A stretch of 64,000 nt of DNA, from positions 3,946 to 67,945 of the forward strand of contig JBBTUL010000011.1 in the NCBI GenBank assembly GCA_038063755.1, read 5' to 3'. The notes under the pieces are model-generated. The model was given only the letters and a program-made list of their open reading frames with translations. It searched no databases and had not been told where the DNA came from. A program made the translations under genes and the position numbers. The DNA comes from Patescibacteria group bacterium (GTDB lineage: Bacteria > Patescibacteriota > Minisyncoccia > UBA6257 > 2-01-FULL-56-20). This document shows positions 1 through 64,000 of the stretch, piece by piece (positions within the stretch are counted from its first letter, which is position 1; each line of letters opens with the position of its first letter).

Positions 1-1985
1 CAGGATTTCGAGAAGTGCGCGTGGACGGAAAACTCCGCTCGCTTCGAGAACGAATCGAGATGAGCAGATACAAACAGCACACCATCGAGCTCATCGTCGA
101 TAGAATTCCATCAATCATGGACTTCAAAGACAAGGATAATCGTTTGCGCCTTGCCGAGGCAGTTGAGTCGGCTTTGAAATACGGGAACGACGTTGTGACG
201 ATCGTCGCAGAAGAAGAAGTTTCACTTTCGGCAAAGTTTACTTGTCCAGAGGACGGTTTCTCATTTCCCGAAATTGAGCCACGACTTTTTTCTTTCAATA
301 GTCCTTTTGGCGCCTGCGAGATGTGTCACGGTCTCGGGACGGAAGATCTGTGGTCTGATAAAATCTGCCCTGCATGCGACGGAAGAAGGTTGAAGCCAGA
401 GAGCCTAAGCGTCTTAATACAGGGAAAAAATATCGCACAGACAACCGCATTCTCGATTGTTCAGGCCGAGCAGTTTTTCAAAACAATTAAACTAAAACCA
501 GCGTTTCAGGAGGTTGCCGAGGTACCGCTTCGCGAAATAAGAAGTCGCCTCAAGTTCCTCGTGGATGTTGGTCTCGAATATCTTACGCTTGAAAGAAGAG
601 CGGGAACTCTTTCGGGGGGAGAGGCGCAGCGTATACGGCTTGCCTCTCAGATCGGTTCTCGTCTTGTTGGGACGCTCTACATTCTCGATGAGCCGACGAT
701 CGGATTACACCAGAGAGACAACGATAAACTTATCAAGACATTGCACGAGCTGCGGGATCTTGGAAATACGGTTATCGTCGTTGAACACGATGAGGATACC
801 ATTCGATCGGGTGACTACATTGTCGATTTCGGTCCAGGGGCGGGGGTTCACGGAGGGAAGGTGGTAGCCGAGGGTGAGTTGCCGAGCATCCTTAAGAATA
901 TGAAACAGACATCGCTTACGCTTGACTATCTGCGCGGAAAGAAGAAGATTGCCGTTCCTGAAAAAAGAAGAAAAGTTTCGAAAGATCATGACTATTTAAA
1001 AGTGAGGGATGCGTATGTCAATAACTTACAAAATGTGAATGTCGATATTCCGCTTAGGCGATTTACCGCAATCACCGGTGTTTCAGGTTCAGGGAAGAGC
1101 TCGTTGCTTTACGATGTGGTCTACAAGGTTTTGGCAAATAAATTCAATGGCGCGACGTACAAGGTCAAAGGAGTAAAAGGCATTCTGGGGCTCGAATACG
1201 TGAATCGCGTGGTGAACATCGACCAGTCTGCGATCGGGAGAACGCCTCGCTCAAATCCTGCAACCTACGTCGGTGCATGGACATTTATCAGAGACCTTTT
1301 TACCGCGACAGAAGGTGCTCGAGTGCGAGGATACAAGCCTGGACGCTTCAGCTTTAACGTTCCCGGAGGGCGTTGTGAGAATTGCGAGGGTCATGGAACG
1401 ATTGCGATCGAGATGCACTTTTTACCGACGGTGTATGTTCCTTGCGATGTTTGCAAGGGGAAAAGATTTGACAGAGAAACGCTCGAAGTGGAATACAAAG
1501 GAAAGAATATCTATGAGATTCTTAAAATGACGATTGAAGAAGCGGTAAAGTTTTTCGATGATATTCCATGGTTGCACGATCGATTGACCGTACTTCAAGA
1601 GGTTGGGTTGGGATATCTTGAGTTGGGGCAGTCTGCTACGACACTTTCGGGGGGCGAAGCTCAACGAGTGAAGCTCTCCGCCGAACTCGGTAAGAGAGAC
1701 ACGCGAAAGACGCTTTATCTTTTGGATGAGCCGACGACCGGATTACATTTCGCCGATATCGCGAACCTACTCATAGTTCTCCAGCGACTTGTTGATCGCG
1801 GGAATACCGTGATTGTTATTGAACATAATCTCGACGTTATTAAATCTGCTGATTGGGTCATTGATCTTGGGCCGGAGGGAGGGGATAATGGCGGAAAGAT
1901 CGTTGCCGTTGGAACTCCAGAGGAAGTTTCTATTTGCGCGGGAAGCATAACCGGATCGTATCTGCGGAAGATGTTCAAGAGATAG
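1..1985 (+). CDS. uvrA: Excinuclease ABC subunit A (UvrA), 5-prime truncated by window edge
   Basis: ORF runs from the window start. Two ABC signature motifs LSGGEAQR, a CxxC zinc-finger region, Walker B LYILDEPTIGLH and C-terminal LYLLDEPTTGLH are all UvrA-like. Confidence 0.9.
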   Translation, partial: GFREVRVDGKLRSLRERIEMSRYKQHTIELIVDRIPSIMDFKDKDNRLRLAEAVESALKYGNDVVTIVAEEEVSLSAKFTCPEDGFSFPEIEPRLFSFNSPFGACEMCHGLGTEDLWSDKICPACDGRRLKPESLSVLIQGKNIAQTTAFSIVQAEQFFKTIKLKPAFQEVAEVPLREIRSRLKFLVDVGLEYLTLERRAGTLSGGEAQRIRLASQIGSRLVGTLYILDEPTIGLHQRDNDKLIKTLHELRDLGNTVIVVEHDEDTIRSGDYIVDFGPGAGVHGGKVVAEGELPSILKNMKQTSLTLDYLRGKKKIAVPEKRRKVSKDHDYLKVRDAYVNNLQNVNVDIPLRRFTAITGVSGSGKSSLLYDVVYKVLANKFNGATYKVKGVKGILGLEYVNRVVNIDQSAIGRTPRSNPATYVGAWTFIRDLFTATEGARVRGYKPGRFSFNVPGGRCENCEGHGTIAIEMHFLPTVYVPCDVCKGKRFDRETLEVEYKGKNIYEILKMTIEEAVKFFDDIPWLHDRLTVLQEVGLGYLELGQSATTLSGGEAQRVKLSAELGKRDTRKTLYLLDEPTTGLHFADIANLLIVLQRLVDRGNTVIVIEHNLDVIKSADWVIDLGPEGGDNGGKIVAVGTPEEVSICAGSITGSYLRKMFKR

Positions 1986-2024
1986 GCGTTTTTGTTTCTA
2001 GCCACGGAGGCATATACTTAAGCC

Positions 2025-2303
2025 ATGATTAAAATCGTCGGGAATGATATTTTGCGCTCCGGATCTAAGATTGGCTGGATTGAGTCAAACGATATTTTTG
2101 ACCATAGCGGAAAGAAGCGAGGATATTTTACCGAGAACGATATTTTCGAATACAGTGGGAAGAAAATAGGATGGGTTTTGGGAAACGAAATTCATGCCGT
2201 TGGTGGCAGGGCTATGCGACTTGATGATAATAGAAGAATCGTCTCCGGAGGATCTTACCCCGACATTGTGCGAGCGGCGATACGGCTTATTCTCGGAGAG
2301 TGA
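2025..2303 (+). CDS. Small hypothetical protein with three tandem SGKKIGW / NDIF(D/E)(H/Y) repeats (WG/KWG-like)
   Basis: 92-aa ORF in the uvrA-uvrC gap. Internal repeats GSKIGWIESNDIFDHSGKKRGYFTENDIFEYSGKKIGWVLGNEIH are visible by eye. Confidence 0.4.
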   Translation: MIKIVGNDILRSGSKIGWIESNDIFDHSGKKRGYFTENDIFEYSGKKIGWVLGNEIHAVGGRAMRLDDNRRIVSGGSYPDIVRAAIRLILGE

Positions 2304-2337
2304 TCGTTTACGCCCCACTTTTCCGCAAAGAGAACGG

Positions 2338-3543
2338 ATGCACATGAAGAAGCTTTACGCGAATCTCCCAGAGACTCCAGGCGTCTATCTCTTCAAAGAC
2401 AAAAGAGGAGATTTGCTTTATGTGGGGAAGGCGGCGAGCCTTAAGAAACGAGTCTCGAGTTATTTCTTGCGTCCACATGAAGCGCGAATACAAAGACTCG
2501 TTTCCCTTGTGCGCCATATTGACTATCAAAAGACCGATACGGCGCTTGAGGCCCTGATCCTTGAGGCGGAACTGATAAAGAAAAACCAACCTCCCTTTAA
2601 TGTTCTTGAGAAAGACGACAAATCTTTTCTTTATGTTCAGATAACAGCCGAGGAATTTCCCCGAGTACTTCCGATTCGAGGAAAAGACTTAAAAACGAGC
2701 AAGTTAACGGTTCAATTCGGTCCGTTTACGTCTGCTACAAGCGTGCGACAGGCCCTGACGCTTATTCGCCGCATCTTTCCTTTTCACACACACCTCCCGA
2801 ATGAGGTCGGGCGCATGAAGCGACCATGTTTTAATCATGAGATCGGACTTTGTCCCGGTGTTTGTGCGGGCCTCATATCGAAAAATGCCTACGGGAAAAT
2901 CGTAAGAAACATTAAACTTTTTTTTACCGGCAAGAAAGATCGGATTATTTCATCTCTTACGGCAGATATGCAAAAAGCGGCTCGTTCGCTTGACTACGAA
3001 GGCGCCGCGGATTTAAGAAGAAGGCTTTTCGCGATTCAGCACATACAAGACATAGCTTTTATCGGAGAAAACGAAGTTGGAAGCCCCGATGATTCCAACT
3101 TTAGGATGAGGGTTGAGGGTTATGACATTTCAAACATCTCAGGAGATTCAGCGGTAGGTTCAATGGTTGTTTTTATTAATGGAAAACCTGCTCGGAGTGA
3201 GTATAGAAAATTTAAAATAAAAACCGTGAAAGGTCCGAATGATGTAAAAATGCTCGAGGAAGTTCTTCTTCGGAGATTTCGAAATGCGTGGGAGTTGCCA
3301 AGTCTTATTTTAATCGACGGAGGCCTGGGGCAAGTCGGCATTGCTCAAAAAGTTTTGCGGTTACAAAATCTTGCCATCCCGATTTTAGGGATGATAAAGG
3401 GGCCGAAGCGGAAGAGAGTGGATGTACTCGGTGCCGTTCCCGACGGTGTTAGTCAGAAAACACTTATTCGCGTGAGAGACGAGGCTCACCGATTTGCGAT
3501 TCAATATCATCGAGCGATGCGTCGTGCTAGAATGAGCCAATAA
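2338..3543 (+). CDS. uvrC: Excinuclease ABC subunit C (UvrC), short form lacking the C-terminal (HhH)2 domain
   Basis: GIY-YIG motif GVYLFKDKRGDLLYVGKA at the N-terminus. UVR domain (LDYEGAADLRRRLFAIQ). RNase-H-like endonuclease region (SMVVFINGKPARSEYRKFKIKTV ... LILIDGGLGQ ... RVRDEAHRFAIQYHR). The ORF opens at 2194, but the GIY-YIG region begins at ATG 2338/2344. Confidence 0.8.
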   Translation: MHMKKLYANLPETPGVYLFKDKRGDLLYVGKAASLKKRVSSYFLRPHEARIQRLVSLVRHIDYQKTDTALEALILEAELIKKNQPPFNVLEKDDKSFLYVQITAEEFPRVLPIRGKDLKTSKLTVQFGPFTSATSVRQALTLIRRIFPFHTHLPNEVGRMKRPCFNHEIGLCPGVCAGLISKNAYGKIVRNIKLFFTGKKDRIISSLTADMQKAARSLDYEGAADLRRRLFAIQHIQDIAFIGENEVGSPDDSNFRMRVEGYDISNISGDSAVGSMVVFINGKPARSEYRKFKIKTVKGPNDVKMLEEVLLRRFRNAWELPSLILIDGGLGQVGIAQKVLRLQNLAIPILGMIKGPKRKRVDVLGAVPDGVSQKTLIRVRDEAHRFAIQYHRAMRRARMSQ

Positions 3544-3547
3544 GATC

Positions 3548-5392
3548 ATGTGCGGAATCGTCGGATATCTGGGAAAGGAGCGGGCGTTGCCGATTTTAAT
3601 CGATGGTCTTAAGAATCTCGAATATCGTGGATATGATTCCTCCGGCGTTGTTATTCTCGACAAGAACGGCGCAAGCATCACGCGTTCTGTTGGAAGAGTC
3701 CAAAATCTTGAGGCTCGTCTTGAAGATGGGGGAGTTGAGTTAAACGGAGTAATCGGAATTGCTCACACGAGGTGGGCAACACACGGCAAGGTTTCGGAAG
3801 AGAACGCGCATCCGCATCGTGATTGTCGAGGGCAGATTTTCGTTGTTCATAATGGCATTATCGAGAATTACAAAGAGTTGAAAACAGAACTCGCCAAAGA
3901 AGGCCATCAATTTTTTTCTGAAACCGACACCGAAGTTCTTGCGCATCTCATAGAGAAGCATTACAAGCCGGAGGATGGGGTTACTCTTTTTGTCGCGGTG
4001 AGAAGCGCGCTTCGCGAGATTCGAGGAACATACGGGATAGCGGTCGTTTCTTCCCTTGAGCCGTCGAAGATTATTGCCGCAAGAAACTCGAGCCCTCTTA
4101 TATTGGGAATCGGGGCGACTGGAAATATTGTTGCTTCGGATGCTTCGGCGATCGTACACCAGACAAAAGACGTGGTGTACTTAAAAGATGAAGAAATCGT
4201 TGAGCTAACGGCAGATAATTTTAAAATTGAAACTTTAGGATCGGCTATTACTACGAGAGCTCCCGAAAGACTAGAGTGGGATGCGGAAACCATAAAGAAG
4301 GGTGGGCACGAACACTTCATGCACAAAGAGATTTTTGAAATACCCGAAACGATCAAAAATTCGACGAGAGGAAGAATGATTATCGACGATGGAATGGCGA
4401 AGCTTGGCGGCATCGAGAGCATAAAAGAGAAGCTTCTGGGAATTGAGCGTCTCAAGCTTATTGCCTGCGGGACTGCGTCGTACGCCGCACGTGTCGGAGA
4501 ATACATGCTTGAAGAATACGCCGGGATACCGACCGAGGTTGATATTGGATCAGAGTTTCGTTATCGAAAGCCAATTCTTGATTCAAAGACCGCGCTTGTT
4601 GTCGTTTCTCAGTCCGGGGAAACGGCAGACACTCTCGCTGCGGTGAAGGAGGCAAAGGAGAAAGGCATTCTTACGCTTGGTATTGTAAATGTTGTCGGGT
4701 CAAGTATCGCCCGCGAAGCCGGTGTTGGAATCTACAATCATGCAGGTCCTGAGATAAGCGTTGCCTCTACGAAAGCGTTCGTTTCTCAGCTTTCGGTTCT
4801 CGCACTTCTCACCGTGTTTTTGGGTCGTCAGCGACAGATGTCGCTTGTTATGGGCAAACGCATCCTTGAGGAGCTTTCTCGTTTACCCGAATTGGTTTCG
4901 GTAATTCTCGCGGGCGAGAAACGAATCATCGAAGTCGCAGAAAAATACAAGGATATTGAGCACATAATGTATCTCGGAAGAAAATACAACTACCCGACCG
5001 CTCTTGAGGGGGCGCTGAAACTGAAGGAGGTGACTTATATTCACGCCGAGGGGCTTGCCTCCGGTGAGATCAAGCATGGTCCGATCGCCATGATTGACGA
5101 GCGCTTTCCGACGTTTTTTATTGCGCCGAAGGACAGCGTATATGAAAAAACAGTTTCAAATATGGAAGAGATTCGAGCGCGTGGCGGGAGAATTATCGCG
5201 CTTACCACCGAGGGAAATACCGAACTTGAAAATCTTGCCGAGGACGTACTCTATATTCCGAAGACTCTTGAAATGCTCACCCCCATCCTCGCTGCCGTTC
5301 CGCTTTATCTTTTTGCATATCACATCGCGGTGATGCGCGGTAGAGACGTTGATAAACCGAGAAACTTGGCGAAAAGCGTGACGGTTGAATAG
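3548..5392 (+). CDS. glmS: Glutamine--fructose-6-phosphate aminotransferase (GlmS)
   Basis: Starts MCGIVGY (N-terminal nucleophile Cys). Two SIS domains. 614 aa. Confidence 0.93.
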   Translation: MCGIVGYLGKERALPILIDGLKNLEYRGYDSSGVVILDKNGASITRSVGRVQNLEARLEDGGVELNGVIGIAHTRWATHGKVSEENAHPHRDCRGQIFVVHNGIIENYKELKTELAKEGHQFFSETDTEVLAHLIEKHYKPEDGVTLFVAVRSALREIRGTYGIAVVSSLEPSKIIAARNSSPLILGIGATGNIVASDASAIVHQTKDVVYLKDEEIVELTADNFKIETLGSAITTRAPERLEWDAETIKKGGHEHFMHKEIFEIPETIKNSTRGRMIIDDGMAKLGGIESIKEKLLGIERLKLIACGTASYAARVGEYMLEEYAGIPTEVDIGSEFRYRKPILDSKTALVVVSQSGETADTLAAVKEAKEKGILTLGIVNVVGSSIAREAGVGIYNHAGPEISVASTKAFVSQLSVLALLTVFLGRQRQMSLVMGKRILEELSRLPELVSVILAGEKRIIEVAEKYKDIEHIMYLGRKYNYPTALEGALKLKEVTYIHAEGLASGEIKHGPIAMIDERFPTFFIAPKDSVYEKTVSNMEEIRARGGRIIALTTEGNTELENLAEDVLYIPKTLEMLTPILAAVPLYLFAYHIAVMRGRDVDKPRNLAKSVTVE

Positions 5393-5412
5393 AAAGCTGA
5401 TATAATAGTAAT

Positions 5413-6372
5413 ATGGAACTTACACAGGCAACGCCAAAGGCGAGTCCGCGAGATGTTTTTCTTCATCTCCTTGCTATTATCACCTTATATGCGAGCGCGA
5501 CTGCTCTTATCGCGTTGCTGTTTCAATACATTGAGCTCGGTTTTCCTGATTCGTTGAGAATCGAAACAGGTGGTCAATATTATCGCGATAGTATCTATCG
5601 GGCGATTCGTGTCGCTGTAGCTACGCTCATCGTTGTTTTTCCGGCATACATTACGGCAAGCCGCTTTTTGGGCAAGATCGGGCGTGTGACGCCAGAAAAG
5701 AGAAGTTTGAAAATCAGGAAATGGCTTCTTTACTTTACGGTTTTTATCGCCGCTCTTATTATGCTTGGAGACTTTGTGACGCTTGTTTACAACCTGCTGA
5801 ATGGAGAATCGAGTATTTCATTCTTTCTCAAAGTGCTTTCGGTGTTTCTCGTTGCCGGAAGTGTTTTTCTGTACTATCTTTGGGATTTGCATGAGACTTC
5901 GCCAAGTGGAAAGATGAAGTGGTTTTCGTATGCTGTCATTGTGTTGGTTTCAATCGCGGTGGTTTGCGGATTTTTTGCAGTAGGATCTCCGAGCGAGAAG
6001 CGCGACAGGGATTTCGATGCTCAACGTGTGGGCAACCTCCAGGCAATTCAGTCGTCGATTGTCCAATATTGGCGGAGTAAGGGAAGGCTGCCCGAAAACC
6101 TCGGTGTCCTTGCAGATCCACTGCGTTATGTAACCATCCCCGTAGACCCGCAGACAAAAGCATCGTATGAGTACGAGGTCAAGGGCGAGAAAACTTTTGT
6201 GTTGTGCGCAGATTTCAAATTCTCAAGCGCCCTAGAAGGCGCACCTGCGGTTTATATGCCATCGGTTGAATTGTGGGATCACGCGAGTGGACGATTCTGT
6301 TTCGAGAGAAGTATAGACGCGGATTTTTTCAAGGACAAATCGATGGGAATCGAGCCGTCTTTTCCAAGATAG
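5413..6372 (+). CDS. Polytopic membrane protein with C-terminal pilin/pseudopilin-like globular domain
   Basis: About five hydrophobic helices, then RDRDFDAQRVGNLQAIQSSIVQYW...IPVDPQTKASYEYEV..FVLCADF. That tail resembles the conserved post-helix region of type IV pilins / T2SS pseudopilins. Confidence 0.6.
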   Translation: MELTQATPKASPRDVFLHLLAIITLYASATALIALLFQYIELGFPDSLRIETGGQYYRDSIYRAIRVAVATLIVVFPAYITASRFLGKIGRVTPEKRSLKIRKWLLYFTVFIAALIMLGDFVTLVYNLLNGESSISFFLKVLSVFLVAGSVFLYYLWDLHETSPSGKMKWFSYAVIVLVSIAVVCGFFAVGSPSEKRDRDFDAQRVGNLQAIQSSIVQYWRSKGRLPENLGVLADPLRYVTIPVDPQTKASYEYEVKGEKTFVLCADFKFSSALEGAPAVYMPSVELWDHASGRFCFERSIDADFFKDKSMGIEPSFPR

Positions 6373-6410
6373 TCTTGATTTTATTTGGTTTATCGCGTAC
6401 TCTCTAGGGG

Positions 6411-6435
6411 CGTCGCCGGAGTGGCGACTTTTCTT
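6411..6435 (+). terminator. Rho-independent terminator hairpin (GTCGCC-ggagt-GGCGAC + TTTTCTT)
   Basis: Perfect 6-bp GC-rich stem followed by a T-run, directly after the 5413-6372 CDS. Confidence 0.55.
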
Positions 6436-6440
6436 AACTT

Positions 6441-8264
6441 ATGGAACGGAACATTCGGAACATTGCAATTATCGCGCACGTCGATCACGGGAAGACAACG
6501 CTTGTCGATTCTCTTCTTAAGCAATCAAAAAACTTTAAGCTGAAAAGCGGGGCGGAGTCGAATCTCATTATGGATTCAAATGAGCTTGAGCGCGAGCGAG
6601 GGATAACCATATTTTCGAAAAACGCAGCAGTCCAATATAAAGGAACGAAAATAAACATTGTCGACACCCCCGGACATGCTGATTTTGGAGGAGAAGTCGA
6701 GCGAATTATGCGGATGGTAGACGGAGCTCTGCTTCTTGTCGATGCAAAAGAGGGGCCAATGCCGCAGACGAAGTTCGTATTAAAAAAAGCGCTACAGGCC
6801 GGACATCGAATTATCGTTGTAATAAACAAAATTGATAAACCAGGGGCGAGGAGCGATTGGGCGGTAGACAGAACCTTTGATCTTTTTATTGAGCTTGGCG
6901 CGAGCGATTTACAGGCGGATTTTCCGATCATTTACGCATCTGCGATACAAGGGAAGGCAGGGCGGGAGTCGAACTTGGATGTGATGGAGGACGTCGTGCC
7001 GCTTTTTGAGGCAATCCTTGAGACGATCCCGCCACCGGTGGTTCCGGTTGGCTCTCCGTTGCAGATGCTTACCGTGAATCTTGCCTATGACAATTACAAG
7101 GGCAAGGTCGCAATCGGGCGGGTATATGGCGGAGCGCTCAAAAAAGGAATGACTGTTGCTCACATTACGCGGACAGGAGAAGTGAGGAAGGCTATACTTG
7201 CAAATGTCATGACTTTTGACGGTCTTGCGCGAGTCGATGTTGACGAGGTGGATGGTGGAGAAATTGCGGCGGTGAGTGGAATACCCGATATCTCGATCGG
7301 GGAGACCATAACCGACCCAGATCATCCAATTGCGCTTCCAACGATCGACATTGAAGAACCAACTGTAAAGATGACGTTTGCTATCAACAATTCGCCCTTT
7401 GCCGGAAGGGAGGGCGAGTACGTGACTTCTCGCAATCTTGCCGACCGTCTTTTAAAAGAAGTCGAGACCGACGTTGCCCTTCGCGTGGAGGCGACATCAT
7501 CATTTGATTCGTGGACGGTTTCTGGCAGAGGGGAGCTGCATCTCGCGATCTTAATTGAAAAGATGCGCCGCGAGGGATTCGAGTTCCAAGTTTCTCGTCC
7601 GCAGGTTATCTTTCGTGAAACTGAAGGAAAGAAGTGCGAGCCTATCGAGCGCGTTTCGATTGAGGTTCCGGAAGGTTTTACCGGAAGCGCGATCGAAGAT
7701 ATGGGGAGAAGAAAGGGCACGATGGTAGATATGCGAGTTGACGGTGGGATCGCTTTCATTGAATTTCTCATTCCCACAAGAGGCCTCATTGGTTTCCGCA
7801 ATCAATTCCTCACCAACACGAAGGGTCTCGGAATTATGAATTCTCTTTTTGAAGGATACGAGGAATTTAAAGGAGAATTTGAAGGCAACTCTCACGGATC
7901 ATTGGTCGCATCAGAGTCCGGCGTTACGAGAGCATATGGCCTCTTGAACGCGGAAGGCCGAGGTGCCTTGTTCATATCGCCAGGAACCGAGGTTTATGCC
8001 GGCATGATTGTTGGCGAGAACGCGAAAGACGAAGATCTCCGCGTGAACATTTGCAAAGAAAAGCAATTATCTAACATGCGCGCAAAAAACGACGGCGGGA
8101 TGGAATTTTTGAAAGTTGCGCGCGTTCTTACGCTCGAGGAGGCAATCGAGTATATTGGAGATGACGAGCTGGTGGAAATAACTCCGAAATCGATTCGCTT
8201 GCGCAAATTCTACTTAAATGAAAACGACGAAAAGCGCATCAAAAAAGGACTTGCGGTTGCCTAG
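6441..8264 (+). CDS. typA: Translational GTPase TypA/BipA
   Basis: AIIAHVDHGKTTL G1 motif, DTPGHADF G3, NKIDK G4. 607 aa, typical TypA length. Confidence 0.93.
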   Translation: MERNIRNIAIIAHVDHGKTTLVDSLLKQSKNFKLKSGAESNLIMDSNELERERGITIFSKNAAVQYKGTKINIVDTPGHADFGGEVERIMRMVDGALLLVDAKEGPMPQTKFVLKKALQAGHRIIVVINKIDKPGARSDWAVDRTFDLFIELGASDLQADFPIIYASAIQGKAGRESNLDVMEDVVPLFEAILETIPPPVVPVGSPLQMLTVNLAYDNYKGKVAIGRVYGGALKKGMTVAHITRTGEVRKAILANVMTFDGLARVDVDEVDGGEIAAVSGIPDISIGETITDPDHPIALPTIDIEEPTVKMTFAINNSPFAGREGEYVTSRNLADRLLKEVETDVALRVEATSSFDSWTVSGRGELHLAILIEKMRREGFEFQVSRPQVIFRETEGKKCEPIERVSIEVPEGFTGSAIEDMGRRKGTMVDMRVDGGIAFIEFLIPTRGLIGFRNQFLTNTKGLGIMNSLFEGYEEFKGEFEGNSHGSLVASESGVTRAYGLLNAEGRGALFISPGTEVYAGMIVGENAKDEDLRVNICKEKQLSNMRAKNDGGMEFLKVARVLTLEEAIEYIGDDELVEITPKSIRLRKFYLNENDEKRIKKGLAVA

Positions 8265-8847
8265 CGTTCAAGGGGTAAACGAGGTAGTTCTTGGTTGTAT
8301 CAAAGAAGGCGGAGTCGGTGTCTTTCCGACAGACACCATCTATGGAATCGTCGGATCGGCTTTTCAGAAAAAAGCTGTTCAGAGGATTTATCGCTTAAAA
8401 CGCAGGGAAAGGAAAAAACCATTCATTATTCTTATTTCTTCGGTGTCAGAAATAAGAAGATTCGGAATCCACCTTTCTGCGAAAAAAGAAAGGTTTTTAC
8501 GGAGTCTTTGGCCGGCGAAAGTGAGCGTCCGTATCACGTGCCCTGCGCGGAAATTCAGATATCTTCATCGAGGACTTTCGTCGTTAGTGTTTCGCCTACC
8601 ACCAAAAAAAATGTTACGGGAGATTTTGAAAAAAACAGGGCCGCTTGTCGCTCCGAGCGCTAACGTTTCGGGTATGCCTCCGGCGAAAAATGTTTGGGAA
8701 GCGAGACGATATTTTGGGTCAAGCGTTGATTTTTATGTCGATGGAGGAACCATTGTCGGAAAGCCGTCGACGGTCATCGGATTCGGAGTAGGCGGCGCAA
8801 TTATTGTTCTACGAAAGGGGGCGGGAAGGATTCCGCAGATGATATAA
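8218..8847 (+). CDS. tsaC: L-threonylcarbamoyladenylate synthase YrdC/TsaC family
   Basis: GGVGVFPTDTIYGI motif typical of YrdC/Sua5. Overlaps the typA end; the true start may be TTG 8257. Confidence 0.8.
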   Translation: MKTTKSASKKDLRLPSVQGVNEVVLGCIKEGGVGVFPTDTIYGIVGSAFQKKAVQRIYRLKRRERKKPFIILISSVSEIRRFGIHLSAKKERFLRSLWPAKVSVRITCPARKFRYLHRGLSSLVFRLPPKKMLREILKKTGPLVAPSANVSGMPPAKNVWEARRYFGSSVDFYVDGGTIVGKPSTVIGFGVGGAIIVLRKGAGRIPQMI

Positions 8848-8854
8848 TTAGCGA

Positions 8855-10525
8855 ATGATTCTGGATGATTTGCGGGGGGCAGTTCGCGGAGAGGTTTTAG
8901 GCGATGAGCAGTCGCTTTCTAAGTACAGTCACGATGCCTCCATATTTGAAGTAAAGCCGCAGGCGGTAGTACAACCACTCGACGTGGAGGATATAAAAAG
9001 CCTCGTTCGGTTCGCAACGGAAAAAAACGAGCAAGGGGAGCGAGTTTCGCTCTCCGGCCGTGCCGCAGGGACTGATATGAGCGGCGGACCGCTTACCGAG
9101 TCGATCGTAGTCGACTTCATGAAGCACCTAAACCATGTTGTTTCCGTTTCCCCGGAAGTCAACAGCCAAGGAGTCATAACTGGAGGGTCAGCCGTAACGG
9201 AGCCCGGAGTGTTTTATAGGGACTTCGAAAAAGAAACGATGAAGGTGAATCTCATCATGCCTTCATACCCGGCCTCACGCGAACTTTGTGCAATCGGAGG
9301 AATTGTTTCAAACAATTCGGGAGGAGAAAAAACGCTTATGTTCGGAAAAACCGAAGATTACGTGAGCCGCCTTAAGGTGGTCTTGAGCGATGGGAATGAA
9401 TACGAGTTTCGTTCGCTTTCTCCCGAAGAGCTCGCCAAAAAAAGGGAGCTCAAGACTTTTGAGGGAGAGATTTATCGAAAAATGTTTAAGCTTCTCGAAG
9501 AGAACTACGAAACGATTCAGCGTGCGCGCCCTGATGTCTCAAAAAATTCCGCGGGGTACTTTTTGTGGAATGTATGGGACAAAAAGAAGTTTGATCTTAC
9601 CAAGTTATTTGTTGGTGCGCAGGGTACGCTCGGTCTTATCACCGAAGTCGAATTTCAACTTGTTCCGGTCAAAAAGCATTCGCGTATGGTAATAGTTTCG
9701 CTTCGAAACACCGACGTGGTGAGCGAGATGATCAACGTGATACTTTCCTTCAAGCCGGAGAGCTTCGAGTCGTATGATGACAAAACGCTCAAGCTTGCTA
9801 TGAAATTTGCTCCCGAACTGGTCCGGAAGCTTAAAAAGAATATTTTTGTCCTTGCATGGGAATTTCTTCCGAGCATTTTAGCGATGCTCCGTATCGGATT
9901 TCCAAAGCTTGTTTTACTTGTCGAGTTCAACGGAGACAACGAAGCTGAACTCGAGGAGAAGACAAAAGAAGTTGCGAAAGCGCTCAAGCGTTTTCGCTCT
10001 CCAGTGCGGAGAACGCGGAGCGAAGAAGAGGGGAAGGAGTACTGGGAAATTCGAAGAGAGAGCTTCAGCCTGCTGCGTGGCCACGTGAAGGACAGGCACA
10101 CCGTTCCCTTTATAGACGATGTTATCGTAAAACCCGAACACCTTCCTGAATTCCTACCGAAACTCGACGCCATCCTTGCGCCGTACAAAGACAAGATGAT
10201 TTACACGATTGCCGGGCACGAAGGAAATGGAAACTTCCATATTATTCCTCTTATGAAAATTGAAGATCCAGAAACTCGCGCGCTCATTCCCAAAATCTCA
10301 GATGCGGTTTACGACCTGGTGCTCGAGTATGGAGGTTCGATTACGGCAGAACACAATGATGGAATTATCCGGACGCCATACCTTACGAAGATGTATGGGG
10401 AGGGGGTCGTCAAATTGTTCGAGGATACGAAGAACATTTTCGATCCAAAAGGCATTTTTAACCCGGGAAAGAAGGTCAGGGGGACTCTCGAGTATGCCAT
10501 GAGCCATATCCGTGAGCGGTGGTAG
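8855..10525 (+). CDS. FAD-binding oxidoreductase (FAD-linked oxidase / GlcD-like dehydrogenase)
   Basis: N-terminal PCMH-type FAD-binding domain (RAAGTDMSGGPL, GGIVSNNSGGEK). C-terminal FAD-oxidase domain. 556 aa. Confidence 0.8.
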   Translation: MILDDLRGAVRGEVLGDEQSLSKYSHDASIFEVKPQAVVQPLDVEDIKSLVRFATEKNEQGERVSLSGRAAGTDMSGGPLTESIVVDFMKHLNHVVSVSPEVNSQGVITGGSAVTEPGVFYRDFEKETMKVNLIMPSYPASRELCAIGGIVSNNSGGEKTLMFGKTEDYVSRLKVVLSDGNEYEFRSLSPEELAKKRELKTFEGEIYRKMFKLLEENYETIQRARPDVSKNSAGYFLWNVWDKKKFDLTKLFVGAQGTLGLITEVEFQLVPVKKHSRMVIVSLRNTDVVSEMINVILSFKPESFESYDDKTLKLAMKFAPELVRKLKKNIFVLAWEFLPSILAMLRIGFPKLVLLVEFNGDNEAELEEKTKEVAKALKRFRSPVRRTRSEEEGKEYWEIRRESFSLLRGHVKDRHTVPFIDDVIVKPEHLPEFLPKLDAILAPYKDKMIYTIAGHEGNGNFHIIPLMKIEDPETRALIPKISDAVYDLVLEYGGSITAEHNDGIIRTPYLTKMYGEGVVKLFEDTKNIFDPKGIFNPGKKVRGTLEYAMSHIRERW

Positions 10526-10640
10526 TTGCCTGATCGACGGGGAAGCGCTCAGAAGTTGACAAGGCCCTATTGCGCTTGCGAAAAAGAGCGTGCTATATTG
10601 CAGGTAGGACTTTGACTTCTTCAAAAAAAGGAGTGAACCA

Positions 10641-13388
10641 GTGAACGTCAAAGCTAAAAAAGCGCTTTCGGAGCCGAATTTTAAGGACTCTGAGTTTGCA
10701 AGTTTCGCGAATAAACTAATCGAACGCGGGATTCTTGAGAAACCCGTTTCGGAGTTCGTTCGTGAATTGAACAAAGAGTCTTTCGGTGGTGATTCTCCGT
10801 GGCGGAGGATCAAGGTTGCCGATCTTACGAAGTCGGTGCTCGATTCTATTATTTGGACGAAGGATCGTCTTGATTTATTGAAGGATCACGTTCGACTTGG
10901 AGTCGAACTTGGTCCGGTCTATAAGATTCTTGCATATATCCCGAAGAAGATGGTTGATGCAAAGGCATCCGATCTTCGGGGAAAGAGCCGCAAGACTATT
11001 TTTCCTGAGCTGTCCGAGCCGGGCGTGGGGAGACTCGCAACCGACGAGGAAATCAAAAAGGGGCACATTGTCCCACTCAAGACATACACGCTAAAGAAGC
11101 CGTACGTTGTTTCGATTCCTGACCCTGAGAAATTCAGAGTGCTTTTCGTGAACGCGCCTCATCTTGGACTCGAATACAATCGAGTTCTTGCGGAGAACTT
11201 TTTGCGAAACGCGCTCGTTCGAGCGGAGAAGAAAAAGTTCGATGCAGTGGTTTTAACGGGTGCTCTTATGTGGCTCGATGCGAGTCGAGCGCATGGACAC
11301 CTTACCACTCACCGGGCGCTTTACTCCGGACTGGATTTTGATCCAGACGCGCTTGACCCTGGATACGGGGAAAAGGCAAAAAAAGTTCGCAAAGAAAAGA
11401 ATCCGAACGTTGTTACCTTCTCGACGCTTAGAGAGCGAGTGAAGATGGCGATGGGTGGATACAGGAAGGTTTTTCTTCTCGACGAGCGGAATCCTGTTTT
11501 CTCGGGTAAGGTCTACGTTTGCTTCGGAAAGCAGGAAGAAGAAATGATCGAGGCCGCGGCCCACGATCACATTCGATACGTCGTAGATAGGATGCGAGGA
11601 AGTGTCGATACCGAAAAGAAGGCCCTCGAGGCCGAGCTTAGATTCAAGTTGAGCGATGGGTCGAGTGGCGGTAAAGGGATTGACGAACTTCGTGAACGTA
11701 TCGACGAGCTCCGTCGTGAGGAGCAGAGAATGATTCAAACGAACGTTGATGTCATTGATAGGCGACGATTCGTTGACATCATTCGGACCCTCCTGATTTC
11801 CTGGTATAAGGAGGTAATTCCAAACTGTGAATTTGTTGCGCAAGGATCGACGGTTTTCTCGATCGGTGGAAAAACGATCCAAATCCTTCAAGAGGGCGAT
11901 GATTCGCTTTCCCGCGCGAAAATCGATAATGCCATGAAGGGGAGTTCGGGAAGAGCCCTTGGCGGGCGACTCTCGGACTTTGTTCTTGCTGCTGGACCGT
12001 ACAGTGTCGACGCTCGCGAGGGAATCATTGAGCGGGTTTCCGGGAAGAACCGTGAAACGACGCGTGTCTGGACGCTTCCTGTGGCAATCGACGTTGATTA
12101 TTTGCGGAATGCTCGACCGGAGCTTGTCCGGCGCGCTTCACCGCTCGAGAGATTGTTGGGAGATGCGGGCTTTAGTCCGGGAGTTTTCGAGCTTGGTTTT
12201 GTAAATGGTATTTGGGATTGCAGCGTTATCTCTCCAAGGACTTTCGGACACAAGGCACCGAAGGTGGTGGGTAGCACCCCATATATCTATCTCATTGCTG
12301 ATGGAGACTATCATTATGGTGCTCCTGCGAAAGACTGGATTTTTGATCCGGTAACCAGGTCCTATCTTCCTATTGAAGTTGCGGCATCGGAACTTTTCAT
12401 GAGAGAGTTCGTTGCCAAAGGAAAGGACCTTCCATTTTCTGGGTGGCATTGCGGAGGCGACTTCCTCCACGGGAAGCACTTCCCAACGCACCAGGCGAGA
12501 AATCCTGGAACGTTACCCTACGCGACCATCGCGAAAAGATTGAGCGAGGCCAGGAAGGATTCCGGCAAGGTTCAAGAGGTTTTGAATCTTATCGATAGTC
12601 AACTTCAGAAGAGGGGAGAGGTGTGGATGAACTCTCAGCTCGAAGAAGCGATCAGGATATCGATTCTTCCGAGAATTCCCTTCTTTGCTGCGGTTCTGAA
12701 GCACGCGAAGGATGCAGGAGTTCGGATGCGAGGGACCGCGGAGGTTTATACTGGGTCTTCTGATCTTGCGTCGATAGATATGGGATGTCTTAACGTTTTG
12801 GGCGGCAATCACGCGGAAAAGACGACTTTCGGAGAGTTTCTCGAAAGTCCTGTGATTGCGTGGATGATTCGCCTTGCTCTTGTCCCGAGCGGGTTTAGCC
12901 TCGAAGAGCTGGAACGGCTCGTTCGGGCGCCGCTTTTCGGACCGGAGAACATTGGATATGGTCTGCTCTCTGTGCCGGATGGGTACGAGTGGGCGATTCA
13001 TATTCGCCACGATCCTCCAGTCAAAGGTCCGCAGAACGGATGGACCTTGAGGGGAGTCGCGGAGAAATATCGCGAACGCGGTGACTATCCAAGGATTTTC
13101 ACTGGGCGGCACATGATCGCAATGAGTTCGGATATTCACCGAGCTGGAGCAAGTTTCGGACCTGATATCCATGTTGTTTCTGTGCCGGCGTGCACTGATG
13201 GCGATGCCTACGGTGAGCGTTTTGGCATGAGTCGGAACAACATCGGGTTTACCGTGGTCGGACTTCCGGTTCATGGACCGCTGGCTGGTCCTGTCCGGGT
13301 AATTCAGTTCACTCACGATATTTTGAGGAAGTATTTTGCGAATCCTTGGTCGATCGACTGGGACACCTTGTTCCGGGGAGCGATCTAG
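10641..13388 (+). CDS. Large hypothetical protein (915 aa); C-terminal half with ordered calcineurin-like metallophosphoesterase-like motifs
   Basis: GTG start 7 nt after AAGGAG. No recognisable family overall. Motifs in order: DGDYHYG (~12300), GGDFLHG (~12455), GGNHAE (~12801), HIRHD. An N-terminal weaker echo is present (FVNAPHLG ... FDAVVLTGALMWLD). Confidence 0.7.
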   Translation: MNVKAKKALSEPNFKDSEFASFANKLIERGILEKPVSEFVRELNKESFGGDSPWRRIKVADLTKSVLDSIIWTKDRLDLLKDHVRLGVELGPVYKILAYIPKKMVDAKASDLRGKSRKTIFPELSEPGVGRLATDEEIKKGHIVPLKTYTLKKPYVVSIPDPEKFRVLFVNAPHLGLEYNRVLAENFLRNALVRAEKKKFDAVVLTGALMWLDASRAHGHLTTHRALYSGLDFDPDALDPGYGEKAKKVRKEKNPNVVTFSTLRERVKMAMGGYRKVFLLDERNPVFSGKVYVCFGKQEEEMIEAAAHDHIRYVVDRMRGSVDTEKKALEAELRFKLSDGSSGGKGIDELRERIDELRREEQRMIQTNVDVIDRRRFVDIIRTLLISWYKEVIPNCEFVAQGSTVFSIGGKTIQILQEGDDSLSRAKIDNAMKGSSGRALGGRLSDFVLAAGPYSVDAREGIIERVSGKNRETTRVWTLPVAIDVDYLRNARPELVRRASPLERLLGDAGFSPGVFELGFVNGIWDCSVISPRTFGHKAPKVVGSTPYIYLIADGDYHYGAPAKDWIFDPVTRSYLPIEVAASELFMREFVAKGKDLPFSGWHCGGDFLHGKHFPTHQARNPGTLPYATIAKRLSEARKDSGKVQEVLNLIDSQLQKRGEVWMNSQLEEAIRISILPRIPFFAAVLKHAKDAGVRMRGTAEVYTGSSDLASIDMGCLNVLGGNHAEKTTFGEFLESPVIAWMIRLALVPSGFSLEELERLVRAPLFGPENIGYGLLSVPDGYEWAIHIRHDPPVKGPQNGWTLRGVAEKYRERGDYPRIFTGRHMIAMSSDIHRAGASFGPDIHVVSVPACTDGDAYGERFGMSRNNIGFTVVGLPVHGPLAGPVRVIQFTHDILRKYFANPWSIDWDTLFRGAI

Positions 13389-13491
13389 GTCGCAGATATT
13401 CGTACAGCCGAGATTTTCTCGGCTGTTTTTTATTGACAAAAAAAGCGATTCAGCTTTAAGCTGTGGTCAGCAATCTCCTTTCGGAGGGGAC

Positions 13492-14628
13492 ATGAAAATT
13501 TGCGGCAGAGATATCGGTATTCAAGGGGTCATCACGATATTCCTGATCTTCCTCGGCACGGTCTCACTGGTTGTATCGAGTACGCCGACCGAGATCCTGA
13601 TCCTGATGCTCTTGGCCTACGCCTCGAATGCGAGCTATTCGATGGTGAGCCGGTCTGCGGTGAGAACAAGCGTGCTTTACCACGCGCTTACCGTCTTCTT
13701 AAACAACACCTTGTTCTATTTGGTGTTGCACCGGCTTGTCCAGAACGATCTGAGCATTGTGCTCTTCATTCCGTATACCGTAGCCACGGTTTTCGGGAGT
13801 CAGAATGGCTCTCTCGCTTCGATGAGGATAGAGGAGAGGTTTGGCATCAAGGCGAACCCGGACAAGAAGGCGAAGCCTACGCCCCAGTCAGTCCTCGCTC
13901 AGAAGCTGTTGCTTGGTTTCGTGGGAGTGTTGGGTATCGTTGCGGCGGTTTTTACGCGCGACTTGAAGACCGCAGCGTTCGTCGCATTCCTCGCCCTCGC
14001 GGACAACCTTACCTTCTCGGTTTTGCGGCGCTCCAGGAATACCAACAACGTTGCATATCACATCATTGCATCGATCGCGAAAGGTACGGTGTGGTATTTG
14101 CTGTTCCGAGAACTCTCGCTTTCAAAAATGGCGCTCGGATTCTTTCCGCAGTACTGTTTCGGGTCCGTGCTTGGCGGGCTGATCGGTCAAGACGTGTCGT
14201 TGCGGATTGAGCGGTTGATAGGTGCATCCGCGGACGACCACCTAAAGTCCAAAGCGAAGCACTTCATGCCGACCGTTTCCCTCGCCATCCTTTCCCTTGG
14301 GGTGGTCGCGATCTCGTTTTTTGCGAACGAACCGAGCTTTGCCGTCTACCTTGCCTTGCTCTCCGGAGCCCAACAGGTGTCTTTCACCATCGTGAGTCGC
14401 TCCCGAAACCGAGGCCACATGGGCTACCACATGCTTGCTTCGATCTTGAGCAATGGGGTGTGGTTCTTGACGTTTCGCCAGGCGAACCTGGAACATTGGT
14501 CCCCAGACCTCTATCTACCATTTGCCCTCGGCGGAACTGCCGGAAGCATTAGCGGAGCCGGGATTTCGATGCAGATCGAACGCAAGCTTGGTATTTCCTC
14601 TGACGCGCATCTTGCGAAGCCTGCATAG
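13492..14628 (+). CDS. Integral membrane protein built from three ~115-aa internal repeats
   Basis: Each repeat has two TM helices, a (S/T)xVSRS(A/R)...Y(H)...L motif, then RIEERFGI / RIERLIGAS / QIERKLGIS. The ORF opens at 13336, but the likely start is ATG 13492 (MKICGRD). Confidence 0.65.
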   Translation: MKICGRDIGIQGVITIFLIFLGTVSLVVSSTPTEILILMLLAYASNASYSMVSRSAVRTSVLYHALTVFLNNTLFYLVLHRLVQNDLSIVLFIPYTVATVFGSQNGSLASMRIEERFGIKANPDKKAKPTPQSVLAQKLLLGFVGVLGIVAAVFTRDLKTAAFVAFLALADNLTFSVLRRSRNTNNVAYHIIASIAKGTVWYLLFRELSLSKMALGFFPQYCFGSVLGGLIGQDVSLRIERLIGASADDHLKSKAKHFMPTVSLAILSLGVVAISFFANEPSFAVYLALLSGAQQVSFTIVSRSRNRGHMGYHMLASILSNGVWFLTFRQANLEHWSPDLYLPFALGGTAGSISGAGISMQIERKLGISSDAHLAKPA

Positions 14629-14634
14629 TGATAC

Positions 14635-14660
14635 AACCCGACTTGCGTCGGGTTTTTTGT
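14635..14660 (+). terminator. Rho-independent terminator (AACCCGAC-ttgc-GTCGGGTT + T6)
   Basis: Perfect stem followed by TTTTTTG, just past the membrane-protein stop. Confidence 0.65.
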
Positions 14661-14727
14661 TTGGGACTTGCATTGCGGCAGGCGAGATGTTTAAGTCTTT
14701 ATAGTTGCGATTTAAAAGGAGGATTTT

Positions 14728-15468
14728 TTGTCTAGACGAAGAGTCGCCGTGTTCTTTGATTGGAACGGGACGCTCTTGAACGATCTGCCGCTAGTGTTCA
14801 AAAGCGTAATGGAGATTTTCAAACGGTATTCGGTTCGCCCTCCGAGCAAGAGGCAATACCTTGCGGAGATTAATGGAGACTTTATGAAATTCTACTGGGG
14901 ACATGGAATTCCTCCGAATAGATCCGCGTCCGACTTGAATAAGATCAGAAGGGGAATCATTTTTGAGAACTCAATTCCGACATCGCTCCATCAAAACGCG
15001 AGAAGGACTTTAAGCTCCCTGGAGAGAATGGGATTCACGCTTGCGCTTATCAGCGCAGAAGACTCCGCCCTTCTTGCTTCGGAAACCGCACGCTTTCACG
15101 TTCGCGAGAAGTTTAGCCTGATTCGTGGAGATTCTCGAAAGAAGACTCCGGTAATCAGGCGAGCGCTTCGCGAACTCGACGTTTCTCCAGAACGGGTGCT
15201 CTACGTTGGAGATACAGTTGATGATGTTGTTTCTGCAAGGAGAGCCGGAGTGCTCACCGTTGCATTCTCGAGGGGATATAATTCGAAGAGAAGGCTTGAG
15301 CGTGCCGCTCCGTCTTTCCTCATCGACAATCTCATTGATGTGCCAAGAATTGCCAAGCGGCTTTTTCTTGATGCAGGGTGCAATCTTGGAAGCAAGTCGG
15401 GGCGCGCGGTCTCGTCGCCTTGTTACGACGACCTACCCAGATTTGCGAGAAGCACCTTCCTCGACTGA
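14728..15468 (+). CDS. HAD-superfamily hydrolase
   Basis: TTG start 6 nt after AAAGGAGG. Motif I FFDWNGTL (DxN variant), motif IV VGDTVDDV. Confidence 0.75.
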   Translation: MSRRRVAVFFDWNGTLLNDLPLVFKSVMEIFKRYSVRPPSKRQYLAEINGDFMKFYWGHGIPPNRSASDLNKIRRGIIFENSIPTSLHQNARRTLSSLERMGFTLALISAEDSALLASETARFHVREKFSLIRGDSRKKTPVIRRALRELDVSPERVLYVGDTVDDVVSARRAGVLTVAFSRGYNSKRRLERAAPSFLIDNLIDVPRIAKRLFLDAGCNLGSKSGRAVSSPCYDDLPRFARSTFLD

Positions 15469-15560
15469 GGTTGATATTCACCAGTTGCCCGACATTTGTC
15501 GGGCACTTTAATTTTGTTATACTAGGGGCAGAAGCTTGAAAAGACAGAAAGGACTATGCG

Positions 15561-18254
15561 ATGGAAGCGGATCTTTCAAAGGTTCCGAAGAGATTGGTTG
15601 TTATGAACTGGAGTAACCCAGGAGGCAGTCCGAAGGTCTGCTTTCCTGGAGTACGGGCAGTACTTCCGTTCCCAGATTTGAGCGGTGCCCCGAGTATTGA
15701 AAAAGGGGTTGCCAAAATGAAAGAAGACGGGGCTTTTCTCGTCCAGTATCAGAAAGAAGACGTATCGTTTCCGGTTTCTCTCATTGTTCTCATCAAAGAA
15801 GCGAAGAACGTGGAAAAAGACGGAAGAAAAATCACGTTGATCATCGGAGAATTTACTCGAAGAGTTCTGTTGTCATCTCATTGCGATGAGGAGTTCGGAA
15901 GCAGTTATGAGTGGACTCCTGCGGAAGAGACTTGCTTTTCCGAAGAAGAGTTTGGCAGTCAGGAGACACAGGAAATGATTCAAGGTGTCGCAAGGTTAAG
16001 CGAAGAGCTTTTGGACCTCATGCAGCAGGGGAGCCCCAGTATTTTGCCCGAAATTTGGAAGCTTTGCGAAAAAAGAGAGTCAATCGGGGAATTTCTCGAC
16101 AATATTTCTTCGCCGCTCTTGAGCGTCTGCTCGATGAGTAAGGAAGTTGCCGATGCAGCCGAGGCGCTCATCTGTGAGCTGGGACATAAAAAGCGACTTG
16201 AAATTTTGTCTTTCATATATCCCATTGCCATTGATCTTCTGAAGAAGGAGAAGGATAGCAGCGAGACCTTTGATGGGCTTGTCGCGATTCCGTTTGACGT
16301 CAATGACGGGACAGAGCTTATCATGTTCCCCGGAACTCCATTTATGACCTCGCTTGGTGTAAAGGGATCGCTTTCCGAGGAAAGACTTCTTAAAAAGATA
16401 AGAGAAGACAAAGAAATGGTCTTCTATACCCCGAAAGACGGCATGATTCCGCAGATCGGAATTTTGGTTCATGTCAGGACGTCTCGGAATAACGGACTTA
16501 GATCAATTTCCTGCCGCGCGCTTCGACGCGTTGAAATACTTGATTACCAAATAGATCAAGGGATGTTTGGCGTAAAACACGGCGACGTAGATGAAATTCA
16601 GCTTGGTGAAAAAGAATTTCTAAGTGCCGAAGTGCAGAAAAAGATTTCCGATCTCAAGGCTTTTAGCGAAAGATTTCTGAGTTTTTTCAGGGCGGATGAA
16701 TCGGGTGGAGATGTTGAAATAGACGAACGGCATATCAAGAATTCGGAAAGCGTCGAGAGTCTTGGGAAATACCTTGACGTCCTTGCGCAACAACTTGTTT
16801 TTATTTTTCCACCCATAGACTCGATAATTACATCATCGCTTCGGGAACTGATTTGCGAGCTTGATCAAAAGAAGCGGATCGAGATTCTCTTGAACGCCTA
16901 TCCGCTCGCCATAGAATTTGCGAAAAAAACGGTAAGCGGGGAAAGCTTGATCATTGCTCCTTCGCCTGATCTTCTTGCGAATCCTTCGCAGCATGCCGAA
17001 CGACGAACCGCGTTCAAGCTCGAGGATTTTGCAAATGATTCCGCAGAAGTGGAAGTTCCTCTCTCGGATAAGCCTGGTCAACGACATCGTTCTCCAGAAG
17101 TCGAGACGTTCTATCGTTTTCTTCGGAAGAACGTTATTGGCGAAGGCGGACAAAAGCGTGCGATCAAGCGCCTTACTACTAGATTTGAGGTTTATCGCTC
17201 GCTTTTCCGGAAGCACCGCAAGCCGATAGGAACATTTCTATTTTTGGGTCCCTCGGGAGTCGGCAAGACAGAGCTTGCCGAACGGGTGGCAGAATTTCTT
17301 CTTGGACAGAAAACGTCTGTCACAAAAATTGCCTGCGGTGAGTATACAGAAGGGCATCAGGTTTCGAGGCTCATCGGCTCGCCGCCCGGATACGTTGGAT
17401 CGGACGATCGGCCGCTCCTTGCTCAGGAGCGAGTTGATAGGTATGGCATTGAGGCCGAAATCAAATGGCTGCAATCTCAACTAAACGAACCGAATTTGCC
17501 ACCGGAGAAAGAGAAGGTTTTGCTCGAGAGACTGAAAATTTTCGGATCTCATCTCGGGCACAAGCAGGGTTCGCGGTCAGGGGAGAGCTCAAAAGCAATC
17601 CGTACGGCGGATCTTGCGAGGGCCTATCCGGTTCTCTCGGTTCTCCTTGTCGACGAAATTGACAAAGCGCACGAAAATCTTTTAAAGTTTTTTCTTGAGG
17701 TTTCTTCAAAGGGGGTCGCGCAGCTTTCGAACGGTGAGGAAGTTGACCTTTCGAACTCGTTCATTATCTTCACGAGCAATCATGGATCGAAAAAAATCGC
17801 ACAGATTCTTCATGGAAAGGTCACGAGAGTAGGTTTCGGAGACGGCCACCAAGAAAAGTCTGTTTACGAGGTTGCCATGGATGAACTGAGGAGAGTCCTT
17901 CCGCCGGAACTTATCGGACGGATTCAAGATGACATTGTTGTTTTTTCGGAGTTGAGCCACGAAGAGATGCGGAAGATTCGAGACCTGAGATTTTCCGAGC
18001 TCGATCTGCAAATTCGGGCGAAGATGCCCAATCTTTCGGTCGAGTTTGATGGGGCTGCAAAAGAATTCATCTTTTCGAAATCCTCCGATCACCCGGAGTA
18101 CGGGGCACGAGTCCTGGAGGCGAAGATTGATCACTATGTCATCGAACCTTTAGCAGAACAGCTGAATAATGGCGAGCTAAAGGACGGCGACAAGGTTTTG
18201 GGGGTCCTCCTTGCGGGGGACGAGGAGATGGAGATTCGTTTCAAGAAGGTGTAA
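15561..18254 (+). CDS. Atypical AAA+ protein: novel ~520-aa N-terminal region plus a single ClpA/ClpB D2-like ATPase module
   Basis: Walker A FLFLGPSGVGKTELAE, GSPPGYVGSDD, Walker B LLVDEIDKAHENLLKFFLEV, sensor IIFTSNHGS and the D2 small domain are all ClpA/B-like. A ~60-aa coiled-coil insert sits between Walker A and Walker B. The N-terminus has two LICEL(G/D)xKKR(L/I)EIL..YP(I/L)AI repeats. Confidence 0.8.
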   Translation: MEADLSKVPKRLVVMNWSNPGGSPKVCFPGVRAVLPFPDLSGAPSIEKGVAKMKEDGAFLVQYQKEDVSFPVSLIVLIKEAKNVEKDGRKITLIIGEFTRRVLLSSHCDEEFGSSYEWTPAEETCFSEEEFGSQETQEMIQGVARLSEELLDLMQQGSPSILPEIWKLCEKRESIGEFLDNISSPLLSVCSMSKEVADAAEALICELGHKKRLEILSFIYPIAIDLLKKEKDSSETFDGLVAIPFDVNDGTELIMFPGTPFMTSLGVKGSLSEERLLKKIREDKEMVFYTPKDGMIPQIGILVHVRTSRNNGLRSISCRALRRVEILDYQIDQGMFGVKHGDVDEIQLGEKEFLSAEVQKKISDLKAFSERFLSFFRADESGGDVEIDERHIKNSESVESLGKYLDVLAQQLVFIFPPIDSIITSSLRELICELDQKKRIEILLNAYPLAIEFAKKTVSGESLIIAPSPDLLANPSQHAERRTAFKLEDFANDSAEVEVPLSDKPGQRHRSPEVETFYRFLRKNVIGEGGQKRAIKRLTTRFEVYRSLFRKHRKPIGTFLFLGPSGVGKTELAERVAEFLLGQKTSVTKIACGEYTEGHQVSRLIGSPPGYVGSDDRPLLAQERVDRYGIEAEIKWLQSQLNEPNLPPEKEKVLLERLKIFGSHLGHKQGSRSGESSKAIRTADLARAYPVLSVLLVDEIDKAHENLLKFFLEVSSKGVAQLSNGEEVDLSNSFIIFTSNHGSKKIAQILHGKVTRVGFGDGHQEKSVYEVAMDELRRVLPPELIGRIQDDIVVFSELSHEEMRKIRDLRFSELDLQIRAKMPNLSVEFDGAAKEFIFSKSSDHPEYGARVLEAKIDHYVIEPLAEQLNNGELKDGDKVLGVLLAGDEEMEIRFKKV

Positions 18255-18308
18255 TAATCCGGCATGAAAATGCCGGTTTTTTATTTCAAAATCAGCGATT
18301 TTCATCCG

Positions 18309-18337
18309 TTGACAAGCATGATGTCATCGGCTACTAT
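18309..18337 (+). promoter_or_regulatory. Sigma70-like promoter TTGACA-N17-TACTAT for rpsP
   Basis: Consensus -35 with 17-nt spacer. The -10 ends 10 nt before ATG 18348, implying an (almost) leaderless mRNA. Confidence 0.5.
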
Positions 18338-18347
18338 GGCTTCCATA

Positions 18348-18671
18348 ATGCTTGCTATAAAACTTCAGCGAATCGGAAAAAAGAAACAGCCAAGCTACCG
18401 TATCGTGGTGGCGGAAAGGCGATCGAAACTCGGAGCTCCTCCGGTTGAAGATATGGGGTCATACAACTCGGTTACCAAAAAAGGATCTGTGGCAAATGAC
18501 CGTGTTTTGTATTGGGTCTCAAAAGGCGCAAAACCGACGACAACCGCGCACAACCTTCTCGTTCGTCTCGGCGCGCTTTCTTCTCCAAAGATTGCGGTAA
18601 AAATGAAGAAAAAAGCGGTCTTGGAGGAAACCGCAAAGGCGCCGGAGATGTCTCCAGAGAAGGCCGAATAG
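18348..18671 (+). CDS. rpsP: 30S ribosomal protein S16
   Basis: MLAIKLQRIGKKKQPSYRIVVAERRS matches the S16 N-terminus. The ORF opens at 18264, but the S16 homology starts at ATG 18348. Confidence 0.8.
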   Translation: MLAIKLQRIGKKKQPSYRIVVAERRSKLGAPPVEDMGSYNSVTKKGSVANDRVLYWVSKGAKPTTTAHNLLVRLGALSSPKIAVKMKKKAVLEETAKAPEMSPEKAE

Positions 18672-18785
18672 GGCAAGTATTCTTCCAGGGAGACGTTGAC
18701 ACAGGATAATTTTTGTGCTAGAATTGTAAAATCTTCATACTGGGGAATTGAACGAAAGGAAAGGTCGAAAACGAATTGATATGAA

Positions 18786-19082
18786 ATGTCAGAAACCGTA
18801 GATAAAGCATTCCTCGAATTTCTTGTTAAGTCTCTCGTTGATCATCCCGATGACGTTCGTGTTGACCGGAAGGTTGACGAGCGCGGTGTGCTTCTCACTC
18901 TTCATGTAAACTCATCCGACATGGGACACGTTGTCGGACGTCGCGGAGCAACCGCAAACGCGATCCGATCGCTTGTTCGTATCGTAGGTATCAAAAACGA
19001 TTCTAGGATAAACTTGAAGATCGAGGAACCCGAGGGCTCAATGAGACGAGAACATCCGATGGGTGCCGAAGGAACATTGTAG
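18786..19082 (+). CDS. khpA: KH-domain RNA-binding protein (KhpA/UPF0109)
   Basis: GHVVGRRGATANAIRSLV is the KH GxxG core. Conserved position after rpsP. Confidence 0.75.
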   Translation: MSETVDKAFLEFLVKSLVDHPDDVRVDRKVDERGVLLTLHVNSSDMGHVVGRRGATANAIRSLVRIVGIKNDSRINLKIEEPEGSMRREHPMGAEGTL

Positions 19083-19164
19083 GACGCAATTTCCCAAAGA
19101 TGCCACTGTGCTGATCTAGACACGCGGTGGTGTTTTTGTATATACTGGAAAAACTGAAAGAAAC

Positions 19165-19734
19165 ATGCTTGCATACACCGACCTAAAAAAAGGGACACTC
19201 TTTGTACTTGATGGCGATCCGTATGAGGTGATTGAATCGCATTTTTTGCGTATGCAGCAGCGAAAGGCGGTTGTTCAGACGAAGATACAGAATCTTATTA
19301 CGGGAAAGATCCTCGATCGAAATTGGCAAGCAAGCGACAATTTTGAAGAGGCCGAAGTGGAAAAGAAAAAAGCAATTTTTATTTATAGCCATCGCGGAGA
19401 ATGCTGGTTTACGGAAGAAGGAAACCCAAAAAATCGATTTCCTCTTACGGCAGATTCTATCGGAGAACAGGCAAGGTTTTTGAAACCGAACACGCCCGTT
19501 GGAACGACCGTGTTTAACGAAAAAGTTATCAAGATTGAACTTCCGGTAAAAATGGATTTTGTGGTGACGGAGGCTCCTCCTTCCATAAAAGGGAATACCG
19601 CACAAGGAGGCAACAAGACGGTAACTCTTGAGGGAGGAGTTACCATCCTCGCCCCGCTTTTTATAAACACCGGAGACGTGGTGCGAGTAAATACTGAGAC
19701 AGGAGAGTACGCAGAACGGATCGATAAAAAATAA
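19165..19734 (+). CDS. efp: Elongation factor P
   Basis: 189 aa, three OB/KOW-like domains, MLAYTDLKKGTLFVLDGDPYEVIE start. Confidence 0.92.
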   Translation: MLAYTDLKKGTLFVLDGDPYEVIESHFLRMQQRKAVVQTKIQNLITGKILDRNWQASDNFEEAEVEKKKAIFIYSHRGECWFTEEGNPKNRFPLTADSIGEQARFLKPNTPVGTTVFNEKVIKIELPVKMDFVVTEAPPSIKGNTAQGGNKTVTLEGGVTILAPLFINTGDVVRVNTETGEYAERIDKK

Positions 19735-19838
19735 AAACCCCGACCAAGGTCGGAGTGTTGCATTACTTGTCGAACACACTTGCGATTATGCGCACCAGCG
19801 GCCCTTCGGTAAGGCCGCTTATGGTCAACTAGATTTTT

Positions 19839-20951
19839 ATGCTAAAAAAGAAAGGAAAAACAGTGTTTGTCGGCATGTCCGGGGGAGTTGATTCCTCGGT
19901 TGCGGCTTACCTTTTGAAGCGCAGCGGTCATTGCGTCATCGGGATTTTTTTGCGCTGCTGGAGCGGCCCCGATGCCGGCGGAGTCGGGGTAAACTGCGCC
20001 GAACGTGATGCAGAAGACGCACGACGCGTTGCCGAGGTTCTTAAAATACCATTTTATGTTTGGGATTTTGAGAGAGAATACGAGCAAAAAGTTGTGGAGT
20101 ACATGGTTCAAGGATATCGAGAGGGGATAACACCGAATCCTGACGTTGCGTGCAACCGCGAGATAAAATTCGGACTTTTTCTGAAGCGAGCCAAGCTGCT
20201 CGGCGCAGACCATGTCGCGACAGGGCACTACGCGAGAATCAAAAGCTCAAAATCTGGGATGAAAGACGGGAGGGAATATCGACTCAGCGCTGCGAAAGAC
20301 AAGAATAAAGATCAAAGCTATTTCCTGTGGACATTAACCCAGCGCGACCTTAAGCATGTGCTTTTTCCGATCGGCGTTTATTTAAAAAGCGAGGTTCGCG
20401 AGATTGCTCGGAGGGCGAATCTTCCTACGGCCGAGAAGAAAGATTCGCAAGGAATATGCTTCTTGGGGAAAATTACGATTGAAGATTTCCTTCGTTCATA
20501 CATTTCCCCAAAGAAAGGGGCAGTACTTTCGGTTAAAAACGAGATCCTCGGCGAACATGAAGGAGCTCACCTTTATACGGTTGGACAAAGGCGCGGAATA
20601 GGAAATATAAAACATCAAAAAGGCATGAACACCCACAAGCCGCTTTATGTTTCGGCGAAAGATATGGCGATGAACACCGTCACGGTCGCCGAAGAGAATG
20701 ACCATAAAGCGTTATGTCGCGACACAATTACCCTTAAAAATATAAACTGGGTTTCGCGTGCGCCGAGAGATAATGAAAAGATTCTAGTGCGCACTCGCTA
20801 TCGACAGGCGCTCCGTGAGGCGGTCTTCAAAAAGGATGGCAAAAACTGCATCCTCAAATTCACTACTCCCCAAAGGTTTGTTGCGCCCGGTCAGTCTGCT
20901 GTTGTGTATGTGAAGAGCGGAGAGATGCTTGGAGGAGGCGTCATTCTTTAG
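19839..20951 (+). CDS. mnmA: tRNA-specific 2-thiouridylase MnmA
   Basis: PP-loop FVGMSGGVDSSVAAYLL. 370 aa. Confidence 0.9.
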   Translation: MLKKKGKTVFVGMSGGVDSSVAAYLLKRSGHCVIGIFLRCWSGPDAGGVGVNCAERDAEDARRVAEVLKIPFYVWDFEREYEQKVVEYMVQGYREGITPNPDVACNREIKFGLFLKRAKLLGADHVATGHYARIKSSKSGMKDGREYRLSAAKDKNKDQSYFLWTLTQRDLKHVLFPIGVYLKSEVREIARRANLPTAEKKDSQGICFLGKITIEDFLRSYISPKKGAVLSVKNEILGEHEGAHLYTVGQRRGIGNIKHQKGMNTHKPLYVSAKDMAMNTVTVAEENDHKALCRDTITLKNINWVSRAPRDNEKILVRTRYRQALREAVFKKDGKNCILKFTTPQRFVAPGQSAVVYVKSGEMLGGGVIL

Positions 20952-21009
20952 CCTTTACACAAACGTTGATCCGTCCTATTGTTGGAGAAGAAATTTTGAG
21001 GGAGGTTTG

Positions 21010-21210
21010 ATGGAGAAGCTCCGAAGATTTATAGAACGGCATCGAAGCGGGCACATCAATATGCCCCACGAAGTTTTACGGGAGTTCCTGAATGTGGAAG
21101 CTGACGGAAGTTTTTTAACCATTCCTGAGTCCGAAAGAAAGATTCTTTTAGGATGTCTCGCGTGCAAGGCTAAAATAGACATCGAACGAGCGGGAATGCA
21201 TGCAGAATAG
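21010..21210 (+). CDS. Small hypothetical protein (66 aa)
   Basis: ATG follows a GGAGG. The upstream part of the 93-aa ORF overlaps mnmA, so it was trimmed. Confidence 0.3.
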   Translation: MEKLRRFIERHRSGHINMPHEVLREFLNVEADGSFLTIPESERKILLGCLACKAKIDIERAGMHAE

Positions 21211-21268
21211 GTCGATCTTTCGGTCGGCCCTTTTTAATAAAGGCCGTGCCGATGTGGGCGGGGGGGGG

Positions 21269-21297
21269 TGGACAAGAGAAATTCGGCATATTATAAT
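21269..21297 (+). promoter_or_regulatory. Sigma70-like promoter TGGACA-N17-TATAAT for rpsB
   Basis: Perfect -10, near-consensus -35, 17-nt spacer. The -10 ends 7 nt before ATG 21305 (leaderless). Confidence 0.5.
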
Positions 21298-21304
21298 TGT
21301 TGCC

Positions 21305-22087
21305 ATGTCAGATGAAGCTTTGATTTCAGCACAAAAAAACGAAGAGGTAGTAGTAGAATCGGGGCCCCTCGATCCTGAGCTAAAAGAGATGCTTGATGCA
21401 GGGGTGTTTTATGGCAGGACAAGAACGAAAACCCACCCGAGACTTAAGCCGTACATTACCGCAAACAGGAGTGGTATAGAAATTATTAATCTTGAAAAAG
21501 TTTTGCCGATGCTTCGCACGGCAGAAGAGTTTCTCGTGAGCCGGGTGGAAAAAGGCGCCCTCCCGATCGTTGTGGGAACCCAGCCGATGGCCCAAGAAAT
21601 TGTTTCAGAGACCATATCGCCATTTGGAATTCCATTTGTAACCAACCGCTGGCTTGGAGGAACGCTTACTAATTTCAAGATCATTTCAAAGAGAATTGAG
21701 TATTTTACGAAATTAAAAGAAGGCCTTGCTTCGGGGGCATTTAAGGGATACACCAAGAAGGAGCAGCTTGATCTTGAAAAAGAATCAGTTCGAATGAATG
21801 TGCTTTTCGGAAGTATTGAAGTGATGAGCGCACGGCCCGACCTCCTTTTGGTGATTGATCCGGTGGTTCACAAGACCGCCGTGCAAGAGGCGAGGCGCTT
21901 AGGAATACCGGTGCTTGCTTTCATGAACACAGATGCTGACCCAGACAGTGTCGACTACCCCGTCCTGGGGAACACGAAAGCAAAAGAAAGTATTCAATGG
22001 TTCCTTTCGAAGATGGCTGGGGCCATCAATGAGGGGAAGAAAAAAATATCGGTTGTCGAACCAGCAGTAGTAACTGCGAAGGAATAG
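21305..22087 (+). CDS. rpsB: 30S ribosomal protein S2
   Basis: MLDAGVFYGRTRTKTHPRLKPYI and the rest of S2. The ORF opens at 21200, but S2 homology starts at MSDEAL (21305). Confidence 0.88.
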   Translation: MSDEALISAQKNEEVVVESGPLDPELKEMLDAGVFYGRTRTKTHPRLKPYITANRSGIEIINLEKVLPMLRTAEEFLVSRVEKGALPIVVGTQPMAQEIVSETISPFGIPFVTNRWLGGTLTNFKIISKRIEYFTKLKEGLASGAFKGYTKKEQLDLEKESVRMNVLFGSIEVMSARPDLLLVIDPVVHKTAVQEARRLGIPVLAFMNTDADPDSVDYPVLGNTKAKESIQWFLSKMAGAINEGKKKISVVEPAVVTAKE

Positions 22088-22088
22088 C

Positions 22089-22538
22089 ATGGGAGTAAAC
22101 ACGCAAGAAGTACAACGGCTTCGAGAGACGACAGGAGCAGGAGTTGTTGAGTGTAAGAAGGCACTGGACGAGGCGAAAGGGGACTTTGAAGTCGCGAAAA
22201 AGATAATTCACGAAAAAGGACTTGCGAAGGTGGAGAAAAGGGCGGGAAGAGAAGCCGGTTCAGGTCTTATTTTCTCATACGTGCACAGCGACCGGATCGG
22301 GGTTTTGGTTGATGTTCGAGCCGAGACCGACTTTGTGGTTCGCTCCGAACCATTTCGGACGCTTGTCCGCGAGGTTGCCATGCAGATTTCTGCGATGGCC
22401 CCGCAGAACGTCGACGATCTTTTGGAGCAACCCTATATTCGTGATGAATCGAAAAAAATTTCCGACCTTGTAAATGAAGTCATCGCGCGGGTTGGTGAGA
22501 ATGTGAAGGTTTCAAGTTTCTACCGAATGGAGATTTAG
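22089..22538 (+). CDS. tsf: Elongation factor Ts (short form)
   Basis: N-terminal UBA-like region TGAGVVECKKALDEAKGDFEVA. 149 aa. Directly after rpsB, with an AGGAA RBS. Confidence 0.88.
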   Translation: MGVNTQEVQRLRETTGAGVVECKKALDEAKGDFEVAKKIIHEKGLAKVEKRAGREAGSGLIFSYVHSDRIGVLVDVRAETDFVVRSEPFRTLVREVAMQISAMAPQNVDDLLEQPYIRDESKKISDLVNEVIARVGENVKVSSFYRMEI

Positions 22539-22542
22539 AGTC

Positions 22543-22905
22543 TTGATGATGACCGAACTTATTGTCTCAACTGTTTTCATGATTGCCGTAGGGGTTCTGG
22601 TGTATTTAGTTGTCCGAACCATTCCCAGGATTGATGAGGGCGCGGGAGGTGGACAAAGGACATGGGAGAGGTGGTTTACCGCCGAACTTCCCGAGAAGCT
22701 TGATGGCGTTACGAACGCATTTTTGGTGAAGTTTTTCAGAAAGGCAAAGGTGGTTGTTTTGAAGCTCGATAATTTTTTGAACCGAGAGTTAAAAAGGGTC
22801 CGACCGGAGGACGGAATTGCGGCAGCGCAGAAGCCTGATTTTAAGGACTTGGCGGGAGAGCAAGCCGCGTTGAGAGAGAGAAAAGACGAAGCCGAGAAGA
22901 ATTGA
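22543..22905 (+). CDS. Small membrane protein (1 TM + charged tail)
   Basis: One hydrophobic helix in a 120-aa ORF packed immediately after tsf. Confidence 0.45.
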   Translation: MMMTELIVSTVFMIAVGVLVYLVVRTIPRIDEGAGGGQRTWERWFTAELPEKLDGVTNAFLVKFFRKAKVVVLKLDNFLNRELKRVRPEDGIAAAQKPDFKDLAGEQAALRERKDEAEKN

Positions 22906-22930
22906 AAGTTTTTGCTAAGAGTCATATAAT
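22902..22930 (+). promoter_or_regulatory. Sigma70-like promoter TTGAAA-N17-TATAAT upstream of tRNA-Tyr
   Basis: Consensus spacing. The -10 ends 21 nt before tRNA nucleotide 1. Confidence 0.5.
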
Positions 22931-22951
22931 TCTTTTGTTTAGGTTTCAAAC

Positions 22952-23038
22952 GCCGCGGTGGCGGAGTGGTCAATCGCAACAGACTGTAAATCTGTCGCCC
23001 AATGGGCTACGCAGGTTCGAATCCTGCCCGCGGCACCA
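22952..23038 (+). tRNA. tRNA-Tyr (anticodon GTA), class II long variable arm, CCA encoded
   Basis: Hand-folded cloverleaf: acceptor GCCGCGG/CCGCGGC, anticodon loop CTGTAAA, variable arm GCCC-AATG-GGGC, T-loop TTCGAAT, ends ACCA. Confidence 0.85.
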
Positions 23039-23150
23039 GAAAGCGAAGGGTTGCATAATTTTTTTAGGGTAAGTATTATAAAAGTAGAGTTCCTTTCGGC
23101 GGCATCATCGCCGACTGGAGCCGCTGCCCCGGGGGAAAACCCCTGCGGCA

Positions 23151-23192
23151 GGCTGGGCTGGCACCACCGTTGCCGCCCAGCCTTCTTTTTTT
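23151..23192 (+). terminator. Strong rho-independent terminator (GGCTGGGCTGGCA...TGCCGCCCAGCC + T-run)
   Basis: 12-bp interrupted GC stem then TTCTTTTTTT. Confidence 0.7.
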
Positions 23193-23238
23193 AAGAGCTA
23201 TACCACAGTAACGAGAGCGCATATATTGATGTAGAATT

Positions 23239-23748
23239 GTGTGTATGCGTGAATACGTAACCGACGCGATAGTGCTCGACAGAGAGCCTTCAGGAGAGAG
23301 AGATTTTCGTGTCGTTTTGTTTACAAAGCTCTTTGGGAAGATCGACGCTCGCGCGAAGAGTGCGAGAAATATAACGTCGAAGCTTTCGTCCCACTTAAAT
23401 CCTGGAGCGGTTGTCCGGGTTCGTGTCGTAGAGAAGAAAAACAGACACATTGTAGACGCTATTAGGGAAGGGACGGTTGTTTCTTCTCCGACATCGCTTC
23501 ACCGCCTTTTGGGGCTTTTGCCAGATGAAGTTCCAGAGATTGAGCTTTGGGACATGCTGCTTTCCGGAGCGCCTCGATGGAGTGACGTCCTTACGGCTCT
23601 CGGATGGGGTCCAAAGAGCGCTGAGTGCGAGCTTTGTACATCTACGGACCACCTTTTGTTCCATCCGCGAACGCAGAAGTTTTTCTGCATAAACTGCGCT
23701 TCAAAACTTCCCCTGAAGGAAGTACTATATATTCATGAGTCTCTTTAG
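23239..23748 (+). CDS. recO: DNA repair protein RecO (compact form)
   Basis: N-terminal OB-fold pattern (YVTDAIVLDREPSGERDFRVVLFT). C-terminal CxxC...CxxC zinc finger (CELC ... CINC). Confidence 0.65.
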   Translation: MCMREYVTDAIVLDREPSGERDFRVVLFTKLFGKIDARAKSARNITSKLSSHLNPGAVVRVRVVEKKNRHIVDAIREGTVVSSPTSLHRLLGLLPDEVPEIELWDMLLSGAPRWSDVLTALGWGPKSAECELCTSTDHLLFHPRTQKFFCINCASKLPLKEVLYIHESL

Positions 23749-25477
23749 TATTCGCAGGCGAAGCGGGGGCGTAGGGACAGTTATGATCGTTGTGATCGCG
23801 GTTATTGCCATAGCCGTATTTGGCTATTTAAGCTTTTTTTCGAAGTCGCGACCGAGCGTTGCGATTGAGGTTACGAAGCCAGACGAAGTTCTCGTCGGAG
23901 AGCCGTTTTCGGTTACCGTTGCATACTCAAACGAATCTGAACAGGTTCTTAAAAATGTACAAGTCGGTCTTTCGGTGCCGGAGGATATTATTTTTGTTGG
24001 CGGGAAAGGGGAGCGAGCGAGAGATGAGTCTGTGGGAGATATCGGACCCGGGAGCATGAACCAAAAAACATTTACCTTACTCGTGACGAAAGGAGAGCAA
24101 AGCGTGCGGCAGCTCGTCGCAAGGCTTCGCTATGGGATTGAGGGGAGCGCAAAGGCTCAATTTGAGGAGACTACGAAAGCAGACATTGTTGTTGGCCGAT
24201 CAAGTATAGCTCTTCATCTCACGACTCCGGAGACCGTATTTAGTGGAGAGCGATTTGAAACAAAGATCGAGTATCAGAATGACAGCAAACAGGAATTCAA
24301 AAATCTTAAGGTTGTTGCCGAATATCCTCAAAACTACCAGATTGAAGAGACTAACCCGTTTCCTTCACAGAAAAATAATGAATGGGATATACGAAGCATC
24401 CTTCCTGGGGAGCGAGGAACCATTCTTGTTTCAGGGAACGCGATCGGGGAAGAGGGATCGTTCTTCTCGTTGAACGTGAAACTGTTAGGCGAGTTTTTCG
24501 GAGAGGAGCAGCAGCTAAACGCCCAAGAGGCATCGGTTGGGATTTCCGTCGCGCCTCTGTCGCTTAGAATACTTTTGAACGGAGAGAACGATCCAACGGT
24601 CAAAAGCGGAGATACGCTTCGATATGCGCTGATGTATAAAAACAACTCCGACACCCCCCTTAAAGACCTTTCTGCCCAAGTTGGACTCACGGGAGAGCTT
24701 TATGACTTCAGGACCCTGCACACGCAAGGATCGTTCAACTCCATAACAAATATGCTAAGTTGGGCGGTAGCAAATGTGAAAGAACTTTCTTCTCTTGAGC
24801 CAGGCGAAGAAGGGACGCTCACGTTCGAAGTAAACACAAAGAGGGATTTTACGATCAAACGACTTAGCGATAAAAATTATACTCTGCGTGTTCGTGCAAA
24901 TATGCAGTCACCGACTGTCCCTCCTGGCGTGCAAGCTCAAAAAACGGTTTCTATTGCCATGAAGGAAACGAAAGTACAGGGGAGGCTTGCGTTGAAGTCT
25001 TCGGGATATTTTTATGATGCACAGTCGGGGATACTTAATAAAGGCCAATATCCACCTCGCGTAAATCAACCGACACAGTACACGATGCACTGGAAACTCA
25101 CAAATTATTCAACCGACGTGAAAAATATTCGTGTTTCGGCATTTCTTCAGTCAGGCGCAAAGTTTACCGGGGAAGTTAAAACAAATATTGACTCGCCTCC
25201 GATCTATAATTCAGAGACTGGCGAGGTTGTTTGGGAGGTCCCATTTCTTTCATCCGGTAGGGGGATAATAAACACAGCCCCTGAAGTAGTTTTCCAGATT
25301 GAAGTAATCCCGCCAATTACGGCGCTCAATCAGGACCTTGCGCTTCTTAGCGAGTCGCGATTTCGAGGAGAAGATGTGTTTACGGGGAGTATCCTTGAGG
25401 GCGTTACCCCTCCGATTTCGACGGCACTTCCTGATGATACAAAAATCAGTACGCAGAATCGACAGGTTCAAAATTGA
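23735..25477 (+). CDS. Membrane-anchored surface protein with tandem beta-sandwich (DUF11/CARDB-like) repeats
   Basis: N-terminal TM helix. Repeated V.(K/T)P(D/E).V..GE.F...V.Y.N.S units. Confidence 0.55.
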   Translation: MSLFSIRRRSGGVGTVMIVVIAVIAIAVFGYLSFFSKSRPSVAIEVTKPDEVLVGEPFSVTVAYSNESEQVLKNVQVGLSVPEDIIFVGGKGERARDESVGDIGPGSMNQKTFTLLVTKGEQSVRQLVARLRYGIEGSAKAQFEETTKADIVVGRSSIALHLTTPETVFSGERFETKIEYQNDSKQEFKNLKVVAEYPQNYQIEETNPFPSQKNNEWDIRSILPGERGTILVSGNAIGEEGSFFSLNVKLLGEFFGEEQQLNAQEASVGISVAPLSLRILLNGENDPTVKSGDTLRYALMYKNNSDTPLKDLSAQVGLTGELYDFRTLHTQGSFNSITNMLSWAVANVKELSSLEPGEEGTLTFEVNTKRDFTIKRLSDKNYTLRVRANMQSPTVPPGVQAQKTVSIAMKETKVQGRLALKSSGYFYDAQSGILNKGQYPPRVNQPTQYTMHWKLTNYSTDVKNIRVSAFLQSGAKFTGEVKTNIDSPPIYNSETGEVVWEVPFLSSGRGIINTAPEVVFQIEVIPPITALNQDLALLSESRFRGEDVFTGSILEGVTPPISTALPDDTKISTQNRQVQN

Positions 25478-25495
25478 TGGTTATAGTTAGGTACC

Positions 25496-26818
25496 ATGAG
25501 TGATCAGGAGAAGAGAATGGATAAAATTGTGAGCCTTGCGAAACGCAGGGGTTTTGTATTTCCCGGTTCCGAGATTTACGGAGGTTTGCGGGGAACTTGG
25601 GATTACGGGCCTTTGGGGGCATTACTCAAGAAGAACTTTAAAGATGAATGGTGGAAGGAGATGGTGCAATTGCGAGACGATGTTGTAGGTATCGATGCCG
25701 CAATCATGATGAACCCGAAAGCGTGGGAAGCTTCCGGTCATGTAGAAGCTTTTACCGATCCGCTCGTCGAGTGCAAAGTTTGCCACCAGCGTTTTAGAGC
25801 AGACAAGCCTGACGAAATAAAAGAGCACGAAGGAACACACAAGGGAAAGAAAGTTGAATGGACCGATCCGCAGAAATTCAATCTTTTGGTACGGGCATAC
25901 TTAGGAGTGCTTGAGGGAAAAGAATCGGAAATATTCCTGCGTGGAGAAATCACGAACGGTGTACATGTGAATTTTAAAAATATCGTGGACTCCACACGCA
26001 TCAAGATACCTTTCGGCGTCGCGCAAATCGGAAAAGCGTTTCGTAACGAAATCACTCCCGGTAATTTTATTTTCCGGAGCCGAGAGTTTGAGCAGGCGGA
26101 ACTTCAGTTCTACGTGAAACCGGAAGAAGAAGAGGGGAGAAAGTGGTTCGAATATTGGAAACAGAACAGGATGGATTGGTTTTTGAAAATCGGATTCAAC
26201 GAGTCTCATTTGCGCTTCCGTGATCACGAACCGGATGAACGCGCCCACTACGCGCGTTTTGCAACAGACATTGAATACAACGCCCCCTGGGGATGGGACG
26301 AGATGATGGGAATTCACCACAGAGGAGATTGGGACCTAAAGAGGCATCAGGAATATTCTGGCGTTGATATGTCATACAATGACCCACAAACCGGAGAAAA
26401 GTTTATTCCGTGGGACATCGAAACGTCTTCCGGCGTTGACCGACCGATCCTATTCCTCCTCCTTGACGCGTACACGGAAGATGGCGAGCGTATTTATTTG
26501 AAGCTGAATCCAAGACTTGCACCATACAAGGCCGCGGTCTTTCCTCTCTTGGCGAATAAGCCGGAGCTTGTGGAGCTCGCGAAAAAGATTCGGGACGATT
26601 TAAAAAAGAATTTTATGATTGCCTGGGACGACAGAGGAAACATCGGAAAACGCTATTACGCACAGGACGAGATTGGGACTCCTTACTGCATTACTATTGA
26701 TTTTCAGACGCTTGAAGACGGTACCGTGACCGTCCGAGACAGAGATTTCGCAAAACAAATACGCAAACCGATAGAGGAGCTTGCGGCATACATCTCCGAG
26801 GCAGTTCGCGGGTCGTAA
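25496..26818 (+). CDS. glyS: Glycine--tRNA ligase, class II alpha2 (archaeal/eukaryote-type)
   Basis: FVFPGSEIYGGLRGTWDYGPLG and later class II motifs. 440 aa. Confidence 0.9.
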   Translation: MSDQEKRMDKIVSLAKRRGFVFPGSEIYGGLRGTWDYGPLGALLKKNFKDEWWKEMVQLRDDVVGIDAAIMMNPKAWEASGHVEAFTDPLVECKVCHQRFRADKPDEIKEHEGTHKGKKVEWTDPQKFNLLVRAYLGVLEGKESEIFLRGEITNGVHVNFKNIVDSTRIKIPFGVAQIGKAFRNEITPGNFIFRSREFEQAELQFYVKPEEEEGRKWFEYWKQNRMDWFLKIGFNESHLRFRDHEPDERAHYARFATDIEYNAPWGWDEMMGIHHRGDWDLKRHQEYSGVDMSYNDPQTGEKFIPWDIETSSGVDRPILFLLLDAYTEDGERIYLKLNPRLAPYKAAVFPLLANKPELVELAKKIRDDLKKNFMIAWDDRGNIGKRYYAQDEIGTPYCITIDFQTLEDGTVTVRDRDFAKQIRKPIEELAAYISEAVRGS

Positions 26819-26827
26819 AAGAAAGAT

Positions 26828-26857
26828 CCCCAGTATATCACATATGATATACTGGGG
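26828..26857 (+). promoter_or_regulatory. Perfect inverted repeat CCCCAGTATATCA-cata-TGATATACTGGGG ending 3 nt before the murA ATG
   Basis: 13-bp arms, 4-nt spacer. Lies between the glyS stop and the HTH-MurA start. Candidate operator for the fused XRE HTH, or an SD-sequestering hairpin. Confidence 0.5.
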
Positions 26858-26859
26858 AT

Positions 26860-28383
26860 ATGAAAGATTTATCCGAACAGCAGAAGATCGGGCGTTTTAT
26901 TGCGGATCTTCGGGAGCATGCACACATGACGCAGGGGGATTTGGCAAAAGCACTCTCTACAAGCCAGAGTGCGGTTGCGCGGATGGAGGCGGGAGAGCAA
27001 AACTTCTCGACCGAAATGCTCGCGAAAGTTTCCCGCGCGCTTGGGCGGGATATCGTTACACTTTCTTCCGGGGCGATGAACTTTCGCATCGAAGGAGGGA
27101 AGAAGCTTTCCGGAAAAGTCACTACCAACACCTCAAAGAATTCTGCGGTTGGGCTTTTATGCGCCTCGCTCTTAAATAGAGGAAGGACTGAGTTCCGCGA
27201 TATGCCTCGCATAGAAGAGGTGAATCGGATCGTCGAGGTGCTCATCTCAATTGGCGTATCTATAAAATGGCTAAACGAAAACGATCTCGAAATAATCCCG
27301 CCGAAACGATTTTCAATGGATAATCTTAACGTGCAGGCGGCGATGAAGACGCGAAGTGTTCTGATGCTTCTGGGACCGCTCATACATGAGCTTCAGAACT
27401 TCGTGATTCCCTATCCGGGTGGATGCAAGCTTGGTCGGAGGTCGGTTCGCCCGCATCTTTTTGCGCTGCAGAAGCTTGGCGTAAAGATCGGTGCCTCGAA
27501 GGGCAATTATCATGTTTCGGTAAAGAAGTTAAAGCCAGCGAACGTTGTCCTTTACGAGGCGGGAGATACTGTCACCGAAAATGCCCTCATGGCGGCCGCG
27601 CGTATTCCTGGAGTGACGACCCTCAAGTTTGCATCGGCAAACTACATGGTTCAGGATGTTGCTCGCTTCATTGAGGCGCTCGGCGTGAGGATTGATGGAA
27701 TCGGGACATCGACGCTTGTCGTCCATGGGAAGCAGGACATCCAAAAATCGGTTGTTTTTTATCCAAGCGAGGATCCAATCGAATCAATGCTTTTCCTTTC
27801 TCTTGCCGCGACGACGAACTCATCAATCGTGATTGAGCGATGCCCGATTGATTTTTTGGAGCTAGAACTTTTGAAATTGGAAAAGATGGGGTTCAAATAT
27901 AAAATCCTTCGACGTTACAAATCAAAGAATGAGATTACGAATCTTGTGGATATCAAAACATTTTCGTCAAAACTTATTGCGCTTGAAGAGAAGATTCATC
28001 CGCTTCCTTCCGCTGCCGGCATAAATATAGACAATTTACCGTTTTTCGTGCCAGTCGCGGCCTGCGCGAAGGGAACAACGCTTATCCATGACTGGGTGTA
28101 TGAGAATCGAGCTATCTATTATATGGAGCTTCAAAAGCTCGGAGTAAATATCATCTTAGCTGATCCGCATCGAGTCTACGTTGAGGGACCAACCGAGTTT
28201 CGGGCGTCCGAGGTGGTGTGCCCTCCGGCTCTCCGCCCCGCAGTTATTATACTTATCGCTATGATTGCTGCTCCTGGTGTTTCGATTTTGCGAAATGTTT
28301 ATTCGATCAACAGAGGGTACGAGGACTTGGTAAACCGCTTGAACAGGCTCGGAGCAAGGGTTGAGATTTTGCACGGGATATAA
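26860..28383 (+). CDS. murA: UDP-N-acetylglucosamine 1-carboxyvinyltransferase (MurA) with N-terminal XRE-type HTH domain
   Basis: Residues ~5-65 form a canonical Cro/C1 HTH (IGRFIADLREHAHMTQGDLAKALSTSQSAVARMEAG). The remaining ~430 aa align with MurA (KLSGKVTTNTSKNSAVGLLCASLL...). Confidence 0.88.
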   Translation: MKDLSEQQKIGRFIADLREHAHMTQGDLAKALSTSQSAVARMEAGEQNFSTEMLAKVSRALGRDIVTLSSGAMNFRIEGGKKLSGKVTTNTSKNSAVGLLCASLLNRGRTEFRDMPRIEEVNRIVEVLISIGVSIKWLNENDLEIIPPKRFSMDNLNVQAAMKTRSVLMLLGPLIHELQNFVIPYPGGCKLGRRSVRPHLFALQKLGVKIGASKGNYHVSVKKLKPANVVLYEAGDTVTENALMAAARIPGVTTLKFASANYMVQDVARFIEALGVRIDGIGTSTLVVHGKQDIQKSVVFYPSEDPIESMLFLSLAATTNSSIVIERCPIDFLELELLKLEKMGFKYKILRRYKSKNEITNLVDIKTFSSKLIALEEKIHPLPSAAGINIDNLPFFVPVAACAKGTTLIHDWVYENRAIYYMELQKLGVNIILADPHRVYVEGPTEFRASEVVCPPALRPAVIILIAMIAAPGVSILRNVYSINRGYEDLVNRLNRLGARVEILHGI

Positions 28384-28408
28384 AAGCGTATTGGTTGACA
28401 GATAGCTC

Positions 28409-28756
28409 TTGGGAGCGCTAGGCTCATTAAAGACATTTGAAGAAAGCGAGGATCTTATGTGGAGTCAGGAGTCCGCCATCCTTCTCAATTTCAAAGATAT
28501 TCCAGGACGGAGGCGCTGGGAGCTGGCACTCCTTTTCGCCTTTGTGAGACAAGTGAAAGTTTTTTTTCAAGAGGGCAGGGGGGATCTGGTGGTGACGAGG
28601 GTTCAATCGGTTCCTGTTTTTTCACCATCGACTGCTCGTTTGGCGAGAGATCGATGGATGGAAAGACTTTCAGAAATTGAAAACCTCGGCCTAGAAGCCG
28701 ATGAACGCGAGCTTCTTCAAAGGGCGATTCAGCAAATCGTCCCGTACTGCTCGTAG
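28409..28756 (+). CDS. Hypothetical protein
   Basis: ORF with no recognisable motifs. A better RBS (GAGGAT) precedes the internal ATG at 28458. Confidence 0.4.
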   Translation: MGALGSLKTFEESEDLMWSQESAILLNFKDIPGRRRWELALLFAFVRQVKVFFQEGRGDLVVTRVQSVPVFSPSTARLARDRWMERLSEIENLGLEADERELLQRAIQQIVPYCS

Positions 28757-28770
28757 CCGACAGAAATTAT

Positions 28771-28804
28771 AATGCTTCGACCATGGTCGAAGCATTTTTT
28801 GTTT
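28771..28804 (+). terminator. Rho-independent terminator (AATGCTTCGACC-atg-GTCGAAGCATT + T6)
   Basis: 11-12-bp perfect stem followed by TTTTTTG. Confidence 0.7.
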
Positions 28805-28996
28805 ACATGGTTTTGGGCGGACCCACTGAATGCACCGTTAAAAATGAAAAGAAGGCAGTGTTTGCCTCCTTGGATGTTTGACTGCAGGCTTACCGGCTCT
28901 TCGTTAGCGATCCTGCGAGTGATACGACCGCTAATGCCAGGTAAAGGAAAAAAATATAGACGTCAGAGAAAAATCCTGCTGCATCGCCGTTTCCGC

Positions 28997-29221
28997 TCAT
29001 ACGTCATCCTTCCACTTCAGAATCGCGGAAACGATGCTGATCACGCTCAGCGTAAGTAGCAGCGATAAACCGCAGGGTGCGCCAACGAACAAAAGAAGGT
29101 TTTCTGAGGTTAATTTTCCCTGTGCCAGTGTCTCGAGGAGACATGCCACGTAGAAGAAAGAAAGAAAAAGACCGATGAACAGTAACCCGCACCCGACGAA
29201 AAGATGGTCCCTCGCGCTCAT
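28997..29221 (-). CDS. Small two-helix membrane protein (74 aa)
   Basis: The only plausible ORF in the 28.8-29.36 kb gap. Two hydrophobic helices. AAGGGTAAGGAA lies upstream of the ATG on the minus strand. Confidence 0.3.
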   Translation of the reverse strand: MSARDHLFVGCGLLFIGLFLSFFYVACLLETLAQGKLTSENLLLFVGAPCGLSLLLTLSVISIVSAILKWKDDV

Positions 29222-29325
29222 TCCTTACCCTTTCCTTGAAGATGCTGAACGCATCATAGCATAGCAAAGCCTTTTGTCAATCTCTTTCTGCCAGGATTTT
29301 CTGTCGCCCAGAAACAATTCCGAAA

Positions 29326-29354
29326 TTGACTTTCAATCTTAAATCACCTTAAAT
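29326..29354 (+). promoter_or_regulatory. Sigma70-like promoter TTGACT-N17-TTAAAT for mreB
   Basis: The -10 ends 7 nt before ATG 29362 (leaderless arrangement). Confidence 0.45.
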
Positions 29355-29361
29355 ACATATA

Positions 29362-30369
29362 ATGTTTTCAAGAAAGATAGGAATCGATCTTGGTACCGCG
29401 AATACCGTCGTTTTTGTTCCCGGACGAGGTTTTATTATCAACGAGCCAACAATCGTCGCGCTTTCAAAACCAGAAAACACCGTTCTTGCGGTGGGGGTCG
29501 AGGCAAAAGAAATGATCGGAAGAACGCCCGAGGAGATCGTCGCGTATCGTCCGCTTAAAGATGGCGTCATTGCCGACTACTATATTACCAGAGCGCTTCT
29601 TACGTATTTCATTGCGAAAGCATCGCATTGGATGAATCCTTTCAAGCCGGACGTTGTGATATCGGTACCCGCCGGAATTACACAGACCGAGCGAAGAGCT
29701 GTTGTGAATGCTGCGAGGGAGGCCGGAGCGAGAAACGCGTTTATTGTACGCGAGCCAGTTCTTGCGGCGCTTGGGGCAGGGATACCGATAAATGCTCGTT
29801 CGGGGCATATGATCATAAATATAGGAGGTGGTACGTCAGAAGTTGCGGTTATCGCACTCGGAAACATTGTTTCTTGGACCAGCCTTCGTGTCGCCGGAAA
29901 TAAGTTTGATCGCGCGATCAGCGATTATGTAAAGAAAAAGTATGGCTTGGCGATTGGCGAGCAAACCGCGGAAAAAGTTAAGATCGAGATCGGGTCAGCG
30001 CTTCAGGTCAAGCAGAAGAAGGAATTCGAACTGCGCGGACGAGATTTAGTGAGCGGTCTTCCGAAGGATATCGTAATCAATTCAAGCGAGATTGCGGAGG
30101 CTCTAAACCCGCTTCTTATGGAAATTGCCGACTCGGTGCAGACGGTATTCAATAGCACGCCACCGGAGCTTGTCGCGGATATCATGGAGAAGGGAATTAT
30201 TCTTTCTGGAGGAAGCGCACAGCTCAATAATCTTACAGACTTTTTTGAGCAGATATTCCGTGTTCCTTCTTACGTTGCCGAAGATCCGCTATTTTGCGTT
30301 GCTCGCGGCACAGGCCTTATTTTAAATCACCTCGATGCATACAAGCGGACTTTGCTAAACAAGAGATAG
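29362..30369 (+). CDS. mreB: Rod-shape determining protein MreB
   Basis: IGIDLGTANTVVFV phosphate-1 motif. 335 aa actin-like ATPase. Confidence 0.9.
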   Translation: MFSRKIGIDLGTANTVVFVPGRGFIINEPTIVALSKPENTVLAVGVEAKEMIGRTPEEIVAYRPLKDGVIADYYITRALLTYFIAKASHWMNPFKPDVVISVPAGITQTERRAVVNAAREAGARNAFIVREPVLAALGAGIPINARSGHMIINIGGGTSEVAVIALGNIVSWTSLRVAGNKFDRAISDYVKKKYGLAIGEQTAEKVKIEIGSALQVKQKKEFELRGRDLVSGLPKDIVINSSEIAEALNPLLMEIADSVQTVFNSTPPELVADIMEKGIILSGGSAQLNNLTDFFEQIFRVPSYVAEDPLFCVARGTGLILNHLDAYKRTLLNKR

Positions 30370-30372
30370 GGC

Positions 30373-31221
30373 ATGGTTATCGGAAACAGGCATGTTCAAG
30401 CTGAATTCGAGCGGCTTGCCAAGAAGAAGAGACTTTCACACGGGTACCTTTTTTTTGGCCCAGCCGGATCCGGCAAGACAACATTTGCGAAAGAATTCGC
30501 GTATTTCCTAGAACACGGTTCGTACTTTGAGGGGAGGGAAGAGGAGAATAAAACACCGCTCATCGATTTTCGTTTCATTTCTCCAGGAGAAAGCGGGAGC
30601 ATTGGGATCGATGAGTCCCGAGCGGTAAAACATTTTTTATGGCAGAGACCAGTAAAAAGTTTATATCGAACGTGCATTATTGATCACGCAGAGCTGCTCA
30701 CCGCAGAAGCTCAGAACGCACTTCTTAAAATTACGGAAGAACCGCCATCGTATGCACTCCTCATTCTCATTCTGCAAGATCACGAATCTCTTCCGGTCAC
30801 TCTTGTCTCTCGTCTTCACAAGGCCTACTTTGGTCTTTCTGGCGTGAAAGAAGTGGAAGATTGGCTCGCCGGTTTTCATGGAGTTGCCCGCGAAGATGCC
30901 GTCAAGGTATCGCTCCAAACCCGCGGGAGCCCTGGTCTTGCCTGGAAAATGCTTTTTGACGAAAAGCTTAAAGGAAAAATTGCTGACGCAAAAAAGTTTC
31001 TCCACGTTCGTCCAGAGGAAAGAAAGGATTTCCTGAAAAAACTTCTTGAAGACGAAATGTTTTCACTTCCGATTTTTCTTGATGCGCTCGTTCTCTCGAC
31101 ATGCGGAGAAGGAGATATTTATGGAAAATTTTGGCATGCCATGCTAGAATTGAGAGGTGCTGCGGATGGGACGCCGCTCAATCCGCGGATTCAACTTTCA
31201 GAATTATGGAACAAAACATAA
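30373..31221 (+). CDS. holB: DNA polymerase III delta-prime subunit-like AAA+ protein
   Basis: GYLFFGPAGSGKTT P-loop without a classic Walker B acidic pair. Sits between mreB and frr. Confidence 0.7.
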   Translation: MVIGNRHVQAEFERLAKKKRLSHGYLFFGPAGSGKTTFAKEFAYFLEHGSYFEGREEENKTPLIDFRFISPGESGSIGIDESRAVKHFLWQRPVKSLYRTCIIDHAELLTAEAQNALLKITEEPPSYALLILILQDHESLPVTLVSRLHKAYFGLSGVKEVEDWLAGFHGVAREDAVKVSLQTRGSPGLAWKMLFDEKLKGKIADAKKFLHVRPEERKDFLKKLLEDEMFSLPIFLDALVLSTCGEGDIYGKFWHAMLELRGAADGTPLNPRIQLSELWNKT

Positions 31222-31757
31222 AAGAACTCGAAGCCTCGCTCAAGGGACTCACTGCGTATTTAAGCGATGAGCTCAAAGGGATTCGAACAAACCGTCCTTC
31301 GGTTGAGCTCATTGAAAGCATTAAGGTCAACTATTTTGATGACTGGCTTACTATTCAACAGCTTGGATCAATTTCTGTCGTTCCTCCGCGTGAAATACGA
31401 ATTTCCGTTTGGGATAAAAATGCAACCGGCCCCATAACAAAAGCGATAGAGGACGCAAACGCAGGGCTGACGGTCTCTGTCGACGGAACCGCTATCCGAG
31501 CGACGCTTTCGCAGATGAGCAACGAGCGACGGGAGGAGTTTATGAAAATTGCCAAAAAGAAGGCGGAATCTACCCGTATCGAGATACGGGGGAAGCGTGA
31601 CGAAACCATGAAGAGAATGAAGGCGATGCAGGACTCGGGGGGTATTACCGAAGACCAGGCTTTTAAAGGTAAGGAGCGAATTCAGAAGGTTGTTGATGGC
31701 GAAAACAAGCGAGTAGAGGCACTTCTTGAGGAGAAACTTAGGGAGCTGGAAGAATAA
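31206..31757 (+). CDS. frr: Ribosome recycling factor
   Basis: 183 aa. LKGIRTNRPSVELIESIKV and the RRF C-terminal coiled coil. The ATG overlaps the holB end by 16 nt. Confidence 0.88.
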   Translation: MEQNIKELEASLKGLTAYLSDELKGIRTNRPSVELIESIKVNYFDDWLTIQQLGSISVVPPREIRISVWDKNATGPITKAIEDANAGLTVSVDGTAIRATLSQMSNERREEFMKIAKKKAESTRIEIRGKRDETMKRMKAMQDSGGITEDQAFKGKERIQKVVDGENKRVEALLEEKLRELEE

Positions 31758-31765
31758 ACTAAACC

Positions 31766-32803
31766 ATGGTCATCTTTTTCATTGTTCTTTTCGGACTTTC
31801 TGCGTTGATCTTGGGACACGAAGCGGGTCATTTTTTTGCTGCGCGTTGGTTCAAGTTGAAAATAGAAGAGTTCGGAATTGGTTTTCCGCCGCGTATTTTC
31901 GCCAGGAAGAAAGGAGAAACCGAGTACAGTGTGAATTGGCTTCCATTCGGTGGATTCGTGAGAATCGCCGGCGAGAACGACGGAATGAAAAACGAAGAAG
32001 AGCCCATAGCGAACGAAGATCGCTCGAGGTATTTTTCTACGCAACCCGCGTGGAAGCGAGCAGTGATAATGTTCGCGGGAGTTTTTGTGAACTTTATTCT
32101 CGGCTGGTTGCTTCTTTCGGCGGTTTTTCTTTCGGGAACTCCAAAAATACTCCTTGTTGCGGATGTTGAACCGAATTCGCCAGCCGCATCGGTTGGGCTA
32201 AAGCGAGGTGATGTGATAAAGGACTATCAACAAGCCGAGCAGTTTATTAGTTTCGTAAACGAAAATCGTGGCAAGGAAATATCGTTTGCGATTATTCGCG
32301 ATGGGAAAGAGATTTTTATGGTTACAACTCCGCGCGGAACTGTTTCTGACGGGAAGGGGGCGTTGGGAGTTTTTCTGGAGGAAGGAGGTTCGGAGCGATC
32401 CGGATTTTTTGCATCACTTGCAAAAGGATTCAGCGCCGCACTCAGCATGATTGTTCTTACCATTCAATCATTTTATGAGCTTATTAGAAATTTTGTTTCG
32501 AGCGGAACACTGCTTGAGGGAGTCGTCGGACCGGTTGGGATTTTTTCTGTTGCCGCAAGCGCAAGTAAGTTTGGTCTCGTTTATCTTTTTCAGATTCTCG
32601 GAATTATTTCGGTCAATCTCGCGGTTCTAAATCTCATTCCGTTTCCGGCCCTCGACGGGGGAAGGCTTTTCCTCCTTTTGATAGAGAAAATAAAAGGAAC
32701 TCCGGTTCCGAGGAGGACCGAGATGATTGCAAACGGAATCGGATTTGCCCTGCTTATTCTTCTTATGATTGTTGTGACCGTTCGAGATGTCGTGCGATGG
32801 TAG
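31766..32803 (+). CDS. rseP: RIP metalloprotease RseP (site-2 protease, M50) with PDZ domain
   Basis: HEAGH zinc motif within the first TM helix. PDZ segment. LDGG motif near the C-terminus. Confidence 0.88.
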   Translation: MVIFFIVLFGLSALILGHEAGHFFAARWFKLKIEEFGIGFPPRIFARKKGETEYSVNWLPFGGFVRIAGENDGMKNEEEPIANEDRSRYFSTQPAWKRAVIMFAGVFVNFILGWLLLSAVFLSGTPKILLVADVEPNSPAASVGLKRGDVIKDYQQAEQFISFVNENRGKEISFAIIRDGKEIFMVTTPRGTVSDGKGALGVFLEEGGSERSGFFASLAKGFSAALSMIVLTIQSFYELIRNFVSSGTLLEGVVGPVGIFSVAASASKFGLVYLFQILGIISVNLAVLNLIPFPALDGGRLFLLLIEKIKGTPVPRRTEMIANGIGFALLILLMIVVTVRDVVRW

Positions 32804-33141
32804 ATTTTCTTGCCGTAAATAATCGTTTTCTTGAAGAAATCAATTTTCGCGCCGCGGATGGAATTTTTTAAGCGTTCCGAAGGGTGAAAGGAAGGGCGAT
32901 TAAGAAGATTCTTGTTTTGCATCTTAAGCTTTCAACGGGCAACATATCCATCTTGACACCCTTTCGTGTCTGGGACTTGAGGGTGTGAATCATTTTTTGC
33001 GACAAGGTTTTCCAATGCGAAAGTTTGGGGATAACTAATTCTTTGACATGGATCGAGGGTCGGCCCTACACTTTTTTATAGGGGATGTTCTGTCGACTCC
33101 CAACTAAAAAAACAGGGTAGCCGTTTTACGGCACCATCCAT

Positions 33142-35868
33142 ATGCCCAAAGAAAAAACAAATCGGTCAGTAGCTCGTCGTATACTCGCAACACCATCTCA
33201 CCTTCGGAGATTTTACACAAAGGAAGGAGTACATCCTTTCGCCGAGGTTGAGTGGAAGAGCGCCGTTGTGACTGTACCAGGAGTTACCGGCATGCTTGAG
33301 CGGGAGGTTGAGGTTCCGGCATCATGGTCAGAGCATGCGGTTCGAATTGCAGCGGCGAAGTATTTTCGAGGACGGATTGGGACAAGCGAGTGGGAGTCTT
33401 CGGTGAAGCAGATGATCTCTCGCGTCGCAGGGACGATCCGCGATTGGGGAAAAAAATTCGGTTATTTCTCAAGCGAAGAAGCATCGAGTGTTTTTCATGA
33501 TGAACTCACTTCGATTTTACTTCATCAGCGCGCTGCGTTTAATTCTCCGGTTTGGTTCAACGTTGGCGTTATGGCCGAGCCGCAATGTTCCGCGTGTTTT
33601 ATTCTTTCGGTTGAGGATAATATGGATTCTATTTTGGACTGGATTAAAAACGAGGGACTCATCTTTAAGCGGGGGTCTGGTGCCGGAATAAATCTTTCAA
33701 CGCTTCGTGCCGAACGAGAGACGCTATCGCAAGGAGGACATTCTTCGGGACCTGTTTCGTTTATGCGAGGTGCCGATTCGGTTGCAGGGATGATCGCTTC
33801 CGGTGGTTCCACGAGGCGTGCCGCAAAGATGGTCGTGATGAATATTGATCACCCCGACATCATGCAGTTCGTTTCTTCAAAGGCAGAAGAGGAGAAGAAG
33901 ATCAGAGCGTTTATTGATGCGGGATACAATATGTATGACTTAAACAATGAAGCGTGGCACTCCATCCAATATCAGAATGCGAATAATTCTGTTCGAGTGA
34001 CAGACGAGTTTATGTCAGCGGTTGAGCGGGACGAATCATTCTCGACAAAGTTCATTCGTAATAACGACGTTGCGGAAACACATCGCGCGAAAGATATGAT
34101 GCGTTCGATTGCGCAAGCGGCATGGGATTGCGGGGACCCAGGAATCCAATTCGATACCATCATCAACAGGTGGCATACGTGTCCCGTGACGGGGCGTATT
34201 AATGCGTCGAATCCATGCAGCGAATACATGCACCTTGACGATTCCGCATGCAACCTTGCCTCGATAAATCTCATGAAGTATCTCGGCGAAGATGGGTCGT
34301 TCGACGTTGATGCCTTCAGGCATACCGTTCGAATCATGATCCTTGCCCAGGAGATTGCGGTTGAGGGTTCTTCCTATCCAACGAAAAAAATAACCGAAAA
34401 CGCGAGGAATTTCAGGCAGCTTGGCCTGGGATATGCGAATTTGGGAGCGCTTCTTATGAAAAAAGGTATCGCGTATGATTCGGAGGAGGGCCGACACTCA
34501 GCTGCTTCGATTACGGCGCTCATGACCGGAGAGGCGTATCGCTGGTCCGCGGTCATTGCAAAGGAAAAAGGACCGTTTGTGGGTTTTGATGTGAACCGAA
34601 AGCCGATGCTGCGCGTGCTTGGCATGCATCGTGACGCACTTGATCAAATAAGACCGGAAAGAGTTTTTGACCGTCGGGTGTTGAGCGAAGCGGTAGAGGC
34701 GTGGGATGAGGCAGTGCAATTTGGCGGAAAATACGGAGTCCGAAATTCTCAAGCAACCGTTCTCGCTCCGACGGGAACCATAGCGCTTATGATGGACTGT
34801 ACAACGACCGGCATCGAGCCGGAGTTCGCTCTCGTGAAAACGAAACATCTTGTTGGCGGAGGGACGATGAAATTTATTAACTCTGTGGTGCGGGATGCGC
34901 TCGTGACGCTTGGTTATGGCGAAGAAGAACGAAATGCTATCGTTTCATACATCGAGGACAAAGGGGTTGCCGAGGGAGCGCCGTATCTGAAAGCAGAACA
35001 TCTTTCGGTTTTTGACTGTGCGGTGCGATCTCAGAACGGAACGCGATCAATCCCGTGGCAGGGTCACGTGAAGATGGTCGCGGCCGCGCAGCCATTCCTC
35101 TCGGGAGCAGTTTCAAAAACTTTCAACATGTCTGCCGAGACGACGGTCGAAGAGATAATGGAAGCATATGTTTCAGCGTGGAAGTTGGGACTCAAGGCTT
35201 TTGCGGTGTACCGCGATGGCTCAAAGGCTGCGCAGCCGCTTGTTACGGGAAACGGAGGCGGAACGAAAAGGAAGAAGCAGGAAGAACCGGTGCGAAGGCG
35301 CTTGTCCGCTACTCGCAAATCGGAAACGCATAAGTTTTCCATTGCAGGGCACGAAGGATACCTCACGCATAGCATTTTCGACAACGGAGATCTCGCAGAA
35401 ATTTTTATTAAAATGTCGAAACAAGGATCGACACTTGCTGGACTTCTCGATACTTTTGCGATTGCGGTTTCTATCGCCATTCAGTACGGAGTGCCTCTTT
35501 CGACTTTGGTACAGAAGTTCTCGCACGGGAGGTATGAGCCAGCTGGATTTACCGCAAATCCGGATATTCCTGTTGCCACGTCTATCACCGACTATATTTT
35601 TCGATATCTCGCGGTAAAGTTTCTGACTTCGACAGAACTTGAAGACCTCGGAATTTCGGGCACCTCTCAAATTAAGAGCGACACGACGACAAAAGAAGAG
35701 GTCGAGGTTGAGCTTGAAAAACCGGCAGCGCTTCCTCCAAAAAGAGAGGCCTCAAGCGGCGGCGTGGTGTATGCCGACAGTGTTTGCCGCGCGTGCGGCG
35801 GTATGCTCATCCAGACGGGATCTTGTAAGACCTGTATTCAGTGCGGTACTTCAAACGGCGGTTGCTGA
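33142..35868 (+). CDS. nrdJ: Ribonucleoside-diphosphate/triphosphate reductase, class II (adenosylcobalamin-dependent, NrdJ)
   Basis: 908 aa. ATP-cone-less class II layout. Conserved NPCSE-like catalytic region. C-terminal Cys-rich zinc ribbon (CRACGG...CKTCIQCG). Confidence 0.9.
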   Translation: MPKEKTNRSVARRILATPSHLRRFYTKEGVHPFAEVEWKSAVVTVPGVTGMLEREVEVPASWSEHAVRIAAAKYFRGRIGTSEWESSVKQMISRVAGTIRDWGKKFGYFSSEEASSVFHDELTSILLHQRAAFNSPVWFNVGVMAEPQCSACFILSVEDNMDSILDWIKNEGLIFKRGSGAGINLSTLRAERETLSQGGHSSGPVSFMRGADSVAGMIASGGSTRRAAKMVVMNIDHPDIMQFVSSKAEEEKKIRAFIDAGYNMYDLNNEAWHSIQYQNANNSVRVTDEFMSAVERDESFSTKFIRNNDVAETHRAKDMMRSIAQAAWDCGDPGIQFDTIINRWHTCPVTGRINASNPCSEYMHLDDSACNLASINLMKYLGEDGSFDVDAFRHTVRIMILAQEIAVEGSSYPTKKITENARNFRQLGLGYANLGALLMKKGIAYDSEEGRHSAASITALMTGEAYRWSAVIAKEKGPFVGFDVNRKPMLRVLGMHRDALDQIRPERVFDRRVLSEAVEAWDEAVQFGGKYGVRNSQATVLAPTGTIALMMDCTTTGIEPEFALVKTKHLVGGGTMKFINSVVRDALVTLGYGEEERNAIVSYIEDKGVAEGAPYLKAEHLSVFDCAVRSQNGTRSIPWQGHVKMVAAAQPFLSGAVSKTFNMSAETTVEEIMEAYVSAWKLGLKAFAVYRDGSKAAQPLVTGNGGGTKRKKQEEPVRRRLSATRKSETHKFSIAGHEGYLTHSIFDNGDLAEIFIKMSKQGSTLAGLLDTFAIAVSIAIQYGVPLSTLVQKFSHGRYEPAGFTANPDIPVATSITDYIFRYLAVKFLTSTELEDLGISGTSQIKSDTTTKEEVEVELEKPAALPPKREASSGGVVYADSVCRACGGMLIQTGSCKTCIQCGTSNGGC

Positions 35869-35880
35869 AATCCATCGACC

Positions 35881-36402
35881 ATGTTTTTACTGTTCACCGG
35901 AAACGGCAAGGGAAAAACGACATCCGCAATCGGACAAGCGGTACGAATGTTGGGCGAGGGGAAGCGGGTACTCATGATCCAATTTATTAAAGGCCCGTGG
36001 AAGTCCGGAGAGGACGAGTCGTCAAAGCTGCTTCATCCGAATTTCCGGATCATAAAGTCGGGGAAAGGGTTTGTGGGAATATTGGGAGACAAACTGCCTC
36101 GCGAGGTGCACCGTGCGGCCGCGCGAAAAGGACTTGCGCTCGCCATAAAAGAGGCGAAATCGAGAAGATGGGACGCTCTTATCTTGGATGAGGTTCATAA
36201 CGCGATAAAACTTCGCTTGCTTACCACAAAGGATGTGCTGTCTTTTGTCGATATCGCGCTTAAGAAGCTCGAGCATCTAATTCTTACCGGGCGGGATGCG
36301 CCCCGCGCGCTTATCTCTCGTGCCGATCTCGTGACGGAGATGCGCGAAATAAAGCATCCATACGCGAAAGGAAAGAAGGCCGAGAAGGGAATAGAATACT
36401 AA
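35881..36402 (+). CDS. cobO: ATP:cob(I)alamin adenosyltransferase (CobA/CobO/BtuR family)
   Basis: P-loop GNGKGKTTSAIG and IQFIKG motif typical of CobA/BtuR. 173 aa. Confidence 0.85.
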   Translation: MFLLFTGNGKGKTTSAIGQAVRMLGEGKRVLMIQFIKGPWKSGEDESSKLLHPNFRIIKSGKGFVGILGDKLPREVHRAAARKGLALAIKEAKSRRWDALILDEVHNAIKLRLLTTKDVLSFVDIALKKLEHLILTGRDAPRALISRADLVTEMREIKHPYAKGKKAEKGIEY

Positions 36403-36422
36403 AAACCAACCGTGACCAATAT

Positions 36423-36959
36423 ATGATTAATCGCTTCACGAACATCATAAAATATCTTTTAGGAATCGGCATCTGTCTTGGCATTCGGTTTCTTCCATTT
36501 CGCGCGCCGAATGTCGAGCCGGTAATGGGGACGCTTATGCCCTTCGCGAAGCGATTCGGTTATCTTTCGGGTTTTCTTTTTGGGTTTGTGAATATTTTCC
36601 TCTATGACATTTTGACCGGAAAGATTGGCATGTGGACATGGGTGACTGCATGCTCGTATGGACTGCTTGGTCTTGCAGCGGGTTTGTTTTTTAAAAACCG
36701 GAAGGGAAGCCCCGCGAACTTTTTCGCGTTTTCTGTGATCGGAACAATTGCCTACGACGCGATTACCGGACTTACGATCGGGCCGGTTTTCTACGGGCAG
36801 CCGTTTTTGAACGCACTCACTGGGCAGATTCCGTTTACCGCATTGCATCTTTTGGGTAACGGCGTTTTCGCTCTTGCTATCTCTCCGCTCATTGATCGCT
36901 TTATCGTTTCGAACAAGAGTATTGAGCTTGCGGTAATACGAGAAAAGTTTGCCACGTAG
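36423..36959 (+). CDS. Small 5-6 TM membrane protein; candidate ECF-type vitamin S-component
   Basis: 178 aa, hydrophobic throughout. The functional guess rests only on size, topology and position next to nrdJ-cobO. Confidence 0.45.
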   Translation: MINRFTNIIKYLLGIGICLGIRFLPFRAPNVEPVMGTLMPFAKRFGYLSGFLFGFVNIFLYDILTGKIGMWTWVTACSYGLLGLAAGLFFKNRKGSPANFFAFSVIGTIAYDAITGLTIGPVFYGQPFLNALTGQIPFTALHLLGNGVFALAISPLIDRFIVSNKSIELAVIREKFAT

Positions 36960-37082
36960 GAGAAAGGGAGAAAACCATTGCAAATGCTTGCGGTTTCCAT
37001 AGATTGACAAAACCTGTGTAAATGTTAATATATAGGGAGCACGAAGAAAATCTATCAACTCTAAAACCCAGGGAGGTCTCTC

Positions 37083-38222
37083 ATGAAGATCGCGCGTTTG
37101 CTTTGTGTCGTGGCGGCGCTACTCAGCGTCGCAACGGAAAGCTTCGGCGCCTCTTCAGGGAGGTCGCCGGAATTTTTCGGGTACAACAATAACCTTTCAA
37201 TCTCTTCTCGGCAAGGTATTACCGCCGAGGCGGCGATGCTCGGTGCGAAAGGCGGGATGAAGTGGTCCCGCTACACGCTTTACTGGAATCGGGTGAACCC
37301 CGAACCGGGAGTGTATGACTGGTCGCAGGTCGACCAGCAGCTCCAGGTTACGTACGACGCCGGTGGCGTTGTATATGTAAACCTGAAGTGGGCTCCGGCT
37401 CATGCGGCGGAGGGGAGGAACACATACCTCCCGTTCTACTGCATGAAGTTGGACGGTTCGGAGCCCGACGGCTTCGATCGTTCCAAGCCGGACTGCACTG
37501 ATCCGGCTCCGCTCGATTCAGCGAAGTTGCGGACAGTCATCCGCGAGTTCCTCACGTCGCATGTACTGGACGTGAAGGCGGGCAGGATTGCCGCGTTTGG
37601 GTGCTTCAACGAACCGGCGGACCAGATCTATTGGCCGCCGGGATCGCCCCAGGAACTCGTGGATCGGGTCCTTCGCCCGTGCGCGGAGGAGGTTCGGAAG
37701 TTTCGGAAGGAAAACCGGATCTCGGCCGCGAAGCTACCGATCGTGGGGCCGGAAGAAATCGATCCGGCCAACCTCGAGCGGATTTTCAAGCTTGAGGAAG
37801 CCGGAAAGATCTCGCTCTTCGACGTGGTAAGTTTTCATCTTTACCACGGTCCGAAGGGTATGGAATACCCGGTGGGACCGCTCACATTCTACGATCATCG
37901 CTACCGGCCGCTCATCGAGCGGTACGGAGCGAATCGTCCCGTCTGGATCACCGAGACAGGCGCAAAGCCCCTCGGTGAGACGTTCGCGGATCTTCGAGAT
38001 CAGGGCGTTCGCTTGGTCTCAATGCTCTCCGAGCTCGAGGCCAGGAGGACGTTCGTCGTAAAGAGCGGCGGGAAGAACATTACCCGCCGAGGAGTTGAGA
38101 AAATTTTCATATATAAACTAGTTGCTGGGTCGTGCCCGGGGAGCGAGTATACGCTTCTCGATTGCACGGGAAAGGTCAAGCCCAGCTACCGCCAGGTGAA
38201 GGCCTTCATTCTCGGCAAGTAG
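37083..38222 (+). CDS. Secreted TIM-barrel glycoside-hydrolase-like protein
   Basis: Signal peptide MKIARLLCVVAALLSVA. The W..VNPEPGVYDW motif resembles GH5/GH39/GH42-type barrels. Locally GC-rich. Confidence 0.5.
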   Translation: MKIARLLCVVAALLSVATESFGASSGRSPEFFGYNNNLSISSRQGITAEAAMLGAKGGMKWSRYTLYWNRVNPEPGVYDWSQVDQQLQVTYDAGGVVYVNLKWAPAHAAEGRNTYLPFYCMKLDGSEPDGFDRSKPDCTDPAPLDSAKLRTVIREFLTSHVLDVKAGRIAAFGCFNEPADQIYWPPGSPQELVDRVLRPCAEEVRKFRKENRISAAKLPIVGPEEIDPANLERIFKLEEAGKISLFDVVSFHLYHGPKGMEYPVGPLTFYDHRYRPLIERYGANRPVWITETGAKPLGETFADLRDQGVRLVSMLSELEARRTFVVKSGGKNITRRGVEKIFIYKLVAGSCPGSEYTLLDCTGKVKPSYRQVKAFILGK

Positions 38223-38234
38223 TTCATCGTTTCT

Positions 38235-38261
38235 CCCGCGGACAACCGCGGGCTTTTTTTT
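38235..38261. terminator. Bidirectional rho-independent terminator (CCCGCGG-acaa-CCGCGGG + T8)
   Basis: Sits between convergent genes. The T-run is on the + side; the A-rich flank on the other side serves the minus gene. Confidence 0.7.
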
Positions 38262-38265
38262 ATAG

Positions 38266-38820
38266 CTAAAGCGAGGTCAGAGAAAGAAAATCGAAAAGCA
38301 CTCTGGTTATTGGGTCCGCATCCGGTCCGTAGACAAGGATTCCGCCCAAGGCACCGGTTAAAAGAAGTGCGGAAAGTCCGAAGAGGGCGAAAAGAAGAAT
38401 GAGTGGGGTTTCGACAACAAGACGAAGAATGCCGGAGAAGAATGCGAAAATCTTTCGAATGGCACTTTCGCTTGGAATCGCAAGGAATGCGAAAATTTTC
38501 TCGTGTAAGTCTTCTCTGATAAGCCAACGAATAAAATAGAGTGCTGTGATGAAGATAAAAATCGCAGTCGTAAGTTCCGCCGCTGATTCATGGAGCTTAA
38601 AGACGGCACTTTCTAGAAATGCTTCTCCCTTTGATTCCGCATCAAGCTCTCCGGTTTTGAGCGTCGCAAGCGCGCCAAGTGTTCCGGTTATGAGGAGGAT
38701 GAGCTTGGTGTTAAACCACGAATTGCTCTCTACGAGCTTCCTGAATCTGAAAAGCTCAAGAAATGCGTAGAGAGAAAGAAGGGCTACCGGGAAATGAACG
38801 AATAAGGGATGTATAACCAT
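38266..38820 (-). CDS. Membrane protein (DUF2231-like HP..VHFP family)
   Basis: N-terminal MVIHPLFVHFPVALL motif. 4-5 TM helices. Confidence 0.55.
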   Translation of the reverse strand: MVIHPLFVHFPVALLSLYAFLELFRFRKLVESNSWFNTKLILLITGTLGALATLKTGELDAESKGEAFLESAVFKLHESAAELTTAIFIFITALYFIRWLIREDLHEKIFAFLAIPSESAIRKIFAFFSGILRLVVETPLILLFALFGLSALLLTGALGGILVYGPDADPITRVLFDFLSLTSL

Positions 38821-38894
38821 GCATTCAGTATATCACCACGAAGGCCCTCTCTTGCGCGAGATGCCTTTTCGCAAGAGTTGTATTTTCTTGTAAT

Positions 38895-39902
38895 TTGTGC
38901 TATAATGCAAAAATGAGAAATTGGCTCAGAGATCATTTTCTTCCGCATCAAGGGAATGAACAAAAGCCGCAGCTGCTCCGCTCGCAAGCGGCGATTCTTC
39001 TTTTTGTCCTGGTTCTTTTCCTAGAGCTTGGATTTTTCCTCCGAACTTCCGTTGACGGGAAACTAGATACGTTTTTTGCCGCAGTTTTGCCGAGCGTCCT
39101 TGTCGACAAGACCAATGAAGTTCGTATTTCAGAGAGGGTTGGGTTATTAAAACAAAGTCCGGCGCTTGAAGTTGCGGCTATCGCCAAGGCGAAGGATATG
39201 GCGAAAAAAGGATATTTTGCGCATACGAGCCCCGACGGAGTGAGTCCGTGGTCTTGGATCAAAGGGGCGGGGTACACATACAGCCATGCGGGAGAAAATC
39301 TTGCGATAAATTTTACGGATTCTCGCGATGTCGTCGATGCATGGCTTGCGTCCCCCCGACATCGTGCAAATCTCTTAAACGGAAAATATACAGAGATCGG
39401 CATTGCGACCGCGGAGGGCGTTTATGAAGGGCGCGACGCGATATTCATCGTTCAGTTTTTTGGACGTCCTGCACGACCGAAAACAAGGCTCGCGGAAAAA
39501 GACACTGACACAATTAATATTTCGCCCTCCGGAGGAAAGAGTGTCTTGGAAAACAGGCCGATTGTTTCGGAGGCGGTTGTTTTAAAAAATACTCAAGCGA
39601 TTGCGGTAAAGGGAGAGATCGATGAAAACTTCATTGCGGAGACTACGGGAAGCACGGTTTCAATGCTCACGCCCTACGCAACCATTTCGCAGAAGATATT
39701 CGCAAATCCGAAGATGACGCTAACGACTCTTTTTTCGATTCTCGCCGCGGCGATTTTTGCAGCGCTACTCTTTATGCTCGCGCTCAACACCCGCATCGTT
39801 CATCCGAAGCTTATCGCGAACGGAATTTTACTCCTTGTTCTTATTGACGGATTTTTCCTTCTGAACGACTATCTTACGCTTGCTCGTTCGAGTATTGAGT
39901 AA
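38895..39902 (+). CDS. CAP/SCP/PR1-like domain protein with N- and C-terminal TM anchors
   Basis: GYFAHTSPDG...YSHAGENLA...ASPRHRANLL matches the bacterial CAP (YkwD-like) domain. Confidence 0.75.
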   Translation: MCYNAKMRNWLRDHFLPHQGNEQKPQLLRSQAAILLFVLVLFLELGFFLRTSVDGKLDTFFAAVLPSVLVDKTNEVRISERVGLLKQSPALEVAAIAKAKDMAKKGYFAHTSPDGVSPWSWIKGAGYTYSHAGENLAINFTDSRDVVDAWLASPRHRANLLNGKYTEIGIATAEGVYEGRDAIFIVQFFGRPARPKTRLAEKDTDTINISPSGGKSVLENRPIVSEAVVLKNTQAIAVKGEIDENFIAETTGSTVSMLTPYATISQKIFANPKMTLTTLFSILAAAIFAALLFMLALNTRIVHPKLIANGILLLVLIDGFFLLNDYLTLARSSIE

Positions 39903-40872
39903 TCGCTTTCCCAAGAACGGCGAGAGCTTCACGCGCGTTTTTGGTTTCCATGAGTTGAACGCGCAATTCGCGAGCTCCAGAAAATCCCTCAACGTAGGAT
40001 TTAAAATGTTTTTTCATATTGGCGAAATTTTTTATGTCGCCCAGTAGTTTTTCAAAATAACCAATGTGTTCGGAAAGTGCCTGTATGCGTTCAGTTGGCG
40101 TCGGGGAGTACCCCGTGAAAAACCACGGGTTGCCGAATAAACCGCGCCCAATCATGACGCCATCGGCACCACTTTCTTTTGCCCTTATTTTCGCCTCTTC
40201 TATCGAGCGGACATCTCCATTTCCGATGATAAGTGTTTTGCTATTTAGTCTGTTGCGAATATCGACAGCCTTTTCGATCGCGTCCCAGTTCGCCGGAACT
40301 TTCGAAAGTTCTTTTTTCGTTCGTGCGTGAAGCGTGATTGCCGCCGGCTCTTCGGCGAGGAGTTCCGGAAGCCAGATGTCGAGTTCGTCCTCCGCATATC
40401 CAATCCTCGTCTTTACGGAAACGGGAAGTCCATTCGACACTTCTTTCGTCACGCGAATAATTTCTCTGGCAACCTTCGGGTTTTTAATGAGCGCCGCTCC
40501 CGCGCCTTGACGGCACACGCCCTTGTCGGGACAACCCATATTAATGTCGACACCGTCAAACCCGAGTTTCGCGACGAGTGCCGAGGCCCTTTTCATGAGT
40601 TCGATGTCGGAAGAAAATATCTGCGCCACGATAGGCCGCTCTTCGGAAGAAAAAAGAAAGTCTTTCGAGAGCACGTCAAAATTGCCGCGGAAAAGGCCGT
40701 CGGCAGAGACAAATTCAGTCCAAAAAACATCTGGGCCGCCCTTGCGATCATTTCGCTTGCTAAGATCGCCGTATTTCACAAACATTTTTCGAAATGCAGC
40801 ATCGGTAACGTTTGCCATGGGTGCAAGGCAGAAAAAAGGACGCGGAAGGTTGTCCCAAAATGATTTTTTCAT
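39874..40872 (-). CDS. dus: tRNA-dihydrouridine synthase
   Basis: FFCLAPMANVTD and the internal Cys motif. The ORF opens at 40920, but ATG 40872 (MKKSFWDN) is the likely start. Confidence 0.85.
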   Translation of the reverse strand: MKKSFWDNLPRPFFCLAPMANVTDAAFRKMFVKYGDLSKRNDRKGGPDVFWTEFVSADGLFRGNFDVLSKDFLFSSEERPIVAQIFSSDIELMKRASALVAKLGFDGVDINMGCPDKGVCRQGAGAALIKNPKVAREIIRVTKEVSNGLPVSVKTRIGYAEDELDIWLPELLAEEPAAITLHARTKKELSKVPANWDAIEKAVDIRNRLNSKTLIIGNGDVRSIEEAKIRAKESGADGVMIGRGLFGNPWFFTGYSPTPTERIQALSEHIGYFEKLLGDIKNFANMKKHFKSYVEGFSGARELRVQLMETKNAREALAVLGKAITQYSNEQA

Positions 40873-40916
40873 GCGAGTCCTGTGTATTGGAGCACGGGGT
40901 CGATGTCGAAGTTTAG

Positions 40917-41318
40917 TCATGTGCTGCCTTTGAGCGAGGAAAAATAGTCTTCTGCTATTTTGTTATCGTGAAATCCAAGGTCCATTTTTTCAATGGTGGA
41001 TTCATCGAAGTACTGGATCTTTTGACCTTCGTGAAGCTGGATGTGTGCCGCATCCAAGTTCATCTTTGCATAGTACATGTGCTCAATCTTTTCCGGCCAA
41101 TCATATGTTCGGAAAAATAAGATATTTGGTATCTTGAGTTCCATTTCCTCTTTCATTTCTCGCGTGATTGCTTCTTGTGGTGTTTCCCCGGCTTCAACTA
41201 CGCCTCCAGGGATGTACCATCGACTTGGATATGGGATATTCGGCTTGTTGTCTCGTAACAAAAGCAGTATTTTGTTATCATCGTTTTGGATAATGATTCC
41301 TACGGTATTCTTCTTCAT
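40917..41318 (-). CDS. NUDIX hydrolase
   Basis: Nudix box GGVVEAGETPQEAITREMKEEMEL. Confidence 0.8.
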   Translation of the reverse strand: MKKNTVGIIIQNDDNKILLLLRDNKPNIPYPSRWYIPGGVVEAGETPQEAITREMKEEMELKIPNILFFRTYDWPEKIEHMYYAKMNLDAAHIQLHEGQKIQYFDESTIEKMDLGFHDNKIAEDYFSSLKGST

Positions 41319-41475
41319 TTTAATGAAGAAAGCCTACAGGGGCGATGCGTGGCGAGGAAAAGTGTCATCGGTACGATGAAGCTTTTCCGCAATTCGGACA
41401 AGAATAAAATTTCGGAGAAATCGGTTGGTGGCAGAGGGGACAGGTGGGGCTTGTCGGCTCTGGTGGTTCCATTAT

Positions 41476-41898
41476 TTAAAAAGCGATGTTGGGGTGCGCC
41501 GCGATGAGCTTTTGCAGTGAGTCCTCGTCTCCAAGCATGCGGAGCACTTCGGCGAATAATCGCTGATCGACCATCTGGCTGTGGTGATATTTTTCCCCGG
41601 CGGGATTCGTGTCGCCTCGCAGTACCCCATAGAGGGCTACCCTCGGATCAAGAGAACCGCTTGAGCTATAGAGGGCAATCCCCGAGACTTTTGCTATAAC
41701 CTCCGCTTCTGCAAAGTGCGGACGATCGAGGGTCGTAGTCTTCTCGGCTCTATCAAGCGCGCTTTGATAGTCTTTTTCGTTGATAATTCCTCCCAAGCTC
41801 TTATATTTCTCGTAGTCGCCCTTCGGTGCATATTGGACGCCCTCCCTCTTCACCCCTTCCTCATCGGGAATTTTTTCTTCGAAAGATCGTTCGTTCAT
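41476..41898 (-). CDS. Hypothetical protein
   Basis: ORF with no recognisable motifs. The ORF opens at 41934; ATG 41898 (MNERSFEEK) is the likely start. Confidence 0.4.
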   Translation of the reverse strand: MNERSFEEKIPDEEGVKREGVQYAPKGDYEKYKSLGGIINEKDYQSALDRAEKTTTLDRPHFAEAEVIAKVSGIALYSSSGSLDPRVALYGVLRGDTNPAGEKYHHSQMVDQRLFAEVLRMLGDEDSLQKLIAAHPNIAF

Positions 41899-41951
41899 GA
41901 TTTGCACTGTAGTCCCCGATGACGGGAAAAGCAAGGCACAAAGGATAGTCT

Positions 41952-42596
41952 TTAGTCGACCTCAGGACGCAAACCGACAAAATCAAAGGTATCTTTGTCG
42001 AACGAAAACTTGGTGAGCGTTCCGGTTTCAACCGAAAACTCCTCGTGCCGATCTCTGCCTGCTTTTCCGAGTATCGGCAAGACGGCCCTGAGGCATCCCT
42101 TGTGCGTGACGATGAGAATATTTTCTCCCGCATCGTTTTCATCCGCTATTTCCTCAAGGGCAGAGAATAGCCTGCGTTCCATCTGTTCCCACGATTCGCC
42201 GCCTTCGGGAATAAAACCGAACCGCCCATCGATGCTCATATTCTCGAGATTCTTTGCAACCTCGAACCACTTCATATCTTTCCATGCTCCCCAGTTGCGC
42301 TCCCGCAAACCGTCTCTTGCTTTGATCGGCAGATTCAAAGCATCCGCAATCACCTCGGCGGTTTGATACGATCGACCAAGCGGGGAGGAATAGATATCTG
42401 TCACGCGAACACCGTTTTTCTTAAAGTAGCTGGCAACCGATACGGCCTCCCGCCTGCCCCGTTCGGTAAGCGGTGCATCATTCATGACGGTGGCTTGATC
42501 GACGAAGACATTGTCCTCGCTTTGCCCGTGCCGGATAAACCAAAAGGATATCTTGGTTGATCTCTTGGAAATCTTTTGTTTTAGGCGTTCGGACAT
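41952..42596 (-). CDS. Histidine phosphatase (phosphoglycerate-mutase-like) family protein
   Basis: RHGQS catalytic motif near the N-terminus. C-terminal LIVTHKGCLRAV motif. Confidence 0.75.
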   Translation of the reverse strand: MSERLKQKISKRSTKISFWFIRHGQSEDNVFVDQATVMNDAPLTERGRREAVSVASYFKKNGVRVTDIYSSPLGRSYQTAEVIADALNLPIKARDGLRERNWGAWKDMKWFEVAKNLENMSIDGRFGFIPEGGESWEQMERRLFSALEEIADENDAGENILIVTHKGCLRAVLPILGKAGRDRHEEFSVETGTLTKFSFDKDTFDFVGLRPEVD

Positions 42597-42773
42597 GTTT
42601 CCTTGTGATGCCTAAGTATAAATCTTGAAAGGAAGAACCTCAAACCTACTTTTTACGAAGCTTGATCGGACTTTCCACTAGGCACCTTGAAAAAATATAT
42701 CGAAAAACGTAATGTTCTGTTAATGCGTTCGATGACTTTTTCCCGAAAACGCGGGGAGCAGTGCGTTTAAAAA

Positions 42774-43592
42774 ATGAAAAAGGCAAGCAAGATAATAACG
42801 CTTAAAAAACTGGGGAAGGTAGTGGAGCCCCGAAAAGTCACTTTGATCAGCGGATCTTTTGACCCATTTAACTCTTACTACCGCAAACTTCTTACGTGGG
42901 CATCGCTCCAGTCAAGACCCTTGGTTGTTGTCGTGCACACCGACAGGGCAGTAAGCATCAGGAGAGGTCTTTCAAGACCAACAGAAAACCAAAAAAAAAG
43001 AGCAGAAAATGTTGCCGGTTTGGATTTTGTCGATTACGTGGTTATTTCAAGTAAGGGTGCCCATGATAAAAAAATCGTAAAGTTGCTCAAGCCCAGGCTT
43101 CTGTTGTTCCAGCAAGACAACACAAGCTTTCTTGCGGGGCTGTTTAGCATAATCAATCGTAAGTTCCCAGGTATCGGAATCCGTGTATCTCCCATAAAAA
43201 AAGAAATCGTTATTTCCACTGTTCCTTCCAAAATTACTCCTAATAATATAAAGAACCCGATCCTGAAAAGGGTATTGGAACTGGCAAGGACATCAACCGC
43301 TCCGGTCGGGAGAGTCTCCGCCGTTTTGGTTTCAAAGAGCAAGGTGCTAGCCGAATCATCTAATCTTGCGGGGGGCGAGCATGCCGAGAAAGTAATTTTA
43401 GATAGATTGTTGGGTAAAAACATGGAAGGATGTTCTTTATACGTTCTCATTCCTCCTTGTCCCATGTGTGCCGACAGCATCATCCGCGCCAAGCTGAAAA
43501 ATGTTTATTACTTATTCAACTACGGAGATAAAATGGGTGTTGAGCGTTTGCATGAGGCGGGTATCGTTGTCAGGAAAATTAAATTGGTATAA
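42774..43592 (+). CDS. Fusion protein: PPAT/cytidylyltransferase-like domain (HxGH degenerated to NSYY) + TadA/CDA-like zinc deaminase
   Basis: N-terminal LISGSFDPFNSYY resembles the (T/G)xFDxxHxGH nucleotidyltransferase fold but lacks both His. C-terminal GGEHAEKV...PCPMCA is the H(A/C)E...PCxxC deaminase zinc site with TadA-like context. Confidence 0.7.
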   Translation: MKKASKIITLKKLGKVVEPRKVTLISGSFDPFNSYYRKLLTWASLQSRPLVVVVHTDRAVSIRRGLSRPTENQKKRAENVAGLDFVDYVVISSKGAHDKKIVKLLKPRLLLFQQDNTSFLAGLFSIINRKFPGIGIRVSPIKKEIVISTVPSKITPNNIKNPILKRVLELARTSTAPVGRVSAVLVSKSKVLAESSNLAGGEHAEKVILDRLLGKNMEGCSLYVLIPPCPMCADSIIRAKLKNVYYLFNYGDKMGVERLHEAGIVVRKIKLV

Positions 43593-43601
43593 CTTGATTG
43601 T

Positions 43602-44429
43602 ATGGAAAAGCTAGATTCCAATATCCCCATCATCCGGCACCTGGAAGACCAGGAAAACATCTTGAAGTTCGGACGCGACGGAGATTTGGTTCCGGGACAA
43701 GAAGAAGCGGCAAGGCGGATCGGAGAAAAAATCCTTGAAGACGCAAAACGAGAGAAAAAAGGAGCGATTATGTTGGTTTGCTCAAACAAAAAAAGGAGCA
43801 CTCAAACGGCGCATTTGGTTGTTGGAGAAATAAAGAAAATCGAAAGCAGTATTAAAACAAGAATCGTTCAAGAAGACCGTTTAGCTCCCATTGATGAAGG
43901 AGGGTTCGTTTTACCGGCCGATTACCGGGAAGGAGAAACATTCGAGGGACTTCCTCTCGCAAACAAGGCTTTCAACAAGGAGGCGTTCGATGAAGCAAAC
44001 GACCTATACAGATTCGGTGACCCCGTTTTACGGAACGACGGAACGTACAAATACCCAGAGTTGGTACCATATTTTAAGAGCTATGGGGAGAGCAACAGAG
44101 ATTTGATGATTAGGATTTATGAGCTCATTATCGAAACGACCCAAAAAATAGACAAATTTGATTCTAGAACAAAAGTTTTTGTTGTAACCCACTCCCAGCT
44201 CTATCAGATTTTTAGAAACTTGATGGTGGTTGCAAAGATGATCAAAACCGAAGGACTTAAGTTTGAGACCGGAGAGGTTCCGAGATTATGCTGGAACGTG
44301 TATCAGAGTAGGACCAAGCAAGAAAAGCCAACCTATGAGGCAAACCTTGTACCGATCGACGACTTGCGCGATCCTGAGATCATAGAATTGCTGAAGAAAG
44401 AAATCGAATATTTAAAAAACCTTACCTAA
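43602..44429 (+). CDS. Divergent histidine-phosphatase-like protein
   Basis: PIIRHLE (RHxE) near the N-terminus and VFVVTHSQL second-His motif. Weak assignment. Confidence 0.45.
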   Translation: MEKLDSNIPIIRHLEDQENILKFGRDGDLVPGQEEAARRIGEKILEDAKREKKGAIMLVCSNKKRSTQTAHLVVGEIKKIESSIKTRIVQEDRLAPIDEGGFVLPADYREGETFEGLPLANKAFNKEAFDEANDLYRFGDPVLRNDGTYKYPELVPYFKSYGESNRDLMIRIYELIIETTQKIDKFDSRTKVFVVTHSQLYQIFRNLMVVAKMIKTEGLKFETGEVPRLCWNVYQSRTKQEKPTYEANLVPIDDLRDPEIIELLKKEIEYLKNLT

Positions 44430-44433
44430 ACCC

Positions 44434-44928
44434 ATGAGCGACGAAAAAGAGCAAAAAATGAACACCAAGTATGTGGGACATCATATTTCTTCTGGGGGTT
44501 TTATCTTCCACGAAGACAAAGACACTGGTCTTCTGTCGGTGCTGCTTATCAAGAACAAAAAGGGAGAGTACTGGATACCAAAAGGCCACATTGAGGAGGG
44601 CGAGGATCAGATAGCTGCGGCATTTAGAGAAATTGAGGAAGAGGTCGGTCTCACGAAAGATCAGTTAACATACATCGGCCTTTGTCATCTGCACAAATTT
44701 TCTTTCGTCGACGACGGCGGGAACCCGAATACCAAGGATGTTTATATGAATCTTTTTGGGGTCCACGAAAAGCATGATCTGAAAAAAGAGGAGGGGGCGA
44801 CGGATCTCACGGATGCGGGATGGTTCGAGTTCTCAAGGGCCCTGGAAATGATCATCCCTTACAGCAAGAACGAGTTGATCAAGGCCAAGGAAATGTTCGA
44901 AAATTATTTACGAAGTTCAAGCTCATGA
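44434..44928 (+). CDS. NUDIX hydrolase
   Basis: Nudix box GHIEEGEDQIAAAFREIEEEVGL. Confidence 0.8.
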   Translation: MSDEKEQKMNTKYVGHHISSGGFIFHEDKDTGLLSVLLIKNKKGEYWIPKGHIEEGEDQIAAAFREIEEEVGLTKDQLTYIGLCHLHKFSFVDDGGNPNTKDVYMNLFGVHEKHDLKKEEGATDLTDAGWFEFSRALEMIIPYSKNELIKAKEMFENYLRSSSS

Positions 44929-45632
44929 GCAGAGGCTTCGAAGAGGTGAAAAGGAGTCTTCCGAATCAACCTTTCGCAGAGGACCTGGTTTGTTTCATTG
45001 TGTTCGGATCAAGCGTGGTAAACGCCAACATGGAGAAGGCTCCCGATGATGTGGATGTTTGCGTCGTTGCGAGCAACCGCAGGGCGGATCTGCGCCAGAT
45101 TTCGGAGTTTATATTTGATAGTTTCGAAAAGCCAGACTTCAGAATATATTTTCAAGATGAAATAGACAGCGATCTGCAATTTATGGATGTCGGGATTGGT
45201 GTTTTTGCGATGGAATACTTTGCGAATGGCATTACCTTGTTCGGAGAAAATATTTTTATTAAGAAACTGCCTCAAATCAGCAAACTGAAGTTGAAGGAAA
45301 GCTATTTGAATAAAATCTTCGAGTATATTATACGAATCCGGGTGGCCTACATTGCAAAGACTTCAACATATGAGTATAAAATGTGGCACATCTATAAGTA
45401 TGTGATACGTCTCTTGATAGACATTCTGTTATACAACGACTATATCGTTTACGGCGATCTGAAAAAAATGACAAAAATGGAGATTATCGACCTGTGCAAA
45501 AACAAGGGAATTATACGGAAAGATGTGGAAATCGATTTTACCAACCTAGAAAAAATGTATAAATTGTTTGAGGAAGTGAACTTGTATGTCGTAAATGCCC
45601 ATACCCGCCCCCGAAACGAAGGCTTACTCTAG
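44925..45632 (+). CDS. Pol-beta-superfamily nucleotidyltransferase (ANT/Lnu-like architecture)
   Basis: FGSSVVNANMEKAPDDVDVCVV is the hG[GS]...D.D NTase signature, followed by a helical C-terminal domain. ATGA overlap with the upstream NUDIX stop. Strongly AT-rich. Confidence 0.6.
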   Translation: MSRGFEEVKRSLPNQPFAEDLVCFIVFGSSVVNANMEKAPDDVDVCVVASNRRADLRQISEFIFDSFEKPDFRIYFQDEIDSDLQFMDVGIGVFAMEYFANGITLFGENIFIKKLPQISKLKLKESYLNKIFEYIIRIRVAYIAKTSTYEYKMWHIYKYVIRLLIDILLYNDYIVYGDLKKMTKMEIIDLCKNKGIIRKDVEIDFTNLEKMYKLFEEVNLYVVNAHTRPRNEGLL

Positions 45633-45677
45633 CGTTTCCTTCTGGATCGGTATGCCGACAGATGATATACTGAAATC

Positions 45678-46820
45678 ATGAGGAAAATCATAATATTTGG
45701 AGTTTTGGCGGGGTTCCTGCCGGTCATGGCACTCGCCGCGTATGTGGGAGCAGGGGAGAGTGTCATGGTTCCTCCGCCGCTTGGCGGGGCAGAGCCTGTA
45801 GTTCAGAACGCTTATCTTGTGGGCGGAACGGTTAACGTCGCGAATCCCGTTCGGGGAGATGTGGTGACTGCCGGAGGTACGATTGTTGTCTCCGGAAAAG
45901 TGGAGCAGGATATTTTTGCTTTCGGTGGCAATATAAGCATGCTCGGCATTTCTGCCGAAGACATCCGCACTGCCGGTGGTAACATCACTATTGGCGGAAA
46001 GGTGAGCGGCGAAATTCTTGTGGCGGGAGGACAGATTATGATAACGCCGGACACGACCATTGCCCGAGATTCATACATTGCGGGAGGCACGCTCGTTTTT
46101 TCAGGAACTGAAAATGGCAATCTTACCGCGGTTGGTGGTAATATCCGTATTGACGGTGTGGTCAATGGCAATCTCTTGATCAAGCAAGCGGACAAAGTTA
46201 CTTTCGGACCGCAATCGGTTGTGAAGGGTACTATCGAATATTTTGCGCCTGCGGAGGCGACGATTCTCGATGGGGCTCAACTTGCAACCGCGCCGGTGTT
46301 CCATGAGATAGAAAAAAATCGCGCTGCTGGTGCGCGCCCGCGGCTCTTCGCCGCATTCTTTGGGATCGCGATCTTTTTGAAGGCGCTCGCTCTTCTCGGT
46401 GCCGCGTATCTTCTGTGGTATTTACGCCGTCGCGACATGACAACCGCGATCGAGCAGGTTTACGGGCATTTTTGGAGCGTACTGTTCCGAGGGTTTTCAG
46501 TGCTTGTCCTCATTCCGGCTGCAAGTATCATTCTCTTATTTACTGTCATTGGATGGATTCCTGCGGCGGCAATGCTCGCCGTCTACGCCGCACTCCTTGT
46601 TCTTGCGGCTCCGGTTGCCACGATAATCGCGACCTCGTTTCTCATGACGCTTCTAAAGAAGAGCCGTACGGATCTTGCCTGGTATCACATTCTTGGAGGA
46701 CTTGTCGTCGTGAAGCTTGTCGTGGTTGTTCCGGTGGTGGGTTGGCTTATCTGCCTTGTGATCTACCTAGTGTCTCTCGGCGCGGTGGCGGGCATTGTGA
46801 AAACAAAGTTTTCGGCATAA
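45678..46820 (+). CDS. Secreted/membrane protein with bactofilin-like beta-helical G-rich repeats and C-terminal multi-TM domain
   Basis: Signal peptide, then ~10 repeats of (V/I)xGx(V/I)xxAGGx(V/I). Then 4 TM helices. Confidence 0.55.
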   Translation: MRKIIIFGVLAGFLPVMALAAYVGAGESVMVPPPLGGAEPVVQNAYLVGGTVNVANPVRGDVVTAGGTIVVSGKVEQDIFAFGGNISMLGISAEDIRTAGGNITIGGKVSGEILVAGGQIMITPDTTIARDSYIAGGTLVFSGTENGNLTAVGGNIRIDGVVNGNLLIKQADKVTFGPQSVVKGTIEYFAPAEATILDGAQLATAPVFHEIEKNRAAGARPRLFAAFFGIAIFLKALALLGAAYLLWYLRRRDMTTAIEQVYGHFWSVLFRGFSVLVLIPAASIILLFTVIGWIPAAAMLAVYAALLVLAAPVATIIATSFLMTLLKKSRTDLAWYHILGGLVVVKLVVVVPVVGWLICLVIYLVSLGAVAGIVKTKFSA

Positions 46821-46851
46821 AAGTAAAATCTTCGATATGAAGGTGTAAGCT

Positions 46852-47274
46852 ATGGAAAAGATCATAAAAGAAAAATATAAAATAGCAGTTATCGAAGATG
46901 AAGAGATTTTATCCGAATCAATTTCAGGAGAACTCGAAGATGATGGCTTTCTTGTCGTCAAGGCGTTTGATGGAGAGAGCGGGCTCGAGCTCGTACGTAA
47001 GGAAAAGCCCGACCTCATTCTGCTTGATATCATCATGTCGAAACAAGACGGATTTTATGTCCTAGGAGCAGTGAGAACAAATCCGGAATGGAAACCAGTC
47101 CCCATCATTGTGCTCTCAAATTTGGGCGGCGATGCGGAGATCAAGAGGGCGCTTGCGATGGGAGCGGATGATTATTTTGTAAAATCCCAACATCCCATCG
47201 AGATGGTGGTCGAGAAGGTTAAAGAATACCTTGAGGGAGGAAAGTCGATCAACCCCCCGAAGATTGGAACATAA
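46852..47274 (+). CDS. Single-domain response regulator (CheY-like receiver)
   Basis: IAVIEDEE, phospho-acceptor DLILLDIIM, and T/K positions conserved. 140 aa, no output domain. Confidence 0.85.
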   Translation: MEKIIKEKYKIAVIEDEEILSESISGELEDDGFLVVKAFDGESGLELVRKEKPDLILLDIIMSKQDGFYVLGAVRTNPEWKPVPIIVLSNLGGDAEIKRALAMGADDYFVKSQHPIEMVVEKVKEYLEGGKSINPPKIGT

Positions 47275-47600
47275 TGCCACTTCCTATAATACAAGTCGGG
47301 ACACTCTTGTTAGGAAGTAGCGGCGTAGTCTTATGTTTACTCCTTATTCTAGCGGGAGGATTTGGTATCGGAATGTGGTTCAGCAGAAAAAGGCAGAAGG
47401 CGTTGGTTCTGCGAACGGAATTCGCTGAATCAGAAATCACCAAAATGTTCAAACTCATTACGGATGATATCGAGGAACTTTCCCGATCGCTTAAAACTTC
47501 CTCGGGCGCTGATGACGACTATGCGTTCGAACGGCTTAGGTCTACTGTCAAAAAAATGGAACTGTATCTTAAACAAGAGGTCGGAAACATAAAAAAATAA
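47274..47600 (+). CDS. Small bitopic membrane protein with coiled-coil tail
   Basis: One TM helix plus a charged helical tail. Start overlaps the receiver stop (TAATG). Confidence 0.45.
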   Translation: MPLPIIQVGTLLLGSSGVVLCLLLILAGGFGIGMWFSRKRQKALVLRTEFAESEITKMFKLITDDIEELSRSLKTSSGADDDYAFERLRSTVKKMELYLKQEVGNIKK

Positions 47601-47637
47601 CACCTCGCGAGGACACCTCATATAACTATTCACGATT

Positions 47638-49293
47638 ATGAAGTTTGACGACAAAAAAATAAAGCAGATCCTCTTAAAAGAAAACTACGTTACCGAAGAA
47701 GATATTCGAAATGCAGAAAGTTTTACCAAAACACATCCTGTCTCGTTCACGGAGTATTTACTCAAGGAAAATCTCATCACCAAGGATCTCTTGGGGCAAA
47801 CGATCGCCGAATCGTTCGGCCTTCCGTATGCGGATCTTAACTTGCGTCCGGCAACGACCGAACAGGTTAATGTACTGCCGGAAGATATTGCGAAGAAATA
47901 TCGTCTTGTGGTGTTCTGGTGGAACGACAAGCGGGTCATTATAGCAACCGATGATCCTGGGCAACCCGGCGTGCTCGCGGCCGCGGCGCAGTTATATCCA
48001 AAGCGCGCGGTCTCTCTTGCGTACGCGTTACCAGAAGACGTTAATGCGGCATTTATTTTTTATCAAAAACCGCTCGAAACTCGCTTCGGGAAGATTATCG
48101 AGGGTCAGGGACGAATTGCTCCGGAGCTTTTGGAAGAAATTTTTGGGGACGCGATTGCGTATCACGCCTCTGATATCCATTTTGAACCTCAGCAAAAAAA
48201 TGTGCTTGTGCGATTTCGCATTGACGGAGTTTTGCACGTAGCCGGTAGGATCCCCAAAGAGTATTATGAGAATATTCTTAATCGCATAAAGGTGCAAAGC
48301 GGCCTGCTCATTGATGAACACTTTGCGGCTCAAGACGGTTCGCTTCGATATGAAAAAGACGGCTCAGCAATTGATATGCGAATTTCAATCGTGCCGACCA
48401 TTGAAGGCGAAAAAGCCGTCTTACGTATTTTAGCGGCGTATGCTCAGGGGCTTAACCTTTTAGACCTTGGACTTTCTCCATTGCATCAAGAATTACTTAA
48501 GGCATCTGCCAAAAAACCGTTTGGAATGATTCTCGTTACGGGGCCGACGGGTAGCGGAAAAACGACAACCTTGTACGCGCTCGTAAAACTCGTGAACAGC
48601 CCGGACGTGAATATCACCACCATCGAAGATCCGGTGGAATACAAGGTGCTTGGCATAAATCAAATACAAATAAATCCTCAGACTGATCTTACTTTTGCCA
48701 AAGGCTTACGCTCTATTGTGCGCCAAGACCCGGATATTATTCTCGTGGGCGAAATTCGAGATAACGAAACAGCAGAAATATCAATCAATGCGGCTTTGAC
48801 CGGACATTTGCTATACTCCACTTTTCACGCCAACGACTCCGCCGCGGCAATTCCCAGACTTCTTGATATGGGAGTTGAGCCGTTTCTCCTCGCTTCCACG
48901 CTTGAGGTGATCATTGCGCAACGGCTCGTGCGCAAAATTTGCGATCGTTGTCGTTATGGCGCGGAGAAAAAAATCGGTGATTTTGATACGCCACAATTTA
49001 AATCTGCCGCGCGTTATTTTCCCGAAGAATCCATAACGCTTTATCAAGGCAAGGGGTGCGCGTCGTGTAGCAATACGGGCTACCGAGGAAGAACTGCGAT
49101 TTTTGAGTTCATCCAAATTACTCCCGATATGCAAAATCTTATTTTACGCTCGCCGTCTTCCCAGGAAATCTGGTCTTTGGGGTGCAAAGAAGGTGCGCAA
49201 TCGCTTTTTGAAGATGGAATTCTGAAAGTAAGAGCCGGTATCACGACACTCGAAGAACTACTTCGCGTCGCTGAGCCGCCACAACAAAAATAG
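47638..49293 (+). CDS. pilB: Type IV pilus assembly ATPase PilB (GspE family)
   Basis: N-terminal GSPII_E_N-like domain, Walker A GPTGSGKTTT, Asp/His boxes, tetracysteine motif CDRC...CASC. Confidence 0.9.
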   Translation: MKFDDKKIKQILLKENYVTEEDIRNAESFTKTHPVSFTEYLLKENLITKDLLGQTIAESFGLPYADLNLRPATTEQVNVLPEDIAKKYRLVVFWWNDKRVIIATDDPGQPGVLAAAAQLYPKRAVSLAYALPEDVNAAFIFYQKPLETRFGKIIEGQGRIAPELLEEIFGDAIAYHASDIHFEPQQKNVLVRFRIDGVLHVAGRIPKEYYENILNRIKVQSGLLIDEHFAAQDGSLRYEKDGSAIDMRISIVPTIEGEKAVLRILAAYAQGLNLLDLGLSPLHQELLKASAKKPFGMILVTGPTGSGKTTTLYALVKLVNSPDVNITTIEDPVEYKVLGINQIQINPQTDLTFAKGLRSIVRQDPDIILVGEIRDNETAEISINAALTGHLLYSTFHANDSAAAIPRLLDMGVEPFLLASTLEVIIAQRLVRKICDRCRYGAEKKIGDFDTPQFKSAARYFPEESITLYQGKGCASCSNTGYRGRTAIFEFIQITPDMQNLILRSPSSQEIWSLGCKEGAQSLFEDGILKVRAGITTLEELLRVAEPPQQK

Positions 49294-49316
49294 CAACTGC
49301 TCTGTGTCTCTATTGT

Positions 49317-50408
49317 ATGCCGCAGGAAACATTACAGCGTAAATTTTTCAATATCGGCCTTGGCAGAGAACGGGAGTATTTTGTTGAAAATCTAAGTACG
49401 TTGGTCGCCGCTGGCATGCCGATCCTAAACGCGCTCGATGCCATTGTAAAAGGACTACGTTCACGCCGTATGAAGCACATCGTTGCTCTTATCCGGGATG
49501 ATATTGAATCCGGTTCGCCGATCTGGAAAGCGCTTAAGAAAACGAACCTATTCGCTGATCACGCCATCTCGCTCGTCCGGCTCGGCGAAGAAGCGGGAAG
49601 ATTGGCCGAGAACCTGAAGGTGGTCGCGAGCGAACAAGAGAAAGGGAGAGTTTTTCGCTCCAAGCTTCGTTCGGCAATGATGTATCCGGTCTTCGTGCTT
49701 TCACTCACGGTTATTATCGGCGTGGGTATTGCCTGGTTCATATTGCCCAAATTGGCGCTTGTATTTGCCCAGCTTCGAATAGAGTTGCCACTCATCACCA
49801 GGGTACTAATCGGAATCGGCATTTTTCTAAACAACTACGGGCAGTATGCCGTGCCTGCGGCCATCACGGTGCTCGTCGCTTTATTTTATTTTGCGTTTTT
49901 ATCTCCCAGGACAAAAGATATCGGTCAATTTATTTTATTTTCTTTGCCCGGCGTGAAGAGGCTTATTCAGGAGGTGGAGTTGGCGCGATTCGGTTATCTT
50001 TTGGGAACGCTTCTCGAAGCGGGCTTGCCGATCACACAGGCGCTCGGTTCGCTCGCAAGCGCGACCGAAATTCCGCAATACAGAAAACTTTACGCGTACC
50101 TTCACGATTCAGTGGAAGACGGCAACTCGTTCCAGAAAAGTTTTACTTCATTTAAGCACGTCGATCCCCTTATCTCCGTGCCCATACAGCAACTCATCAT
50201 CGTCAGCGAACAAGCCGGTACGCTTTCCAAAACGGTGCTCAAGATAGGCCAAATATATGAAACAAAGTCCGACACCACCGCAAAGAACCTCGCCGTCATT
50301 CTTGAGCCGATACTGCTTGTCATCGTGTGGCTTGGAGTCGTAGCTGTGGCGCTGGCAGTCATTCTGCCTATTTATAGTCTCATTGGCGGATTTAGTCCCA
50401 ACAATTGA
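49317..50408 (+). CDS. pilC: Type IV pilus platform protein PilC (GspF family)
   Basis: Two GspF repeats and three TM segments. Confidence 0.88.
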   Translation: MPQETLQRKFFNIGLGREREYFVENLSTLVAAGMPILNALDAIVKGLRSRRMKHIVALIRDDIESGSPIWKALKKTNLFADHAISLVRLGEEAGRLAENLKVVASEQEKGRVFRSKLRSAMMYPVFVLSLTVIIGVGIAWFILPKLALVFAQLRIELPLITRVLIGIGIFLNNYGQYAVPAAITVLVALFYFAFLSPRTKDIGQFILFSLPGVKRLIQEVELARFGYLLGTLLEAGLPITQALGSLASATEIPQYRKLYAYLHDSVEDGNSFQKSFTSFKHVDPLISVPIQQLIIVSEQAGTLSKTVLKIGQIYETKSDTTAKNLAVILEPILLVIVWLGVVAVALAVILPIYSLIGGFSPNN

Positions 50409-50412
50409 TCAG

Positions 50413-50856
50413 ATGAAAATTTGTAAGACCGGGGGCTTTACTCTGCTGGAAATAGTTCTCTCCATCGCGACGATTACGATTATTGCCGGAATTTCCATTC
50501 CCATCTATCAATCGTTCCAGGTTAAAAATGATTTGGATATTACCGCGAATACATGGGTCCAAACATTGCGGCGAGCCCAAGTACTTTCGCGCGCAGTTGA
50601 CGGAGACAGTACCTGGGGAGTAAAAATTCAACCCGCCGGTTTGATTTTATTTAAAGGCGCGAGTTACGACTCACGCGATGCTACCTTTGATGAAATTTTT
50701 ATGGTGCCCACGAGCATCAGCGCCTCCGGCATTACCGAAATCGTTTTTGCAAAGTTCACCGGCAACCCGCAGGCAACCGGTACCACAACGCTCACGGCTT
50801 CGACTGCCGAAATTAGGACGATTAACATAAATGAAAAAGGTACGCTTACATACTAA
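50413..50856 (+). CDS. Prepilin-type (minor) pilin
   Basis: MKICKTGG|FTLLEIVLS: class III signal with Glu+5. The ORF opens at 50383. Confidence 0.75.
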   Translation: MKICKTGGFTLLEIVLSIATITIIAGISIPIYQSFQVKNDLDITANTWVQTLRRAQVLSRAVDGDSTWGVKIQPAGLILFKGASYDSRDATFDEIFMVPTSISASGITEIVFAKFTGNPQATGTTTLTASTAEIRTININEKGTLTY

Positions 50857-52591
50857 GAAAGGCTTCAGTATTATTGAGGCGCTTCTCGCGGGGGCACTTT
50901 TTACGCTCATAGCCTCTGCTTTTATCGGAGCCGTCGTGTACGGCGAAGAAAGCACCCAGCTTTCGGGCGAATTGAGCCGAGGGGCAACTATTGCAGAAGA
51001 GGGAATAGAGGCGACTCGGAATATTCGAGATAACGCTTTTTCTAGCCTGACTGCCGGAAATAACGGCCTCGCGATTTCCGGAAATCAATGGATTTTCTCA
51101 GGAGTACAGGATGTCGTCGATATCTTTACCAGAAAAATTAATGTCGCTCCCAATTCGCTTGGGAGCGGGTCAAGGAGTGTGTCAGTGTCTACCACATGGA
51201 CACAAACACAGCAGAGAGGTGGTTCGATAAATATTTCTTCGTATCTCACCAACTGGCGCGGCTGCCGGGGAGGAATACTTGTCTACGGCGATGGTGGCGC
51301 GACAACTGACGCCATAAAATATAAAACCCTGAAGGGAAATGATGCCAGCGACTGTACTTGGAGTTCGGCCGCGTCCGCCGCGGATGTGGATACCGGCACT
51401 ACTAACAAAAGCCTTCGGGCGGTTCAGGTTTACGCCTCCTCCAATCGCCATGAAAAAATAATGCTCTCTCGCCATTACAATGGAACTACGCAGTATATAT
51501 ATGCGCAGGTTTTTGACGGCACTTCCGGCACATGGGGCAATGTCCAGTTGCTTTCCAGCTGGGCGGCGGCAACATTCTTAGATGTCCAAAATTTTAGCGG
51601 AACATATTTGGCGAACGGTGATTTTATGGTTGTTTATTCAGACAACGGCACCACTCCGAAATCCAGAACTTGGGACGGTTCGTCGTGGTTAGCACAAGTC
51701 TCAATGCCGGACATGGGTGGTAACCCAAACTACATTGTCGTGCGCGCAAGACCAGGTACCAACGAAGTGATGGCTGCCTTTTTTGATCAGTCGAGCGATA
51801 CAAATACAGAGTATTTCAATGGTGGAACGTATGCTACGGCAAATTGGACACTTCATACTGAACATGCAAGCGCGGCTCCGAATAACACGCAATGGCTTGT
51901 TGATTTTGCTTGGAGCCCTAACAATTCTCTTAAGGGCGGATTAATTTACTCCGATGCCGGAACTGACAAATCGCTTGATATTAAAATATGGACTGCGGAT
52001 GGTTCCGGTGGTGGATCTTGGAGTGCGGTTGTAAATAGCACTAATCAAGCAAGTAACCTCGGTCCGATGGCAATACGTGGACGACCGGGAATGGATGAAT
52101 TTGTAGCCTGTGATAAAGACGCCGGGAACCCTCCAAGAGTTATATGTTATAACAGCAATTTCACGCCAACGTGGACTAATCCGACCAACAACATAATCGT
52201 TGATGGAACAGATGCAGGCATACAGCGCAGTTTTGATATCGGTTTTGAATCAGTTTTCGGAGATCCGGCTGTGGCTGTTTATTCCGACCGAACACTGACC
52301 CCAAAGCTTAAAAAGTATACTGCCTCGACTACGACGTGGGATCTTAGCGCCACAAATTTGAGTGTGATTGACGCGGCTCTCGCGACTGTCCGCATAACTC
52401 CCTACCCAAACACGGATGAAATGATGATTCTCCTGGGTGATGTTAACTCTCGTTTTTATAGTGTTGTTTGGGACGGGGACAATAATGTCATCTACACTAC
52501 TCCCGGCGGATATGCATTTGCCGTTCATGGCGTCAATGGTTCAATAGTCGAGACAGATTATTGGTATGACTTCGCATGGGACCTTTATTAA
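50831..52591 (+). CDS. Giant pilin-like protein (586 aa) with prepilin N-terminus and WDG(S/T)xW repeat domain
   Basis: MKKVRLHTKKG|FSIIEALLAG prepilin signal. The body contains repeated ...TWDGSSW..., ...DGTSGTWGN... units. Confidence 0.75.
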   Translation: MKKVRLHTKKGFSIIEALLAGALFTLIASAFIGAVVYGEESTQLSGELSRGATIAEEGIEATRNIRDNAFSSLTAGNNGLAISGNQWIFSGVQDVVDIFTRKINVAPNSLGSGSRSVSVSTTWTQTQQRGGSINISSYLTNWRGCRGGILVYGDGGATTDAIKYKTLKGNDASDCTWSSAASAADVDTGTTNKSLRAVQVYASSNRHEKIMLSRHYNGTTQYIYAQVFDGTSGTWGNVQLLSSWAAATFLDVQNFSGTYLANGDFMVVYSDNGTTPKSRTWDGSSWLAQVSMPDMGGNPNYIVVRARPGTNEVMAAFFDQSSDTNTEYFNGGTYATANWTLHTEHASAAPNNTQWLVDFAWSPNNSLKGGLIYSDAGTDKSLDIKIWTADGSGGGSWSAVVNSTNQASNLGPMAIRGRPGMDEFVACDKDAGNPPRVICYNSNFTPTWTNPTNNIIVDGTDAGIQRSFDIGFESVFGDPAVAVYSDRTLTPKLKKYTASTTTWDLSATNLSVIDAALATVRITPYPNTDEMMILLGDVNSRFYSVVWDGDNNVIYTTPGGYAFAVHGVNGSIVETDYWYDFAWDLY

Positions 52592-52671
52592 TATATGGGC
52601 CACACCGCATATATTCTCATCCGCTCGAAAATATTTTAGCAAGCTAAATATTTTTCTCACTCATTTCGATT

Positions 52672-53127
52672 ATGAAAAAACAAAAAATCAAAATTAATTC
52701 CGGGTTCACACTTATCGAATTGCTCCTCTATGTAAGTTTGAGCGGGATAATTCTTCTTTCCACTTCTATTTTTTTGACATCACTCTTGGAAGCGAGGGTC
52801 AAGAATCAAACGATTGCGACAGTAGAACAAGAGGGGGCTCAAGTGATGGAAGCAATCAATCAAGCGGTCCGAAACGCTACCGCCATAAATTCGCCGGCAA
52901 CCGGAATGAGCGCCACGTCACTTTCAATTAATACAACCATACCGGCGAACAATCCTACTATTTTTGATTTATCGAGTGGTACTATCAAAATCCAAGAGGG
53001 AGCTGGGCCGGCGGTTTCGCTTACTTCCAATCGGAGTATTGTCTCCGGTTTAAACTTCCAGAATCTAACGAAGCCATTCACGTCAGGAAATATCCGAACA
53101 TTATTTATACTTACTCATATTCAATAA
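52672..53127 (+). CDS. Prepilin-type pilin
   Basis: MKKQKIKINSG|FTLIELLLYVSLS. Confidence 0.8.
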   Translation: MKKQKIKINSGFTLIELLLYVSLSGIILLSTSIFLTSLLEARVKNQTIATVEQEGAQVMEAINQAVRNATAINSPATGMSATSLSINTTIPANNPTIFDLSSGTIKIQEGAGPAVSLTSNRSIVSGLNFQNLTKPFTSGNIRTLFILTHIQ

Positions 53128-53139
53128 ATAACACCCAAC

Positions 53140-54207
53140 ATGAACCCGAAATTAAAAAAATCTAAAAAATGGTTTGCGCCCACTGGATTTTTTTTAGCAC
53201 TCTTTGTTGCGGTATTTTTTATAGCCAACAACATTATAGCTGCCGATGGATCGGGGACAAATACGGTAAGCCCGACCTCCGCAACCACAAGTTCTGCCGG
53301 CAACATTTTTAATTTCACCTTTACCGCTGCGGAAACAATGGATAGCGGCGAAATTAACCTTTTGACTCCGACCGGATGGAGCGCTATGCAGGGTGTTAGT
53401 GGAACTGCAGGATATACGACCGCCGCATCAACTGGCATGATTGCTAATGTTTTGGATAACGCGGATAGTATTACTGGCTGGTCGGCTGGCACCCAATGTG
53501 GCGGCGGCTTAACTTCGGATACGACAAATAAACAAGAGGGAACCGCTTCTATCAACTGCGCTGCCAACAACGAGGCTCTCGGTGATGTCTTTTATAAAAA
53601 CATTACCGCCCAGAATTGGTCTGGTTACACCAAGGTTGGTTTTTGGATACGTTCCGGTAAAGCTTTGGCCGCCGGCAATCTTCAATTCTCCTACGACGAC
53701 AGCAGTAATCTTGCCAGCCCAATTGAAAACATATCGGTTCCGGCCATCCCCTTCAATAGCCCATGGATGTATGTCGTTTTAGATTTAGGAGCTACCACCA
53801 GAACTTCGGTTGTAAGTTTTGGGTTCCGGAATAACACCGGCGGTGGGCCGTTGGACTTTACGACGTTTCGTATAGACGACCTACTAATAGGCCCCGGATC
53901 GCTCTCTTTCCCTGGCGGTGGTGTTGTCGGTGCCAGACTGCTTCAATTGTCAAACACCCAGACCGTAACAATCACGTATGGCTCCGGCGGGGGATCAAGC
54001 GGCGTCACCGCGCCGGCAATAGTGGGAGCGGCTATGGCAACTACCACGAATAGAGTTTCAGATGCCGGAACACTGACTAATGTAGGTACCCAACCAACGC
54101 TAACTGCGATCGATCCTGCCTCCACGACCACCTCTACTGCGCCGACTATTGGCCGATACGAATATATTTATTCAAGAACTTTTTCCGGCGACGCAAGCCT
54201 TAGATAA
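53140..54207 (+). CDS. Secreted Ser/Thr/Gly-rich protein in pilus locus
   Basis: Sec-type signal peptide, no Glu+5. T/S/G-rich body. Confidence 0.5.
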   Translation: MNPKLKKSKKWFAPTGFFLALFVAVFFIANNIIAADGSGTNTVSPTSATTSSAGNIFNFTFTAAETMDSGEINLLTPTGWSAMQGVSGTAGYTTAASTGMIANVLDNADSITGWSAGTQCGGGLTSDTTNKQEGTASINCAANNEALGDVFYKNITAQNWSGYTKVGFWIRSGKALAAGNLQFSYDDSSNLASPIENISVPAIPFNSPWMYVVLDLGATTRTSVVSFGFRNNTGGGPLDFTTFRIDDLLIGPGSLSFPGGGVVGARLLQLSNTQTVTITYGSGGGSSGVTAPAIVGAAMATTTNRVSDAGTLTNVGTQPTLTAIDPASTTTSTAPTIGRYEYIYSRTFSGDASLR

Positions 54208-54208
54208 T

Positions 54209-54592
54209 ATGAAAAATAAAGGATTTATAACCCTGGCAAGTGTTTTGGTTATAAGCGCAGTCGGTCTATCGATCGCGTTGTCCCTTGTACTGCTTGGCCT
54301 GGGTTCTTCACGAACCAGTTTCGCTCTTAATCAATCAATTCAGGCGAGGGGCCTGGCGAATGCCTGCGCCGAAGAATCTTTGCGTAAGGTTAAAAACTCA
54401 CTTCTCTTCGTGGGAACTTCAACCCTAACCTTACCCGGGGGCACCTGCGTGTATGCCGTTACGAATACCGGCGGTCAAGCAAGAGCCATTACCACCTCGG
54501 GCCAGGTCGGCGCCATTATCCGCAAGGTCAATATATCAATTAGTCGAATTACACCATTTATTACCGTTACCTCTTGGCAGGAATTGCCATAA
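54209..54592 (+). CDS. Pseudopilin-like minor pilin lacking Glu+5
   Basis: MKNKG|FITLASVLVIS. The ORF opens at 54149. Confidence 0.55.
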   Translation: MKNKGFITLASVLVISAVGLSIALSLVLLGLGSSRTSFALNQSIQARGLANACAEESLRKVKNSLLFVGTSTLTLPGGTCVYAVTNTGGQARAITTSGQVGAIIRKVNISISRITPFITVTSWQELP

Positions 54593-54680
54593 TTTCTGAA
54601 AAGTTTTCCTTAATGTATAATTAAGGAGGGTAAAGGTCGTTCTTAAGCAACCACTTAACTAATTAACTAAAGAGCAGCAC

Positions 54681-55169
54681 ATGAAAAAACTAATTCGTAA
54701 TTCCCGATTGCAAAGCAATCGAGGATCCTCGATTAAATCGGGACAAAAAGGGTTTACGCTTCTCGAAATTCTTCTCGTTGTCGCCGCCATCGGTACCTTG
54801 GCCGGCATCGTTATTTTGGCCATCAATCCGAACAAACAGCTTGGTGACACGAGGAACGCCCAACGGAAAGCCGATGTGAATACGATCCTGAATGCCATCT
54901 ATCAATATTCGATTGATAATAACGGAGCATTACCGGCGGCTATTACCACCGGCTCGGTAGCAATCTGCAGAACTGGCGCTGTCTGTACCGGCTTGATCGA
55001 TCTGGGCGTGCTTACCGCCAATGAGAAATATCTCACGTCAATACCGTTTGATCCGAACGGATCCACTGCGACCAGTACGGGCTATACGGTCATCAAATCC
55101 GTCAATAACAGAATAACCATAGCGGCTCCGAGTGCCGAACAGAGTGCAGTTATTAGTGTCACAAGATAA
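54681..55169 (+). CDS. pilA: Type IV major-pilin-like protein (PilA-like) with long leader and C-terminal disulfide loop
   Basis: ...GQKG|FTLLEILLVVAAIGTLAG. Cys pair CRTGAVC. Strong terminator follows. Confidence 0.8.
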   Translation: MKKLIRNSRLQSNRGSSIKSGQKGFTLLEILLVVAAIGTLAGIVILAINPNKQLGDTRNAQRKADVNTILNAIYQYSIDNNGALPAAITTGSVAICRTGAVCTGLIDLGVLTANEKYLTSIPFDPNGSTATSTGYTVIKSVNNRITIAAPSAEQSAVISVTR

Positions 55170-55293
55170 TCTCGTTGAGATGCCTGATTCCCAGACTGAT
55201 AAGGGGCGTCGCGGAACTTTAAACCACTATTACAATAGGTATATATTAGTGTAATATGCGTTTACATAATCATGCCTAATCTTCAAGACAAAA

Positions 55294-55322
55294 AGACCGC
55301 CGATTCGTTCGGTGGTTTTTTG
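55294..55322 (+). terminator. Rho-independent terminator (ACCGCCGA-ttcgt-TCGGTGGT + T6)
   Basis: 8-bp stem with one G-U pair, then TTTTTT. 125 nt after the pilA stop. Confidence 0.65.
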
Positions 55323-55567
55323 CTCTGGATACGGCGCTCAGTCCTGCCGGCAGGCAGGCGATATGACGTGGGTGGGACAGAGTGCTTTCGCTTTTCAGTT
55401 ATCGCCGCTCCTCGATTGAGATAACCGGAATTGGTGACATCTCGCCGTGCATAAGTGCGGAGCAAAACCCCGCACTAAGGGCCAGACACGCCAGACTTTA
55501 TCCACCAACAGATTCGGCGGCCTTCTGGTGCGTGGGTAGGGGGAGGTGGGCTAATGACGAACGAAAT

Positions 55568-55597
55568 AAAGCGGAAAACCATTCGCTTTATTTTTTT
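55568..55597. terminator. Bidirectional terminator hairpin (AAAGCG-10 nt loop-CGCTTT) flanked by A-run and T7
   Basis: Abuts the stop of the minus-strand P-loop kinase. It would also terminate any + strand transcript from the 55.33-55.57 kb element. Confidence 0.5.
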
Positions 55598-55599
55598 GA

Positions 55600-56145
55600 T
55601 TATAAATCCAGCCTACTCGCGAGCTGTTCTACGTCTCCATCGTTTTCTACCACAACCACCTGATATTCCTTTGCCTCTCGGATCAAATAGTCCTGAATTA
55701 TTCTTACGGCCCTAAAAATTTCTTCCTGAAGATCGCTGTGCTCTCGATGCTTGAAGTATTGGGAGTAATGTTTTTTCTCGTCGGGTGTGACGACAAGGAT
55801 CAACTTTCCATGCGGGGCAACCAATGCAGGGTTAAGAAATGCGGCTTCCATGATTAATTTGTCCGGATATTTTGCCATCTCATTTTCGACATATGGTGCC
55901 ATGCTGTTGCGAACCGCCCGAAGTCCCTTGGTGACATTCTCTTCGGTCAGTTTCCCAAACTCGCGATACGCTTCTTTGGTTCCAACCCACACAAAAGGAT
56001 CCTCTTCCCGGGTTTTTTCTTTTTGAGCCACGACTTCCCGCAAGAAATCAGCTTCAACCAATGGATAGTGAAATTTCTTTTGAAGTTCGAGGCTAAGGGT
56101 GGTCTTTCCCGATCCGGGAGCGCCATAAATTAGGATTTTGTTCAT
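55600..56145 (-). CDS. P-loop NTPase / small-molecule or nucleotide kinase-like protein
   Basis: MNKILIYGAPGSGKTTLS Walker A at the N-terminus. The ORF opens at 56205. AT-rich. Confidence 0.6.
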   Translation of the reverse strand: MNKILIYGAPGSGKTTLSLELQKKFHYPLVEADFLREVVAQKEKTREEDPFVWVGTKEAYREFGKLTEENVTKGLRAVRNSMAPYVENEMAKYPDKLIMEAAFLNPALVAPHGKLILVVTPDEKKHYSQYFKHREHSDLQEEIFRAVRIIQDYLIREAKEYQVVVVENDGDVEQLASRLDL

Positions 56146-56219
56146 CGGGTCAATGATAATGGTTAAACGGAACGGCGTTCCCAAAGTGCCGTCAGGATCT
56201 CTCAACTATTCCTGCAAAA

Positions 56220-56750
56220 TTAGATTAAAGAATCAAAAACCACACACTTTAATCGTATCAACCCCTTTTTTATTGTATCGGGGTTTGTTTTTTTGTAATA
56301 ACTGATTTCAGCTCCATATCCTGGATGAACTGCAAATATCGGATGTTTAAAAACCGGTCCAAGTCCCCACTTAGAAATCACAATGTTTCCGCCCTGAAAA
56401 ATACCAGCGTGCTTAATCACTTTATTATTTTTATAAATAATATAATCACCAACAACGGGGCTTGATATCTCTTTAAGTATTTTCCCATCAACCAACTCTT
56501 GAACACGATTTTCAGTTCCCAACAGCGCACGTTCAAAGGATGCGTCATTGTTTAGTCCAAATGCATAAACATAACAATTATGACAAGCATCATTTTTGAT
56601 GGGCAATCGAAAAAGATTTAATCCTTCAGGAAGATGCGGATGTATATTTTTTTTAAATTGGTCGGGATCATTCCAATCACTCGCATTATCATTTCGATAA
56701 TTTGATGCGATCCACCTTCTAAGCAATTTTTCTTTTTCTGTTACATTCAT
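56220..56750 (-). CDS. Putative papain-like Cys/His amidase (NlpC/P60- or YiiX-like)
   Basis: Candidate Cys (DACHNCYVYAFG) and His (KVIKHAGIF...ISKWG) motifs in NlpC/P60-like order. AT-rich. Weak assignment. Confidence 0.4.
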   Translation of the reverse strand: MNVTEKEKLLRRWIASNYRNDNASDWNDPDQFKKNIHPHLPEGLNLFRLPIKNDACHNCYVYAFGLNNDASFERALLGTENRVQELVDGKILKEISSPVVGDYIIYKNNKVIKHAGIFQGGNIVISKWGLGPVFKHPIFAVHPGYGAEISYYKKTNPDTIKKGLIRLKCVVFDSLI

Positions 56751-56905
56751 TATTTAACAAAGAGGGTCTACCTTACTTTTTACCTTTCCGAAGCATAGGA
56801 GCTGCTAAAACCTGGTTCTTTTGGATATATTAGCCCCGCTATCGCTTCGCTCAGACGGGGCATAAGGCTTTCTAATCGCGGATACCCGATAAGAAAAGCC
56901 TAATG

Positions 56906-56976
56906 CTGGGGGTCAGGGACTCGAACCCCGATACCTGCCTCCAAAGGGCAGTGTCCTACCATTAGACGAACCCCCA
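56906..56976 (-). tRNA. tRNA-Pro (anticodon TGG), CCA not encoded
   Basis: Reverse complement folds as TGGGGGT-TC-GTCT..GGAC-A-CTGCC-TTTGGAG-GGCAG-GTAT-CGGGG-TTCGAGT-CCCTG-ACCCCCA-G. Confidence 0.85.
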
Positions 56977-57218
56977 ACGTACTTCACTATTAGATCAGTC
57001 TCGACTAGACATCAAGTCTAGGCGGGCGATCCCCCAAACGTCACTAAGCCGTTATATTATTCGCCGAATCACCCGAAAAGGCAACATATGTGCCGAGAGT
57101 TAATATAAGGAAAAGGTAAAAATGTGTTAAAATTTTTCAGTGAACCTCTTTCGGAAAAAACACGAAGGGCGGCGGTTTTTCGGCATTCGAAAAGTTCGGC
57201 ACGAATCCAACATGTTTC

Positions 57219-58190
57219 ATGACAAATAAGTTTTCCTCACTCTTTTCAAATAGGCGATTCTCCCTCTGGCTTGGAGTATTTTGTGCGGTAAGCGTCGTCT
57301 TTTCGTTTTGGCTTCTTATGTTCCGCATTCCAGCCATCCGGCGCGAAGCGCAACAGAGTTTTTACCACCAATATCCGCTCCTCGACCCCGCACGGAACTT
57401 CGTTGCCCAGGATGACTTCATCGTCAATCTTCAACCGCTTCGCGAGGAGCTGCGCGATCTCGTAAAATGGGAGTATCCTCGATCCGTTTCGCTCTATTTC
57501 GAGTTTCTGAACACCGGCGCGAACATCGCGATCAACCAAGACCTGAATGTTTGGCCTGCTTCATTGCCGAAAGTGCCGATGGCGATGGCGGTCTTGAAAA
57601 AAGTCGAGCAAGGGGTTTGGTCAATGGGTCAAAAATTCGAACTTTTGGAGTCCGACAAGGACGCGAACTACGGATCGCTTTTCAACGTGCCCTCGGGAAC
57701 CATTCTTTCGCTCGAGAGACTTTTATCCGAGATGCTTTCACGTTCCGACAATACGGCGTATAAGGTTTTTCTGCGCAATGTCAGCACAAGGGAACTGGAT
57801 GATGTTATTTTGGAGCTCGGGTTGGAAGATCTTTTCACGGAGGACGGGTTGGTGAGTTCAAAAGAGTATTCGCGCCTTTTCCGTTCCATCTACACTTCGA
57901 GCTTCCTCAAGCGTGAATACTCGACCCGTATCCTCGAGTTGCTCGCCAAATCCGACTTCAAGGACTTTCTCGCTTCAGGACTACCATCCGAAATTATATT
58001 CCCGCATAAGTTCGGGATAGACCGGACAAGAGACGCATATCTTGATGCCGGCATCGTTTACGTTCCCGACAGGCCCTACCTCATTACGGTTGCGGTTCAG
58101 GGAGAAGGCGGCCCTGGCGAAGAAGAGAAGGTCCGGGAATTTATGAAAGAGGTTTCTCGAAAGGCCTACGAATACATCTCGGCGCAATAA
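57219..58190 (+). CDS. Membrane-anchored class A beta-lactamase-like serine hydrolase (PBP-like)
   Basis: N-terminal TM helix. SxxK (SLPK), SDN (SRSDNTAYKV) and KTG-like (HKFG) motifs in canonical order. Confidence 0.7.
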   Translation: MTNKFSSLFSNRRFSLWLGVFCAVSVVFSFWLLMFRIPAIRREAQQSFYHQYPLLDPARNFVAQDDFIVNLQPLREELRDLVKWEYPRSVSLYFEFLNTGANIAINQDLNVWPASLPKVPMAMAVLKKVEQGVWSMGQKFELLESDKDANYGSLFNVPSGTILSLERLLSEMLSRSDNTAYKVFLRNVSTRELDDVILELGLEDLFTEDGLVSSKEYSRLFRSIYTSSFLKREYSTRILELLAKSDFKDFLASGLPSEIIFPHKFGIDRTRDAYLDAGIVYVPDRPYLITVAVQGEGGPGEEEKVREFMKEVSRKAYEYISAQ

Positions 58191-58192
58191 CG

Positions 58193-61100
58193 GTGCCCCA
58201 TGACCACATGAGCATTTTCTGGGAGAAAAACAAAGAGGGAAACATGATCGACGCGTTGGGTCGGAGGAAGAGCCTCTCTTTTATTTTCTCGCTGGGCCGC
58301 CGAAATACCCGTGGTGTGGTTGACCTCCGACTGCCCTTTCGCCGACGATATCCCGTCATAGCCGCATCCCTGCTCCTTGTAACCGTCATAGCCGCTTTCG
58401 GCGCGCGATCACTCCTTACGAAGGCGGAGGTGACCGATTTTCATCCGCTTACGTGTCTCGGGAGCTGGGAACATACATCCCGAGCCGAGGGGAAACCAGA
58501 AGCTCTTAACGATGCCACACTTCTCACGGCGGATGTTTCCGCGATATTTACGCAACCGACGAGCCAAATTTTTTGCGGCAACTTCATTCCTGATGATTTT
58601 AAAGAAGCAGGCACGATAACGAGTGTGGGATTGACCTTTACGTGGAAGATTGAAGGAGGGGATCAAGAGGGAAGTGTTGACCAATCCTCATCGGAAGAAA
58701 CGGTATTGCCTCCGGCAGGCGAAACGAATTTGGAGATGCCGACATCATCGGCACTTCTCGCGCCGAAGATAAAATTCTTCAGAGTTGCAAAAGCCGAGGA
58801 GGTGGTTCCACCGGAGCCGATGCCCGCGCCGGTTGAGACCGTCCCCGAAGAAACCCCGACGCCCACCCCAACCCCAGAGCTGCCTTCACCTTCCCCGGAA
58901 GTTATTCAAGACGGCGTGTCCGAACCGGAGGCGGTTCCTGTCGAAGAAAGCATCGTTCCGGAAAATGACGCTACTCCCGACGCGACATCTGGAGAAGTCC
59001 TCGGAGAATCCCAAGAGGCGGTTCCCGTAACCTCTTCGACGGAGAATGATGCGGGTAATGGTGTCGTGGATGAAAACCAAAACCCGGAAATTCCGTCGTT
59101 TGCTCCTTCCACTCCGCCGTTTCTCCGCGTGAGCTACAGTCTTGACGGTACGAACTGGTTTTCACTCGCCGACGTTTCCAGGGAGATGCTTGCCCAACTT
59201 ACGGTTTCCATTCCGCTTACTTCGTGGAGCGATCTAAAAAAACTTCAGATAGGGATCGAGGGAGTCCCTGCGGCGCTTCCGGTGCTTCCTAGAGTTCTCC
59301 TCGACGGGATGCTTCTCGAGGTGCACTACGAGATACCGCCGCTTTTCACGAACAACGAGCCGGACGAAGATATTGTTCCCGCTCCACAGGGATCGCTTCT
59401 TCCCGTTGTTCCCGTACTGCCTGCCATGGAAGGAGCGAGCACCGGCACTCCGCCTTCTTTCGGAGGAGATGAGTCGCCGAGTTTCGAGCTTGATATGGAT
59501 TCGCTCACGCCTATTCCGGAAAGTGAACTGCCTCCGCTTTCGTTTCACCATCCCGCGACAAGGAACTCTCTTTTTGGAAAAATAGCGAAGTGGTTGGGGG
59601 TCACCGGTTCCGCATTCGCACAGCAAAACGGAGAAACCCCGCCGCCGCTCCCCACGGCAGAAAACCCGATCATCGCGAGAGTTTTTAACCACGGGGACGA
59701 TGAGTTGGATATCCTTCCCCAGGTACTTCTTTCCAACAACCGCCTTAGGGTTAATGTTCCTCAACCGGCGGATCAGTTTGCTCCCGGGAAATATCTCCTC
59801 CGCGTCTGGGTGTGGCGCAACGGGAACATTTATTACACGGAAAACTCGTTTACCTGGGGCGTTCTCGCGATGAATCCGAACAAATTCGTTTATCTTCCGG
59901 GAGAGACATCGAAGATTGGCATCGCGGTTCTCGACGAGGGAGGTGACATGGTCTGCGATGCCAATGTCCGGCTCGAGATCACCACGCCCTCCAGCACGGT
60001 GCGCACGCGCGCGACGAGTGACGGAAGTATTGTCGTGAACGAGGAATGTAATCTCAAGGGATTTACGGAGAGACCGGACTACGAAACCGATTATCAAGTA
60101 GAAGAGCCGGGTATCTATCAGACGAGGCTTACGGCGACAACGGAGAACGGAACGCATACCATATACGATTCATTCGAAGTGCGTGAGTCAGTTTCATTCG
60201 ATATCGAGCGAAAATCGGCCACGCGCATTTACCCTCCCACACCGTATCCCGTCCGCATTGCGATCAAGACAACAGAGGCGTTTTCCGGAGATATCGAAGA
60301 GCGCGTACCGCTCTCCTTCGAGGTGAAGCACATATCCCACGGAGGACAAGTTGTCCGCCGGAACGAGGACCAGGTTATTCGATGGGCGGTCGATCTCCCT
60401 GCGGGAGGAACAATCGAGCTTCTGTACGATTATCTTGCTCCCGAAGTAAGTCCCCAGTTCTACCTTCTCGGCCCCCTTCGGGTCGGTACTTTCTCCGAGA
60501 CCCGGCGTTGGCAGATCGCCGCCGACGCGATCGCTTCAAACTCGGCGAGGACGTTCTACAGCGTTACCAATAATGCGGGAAGACTCATGTGGGCTACGGG
60601 AGCATCGAATTCAACGGGAGCCGAAATCGCCGGTCCGGTCGGAACGGCTGCCACCTCCTCTTTTGTGAAAGCGGCACATGGACCGACCAGGGACGAGATT
60701 TTGGCCGGAATGATAAAACGTGATGGACTGCTTGCATTGTCGCTCGTTATCGGAAACCAGGATGCCGCAGGGGATGCGGTGCTTCAGTTTGATCAGGCAA
60801 GCGTCACTTCGGCTCAAGCATGCGATGCGGTGACATTCGGTTCCTGTTGGCGCGCATTTGATATCGCTTACGAACAACTATCGGGAGAGGGAATGGTCGC
60901 ATTTGCGAGCACGACGGCATCGCGGCTCGCGTATCGTACCTGGGACGGTACAAATTGGTCTCCGGCGACAACGAGCGCTCCGAGCGTTGTGAATATGGGG
61001 GGTACCGGCGCAATCCGGTGGGTAAGGCTTATTCCAAGAGGGGAAATGCTCAAAGGAAGCCGCTCGGACGAAATACTTGTTATCACTTCGGATGCCAACT

Positions 61101-63316
61101 CCGATATCTTCGCAGGTATTTGGAATGGTTCGGCATGGACCGCCACAACAACCATCACCGCCGCCGCCTCGACGTTCCACACACAGAATTTTGACGGAGC
61201 ATGGGAGGAATCCTCCGGAGACGCGATGGTTGTCTGGGCGGAGGGAACAGCGGCGACCACCACTCCGTATCGATACAAGAAATGGACGCGATCCTCGACG
61301 ACATGGGCTTCTTCGGGGTTGCCCCTGCCGGCGATGGGAGCATCGCATATCGGACACTGGGTTGCGGCAAAGGCGGCGCCTATCGCGGGCAAAAATCATA
61401 TTGCGGTTATTACAAGCTCGGCGACCGCCGTCGGGAATAATTGCGGCACCGGAACCAACTGCCGAGCTCAACCATTTATTTGGGACGGTTCAGGTTTTAC
61501 GATGGGAAACGAATGGACGTCGCAAGAACCCGTCTGGCAACAAGCCGTGAACGTTGCGGTTGAATCGGTGAATACAAACGTACAGGTCTTTTACGCATCT
61601 TCTATTGCGCAGAGCACCACCGTTGTAAGTTCCTATGAAACATGGATAGAAGGAACGGGATTTTCCGCCGTAACCACTCTTGCCGGGTCAATGGGAGATG
61701 ATCTTGCGGGGGTACAAACGACGGCGCACCCGAATTCCACCGAAGTGTTTGTGACGGTTGAAGATGTTGATGCCGACTGTAACGGCATTGCGTGGAACGG
61801 GGCGACGACGACGGCCGCATGGGATATAACGGGGTGTAACTCCGCCGGAGAGACCGCGCTTGCTCCTCTGTCTCACACGGCGCAACCGAGCGAAGGATCC
61901 GCATTTTGGGTGGTAGCGAAGCCCTACTCGCCATGGCAGAGGAACTGGCGTTTCTACGGAGACATTACGGAAAACGACCCGGACAACACTGCGGACGTCT
62001 TGGGGACGAGCGAAAACGGATCCCCGGCGATTTCCCAGGAAGGATTCGCCCGGCTCCGAATGCAGTTTGTGGAATTAACGAACATTGCCCAGACCGATGC
62101 CCGAAAGAAGATCCAATGGACCACGGAAAACCCGGACTATTCGACATCCACCTGGACCGACGTGGGAGATACGTCGGAAACAGGAGCGGTGTGGAGATAT
62201 GCGACAGCGGCGGAAACATGCGCCAACTGTAGTGACAACACCACAATCGGAGCGACTCGTCTTACGGGAAGTTCGCAGTCCGGTACTTATATTTCGGACA
62301 AGGACGCGGCTGCGGGAACAGGAATGGATCACACTGCGCTTGCGCTCTCGGAATACGATTATCCGATTAAGGCGGAAAACGCAACCTCGGGTACCACATA
62401 CTATTTCCGCGCGTACGACAACGACCAGCTCACTCCCGTCTTTCGGGAGCAGGACAGCGACGGATCCAACGACTGCTCAAGCGCGGCATGTGTGTATCCA
62501 AGCGCCACCGTTCAAGCGCCAGCCAATAACCTTCCGACACTTTCCGCGCTCTTACTAAACGGAGGGTCGGCTATCACTGTTATAGAAAATACCTCGACTT
62601 CAATTGCGGTTACGGGTACTGCCACGGATCTCGATGGAAACGCGGACATTTCTTTCGCGACGGGAACCATCTACCGGTCGGGAGTCGGCGGGGGAGCCTC
62701 ATGCACGAGCAACGAGAATAATTGTTATCGCGTCGCATCCTCTTCATGTGCCAAATCAAACTGTTCGGGAAACAGTTGTGATTTCACCTGCACCGCGAAG
62801 ATACAGTATTTTGCGGACCCTACCGACTCGGGAGCGTTCTCTGCGGAAAACTGGCTTGGACAAATCACTGCGACGGATGCCGCGGGAGCGACGGGAGTTT
62901 CGACAACCGTCTCCGGTGTCGAACTCAACACGCTTTTTTCGCTGAATATCACCAATTCAATTAATTTCGGAAGTCTCCTGCCGGGAGGGGATAGCGGTGC
63001 CGTAAATCAGATTGCAACAACCACGAACACCGGGAATGCGGCGATCGATGTCGAATTCTCCGGGACAAATATGGTTTTCGGCGCGAATACCATCGCCGTA
63101 GGAAATGAAAGATACGCGACAAGCACCTTCACCTATTCGAGTTGTACGGTTTGTACCGCTCTTACCACCATTGCCACCGCCTACGAACTTGATCTTGCGA
63201 AACCTACCTCGACGGCTGTTGTGGAAGACACCGTTTTTTGGGGGTTAAGCGTACCGAACGGGAACCCGCCGGGAAGCTATACCGGTACGAGCACGTTTAC
63301 CGCGGTGACGGACTAA
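58193..63316 (+). CDS. Giant surface protein (1707 aa): TM anchor, Pro/Thr/Glu-rich linker, WDG(S/T)xW repeat region, C-terminal Cys-containing NNCYR domain
   Basis: GTG start. TM near aa 50-72. PEPMPAPVETVPEETPTPTPTPELPSPSPE linker. Repeats YRTWDGTNWS / IWNGSAWT / IWDGSGFT. C-terminal domain with the CTSNENNCYR motif. Confidence 0.8.
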   Translation: MPHDHMSIFWEKNKEGNMIDALGRRKSLSFIFSLGRRNTRGVVDLRLPFRRRYPVIAASLLLVTVIAAFGARSLLTKAEVTDFHPLTCLGSWEHTSRAEGKPEALNDATLLTADVSAIFTQPTSQIFCGNFIPDDFKEAGTITSVGLTFTWKIEGGDQEGSVDQSSSEETVLPPAGETNLEMPTSSALLAPKIKFFRVAKAEEVVPPEPMPAPVETVPEETPTPTPTPELPSPSPEVIQDGVSEPEAVPVEESIVPENDATPDATSGEVLGESQEAVPVTSSTENDAGNGVVDENQNPEIPSFAPSTPPFLRVSYSLDGTNWFSLADVSREMLAQLTVSIPLTSWSDLKKLQIGIEGVPAALPVLPRVLLDGMLLEVHYEIPPLFTNNEPDEDIVPAPQGSLLPVVPVLPAMEGASTGTPPSFGGDESPSFELDMDSLTPIPESELPPLSFHHPATRNSLFGKIAKWLGVTGSAFAQQNGETPPPLPTAENPIIARVFNHGDDELDILPQVLLSNNRLRVNVPQPADQFAPGKYLLRVWVWRNGNIYYTENSFTWGVLAMNPNKFVYLPGETSKIGIAVLDEGGDMVCDANVRLEITTPSSTVRTRATSDGSIVVNEECNLKGFTERPDYETDYQVEEPGIYQTRLTATTENGTHTIYDSFEVRESVSFDIERKSATRIYPPTPYPVRIAIKTTEAFSGDIEERVPLSFEVKHISHGGQVVRRNEDQVIRWAVDLPAGGTIELLYDYLAPEVSPQFYLLGPLRVGTFSETRRWQIAADAIASNSARTFYSVTNNAGRLMWATGASNSTGAEIAGPVGTAATSSFVKAAHGPTRDEILAGMIKRDGLLALSLVIGNQDAAGDAVLQFDQASVTSAQACDAVTFGSCWRAFDIAYEQLSGEGMVAFASTTASRLAYRTWDGTNWSPATTSAPSVVNMGGTGAIRWVRLIPRGEMLKGSRSDEILVITSDANSDIFAGIWNGSAWTATTTITAAASTFHTQNFDGAWEESSGDAMVVWAEGTAATTTPYRYKKWTRSSTTWASSGLPLPAMGASHIGHWVAAKAAPIAGKNHIAVITSSATAVGNNCGTGTNCRAQPFIWDGSGFTMGNEWTSQEPVWQQAVNVAVESVNTNVQVFYASSIAQSTTVVSSYETWIEGTGFSAVTTLAGSMGDDLAGVQTTAHPNSTEVFVTVEDVDADCNGIAWNGATTTAAWDITGCNSAGETALAPLSHTAQPSEGSAFWVVAKPYSPWQRNWRFYGDITENDPDNTADVLGTSENGSPAISQEGFARLRMQFVELTNIAQTDARKKIQWTTENPDYSTSTWTDVGDTSETGAVWRYATAAETCANCSDNTTIGATRLTGSSQSGTYISDKDAAAGTGMDHTALALSEYDYPIKAENATSGTTYYFRAYDNDQLTPVFREQDSDGSNDCSSAACVYPSATVQAPANNLPTLSALLLNGGSAITVIENTSTSIAVTGTATDLDGNADISFATGTIYRSGVGGGASCTSNENNCYRVASSSCAKSNCSGNSCDFTCTAKIQYFADPTDSGAFSAENWLGQITATDAAGATGVSTTVSGVELNTLFSLNITNSINFGSLLPGGDSGAVNQIATTTNTGNAAIDVEFSGTNMVFGANTIAVGNERYATSTFTYSSCTVCTALTTIATAYELDLAKPTSTAVVEDTVFWGLSVPNGNPPGSYTGTSTFTAVTD

Positions 63317-63413
63317 TGGGGAATTGTGCACATGTGGGCGCTTTCCGCCTCAAGGCATCTCTGATACAATGGAACCGAGGGGGAAAAATAAAAACTTTAT
63401 AAAATGAACCCAA

Positions 63414-64000
63414 TATTCAAGATATACGCGGTGTCAGTTGTGATGGCGCTCGGCATTCTTGGTGCGTTCGGAGCACTTCAATTTGTACTTGCGGACGGAT
63501 CAAGCACCGCAGTAGTCGTCCAGAACGCCGCTCCCTCGGTGAGTGCCGTTGATTTGACGGCGAATCCGATTACCCTTACCGAGAATACTTCTACGACCGT
63601 TACTATTACGGCGACCGTGACCGATTCGAACGGTTGCGACGACGTATTTACGAGCGGCACCATTCTTGCGACAGTCTATCGATCCGGGCTCGCGGCGACT
63701 TCCTCATGCTCGGCGGATGAAAATAACTGCTACAGAAACGTTCCTCTTGCGGAAGTGGGGAATACTTGCACGGGAGGGAGCGATACGACAGGAGACGCGT
63801 CGGGAACGATCCCGCTTTGGTATTTCGCCGAGGCAACGGATGCAAGCTCGACCTATCCCACCGAGACCTGGCAGGTTGCGGTTACCGCGCGCGATGCGAC
63901 GGGAGACTCCGGAACTTCAACCGACAGCACTCCTCCGGAGCTTAATTCGCTCTATGCCTTGAACGTCACGTCCGCCATCAACTTTGGAACAGTTCCGCCG
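63414..64000 (+). CDS. Secreted protein, 3-prime truncated by window edge; paralog of the C-terminal NNCYR domain of the preceding giant protein
   Basis: Hand translation: MNPIFKIYAVSVVMALGILGAFGA...SSCSADENNCYRNVPLAEVGNTC...NVTSAINFGTVPP. It aligns position-for-position with residues ~1500-1650 of the 58193 protein. Confidence 0.7.

Follow-up and report, generated by a model that had tools for sequence, protein, structure and literature searches.

AAA+ proteases are usually seen as fixed families, Lon, ClpXP, ClpAP/CP and HslUV, each with its own recognition domain, motor and peptidase. The ClpX docking loop of Escherichia coli reads IGFG. HslU carries an I-domain of ~130 aa between its GYVG pore-1 loop and its Walker B strand, and Skd3, the mitochondrial CLPB, has ankyrin repeats and no Lon-N domains and works without a peptidase. 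Loops of the LGF/IGF type are the ClpP-docking element and discriminate ClpC from ClpB (PMC10149685, PMC9035409), and the IGF loops of ClpP partners have been reviewed (PMC9035409). Some Clp classes occur both with and without the motif: in ClpI, a non-canonical Clp-type unfoldase of Actinomycetota that was defined bioinformatically, whether LGF is present or missing in ClpIa and ClpIb predicts ClpP coupling (PMC10149685). Lon N-terminal (Lon-N) domains mediate the recognition of substrates (PMC8835725) and are reused by other quality-control enzymes, such as the LONRF ligases (PMC10226518).

The gene described here lies in a 64-kb window, by which we mean the whole stretch of DNA that was analysed, from an ultra-small groundwater bacterium of the Patescibacteria, and it is known from one groundwater MAG lineage. 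It appears to combine modules across these families, with duplicate Lon-type recognition domains, a Clp D2 motor with a candidate ClpP loop, and an insertion where HslU has its I-domain.

Results

A complete gene among housekeeping genes

The open reading frame (Table 1) is a real gene, complete and uninterrupted, and independent assemblies of the same site, in ENA, Logan and NCBI, encode the identical 897-aa protein. It looks like a separate transcription unit: a promoter-like site overlaps the terminator-like hairpin of the preceding gene (upstream signals span 15486..15523), and a second hairpin with a T-run begins 5 nt past the stop codon. The flanking genes are housekeeping genes (a HAD hydrolase, rpsP, khpA, efp, mnmA, rpsB and tsf), and their GC and GC3 are similar to those of this gene. 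No orthologues were found in database searches, and this lineage-specific singleton therefore offers no comparison by which purifying selection could be shown.

Table 1. Features of the gene and its surroundings (nucleotide positions in the window)
Feature	Residues	Positions	Strand	Remarks
Terminator-like hairpin		15486-15505	+	Closes HAD-hydrolase gene; pattern match only, function unproven
Promoter-like site TTGTCG-16-TATACT with TG extension		15496-15523	+	Consensus scan; pattern match only
Shine-Dalgarno-like AAAGGA		15548..15554	+	7-8 nt before ATG; read from sequence
CDS	897 aa	15561..18254	+	Stop TAA 18252-18254
Lon-N-type copy 1 (putative)	1-239	15561..16277	+	Matched core aa 7-227; FPG aa 28-30
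Copy 1 terminal helix LICELGHKKRLEILSFIYPIAIDLL	203-227		+	
Lon-N-type copy 2 (putative)	240-470	16278..16970	+	FPG aa 256-258
Copy 2 terminal helix LICELDQKKRIEILLNAYPLAIEFA	430-454		+	
Acidic, Pro-rich linker	~471-515	16971..17105	+	Without detectable domain
AAA+ large subdomain, Hsp100/Clp D2 type		17106..17936	+	Pfam AAA_2; PDB; AF2; Foldseek
Walker A GPSGVGKT	563-570	17247-17270	+	
Pore-1 loop GYVG	610-613	17388-17399	+	
58-aa insert	616-673	17406..17579	+	Between pore-1 loop and helix preceding Walker B
Walker B LLVDEID	695-701	17643-17663	+	
Sensor-1 FTSN	737-740	17769-17780	+	
Candidate ClpP-docking tripeptide VGF, in R-V-G-F-G	756-760 (VGF 757-759)	17826..17840	+	
Arg finger LIGRI	784-788	17910-17924	+	
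D2-small (lid) domain		17952..18251	+	Pfam ClpB_D2-small 4.1e-12
Sensor-2 GAR, YGARV	847-851	18099-18113	+	
Intrinsic-terminator-like hairpin CCGGCATGAAAATGCCGG + T-run		18259..18286	+	5 nt past stop codon

One D2-type ATPase module with an insert

A single complete Hsp100/Clp D2-type AAA+ module with its D2-small domain makes up residues ~516-897. Pfam AAA_2 matches in two stretches (1.2e-32, 113.7 bits; cutoff 27), ClpB_D2-small matches as well (46.4 bits; cutoff 21.9), and a PDB sequence search matches the D2 of ClpB and ClpC at E ~4e-41. The motor is intact in all catalytic motifs: Walker A, Walker B, the sensor-1 Asn, the trans Arg finger and the sensor-2 GAR are invariant columns in alignments with 9 and with 25 homologues, and the pore motif is also conserved among the 25. 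An AF2 model of the module (pLDDT 79.9, pTM 0.75) has its best Foldseek matches in the ClpC D2 rings of ClpC-ClpP complexes and in ClpB NBD2 (E ~1e-26). By sequence, ClpB D2 and ClpC D2 resemble the module about equally (PDB 144 vs 143 bits). NCBIfam scores are 187 bits for ClpB and 169 bits for ClpA, and the equivalog cutoffs of the ClpB, ClpA and ClpV models are not reached (169-187 bits vs 885-1232).

There is no D1, because the 897 aa hold a single P-loop; the linker, modelled without regular structure and at low pLDDT, is too short to hide such a module. The single P-loop also rules out a class-I Hsp100 equivalog with D1 and D2 in one chain. Neither Clp_N (PF02861) nor UVR has a Pfam match anywhere in the protein. 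An earlier note, made from the sequence without database searches, had described a stand-alone ClpA/B D2-type module with all D2 motifs, no D1 and an N-terminal half unlike Clp N-domains, and Pfam, the alignments and the single P-loop agree with this. Its remark that single-ring Clp-D2-like unfoldases are uncommon fits less well, as structures of human CLPB/Skd3 and the defence ATPases PDC-M37B and DolB all match the module. The ~60-aa insertion that it placed inside the core, between Walker A and Walker B, is there and measures 58 aa. None of 25 Clp homologues contains a counterpart of this insert, nor, in PDB alignments, do ClpB and ClpC structures; the insert has no Pfam match, and AF2 models it, at pLDDT 67-82, as a helical hairpin whose helices span aa 620-641 and 648-662.

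Tandem N-terminal domains resembling Lon-N

The N-terminal half is a whole-domain tandem duplication, with aa 12-229 and 240-457 sharing 29% identity (E 3e-16). In hhalign, a two-repeat profile scored 49-63 against Lon N-domains (probability 92-96%, P 2.6e-9 to 7.9e-7); the Lon-N profile was made from 71-74 Lon N-domains, whose members score PF02190 at E 1e-40 to 1e-49. The match is collinear over ~190 columns, the whole length of the domain (EcLon 6-199; the E. coli probe sequence is identical to PDB 3LJC), and it recurs whichever repeat comes first. Copy 1 reaches P 0.008 alone (columns 7-227) and 2.4e-8 as a pair, and copy 2 reaches 7e-4 alone and, as a pair with the second repeat first, 2.6e-9 with a probability of 96%; the single repeats also align collinearly. 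Control scores were 13.5 +/- 2.2 for column shuffles (max 21.5), 16.2 +/- 2.3 for block permutations (max 23.1), 11.6 for the reversed profile and 12.7 for an unrelated Clp profile. At the level of profile-profile comparison only, this supports homology, with aa 1-470 as two highly diverged LON_substr_bdg-type Lon N-terminal domains in tandem.

Other searches returned little. Pfam HMMs found nothing in aa 1-520, with PF02190 LON_substr_bdg lacking a match at E <= 10; a custom Lon-N HMM gave the repeats 0.3 and 1.2 bits (p ~0.02-0.03 vs shuffles), and pairwise tests were weak. No homologue of the N-terminal half was detectable among 1.84 billion representative proteins, aa 1-510 lack a homologue in Pfam, among PDB sequences, in PHROG and in databases, and the single-sequence AF2 model of this half shows no confident fold (pLDDT ~30). 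A genuine Patescibacteria Lon N-domain does no better than a single repeat in hhalign (23.6) and falls under the Pfam cutoff (18.1 vs 28.7 bits).

These results recast what the earlier note said of this region. The two ~30-aa repeats that it reported exist, but not as isolated elements: they are ~25-aa stretches, 227 aa apart, that form the C-terminal helices of two ~220-aa copies. It understated the Lon-N likeness by seeing it faintly in one segment, since both whole repeats match, and hhalign scores of 49-63 against controls no higher than 23 speak against its novel repeat-bearing domain. It had also considered that the region might align to Clp_N or another well-known domain, in a ClpC or ClpE with a lost D1. 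By profile comparison the region does align to a known domain, but this is Lon-N and not Clp_N, and a ClpC or ClpE having lost D1 is rejected.

A candidate ClpP-docking loop

The VGF tripeptide sits between sensor-1 and the Arg finger in a flexible loop of ClpC length (aa ~751-767) that is non-helical in the AF2 model. The earlier note could see no ClpP-binding IGF/L loop in the protein, which this loop contradicts. VGF aligns with the LGF, MGF, VGF, FGF and IGF of ClpC-type homologues, and a [LIVMF]G[FL] tripeptide stands at this loop in 10 of 11 ClpC/A/E-type rows vs none of 10 ClpB-type rows. Aligning the loop to ClpB takes 9 gap positions, and to ClpC1 of the ClpC1P1P2 complex about one. 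VGF is the sole [LIVMF]-G-[FL] tripeptide in the 897 aa; the chance expectation for one in a 38-residue loop is 0.13 (about 13%). With this candidate docking loop, the protein is probably a ClpP-coupled unfoldase. No clpP was found in the window or in ~10 kb on either side of it (source contigs, part of MAG GCA_964357965.1; ~85 kb).

Discussion

The explanation we favour, to which we give roughly an even chance, is a functional single-ring unfoldase in which two Lon-N-type domains are joined by a short flexible linker to one Clp D2 module that works with ClpP. By homology, the subunits would assemble as a hexamer, and its twelve Lon-N-type domains could serve as a substrate-capturing crown that binds, as in Lon, proteins that are misfolded or carry a degron. 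The GYVG pore loops would spend ATP to pull the polypeptide through the ring, and on the opposite face the VGF loops would fit the hydrophobic pockets of ClpP, where the substrate would be degraded. Overall, recognition would be Lon-style and motor and protease Clp-style. The helical hairpin after the pore-1 loop probably juts from the substrate-entry face, roughly where the I-domain of HslU emerges, and may serve as an additional element for substrate contact, regulation or oligomerisation. It counts against this explanation that D2 modules alone, such as those of ClpA and ClpB, are not always stable hexamers. The lack of clpP in the ~85 kb around the gene, the chance expectation for VGF, the existence of Clp classes with and without the motif, the restriction of the Lon-N match to profile-profile comparison and the lack of orthologues also weigh against it.

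The closest competitor, which we judge clearly less likely but well worth considering, is a stand-alone unfoldase or disaggregase that works without a peptidase, like ClpB, ClpIb or CLPB/Skd3, and remodels or solubilises proteins captured by the Lon-N domains, with VGF fortuitous or vestigial. The near-equal scores of the module against ClpB and ClpC or ClpA, the existence of single-ring D2-type disaggregases (to which the human CLPB matches belong), the lack of ClpP within about 85 kb around the gene, and the chance expectation for the tripeptide would all suit such an enzyme. The loop itself points the other way, as its length is ClpC-like and not ClpB-like, and VGF is both unique of its type in the protein and placed where the ClpC/A/E-type homologues, and not the ClpB-type ones, carry theirs. 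Membership in the ClpB disaggregases was rejected: the protein has no D1 or M-domain, has a docking-type loop and needs the 9 gap positions to align with ClpB. It is improbable that, as the earlier note had it, the N-terminal ~520 aa form a genuinely new adaptor domain outside all known families, and that its Lon-N likeness is convergent or spurious. The lack of database homologues and of a confident structure, and HMM-to-sequence scores barely above shuffles, would be expected of one; yet the profile-profile match is full-length, collinear and far outside the controls in either repeat order, each repeat aligns collinearly by itself, and an authentic Lon N-domain from Patescibacteria is as difficult to detect.

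Two further accounts seem very unlikely. The protein could supply the ATPase for a mobile-element system or for anti-phage defence, in the manner of the stand-alone ClpB-D2-like PDC-M37B or Dodola DolB. In favour of this, the AAA+ module is matched by the PADLOC models for PDC-M37B (E 1.3e-35, 121 bits) and DolB (55 bits), and the gene is a lineage-specific singleton. These matches are confined to the generic AAA_2 module, however, and score below the ClpB and ClpC models, the N-terminal half has no PHROG signal, and the gene resembles its neighbours in GC and GC3. The account is disfavoured because the gene context is housekeeping, with no PADLOC match in the neighbours, including the upstream 915-aa protein. 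Membership in PDC-M37 or Dodola was likewise rejected, as only AAA_2 matches their B components and the neighbours are housekeeping genes without a PADLOC match. A paralogue that is decaying or has no function, or an artefact of assembly or annotation, would agree with the gene's singleton status and the lack of demonstrable purifying selection, but the 2.7-kb frame is unbroken with every catalytic motif intact, its expression signals are plausible, the same sequence recurs in several independent assemblies of one site, and both 29%-identical domain copies have been retained in frame.

Going beyond the favoured single-ring unfoldase, we consider it possible, though doubtful, that the protein is a working Lon/Clp hybrid, with a duplicated Lon head mounted on one ClpC-type D2 motor to feed ClpP and an HslU-like hairpin at the pore entrance, adding to or replacing canonical Lon, ClpX or ClpC in this streamlined Patescibacteria genome. 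If the hybrid reading is true, Lon-N domains in bacteria would be portable recognition modules, able to drive an unfoldase-peptidase pair that is heterologous to them, as the LONRF ligases suggest likewise for eukaryotes. An enzyme active with ClpP would be a natural experiment in which Lon-N domains function on a foreign motor, and a compact one-ring scaffold on which to study substrate delivery by N-domains. A caveat is that one groundwater MAG lineage is the sole source of this singleton. The divergence of N-terminal recognition domains in CPR bacteria is large and, because a relative's genuine Lon N-domain misses the Pfam threshold, many 'orphan' N-termini in CPR genomes may be diverged known domains.

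Comparison with known systems

With LonA the protein probably shares a LON_substr_bdg-type N-domain (PUA-like beta plus helical subdomain) upstream of an HCLR-clade AAA+ ring, and the putative helical subdomain ends in an L-x-E-L-x-x-x-x-R-L-E-x-L helix. Unlike in LonA, the putative N-domain occurs twice in tandem and is extremely diverged, the long helix and three-helix bundle of Lon are missing, and the AAA+ module belongs to the Clp D2 type. LonA itself is rejected, as the protein has no match to a Lon_C Ser-Lys peptidase or Lon-type AAA and ends after D2-small.

Several single-ring or non-canonical unfoldases each share a part of this layout. ClpX is a single AAA+ ring whose IGFG is resembled by the VGFG here, and this protein would likewise be a one-ring ClpP activator; but the NCBIfam ClpX model scores 20 bits vs a cutoff of 359, a zinc-binding N-domain is missing, and the module belongs to the AAA_2/D2 type. 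Mitochondrial CLPB/Skd3 likewise joins a single D2-type Hsp100 ring to a non-Clp N-terminal substrate or interaction domain, made of ankyrin repeats and not Lon-N-type domains; human CLPB matches in the PDB (E ~1e-18) are much weaker than those to bacterial ClpB and ClpC D2. HslU, too, is a single-ring unfoldase, and its accessory domain is inserted after the GYVG pore-1 loop and before the Walker B strand; in HMMER aa 521-650 align to HslU 13-140 (1g3i), reaching the start of the I-domain. The insert here, at 58 aa vs ~130 aa and without sequence similarity, is analogous in its insertion site alone. Membership in HslU is contradicted by TIGR00390 (16.5 bits vs a cutoff of 362), and the HslV-type C-terminal docking motif is absent from the protein. 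PDC-M37B and DolB are also non-canonical and bioinformatically defined, and show that stand-alone D2-like ATPases exist, but at ~375-520 aa they lack Lon-N domains and occur in defence contexts. ClpI differs in having two rings and a Clp-like N-domain.

The closest likeness is to the D2 ring of ClpC, ClpA and ClpE, with which the module shares AAA_2, GYVG, sensor-1, the Arg finger, the GAR sensor-2, the D2-small lid and a ClpC-length loop with hydrophobic-Gly-Phe, and its best structural matches are ClpC D2 rings in ClpC-ClpP complexes. Unlike those enzymes, the 897-aa protein has no D1, M-domain, UVR motif or Clp_N, and carries instead a 58-aa insert after the pore loop and two putative Lon-N-type domains. 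The architecture is an unusual recombination of known parts, not a novel type of machine.

The gene and its setting

The reading frame lies exactly where an earlier note, written from the sequence alone, had placed it, and every motif quoted there was located in its 897-aa product. Independent assemblies in ENA, Logan and NCBI (Hainich groundwater, well H41, 0.1-µm fraction; MAG GCA_964357965.1) encode the identical protein, so the frame is a real gene and not an assembly chimera. The gene seems to form a transcription unit of its own: a hairpin, a promoter-like site and the ribosome-binding site AAAGGA precede it and a strong hairpin with a T-run follows 5 nt 3' of its stop codon. Its GC and GC3 are similar to those of its neighbours, all of which share its strand and have housekeeping roles: uvrA/C, glmS, typA, a HAD hydrolase, rpsP, khpA, efp, mnmA, rpsB, tsf, recO, glyQS, mreB, and the genes for a class II RNR and for type IV pili. 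A DUF5671 protein, of a type typical of CPR, is encoded here too. The nearest GTDB species genomes are Patescibacteria/Parcubacteria (Paceibacterota) MAGs with MnmA identity of only 46-59%, which marks the source lineage as deep-branching and sparsely sampled.

Coordinates of the features described
Feature	Location	Description
Clp/Lon-N gene	window 15561-18254 (+)	897 aa
rep1	aa 12-229	first tandem N-terminal copy
rep2	aa 240-457	second tandem N-terminal copy
Clp-type module	aa ~520-880	extent of Pfam matches
insert	aa 616-673	between GYVG pore-1 loop (directly before) and helix preceding Walker B strand
insert helices	aa 620-641, 648-662	modelled hairpin
R-V-G-F-G	aa 756-760	VGF at aa 757-759
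lineage-specific ORF	window 10641-13388 (+)	915 aa, large, two genes upstream of the 897-aa gene
membrane protein	window 13486-14628 (+)	~380 aa
terminator-like hairpins	window 14637-14652, 15488-15503	consecutive intergenic; CCCGAC-N4-GTCGGG
rpsP, as called	window 18264-18671	ribosomal protein S16
promoter-like site	window 18309-18337	TTGACA-17-TACTAT
rpsP, probable start	window 18348	ATG (MLAIKLQRIGKKK...)
HTH/EPSP protein	window 26860-28383 (+)	507 aa
ORF of possible island	window 58193-63316 (+)	1707 aa
genes of possible island	L162 8351-18333	five, on source contig, 3' of the 1707-aa ORF
LonA	L045 1936-4458	bona fide, Patescibacteria, 840 aa

Several features of the surroundings deserve record. 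Genes of the first ~38 kb are nearly all on the + strand and GC skew is positive up to ~50 kb, beyond which it is about zero or negative; across window 1-50000 this is consistent with strong gene-replication co-orientation on one replichore. At ~58 kb the GC content climbs from ~0.47 to 0.54-0.56 where the 1707-aa ORF starts, and neither this ORF nor the five genes 3' of it have a Pfam family on record. The region may form an island of distinct composition that encodes uncharacterised, perhaps surface, proteins. The two terminator-like hairpins, 3' of the membrane-protein gene and of the HAD gene, share a core found twice in the window against 0.00 matches expected by chance, which may be a lineage-typical terminator motif. 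The mechanically called rpsP frame begins at an ATG within the upstream gene's terminator hairpin; its true start is probably the ATG that the promoter-like site precedes, and the S16 protein has a Lys/Ala/Glu-rich C-terminal extension of ~45 aa. Scans of the 915-aa ORF against Pfam and PADLOC matched nothing, and a supposed kinship with the gene ahead of Lon in L045, a locus fetched for comparison, was rejected (E 0.06); that gene encodes a 590-aa phosphoesterase-like protein. The membrane protein has no Pfam match and, by eye in the translation, apparently three internal repeats of the type (S/R)RS(A/R)xxxxxx-YH-xxxxxxxxxxx(F/W)(Y/F)L-x-(L/F)-(H/F)R. In the 507-aa protein an HTH_3 (XRE-type) DNA-binding domain at the N-terminus is fused to a complete enzyme domain of the EPSP_synthase family (MurA/AroA-type), an unusual architecture.

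Probable tandem Lon-N-type domains in the N-terminal half

Pfam found nothing upstream of aa ~520, an exhaustive phmmer search with aa 1-510 against 1.84e9 cluster representatives returned only the protein itself, and nothing meaningful came from scanning the N-terminal half, the single repeats and the insert against Pfam, PDB sequences and PHROG. A homologue search with the two-repeat profile had no matches. The full-length search, in which the 8000 candidates sharing most words were scored, recovered one identical copy and otherwise canonical ClpC/ClpB; a distant orthologue of D2 plus insert could escape this pre-filter. In 80 Patescibacteria species genomes, the syntenic position near mnmA/rpsP had no gene related to the protein, whether in whole or in part. 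Self-comparison aligned rep1 with rep2 at 29% identity (E 3e-16): the two short repeats noticed earlier are present, but they are not isolated elements; each is the end of one of two whole domains duplicated in tandem.

Three collinear motif blocks suggest a resemblance to the Lon N-domain: L-x-x-P...FPG; G...R-R-V; and L-I-C-E-L-x-x-K-K-R-[LI]-E-I-L, compared with V-L-E-M-S-D-V-N-E-R-L-E-Y-L in Lon. Pairwise Smith-Waterman alignment with shuffles against three Lon N-domains, a test of low power in which genuine Lon N pairs score at noise, gave p < 0.005 in two of six comparisons (rep1 with E. coli Lon N, p ~0.001; rep2 with Patescibacteria Lon N, p ~0.004). Use of hhalign against a single Lon sequence gave no significance, and a custom Lon-N HMM with filters off scored marginally. 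The Lon-N family profile was built from 71 complete N-regions from 80 metagenomic Lon loci, sampled members of which are PF02190 LON_substr_bdg (E 1e-40 to 1e-49). Against it, the two-repeat profile scored 57-63 (probability 95-96%, P 2.4e-8 to 2.6e-9); the aligned stretch of ~190 columns is collinear (7-219 in the repeats, 6-199 in E. coli Lon) and takes in the helical subdomain as well as the beta-rich one. Control scores were 13.5 +/- 2.2 for column shuffles (maximum 21.5), 16.2 +/- 2.3 for 15-column block permutations (maximum 23.1), 11.6 for the reversed profile and 12.7 for an unrelated Clp profile; against the same profile, a genuine Lon N-domain from Patescibacteria, taken singly, scored only 23.6. 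The match persisted with database-retrieved sequences alone (probability 92-95%, P 2.6e-8 to 7.9e-7), the E. coli Lon N probe is identical to PDB 3LJC, and the single repeats each aligned collinearly with the family (P 0.008 and 7e-4). We conclude that aa 1-470 are best read as two tandem, highly diverged Lon-N-type domains, a homology drawn from profile-profile comparison.

The LonA of L045 has a strongly diverged N-domain: it reaches 18.1 bits with PF02190, for which the cutoff is 28.7, and as seed of a word-indexed homologue search it gave no matches. CPR N-terminal recognition domains can thus drop below family thresholds, so 'orphan' CPR N-termini merit profile-profile checks.

An intact Clp-type motor with an insert and a putative ClpP-docking loop

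Pfam assigns AAA_2 (1.2e-32, two stretches) and ClpB_D2-small (4.1e-12) to the C-terminal module, whose best PDB-sequence matches are ClpB NBD2 and ClpC (E ~4e-41), aligned over aa 520-620 and 689-879 with aa 621-688 unaligned. The protein has a single P-loop and hence no D1, as the earlier note had it, and alignments with first 9 and later 25 Clp homologues show all catalytic and pore elements conserved. With a Clp alignment, AlphaFold2 modelled aa 496-897 well (pLDDT 79.9, pTM 0.75), and the top Foldseek matches of this model in the PDB are ClpC D2 rings of ClpC-ClpP complexes (9a66, 8xon, 9if4, 9rai) and ClpB NBD2 (4fd2, 4lj5), all at E ~1e-26; a model of the full protein made without an alignment was unusable (pLDDT 31.8). 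The insert has no counterpart in any of the 25 aligned homologues and was modelled as a helix-turn-helix hairpin (pLDDT 67-82). The HslU I-domain emerges at roughly the same topological site, and a HMMER alignment of HslU reaches query aa 650; from the shared site we infer that the insert would project from the substrate-entry face.

The earlier note had seen no ClpP-binding IGF/L loop, which proved mistaken: the loop from sensor-1 to the Arg finger has ClpC length, with about one gap position against Streptomyces ClpC1 (ClpC1P1P2 complex) versus nine against ClpB, and carries VGF in the alignment column of the LGF/MGF/VGF/FGF/IGF of ClpC-type rows. Among the 25 homologues, [LIVMF]G[FL] occurs in the loop in 10 of the 11 rows whose Walker-A spacing is of ClpC/A/E type, in none of 10 ClpB-type rows and in none of four taken as CPR membrane-anchored ClpB-like. 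VGF is the sole such tripeptide of the whole protein (expected ~3 overall, 0.13 in the loop). In the literature this motif is the ClpP-docking element and a ClpC-versus-ClpB discriminator (PMC10149685; PMC9035409).

Four Clp-like matches (P0022, P0025, P0027 and P0029; ~840-890 aa), with N-terminal transmembrane segments and without the docking tripeptide, are apparently ClpB-like unfoldases anchored in the membrane; a non-canonical D1 Walker A occurs in P0022, P0025 and P0029 (GDSGSGRKS, GEAGSGRKS and GEPGSGRKS).

Proposed mechanism and alternatives

Most likely, the protein is a single-ring unfoldase whose subunits would assemble into a hexamer, capture substrates with their Lon-N-type domains, translocate the chain with their GYVG loops and dock through their VGF loops onto ClpP for degradation. 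Substrate recognition is mediated by Lon-N (PMC8835725), a domain reused in LONRF quality-control ligases (PMC10226518). The architecture and intact motor are plain in the protein; we infer its assembly into oligomers, its coupling to ClpP, the class of its substrates and the function of the insert. This reading is weakest on its peptidase partner: neither the window nor the ~10 kb past its ends showed a clpP gene, and beyond those ends the source contigs yielded no protease partner; ClpP, ClpX and Lon were sought in the window and fetched loci, and just one Lon, that of L045, was found. Literature searches found nothing specific on CPR ClpP, and the mentions of ClpP in PMC10768705 concern the host bacterium.

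The chief rival is an unfoldase or disaggregase that works without a peptidase, as ClpB, ClpIb and Skd3 do; against it the docking tripeptide in a loop of ClpC length is to be weighed. PADLOC cross-matches to PDC-M37B and DolB could mark the ATPase of an anti-phage defence system, but the housekeeping context makes this unlikely, and we rejected it on that ground. That the gene is decaying is also unlikely, given its intact motifs.

Comparison with known systems

The protein is a singleton, known from a single MAG lineage, with a putative ClpP partner and an N-domain assignment based on profile-profile evidence, and its mosaic makes testable predictions. No account of a fusion between Lon-N and Clp-D2 turned up in the searchable literature, a search that took in papers and not domain-architecture databases. 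The protein is no member of ClpA/B/C/E, being a single ring without Clp_N or M-domain, nor of ClpX, whose family score is far under threshold, nor of Lon, as it has neither the Lon-type AAA+ module nor a protease domain, nor of HslU. It is best classed as a domain-shuffled Hsp100/Clp-type unfoldase, which in our reading would act as a ClpP activator in the manner of ClpX or ClpC, but with a Lon-type recognition head.

Follow-up and report, generated by a model that had tools for sequence, protein, structure and literature searches.

Several metabolic enzymes, known as trigger enzymes, repress their own genes. Among them are PutA, which contacts DNA through a ribbon-helix-helix domain, BirA, which uses a winged helix, and NadR. 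In all three, one chain combines the enzyme with a DNA-binding domain at its N-terminus, and autorepression is exerted through a palindromic operator that overlaps the promoter of the enzyme's own gene or operon. DNA binding is coupled to ligands, namely proline and the redox state for PutA and biotinyl-AMP for BirA. A different kind of autoregulator is the cI repressor of phage lambda. Its transcript from PRM is leaderless, as are those of some other repressors of the XRE type.

Fosfomycin targets MurA, the enzyme responsible for the first committed step of peptidoglycan synthesis. Canonical MurA is monomeric. To our knowledge, all known controls of MurA are post-transcriptional, comprising feedback by UDP-MurNAc, ClpCP/ReoM-dependent proteolysis and activation by CwlM. 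Patescibacteria have small genomes that encode few regulators.

Here we describe a patescibacterial gene, HTH-murA, located in a 64-kb stretch of DNA that was analysed as a whole and is called the window below. The predicted arrangement resembles that of PutA, BirA and NadR, as a DNA-binding domain precedes the enzyme in the same chain and a putative operator lies in the gene's own promoter, where it overlaps the predicted –10 element and the spacer. It differs from them in combining a MurA with an XRE/Cro-type domain; no report of a MurA that binds DNA was found in the literature searched.

Results

Domain organization of HTH-MurA

HTH-MurA was found to be encoded by a single open reading frame without a frameshift (Table 1). 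From the letters of the DNA alone it had been proposed that the product carried a helix-turn-helix (HTH) at its N-terminus followed by a full-length MurA, and domain searches confirmed both parts. HTH_3 (PF01381) scored 46.5 bits against a cut-off of 23 and HTH_31 scored 40.7 bits against a cut-off of 27, while the match to EPSP_synthase (PF00275) had an E-value of 1.9e-42. The protein passed the NCBIfam MurA subfamily model NF006873 (301.2 bits, cut-off 297) and fell below the cut-off of the equivalog TIGR01072 (295.3 bits, cut-off 392.7); judged by its sequence, it is a divergent MurA subfamily. Compared with canonical MurA (TIGR01072; Escherichia coli, Enterobacter cloacae), it shares the fold, the aligned catalytic residues and the association with murB and mreB, but it is only ∼26% identical and has a 75-residue N-terminal HTH extension.

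Table 1. Positions of the features of the HTH-murA locus in the 64-kb window
Feature	Position	Strand	Basis or remark
HTH-murA coding sequence	26860..28383	+	507 aa plus stop; Pfam and NCBIfam matches
ATG start codon, also predicted transcription start	26860..26862	+	deduced from spacing
Cro/C1 (XRE) helix-turn-helix, aa 14-66	26899..27057	+	Pfam HTH_3, E 3.7e-12
MurA (enolpyruvyl transferase) domain, aa 78-494	27091..28341	+	Pfam EPSP_synthase
Cys189 codon	27424..27426	+	aligns with Cys115 of MurA, the catalytic cysteine targeted by fosfomycin
Inverted repeat, left arm, ATCCCCAGTATATCA, 15 nt	26826..26840		outer 8 nt lineage-specific
Inverted repeat, right arm, TGATATACTGGGGAT, 15 nt	26845..26859		perfect repeat
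Core 18-bp palindromic operator (putative), TATATCA-CATA-TGATATA	26834..26851		comparative conservation
Predicted extended –10 element, TGATATACT, hexamer TATACT at 26848-26853	26845..26853	+	same form before other ORFs
Glycyl-tRNA synthetase gene (glyS), co-oriented upstream	25496..26818	+	stop codon 7 nt before the inverted repeat
mreB, ∼1 kb downstream	29362..30369	+	Pfam MreB_Mbl, E 1.4e-128

By alignment, K93, N94, R165, C189, R194, D391, R417 and R459 of HTH-MurA correspond to K22, N23, R91, C115, R120, D305, R371 and R397 of E. cloacae MurA. All eight catalytic or substrate-binding residues were invariant in an alignment of 63 sequences, including Cys189, the surroundings of which (PGGCKLGRRSVRPH) align with those of Cys115 (PGGCAIGARPVDLH). 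From these intact residues HTH-MurA is predicted to be a catalytically competent MurA.

The AF2 model of HTH-MurA had a pLDDT of 87.8. Solved MurA structures matched it with target-normalised TM-scores of 0.85–0.91 and ranked above NikO and AroA. In the HTH domain, helices were modelled at aa 6-20, 25-31, 36-43 and 51-61, with pLDDT values mostly of 81–89 across aa 11-50. The segment of aa 62-72 was of low confidence, and the ∼10-residue linker between the HTH and the MurA domain is predicted from the model to be flexible. The recognition helix, TSQSAVARME, was nearly invariant across the family and was the best-conserved portion of the HTH domain. No solved structure with the fusion was found in the PDB, and a search for protein homologues with the HTH domain alone returned 6 fragments only.

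Distribution of the fusion

The identical HTH-MurA protein was on record on 3 contigs. Both domains were present in one protein of ∼505 aa in all of the best 120 homologues (65–89% identity), and relatives were encoded by at least 570 stretches among species-representative genomes. The possibility raised with the original prediction, that a frameshift or an assembly error had joined two genes, was thereby ruled out. The architecture occurred in thousands of Patescibacteria proteins and also in some Actinomycetota, including the cultured actinomycetes Nostocoides japonicum T1-X7, Ornithinimicrobium tianjinense CGMCC 1.12160 and Allokutzneria sp. NRRL B-24872. No description of the fusion was found in the searchable literature; one candidate paper dealt with an unrelated fosfomycin-resistant MurA.

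A conserved 18-bp palindrome upstream of HTH-murA

The HTH-murA coding sequence is preceded by an inverted repeat whose arms are 100% complementary and enclose the loop CATA. It had been described as a perfect repeat with 13-bp arms that ended 3 nt before the ATG. The repeat was indeed perfect; its arms, however, comprise 15 nt, and its last base directly precedes the ATG. It was the longest perfect inverted repeat within the window, with a chance expectation of ∼6e-4 calculated from base composition.

Comparison with relatives indicated that the whole repeat was not under the same constraint. In close relatives 18 bp were invariant, whereas the flanks varied and their complementarity was gone. 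The CCCCAG/CTGGGG extension was not kept even in relatives of 80–89% identity, and it was not conserved in the loci L201, L202 or L203; selection for a longer hairpin was rejected on this ground. These comparisons place the functional core in the inner 18 bp, which read TATATCACATATGATATA in the window; the family consensus is TATATCAyATrTGATATA. The core was the only 14/14 match to the operator motif in the window. The runner-up matched at 11/14 positions, so that no further copies indicative of a regulon were found within the 64 kb. A near-match at 15515 was considered as a second operator and turned out to be merely another extended –10 promoter, TGTTATACT.

The palindrome was strongly associated with the fusion. 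Of the fused orthologous loci from Patescibacteria and Actinomycetota, 74 were testable; in 68 of these the 18-mer just upstream of HTH-murA was the unique best match of the ∼9.5-kb locus, an outcome with a chance expectation of 1e-94. A survey for co-occurrence, suggested together with the original prediction, gave a clear outcome: 73/79 fused loci had the palindrome, against 0/12 orthologous murA loci without the fusion (Fisher p = 6e-11), the 12 unfused orthologues being 66–74% identical over the MurA part. Six fused loci had no clear site. The gap between palindrome and ATG peaked at 8–13 nt, and the spacing and the central yATr were conserved. In Actinomycetota the half-site is TGAGATA, which is not a –10 element; the layout was unchanged, with a –10 starting at the edge of the palindrome.

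Within the fusions, the helix variant TTQSA was paired with the operator variant TATAGCA. A specificity code linking S→T in the helix with T→G in the operator was nevertheless rejected. The correlation is phylogenetically confounded and is contradicted by antitoxins that have a TTQSN helix and still have TATATCA; it was thus not used as evidence.

Gene neighbourhood

The order glyS–murA was kept in the closest relatives only. The upstream gene varied between loci (glyS, murB, mreB, glyA and others), and the palindrome was unchanged. Among 80 genome loci, 13 had a divergent murB gene immediately upstream of HTH-murA, and in 4 more murB was close by but arranged differently. mreB adjoined HTH-murA in 16/80 loci. 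In 6 metagenome loci the murB start was 1–32 nt from the palindrome. A divergent gene started within 60 nt of the palindrome in ∼24/69 loci, roughly a third, and at least 22 loci with a co-oriented upstream gene, as in the window, still kept the full palindrome. The neighbours in the actinobacterial locus L080 were fatty-acid oxidation and SDR genes and were uninformative.

Promoter and transcription start

The right arm of the palindrome is predicted to be the standard extended –10 element of this genome. The same arrangement, TGATATA(A/C)T followed by 6–7 nt and an ATG, was found in the window before the ORFs starting at 5413, 8855, 45678 and 38820 (minus strand), and the geometry from –10 to ATG was likewise seen in orthologues. 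At HTH-murA, 6 nt (GGGGAT) separate the hexamer from the ATG. A –35 element was not recognisable for the murA promoter of the window; in many other loci TTGACA or TTGCAA lies immediately 5' of the palindrome, with the –10 overlapping its right end. Given the 6 nt between hexamer and ATG, the most likely transcription start is the A of the murA ATG, the 7th base past the hexamer. With the extended –10 this close to the ATG, the mRNA is probably leaderless and the GGGG would not be a ribosome-binding site. No Shine-Dalgarno sequence was found at a usable distance from the murA ATG, and most genes of the window had none upstream. Leaderless extended –10 promoters are thus probable in the Patescibacteria genome analysed here; a literature search combining leaderless, Patescibacteria and promoter returned nothing relevant. 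The earlier suggestion that the repeat covers the place of a promoter and a ribosome-binding site accordingly held for the promoter, whereas the ribosome-binding site was not supported, the GGGG being 2 nt from the ATG.

These predictions bear on whether the inverted repeat functions at the RNA level, as a hairpin that terminates or stabilises the glyS transcript, or that sequesters the GGGG and AUG of murA, the latter having been offered as an alternative in the original prediction. The 15-bp stem is strong (the 101-nt segment around the repeat had an MFE of –32.2 kcal/mol, z = –4.3), begins 7 nt past the glyS stop codon and would abut the AUG on glyS read-through transcripts. On the plus strand, however, the tail ATGAAAGATT is not U-rich, and a terminator scan flagged the minus-strand orientation only. 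An intrinsic terminator was thus rejected, as the stem is present and the U-tract is not. Sequestration was rejected as well: the GGGG is too near the ATG to be a Shine-Dalgarno sequence, in a window whose genes mostly lack one, and with transcription predicted to start at the A of the ATG the hairpin would lie outside the murA transcript. The palindrome stays constant while the upstream gene changes, its core is conserved as sequence and lacks the compensatory changes of a pure stem, and the complementarity of the flanks is lost in relatives, as described above. Furthermore, a separate GC-rich terminator precedes the palindrome in the locus L203, and no Rfam match was found at E ≤ 1 for 26300-27300. 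Taken together, a role as an RNA hairpin is very unlikely.

The palindrome could alternatively be a promoter and nothing else. It would then consist of two extended –10 elements placed back to back, one TGATATAnT per strand, in a bidirectional leaderless promoter inherited from an ancestral divergent murB–murA arrangement and read by RNA polymerase alone; for the window this would make the left arm a relic or the driver of an antisense transcript into glyS. The match of the right arm to the generic leaderless promoter of the genome is in line with this explanation, as are the divergent murB genes, the closeness of their starts to the palindrome in metagenome loci and the third of loci with a nearby divergent start. 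In the locus L042 the left arm, TGATATAAT, is followed by 6 nt and the murB ATG on the minus strand. Against it, the entire palindrome persists in the loci with a co-oriented upstream gene, its spacing and centre are conserved, and it persists in Actinomycetota with a half-site that is no –10. It never occurred at unfused murA genes, and the same site was found at unidirectional promoters of operons that encode a homologous HTH (see below). We therefore consider a pure promoter unlikely. Two points nevertheless weigh against an operator: promoter function alone explains half of the palindrome, and in loci with a closely spaced divergent gene on the left side, the left arm could serve as a second –10.

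Palindrome sites in metagenomes and toxin-antitoxin operons

Exact palindrome sites were also found in metagenome contigs. Among those with full context, 33/75 were within 520 nt of a gene of the MurA-HTH subfamily. The other 42/75 had no such gene nearby, which shows that the 18-mer is not exclusive to the family. The neighbours of these HTH-less sites were heterogeneous and non-recurrent, and a regulon among them was rejected. Of 120 metagenome sites, ∼27 adjoined HTH-MurA fusions and 12–13 adjoined Gp49-toxin/HTH-antitoxin operons.

The stand-alone HTH antitoxin was 41% identical to the HTH of MurA (E 5e-17), with nearly identical recognition helices (GTKQSNIARMETGQQNF in the antitoxin and KTSQSAVARMEKGEQNF in MurA). 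In the toxin-antitoxin operons, the 18-bp palindrome lies between the –35 and the –10 of unidirectional promoters. The HTH and its operator appear to be a module common to HTH-MurA and the Gp49/HigB-type antitoxins, from which it was perhaps borrowed. The likeness to HigA-type antitoxins paired with Gp49/HigB-like toxins (PF05973) extends to a homologous HTH, a near-identical recognition helix and an identical operator between –35 and –10. In contrast, HTH-MurA is a fusion to a housekeeping enzyme, with no toxin to be neutralised. No Gp49-like ORF was found next to murA in the window, and no toxin gene adjoined the fused loci, the recurrent neighbours of which were cell-wall genes. It is therefore predicted that HTH-MurA acts like an antitoxin-type autorepressor and not as an antitoxin.

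As the subfamily also includes stand-alone HTH proteins that use the same site, the palindrome might serve a different trans-acting regulator, such as a stand-alone XRE protein or antitoxin, and the HTH of MurA might have a role away from DNA. RodZ-like docking to MreB, or to another protein partner, would be one such role, given that RodZ binds MreB through its XRE-type HTH and that mreB is a frequent neighbour of HTH-murA. But the site is confined to fused loci in the comparison with unfused murA, and no second HTH gene of the subfamily was found in the fused loci. The RodZ-type model HTH_25 gave no match at E ≤ 0.01, and the HTH leads straight into the soluble MurA domain, whereas a RodZ-type protein would need a transmembrane segment. 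It is also the recognition helix that is conserved best in the domain. A separate regulator is thus highly improbable.

Discussion

Most probably, the palindrome is an operator embedded in the promoter and allows HTH-MurA to repress its own gene. This reading, which the original prediction had put forward as the simplest, gained comparative support from the genuine fusion, from the co-occurrence of palindrome and fusion and from the same site at toxin-antitoxin promoters.

Two HTH domains would occupy the two half-sites, TATATCA and TGATATA, which are 4 bp apart; the monomeric state of canonical MurA speaks against such pairing. Binding of a dimeric HTH to the palindrome is indirectly backed by the conservation of the palindrome together with the domain. 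The right arm would do double duty as one half of the operator and as the extended –10. The centre of the site would be near –17 to –20, within the core promoter, so that its occupancy should exclude RNA polymerase. The outcome would be negative autoregulation at the first committed step of peptidoglycan synthesis. Because murB diverges from a shared palindrome in many relatives, HTH-MurA would co-repress the first two steps there.

The arrangement predicted for HTH-murA resembles that of lambda cI at PRM, where the promoter of an XRE-family repressor gene overlaps the repressor's own operator and yields a leaderless transcript. It differs in having a single operator in place of a tripartite one, and the transcription start of HTH-murA is a predicted one only.

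More tentatively, HTH-MurA may be a metabolite-sensing trigger enzyme, a possibility to which we give clearly less credence than to autorepression itself. MurA undergoes a large open-to-closed domain movement when it binds UDP-GlcNAc, PEP or the feedback ligand UDP-MurNAc, and this would alter how available the tethered HTH domains are or how they pair. The operator between murB and murA would then report on the precursor pool, and the antitoxin-type HTH and its operator would have been captured together.

Both the 18-bp site and the protein are now defined, and the prediction that links them is clear. Since homologues are present in cultured actinomycetes, the idea is directly testable. An HTH-plus-operator module appears to span toxin-antitoxin systems and a housekeeping enzyme. 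If autorepression is true, a MurA acting on its own promoter, often shared with murB, would maintain cell-wall homeostasis in a new and very economical way. If the sensing version is also true, HTH-MurA would be a one-protein homeostat for cell-wall precursors in much of Patescibacteria and some Actinomycetota.

The HTH-MurA fusion protein

Two domains were recognized by Pfam in the HTH-murA product: a Cro/C1-type HTH (HTH_3) at aa 14–66 (E 3.7e-12) and a full-length enolpyruvyl-transferase domain (EPSP_synthase) at aa 78–494 (E 1.9e-42), as the original prediction of an HTH N-terminus joined to full-length MurA had stated. The enzyme part scored 301 bits with the NCBIfam MurA subfamily model NF006873 (cut-off 297); its 295 bits with the strict equivalog model TIGR01072 fell short of the cut-off of 392.7. 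In the AlphaFold2 model (63 homologues as input, mean pLDDT 87.8), four helices at aa 6–61 were followed by a low-confidence linker at aa 62–72 and then by the MurA fold. The model gave target-normalised TM-scores of 0.85–0.91 with solved MurA structures at ~26% identity, and these ranked above NikO and AroA. By HMMER alignment, K22, N23, R91, C115, R120, D305, R371 and R397 of E. cloacae MurA corresponded to K93, N94, R165, C189, R194, D391, R417 and R459, and all eight catalytic/substrate residues were invariant in the family alignment. The most conserved stretch of the N-terminal domain was the HTH recognition helix, TSQSAVARMExGxQN. By the tests run, HTH-MurA is a member of both the MurA and the XRE-HTH families.

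The fusion proved to be genuine and widespread rather than an artefact. An identical protein was recorded in a Patescibacteria MAG, and the best 120 homologues (65–89% identity) all carried HTH_3 and EPSP_synthase together in ~505 aa. Species-representative genomes yielded at least 570 stretches encoding a relative (out of the first 600 candidates), from which 80 loci were fetched, mostly of Patescibacteria but also of Actinomycetota, e.g. Nostocoides japonicum, Ornithinimicrobium tianjinense and Allokutzneria. In databases these proteins are simply named MurA, and the fusion is not contained in any solved structure in the PDB. No description of the fusion, its putative operator or leaderless promoters in Patescibacteria was found in the searchable full-text literature, which lacks many subscription papers.

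The Actinomycetota proteins (L064–L080) were 64–69% identical to those of Saccharimonadia (L041, L043, L046, L050, L051, L061), versus 52–58% to those of other Patescibacteria. Because Saccharibacteria are epibionts of Actinomycetota, this hints at transfer of HTH-murA between host and epibiont lineages. In the actinobacteria, HTH-murA is presumably present as a second copy of murA.

A conserved palindrome upstream of HTH-murA

The last base of a perfect inverted repeat directly precedes the HTH-murA ATG. No longer perfect inverted repeat occurs in the 64-kb window (chance expectation ~6e-4). It had been described as a perfect 13-bp repeat ending 3 nt before the ATG; it is indeed perfect and abuts the start codon, but the arms are 15 nt and the gap is 0.

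Features of the HTH-murA region and related loci
Feature	Position	Strand	Remarks
Inverted repeat before HTH-murA	26826–26840 and 26845–26859		Arms of 15 nt each, perfectly complementary; loop CATA
HTH-murA ORF	26860–28383	+	507 aa
murA–mreB interval	28384–29361		~1 kb
115-aa ORF	28409–28756		Between murA and mreB; no Pfam match
Perfect 26-bp palindrome AATGCTTCGACCATGGTCGAAGCATT	28771–28796		Lies past the 115-aa ORF; a T-run follows
74-aa membrane-like ORF	28997–29221	–	Strong promoter-like site at 29280–29253
Toxin–antitoxin operons with the 18-bp HTH-murA palindrome	L106, L107, L133, L167, L169, L170, L180, L189, L192 and others		Metagenome loci

The core of the repeat, TATATCAyATrTGATATA (26834–26851), was present in nearly every 70-nt stretch upstream of HTH-murA orthologues, in Actinomycetota often in the form TATCTCAyATrTGAGATA. 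When each position of each ~9.5-kb locus was scored against the degenerate 18-mer, the best match of the entire locus fell within about 250 nt upstream of HTH-murA in 68 of the 74 fused loci whose upstream sequence was intact; given ~3% expected for each locus, the probability of this by chance is 1e-94. The distance from the 18-mer to the start codon peaked at 8–13 nt, and was exactly 8 nt in the window and its close relatives. In the window the site was the sole 14/14 match, the runner-up reaching 11/14.

The palindrome was also found to co-occur with the HTH domain. The 18-mer was intact (18/18) in all four close relatives of the window (L201–L204). Among the 80 loci, four held a MurA gene of this subfamily that is unfused, and these had neither a nearby HTH gene nor the palindrome, and in eight further unfused loci, obtained by searching with an unfused member, the upstream score was at most 12/18, none above background. 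The survey of co-occurrence thus gave 73/79 fused versus 0/12 unfused murA loci (Fisher's p 6e-11), the unfused genes possibly representing few clades and events that are not fully independent. The unfused genes (L205–L209, L053, L060) mostly lie in a tight operon of ftsZ, a Pyr_redox_2 flavoprotein gene and murA with no own promoter; where the HTH is absent or lost, murA seems to be embedded in a cell-division operon.

Several local variations were observed. Insertions of 100–150 nt separate the putative operator from the start codon in L022, L024, L035 and L049; inverted repeats (..cccgt.. / ..acggg..) flank those of L022 and L035, and similar motifs occur in the other two. Such insertions could represent either structured leaders or mobile hairpin elements of small size. 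An additional half-site (TTATATCA or TTATACCA) closely precedes the –35 in most of the Saccharimonadia loci, and in at least three (L041, L043, L051) glyA (serine hydroxymethyltransferase) diverges from the palindrome. In L063, a perfect 18/18 site is separated from HTH-murA by a gene (681–1298) for a 192-aa AAA_33 P-loop kinase, which matches Zeta_toxin weakly and below threshold (E 0.0035); toxins of the Zeta type poison MurA via phosphorylated UDP-GlcNAc. Downstream, mreB follows murA by 50–75 nt in relatives L003, L015 and L203, an SDR gene takes its place in L202, and in the window the palindrome AATGCTTCGACCATGGTCGAAGCATT resembles a terminator in either orientation.

Predicted promoter layout

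The right arm in the window reads TGATATACT, an extended –10 (TGn + TATACT) that ends 6 nt short of the ATG. TGATATA(A/C)T was also found 6–7 nt before the starts of four other window ORFs (5413, 8855 and 45678 on the + strand, 38820 on the – strand), and most window genes have no upstream Shine–Dalgarno sequence. Extended –10 promoters giving leaderless mRNAs seem a common mode in this genome; a similar promoter at 15515–15527 (TGTTATACTAGGGG) has a 37-nt leader. From established promoter geometry, the HTH-murA transcription start was inferred to be the A of the ATG, 7 nt past the –10 hexamer; a leaderless mRNA is thus probable. In many more distant loci a –35 (TTGACA or TTGCAA) stands immediately 5' of the palindrome; in Actinomycetota the –10 (TANNNT) starts at its final two bases, with 6–7 nt to the ATG or GTG. 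In this layout the putative operator fills the spacer and –10 region, its centre near –17 to –20.

That the palindrome sits where a promoter or ribosome-binding site would be expected held for the promoter; as a ribosome-binding site, the GGGG stretch lies only 2 nt from the ATG. An RNA hairpin sequestering GGGG, suggested earlier as the alternative, was not supported either, since in this layout the hairpin falls outside the predicted murA transcript. There was no U-tract after it on the + strand and no Rfam match; the upstream gene differs by locus (glyS, murB, mreB, glyA, others), and in L203 a GC-rich terminator separates glyS from the palindrome. The 18-bp core was unchanged in relatives whose proteins are 89, 82 and 80% identical, but the outer CCCCAG/CTGGGG pairing was gone in all. 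A stem kept constant in sequence between drifting flanks is characteristic of DNA bound by a protein. The extended hairpin in the window might impede read-through from glyS, with no sign of selection for such a role.

The same palindrome in toxin–antitoxin operons

By contig scan, at least 120 metagenome loci contained the exact TATATCAYATRTGATATA. An HMM built from 76 MurA HTH domains was run against their ORFs; among the matches listed, 33 of the 75 sites with at least 700 nt on either side had an HTH-subfamily gene within 520 nt. Near the 120 listed sites, these genes comprised ~27 HTH-MurA fusions and ~18 stand-alone HTH proteins of 90–150 aa, of which 12–13 were encoded second in an operon of two genes (palindrome, Gp49/HigB-like toxin (PF05973), HTH_3 antitoxin). 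Neighbours of the other listed sites were heterogeneous, with no recurring gene family. The antitoxin recognition helix (GTKQSNIARMETGQQNF) is nearly like that of MurA (KTSQSAVARMEKGEQNF), and one antitoxin was 41% identical to the MurA HTH (E 5e-17). In the toxin–antitoxin promoters TTGACA lies 0–4 nt upstream of the palindrome, which stands between that –35 and the –10. Antitoxins are well known to repress their own promoters at palindromes within them. That this HTH and this site occur together in a second, independent gene family is therefore the strongest indirect evidence that the MurA-type HTH reads this DNA.

Divergent murB and the proposed autoregulation

In 17 of the 80 genome loci murB adjoins HTH-murA, 13 of them divergently and directly upstream. 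Among the listed metagenome matches, the murB start was 1–32 nt from the palindrome in six loci, and in three the palindrome made up about the whole intergenic region. In L042 only 6 nt separate the left arm (TGATATAAT) from the ATG of murB, which is on the opposite strand. From this geometry, the two arms can act as two leaderless promoters where murB diverges, and a dimer on the palindrome would turn off both genes. The same arrangement could mean that the symmetry is that of a bidirectional promoter alone. We consider this improbable, because the full palindrome is kept in at least 22 loci with a co-oriented upstream gene, as in the window, and in Actinomycetota although the half-site there is no –10 element; it is present in unidirectional toxin–antitoxin promoters and at none of the 12 unfused murA genes.

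We infer binding, dimerisation and negative regulation as follows. Two HTH domains of HTH-MurA would bind the half-sites TATATCA and TGATATA inside the core promoter, and the bound protein, its site lying in the spacer and –10 region, would keep RNA polymerase off. For the operator bound by the enzyme's own HTH, as originally predicted, the comparative evidence is strong (68/74 loci, 73/79 versus 0/12, the antitoxin site), and repression of murA by such a dimer, and of murB where adjacent, is likely on these sequence grounds. A further step, by analogy with PutA and BirA, whose DNA binding is modulated by ligands, is more doubtful: substrate- or product-driven closure of MurA may modulate DNA binding.

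Two other assignments were rejected: an antitoxin, as an adjacent toxin gene is absent, and a RodZ-like protein, as there is no HTH_25 match. In function, HTH-MurA would resemble antitoxin-type autorepression and the trigger enzymes PutA, BirA and NadR, which are autoregulatory enzyme-repressors; lambda cI at PRM is likewise an autorepressor from a leaderless transcript, as predicted for HTH-murA. HTH-MurA appears to be an enzyme-repressor fusion in which repression of murA, and of murB where adjacent, would keep the enzyme level steady.

Follow-up and report, generated by a model that had tools for sequence, protein, structure and literature searches.

A candidate operon for B12 uptake, activation and use around a class II ribonucleotide reductase in a Patescibacteria group bacterium

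How does a bacterium unable to make B12 supply a ribonucleotide reductase (RNR) that depends on it? An operon in a metagenome-assembled genome of a member of the Patescibacteria (CPR), a groundwater bacterium with a tiny genome, raises this question. We analysed it within a 64-kb stretch of DNA (the window). Its three genes lie on one strand, with intergenic gaps of 12 nt (nrdJ/cobO) and 20 nt (cobO/third gene):

33142-35868, + strand: nrdJ, class II adenosylcobalamin-dependent RNR (Pfam Ribonuc_red_2_N, Ribonuc_red_lgC, TSCPD)
35881-36402, + strand: cobO/btuR-type ATP:cob(I)alamin adenosyltransferase, CobA/CobO type (PF02572, 180 bits)
36423-36959, + strand: 178-aa membrane protein with an S-component fold and six TM helices, predicted corrinoid importer (PF07155, AF2 model)

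An earlier note on this DNA had proposed this gene order at these coordinates, and profile matches for each gene bore it out. NrdJ scored 1264 bits against NCBIfam NF005122 (cutoff 859) and 593 bits against TIGR02504, and carries the TSCPD domain and a C-terminal zinc ribbon, without an ATP-cone. CobO has the P-loop GNGKGKTT and scored 158.5 against TIGR00708, slightly below the equivalog cutoff of 167.75. Of 44 related metagenome loci, at least 23 likewise have cobO downstream of nrdJ. The note's statement that the window holds no other B12 genes also stood: tblastn of the 64 kb with RTPR, PduO, DUF4430, toroid protein and ArsR gave no match, and Pfam labels across 26.4-47 kb included no further B12 genes.

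The third product had been described as a multi-TM protein of ECF-S-component size, which its AF2 model (pLDDT 92.2) matches, with six TM helices in a modelled ECF S-component fold. The best PDB matches to this model were all ECF S components (RibU, FolT, PanT, ThiT and BioY; Foldseek TM-scores 0.57–0.66, probability 1.0), and the only Pfam match was PF07155 (ECF-ribofla_trS), which at 29.5 bits narrowly passed the gathering score (26.7); PF07155 was found in 37 of 41 family members. The B12 transporters BtuM and CbrT were both absent from the top 50 Foldseek hits, and a family profile searched up to E <= 10 showed no sequence similarity to any PDB chain, these two among them. Invariant in the family are R22, N30, E32, D62, W71, T72, Y79, D112, T115, Q135, T139 and H142, the last its only invariant histidine. 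By the AF2 helix boundaries, the invariant polar residues map to L1, L3 and the outer ends of H5 and H6, on the outer face of the membrane according to the positive-inside rule. The TM1 motif is G/A-x3-V/C, not AxxxA, and no cysteine is conserved; Cys77 of the window protein sits in a variable hydrophobic column. The family is distributed in CPR/DPANN and is compact and sharply bounded, with 276 clusters (50% identity, E <= 1e-3) among 1.84 billion proteins. Since receptor domains of sensor kinases also use the S-component fold (PMC11109136), the protein might instead be a sensor or membrane anchor, for example one tethering the RNR/B12 machinery or regulating it. We give this little credence: the 178 aa comprise the six-helix core and a short C-terminal helix, with no output or signalling domain, and the conserved residues occupy the position of the S-component ligand pocket.

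We compared the surroundings of this protein across hundreds of related genomes, counting over 81 species-level loci of the S-component-fold family. B12-related genes adjoin the family member in 50 of the 81 loci, and in 35 of the 53 with enough flank; the remaining 31 of 81 have no B12 gene inside the fetched flank. Two architectures were found, [ArsR]-nrdJ-cobO-S and S-RTPR-PduO, with RTPR as a partner in 41 loci, PduO in 34 and cobO in 11. RTPR and PduO identities were checked on representatives, one locus each (RTPR: ATP-cone, RNR_Alpha and RNR-II_ins_dom, TIGR02505 at 293 bits; PduO: PF01923 at 149.5 bits). The same membrane protein is paired with either of two class II RNR lineages, and with either of two non-homologous adenosyltransferase families. 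Family-wide linkage to B12 genes is the opposite of what the earlier note had named as evidence against its proposal, clustering with an unrelated family; the conserved context is a B12-dependent RNR plus a corrinoid adenosyltransferase.

A DUF4430 gene lies downstream of the family member in 14 loci, and in the archaeal homologues P0210, P0246 and P0267 the family member is fused to DUF4430. The DUF4430 domain model resembles intrinsic factor, haptocorrin and transcobalamin, and superposes on the isolated, cobalamin-bound human transcobalamin beta domain (5NP4/5NO0; target-normalised TM-score 0.76, rmsd 2.0 Å, E 4e-6 to 1e-3), a domain able to bind cyanocobalamin by itself (5NP4). Unlike transcobalamin, these DUF4430 proteins come from prokaryotes, are anchored in the membrane or secreted, and stand apart from the alpha domain; the likeness concerns related loci, the window itself encoding no DUF4430 protein. 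The proposal that the third gene encodes a corrinoid capture or transport protein gains support from both the B12-gene context and the archaeal fusion, from which we infer that its substrate is a corrinoid.

The link to B12 could be looser, with the protein carrying a different small molecule, such as riboflavin/FMN for reductive steps, a nucleoside or SAM. In Pfam it matches the riboflavin S-component family alone, 31 loci have no nearby B12 gene, and one archaeal fusion (L129) lies directly downstream of nrdD-nrdG, a class III RNR that requires SAM and is independent of B12. We nevertheless consider another substrate improbable. The RibU/PF07155 match barely exceeds the gathering score, conserved pocket residues and genomic context differ from those of RibU and the other solved S components (FolT, PanT, ThiT), and the family stands separate with sharp bounds. 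Its recurrent partners are B12-specific, among them two unrelated corrinoid adenosyltransferases, and it is fused to or beside a transcobalamin-beta-like domain. Within CPR, its loci hold class II RNRs only, with nrdD and nrdG in none of them.

How a corrinoid would cross the membrane depends on whether the protein works alone or with an ATPase. BtuM of Thiobacillus denitrificans (PDB 6FFV), a ~20 kDa protein with the S-component fold whose gene adjoins btuR/cobO, was first predicted from where its gene lies on the chromosome, for example together with btuB, and later proved to be a B12 transporter of the S-component type that is solitary; btuM adjoins btuR in most hosts, no ECF module lies nearby, and its authors proposed toppling and metabolic trapping through adenosylation by BtuR (PMC6072759). 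BtuM differs in having an essential cobalt ligand, Cys80 in L3, without counterpart in the CPR/DPANN family; it is proteobacterial and often BtuB-linked, whereas our family is linked to class II RNRs. The other precedent, ECF-CbrT of Lactobacillus delbrueckii (PDB 6FNP), pairs an S component for cobalamin or cobinamide with a host unable to synthesise B12, in which the vitamin serves to reduce ribonucleotides (PMC5997447), but CbrT requires an EcfAA'T module.

Neither the window nor related loci totalling ~1.5 Mb contained tandem EcfA-EcfA'-EcfT genes. About 1.7 ECF modules are expected by chance in the surveyed sequence, so finding none has P ~0.2, which weakly supports the absence of a module. 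Genes of group-II S components normally lie apart from those of the ECF module, and the 178-aa protein could be one of these, docking like CbrT on an EcfA-A'-T module encoded elsewhere and importing corrinoid at the expense of ATP. The S-component fold and PF07155 match suit such a protein, CbrT proves that ECF-type B12 uptake exists (PMC5997447), and the survey spanned only ~1.5 Mb. Against it, no EcfA/EcfT-like gene set appeared in the window or the fetched loci, the AxxxA motif is missing from TM1, sequence similarity to CbrT is undetectable, and the close linkage to an adenosyltransferase resembles solitary BtuM (PMC6072759). We consider ATP-driven import the less likely, and lean modestly towards BtuM-like facilitated uptake driven by metabolic trapping, in which the protein would need no ECF ATPase module of its own.

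Upstream of nrdJ, the earlier note had read 32804-33141 as a long structured leader of 338 nt with two hairpins, the first attenuator-like. We mapped the following features there:

32953-32998, + strand: hairpin 1 (32953-32989) with T6 (32993-32998), assessed by fold statistics
33003-33035, strand not assigned: conserved upstream promoter block, near-identical over ~40 nt to the relative L004
33043-33072, + strand: putative sigma-70-like operon promoter, TTGACA - 18 nt - TACACT (consensus scan 10/12)
33079-33141, + strand: short 5'UTR, its start placed from the -10 element (z of the fold = -1.8)

L004, the only diverged relative of the same operon, served as the reference for upstream alignment. 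Its -35 hexamer, -10 hexamer and spacing are identical to the window's, and L093, L117, L118 and L119 have the same element order (box, TTTGACG, 17 nt, TACAAT). More remote nrdJ loci carry homologous promoters, so the predicted promoter is conserved. Because the promoter lies at 33043-33072, hairpin 1, whose element ends 45 nt 5' of the -35 hexamer, is upstream of it and outside the nrdJ leader; hairpin 2 (33055-33067) covers the promoter spacer and the -10 element. Both hairpins can be drawn as described, but neither folds better than chance: hairpin 1 has an MFE of -14.9 kcal/mol and z = -1.0, with 35 of 200 shuffles folding equally well, and hairpin 2 is missing from the MFE structure (z = 0.04). 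An Rfam scan of 32804-33141 gave no Cobalamin or other credible match even at E <= 10, in agreement with the note's failure to find a B12-box. Upstream of nrdJ we found no NrdR box, and none of the 18 family loci tested has an upstream cobalamin riboswitch. The inferred transcribed 5'UTR is about 62–69 nt long, shares only a GGGGAT...ATCCC stem with L004, and has no Shine-Dalgarno sequence before nrdJ.

Control of nrdJ by attenuation or an unrecognised riboswitch in such a leader has points in its favour: a T-run does follow hairpin 1, more distant nrdJ relatives have a longer leader of ~165 nt ending in a hairpin and a conserved TTTTTGTCTC right before the ATG, and leaders of type-B operons end in a hairpin and a T-run. 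The hairpin-plus-U-run element of the relatives is missing from the window, however, and the + strand of 32500-33042 has no promoter-like site before hairpin 1. With the internal promoter, chance-level hairpins and no riboswitch, we rejected the 338-nt leader as very improbable; the conserved part is promoter and DnaA-box-like element, not transcribed structure, and the region is an ordinary promoter region with a short 5'UTR. Hairpin 1 and its T6 are probably a weak terminator or insulator against read-through from rseP (31766-32803). At the same position in L004, the hairpin is a strong terminator, with -16.4 kcal/mol and z = -4.4, and closes an inserted 223-aa gene.

Sequence flanking the ~40-nt conserved block has diverged between the window and L004. 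Near its promoter-proximal end, separated from the -35 hexamer by 8 nt, lies a DnaA-box-like 9-mer, TTATCCCCA, on the minus strand (33026-33034). Of the 39 regions examined upstream of related RNR/B12 operons, 33 contain a box with <=1 mismatch from TTATCCACA; among 794 control upstream regions the share is at most 10.7%. In 12 of 34 nrdJ relatives the box is perfect, and its place with respect to the -35 is the same. In the window the box departs from the motif by one mismatch and points the opposite way from that of most relatives, and a single such box in the window is the chance expectation and not significant alone. The motif recurs at RNR promoters across CPR. DnaA control is established for E. 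coli nrdAB, which has a DnaA-box sequence directly upstream of its RNR promoter (PMC8203912); in the window, by contrast, the RNR is class II, shares an operon with B12 genes, and has one degenerate putative box. Judged by motif identity, DnaA may bind the putative box ahead of nrdJ.

Taken together, we think it likely that nrdJ-cobO-S (33142-36959) is a minimal unit for B12 uptake, activation and use in a bacterium unable to make the cofactor, and the conserved family context supports the core of the earlier proposal, a self-contained salvage-and-adenosylate unit serving the AdoCbl-dependent RNR. The three genes would be cotranscribed from the sigma-70-type promoter, and by analogy with E. 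coli nrdAB the DnaA-box-like element probably couples their expression to replication initiation. The S-component-fold protein would capture a corrinoid, either cobalamin or a different cobamide, from outside the cell. Its binding pocket would be built from loop L1 and the outward-facing ends of helices 3–6, the site of invariant polar residues including H142, and the protein would move the corrinoid across the membrane by toppling, a motion typical of S components; the direction of transport, its energy coupling and the role of H142 are likewise predicted. CobO would then adenosylate cob(I)alamin to AdoCbl, which would also trap the cofactor inside the cell, and NrdJ would use AdoCbl to reduce ribonucleotides. 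Because the family lacks the cysteine ligand of BtuM and sequence similarity to BtuM or CbrT, we hold it distinct from both, and these comparisons indicate that it represents an undescribed family of probable B12 importers.

Gene calls and profile matches bear out the three-gene layout proposed in the earlier note, in which nrdJ is followed by cobO and a gene for a small membrane protein (hereafter S), and searches of the 64-kb window turned up no other B12 genes, as had also been stated. The operon and its surroundings comprise the following features.

31766-32803: rseP, upstream neighbour of the operon
32953-32989: hairpin 1, with T6 at 32993-32998; -14.9 kcal/mol, z = -1.0
33043-33072: sigma-70-like promoter, TTGACA-18-TACACT
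33055-33067: hairpin 2; z = 0.04, not in the minimum-energy fold
33142-35868, plus strand: nrdJ, 908 aa; Pfam Ribonuc_red_2_N, Ribonuc_red_lgC, TSCPD
35881-36402, plus strand: CobA/CobO/BtuR adenosyltransferase; PF02572, 180 bits, full length
36423-36959, plus strand: S-component-fold membrane protein, 178 aa; PF07155 ECF-ribofla_trS, 29.5 bits
37083-38222: secreted protein, 379 aa, downstream neighbour of the operon

The class II ribonucleotide reductase (RNR) identity of NrdJ is supported by NF005122 (1264 bits; cutoff 859) and TIGR02504 (593; cutoff 400), together with the class II N-terminal domain in Pfam (PF08471, 63 bits). The adenosyltransferase carries a P-loop, GNGKGKTT, at residues 7-14 and scores 158.5 against TIGR00708, slightly under the equivalog cutoff of 167.75. 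The three genes are tightly packed, with intergenic gaps of 12 and 20 nt, and the same operon is present on Hainich groundwater contigs from ERZ1292619/ERZ1292625; a protein identical to S is recorded in the database as 'ECF transporter S component [Patescibacteria group bacterium]'. None of the three genes has a Shine-Dalgarno sequence (33129-33141, 35869-35880 and 36403-36422), and each start codon follows a C/A-rich stretch (ccatccatATG, ccatcgaccATG and gaccaatatATG). We found no terminator after the S gene and, in the window, no counterpart of the ArsR-type regulator of related operons. Downstream, the gene at 37083 comes with a promoter-like site and a Shine-Dalgarno sequence (GGGAGG) of its own, and its conservation is limited to L004, the single diverged relative that shares this operon (L numbers denote fetched related loci); its 379-aa secreted product has no family assignment, only faint glycosidase-like matches, and was treated as unrelated to the module. 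On a population variant contig (L001, ~9265-9340), NrdJ has 25 extra residues, at window 35764-35766, in the low-complexity linker before its C-terminal zinc ribbon; because this stretch is partly Ns, the insert may reflect a gap in the assembly and not a true length difference. Elsewhere in the window and unrelated to the operon, the ORF list contains a gene run resembling type IV pilus genes (47638-55169), including a PilC-like gene, several ORFs with the FTLIE/FTLLE N-termini of prepilin-like proteins, and an ATPase that resembles PilB and has a Walker A motif.

Structure prediction assigned the 178-aa protein to the ECF S-component fold. The AlphaFold2 model, built with 41 homologues, has a pLDDT of 92.2 and consists of six long helices and a short C-terminal helix. 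Foldseek comparison with the PDB returned S components for all of the top 20 matches (TM-scores 0.47-0.66, probability 1.0), with TM-scores of at least 0.57 (0.57-0.66) for the top ten and RibU, FolT, PanT, ThiT and BioY as the best. By profile score S belongs only marginally to the RibU family of Pfam, matching PF07155 just above its gathering score of 26.7, and 37 of 41 family members match the same profile; assignment as a RibU equivalog was rejected, NCBIfam NF010182 giving just 29 bits against a cutoff of 99. The family, found in CPR and DPANN genomes, is compact, forming 276 clusters (50% identity) at E <= 1e-3 among 1.84 billion representatives; it has at least 650 members at 90% clustering and is present in 405 GTDB species genomes.

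Twelve polar residues are invariant across the family (R22, N30, E32, D62, W71, T72, Y79, D112, T115, Q135, T139 and H142), and they map to L1, L3 and the outward portions of helices 5 and 6. Since L4 and the C-terminus are K/R-rich, we place the invariant residues on the outside, the face at which ligands are bound in S components. The family has no conserved cysteine: the Cys77 column holds L, V, I or F, and the Cys18 column V or C. In TM1 the family consensus is G/A14-x-x-x-V/C18, and AxxxA, the EcfT docking motif of ThiT and RibU, is absent.

To ask what ligand this family might carry, we turned to its gene neighbourhoods, clustering the neighbours in 80 fetched species-level family loci plus L004 (81 in total). 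B12-related genes adjoin a family member in 50 of the 81 loci, and in 35 of the 53 with sufficient flank, the neighbours including RTPR (41), PduO (34) and cobO (11). Two architectures recur. Type A, that of the window, is [ArsR]-nrdJ-cobO-S, and cobO is directly followed by the S gene in 9 species loci besides L004 and the window. Type B is S-RTPR-PduO, sometimes with cobO replacing PduO, and often continues with a 159-aa DUF4430 protein, a 670-aa alpha/alpha-toroid protein and an ArsR-family regulator; PduO-type adenosyltransferases neighbour the S gene in most of the other loci. Representatives from one locus each confirm these labels, the RTPR (the second class II RNR lineage besides nrdJ) having ATP-cone, RNR_Alpha and RNR-II_ins_dom domains and 293 bits to TIGR02505, and the PduO protein 149.5 bits to PF01923. 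Because the RNR partner switches lineage and the adenosyltransferase switches to a non-homologous family, with the membrane protein constant throughout, the neighbourhoods point to a shared cofactor.

The linkage was also viewed from nrdJ. Among 44 metagenome nrdJ loci, cobO lies downstream in at least 23, but the S gene comes next only in L088, so the core pair is nrdJ-cobO, with the transporter gene joining in some lineages. Many of the nrdJ relatives' loci from CPR lineages (L085-L118) place nrdJ directly behind cell-division genes in the order ybeY-ftsA-ftsZ-nrdJ, with the first three names given by reading cluster sequences, and have variable small genes between nrdJ and cobO, including a seemingly HicAB-like toxin-antitoxin pair.

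Further evidence on the ligand comes from domain fusions. In a large protein library, three homologues combine the family domain with a DUF4430 at the C-terminus of the same chain, and the modelled DUF4430 domain matches intrinsic factor, haptocorrin and transcobalamin; against the isolated cyanocobalamin-bound beta domain of transcobalamin it reached a target-normalised TM-score of 0.76 with an rmsd of 2.0 Å. On the strength of this model, the fusions lend independent support to a putative corrinoid ligand. Together with the B12 genes adjoining 50 of 81 loci, they strengthen the earlier note's proposal, drawn from context, that the third gene is a candidate for corrinoid capture or transport.

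Several observations count against a corrinoid ligand. No B12 gene lies in the flank of 31 of the 81 loci, no cobalamin riboswitch precedes a family member at any locus tested, and the sole Pfam label of S, itself marginal, is of riboflavin type. In addition, an archaeal S-family-DUF4430 fusion (L129, 1-3095, on a contig with MCM, TBP and RNase P p30) comes directly after nrdD-nrdG, which encode a class III, B12-independent RNR; neither nrdD nor nrdG occurs in any CPR locus fetched.

DUF4430 also occurs as a separate partner. The 159-aa DUF4430 gene and the 670-aa toroid gene lie next to each other at +2 to +4 after S in eleven loci (L027, L033, L034, L035, L041, L042, L047, L056, L066, L078 and L079), and the toroid protein is secreted or anchored, with a SQHop_cyclase_C match and a sub-threshold Cobalamin_bind match (22.9 bits). 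The pair resembles a split prokaryotic transcobalamin, with its beta domain and alpha barrel on separate chains. An ArsR/SmtB-family HTH protein of ~110 aa (PF01022, 51 bits) is encoded in 25 of the 81 S loci, first in type A and last in type B (for example, L038 4291-4629, L045 4294-4632, L064 ~4262-4585 and L088 ~3596-3916), and may serve the RNR/B12 module as its own regulator. At L106 (2990-4008), nrdJ-cobO is directly preceded by genes for a DUF4430 protein (PF14478, 53.5 bits) and for a membrane protein with DUF6580 (PF20221, 125.7 bits). DUF6580 and the window family have in common an L1 motif, R-x-x-P-x-x-x-N-x-x-P, and 6 of 41 family members touch the DUF6580 profile; hhalign of the family with a single DUF6580 protein was not significant. 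DUF6580 proteins may form another family that resembles S components and fills the same role.

We then compared S with BtuM and CbrT, the known S-component-type B12 transporters. Neither S nor the family profile matched any PDB sequence at E <= 10 (phmmer and profile searches), and membership in BtuM and CbrT is rejected on this basis; both also fall outside the top 50 Foldseek matches. Like BtuM, S is encoded next to a btuR/cobO-type adenosyltransferase gene, but the cobalt-ligating L3 Cys80 of BtuM has no counterpart in this family. The 25-60% identity to L. delbrueckii CbrT that would mark a CbrT protein (PMC5997447) is likewise not seen in these searches. From genome context and domain fusion, we predict that S works like BtuM or CbrT, as an S-component-type B12 importer that is a distinct variant outside both.

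In the pathway that we propose, the S-component-fold protein would take up corrinoid, CobO would adenosylate it and thereby also trap the cofactor, and NrdJ would use the resulting AdoCbl. Uptake coupled to trapping by adenosylation has likewise been proposed for BtuM, which is encoded beside btuR (PMC6072759). Uptake might alternatively depend on an ECF module. Neither the window nor ~1.5 Mb of sequence from related loci contains candidates for EcfA, EcfA' or EcfT, and a motif survey for ECF ATPases in the latter found none; this is weak evidence of low power because ~1.7 modules are expected by chance in the surveyed sequence. We lean slightly toward solitary, BtuM-like uptake rather than ECF-dependent uptake.

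The region upstream of nrdJ is an ordinary promoter rather than the 338-nt structured leader (32804-33141) that had been proposed. Hairpin 2 covers both spacer and -10 element of the promoter at 33043-33072, and hairpin 1 lies upstream of that promoter and is thus at most a weak terminator for rseP read-through; the z-scores of the two hairpins likewise do not bear out a structured leader. From the -10 position, the nrdJ 5'UTR spans ~65 nt. The S component of L004 is 75% identical to that of the window, and between these two loci both promoter hexamers, their spacing and ~40 nt upstream are kept almost base for base; the remainder of the rseP-nrdJ intergenic region differs. L004 has a 223-aa gene inserted between rseP and nrdJ, ending in its own strong terminator; the idea that 32804-32950 is a remnant of this gene was dropped, there being no tblastn signal.

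Searches for known regulatory RNAs and sites agree with the reported absence of a B12-box. Over 32700-33250 at E <= 10, Rfam gave chance-level matches only and no cobalamin riboswitch (RF00174 and variants); at the gathering score, the whole window yielded two tRNAs elsewhere and nothing in the upstream region, and 24 related loci yielded neither a cobalamin riboswitch nor a known leader RNA. The NrdR-box consensus (acaCwAtATaTwGtgt) had no match in the whole window with up to 3 mismatches.

At the level of sequence comparison, the conserved upstream feature of the operon is a DnaA-box-like element, and its comparative signal is strong. TTATCCCCA, on the minus strand at 33026-33034, lies 8 nt upstream of the -35 and is one mismatch from the DnaA box TTATCCACA, which we searched for allowing <= 1 mismatch. 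One such box is the chance expectation for the window alone. Across related RNR/B12 operons, however, a box within this limit adjoins the -35 in 33 of 39 upstream regions, compared with at most 10.7% of 794 control upstream regions. A perfect box is present in 12 of 34 more distant nrdJ relatives, where the layout is box, ~8 nt, TTTGACG, 17 nt, TACAAT. No oriC-like clusters of DnaA boxes, which could calibrate the CPR box, occur in the fetched loci. DnaA boxes are a known regulatory device of the E. coli nrdAB promoter (PMC8203912), and we infer that DnaA may bind the operon promoter. The conserved box suggests that an E. coli-type link between replication and dNTP synthesis also operates in minimal CPR genomes.

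Related loci carry upstream elements of other kinds. Type B operons share a conserved leader ~100 nt upstream of the S gene (L006, L011, L014, L022, L028, L043, L056, L077 and others). It contains a 14-bp palindrome, TAGTT(G/T)CGAAACTA, directly after the -10 and inside AGTTGC...GCAACT arms; ~12 nt upstream of the ATG, a hairpin (CCGCTTG-nnnnGTTGCC-CAAGCGG) runs into TTTTAA, and its loop repeats the 5' arm of the palindrome element. These elements match no Rfam family and are absent from the window; they could act as an attenuator RNA, as an operator for the ArsR regulator of the same operon, or as both. In nrdJ relatives of 60-68% identity (L085, L086, L089, L093, L115, L117, L118, L119 and L122), the leader is ~165 nt long, and its last ~80 nt hold a variable hairpin (for example, CTCTTTCGTC...GACGAAAGAG) and then a near-invariant TTTTTGTCTC, 8-20 nt before the nrdJ start codon, with no Shine-Dalgarno sequence. 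This element looks like an attenuator; it has no Rfam match, and RNAalifold gave a consensus energy of -0.26 kcal/mol on a poor alignment. In a Parcubacteria MAG, a group I intron (RF00028, 69 bits; L008 3618-3891) lies ~500 nt upstream of a solitary S gene.

A broader reading, which we put forward tentatively and hold to be somewhat doubtful, is that CPR and DPANN share a third, unrecognised family of S-component-fold cobamide importers. This family would be sequence-unrelated to BtuM and CbrT, have a histidine-containing rather than cysteine-based pocket, function without an ECF ATPase, cooperate in many lineages with prokaryotic capture proteins resembling transcobalamin (a DUF4430 beta domain, alone or joined by an alpha/alpha-toroid protein), and have its expression tied to replication via DnaA. 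If true, this would account for the cofactor supply of what is often the only B12 enzyme of these ultra-small symbionts.

To our knowledge, no B12 import route has been described for CPR or DPANN, and the route in most B12-auxotrophic prokaryotes is unknown. In full-text literature, we found no paper linking Patescibacteria to ECF or B12 transport and none mentioning DUF6580; a CPR study from the same aquifer noted just fragments of the cobalamin pathway (PMC8672522). The repeated pairing with DUF4430 suggests that the beta domain of transcobalamin has relatives in bacteria and archaea. Because the S family is small and clearly bounded and has many invariant polar residues, it is directly testable with BtuM/CbrT-type E. 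coli complementation and binding assays, making it a clear lead for B12 acquisition in CPR and DPANN. Many of these organisms appear to rely on a B12-dependent RNR for their DNA precursors; in that case the importer would make them dependent on hosts or communities and could serve to mark B12 cross-feeding in groundwater and similar microbiomes.
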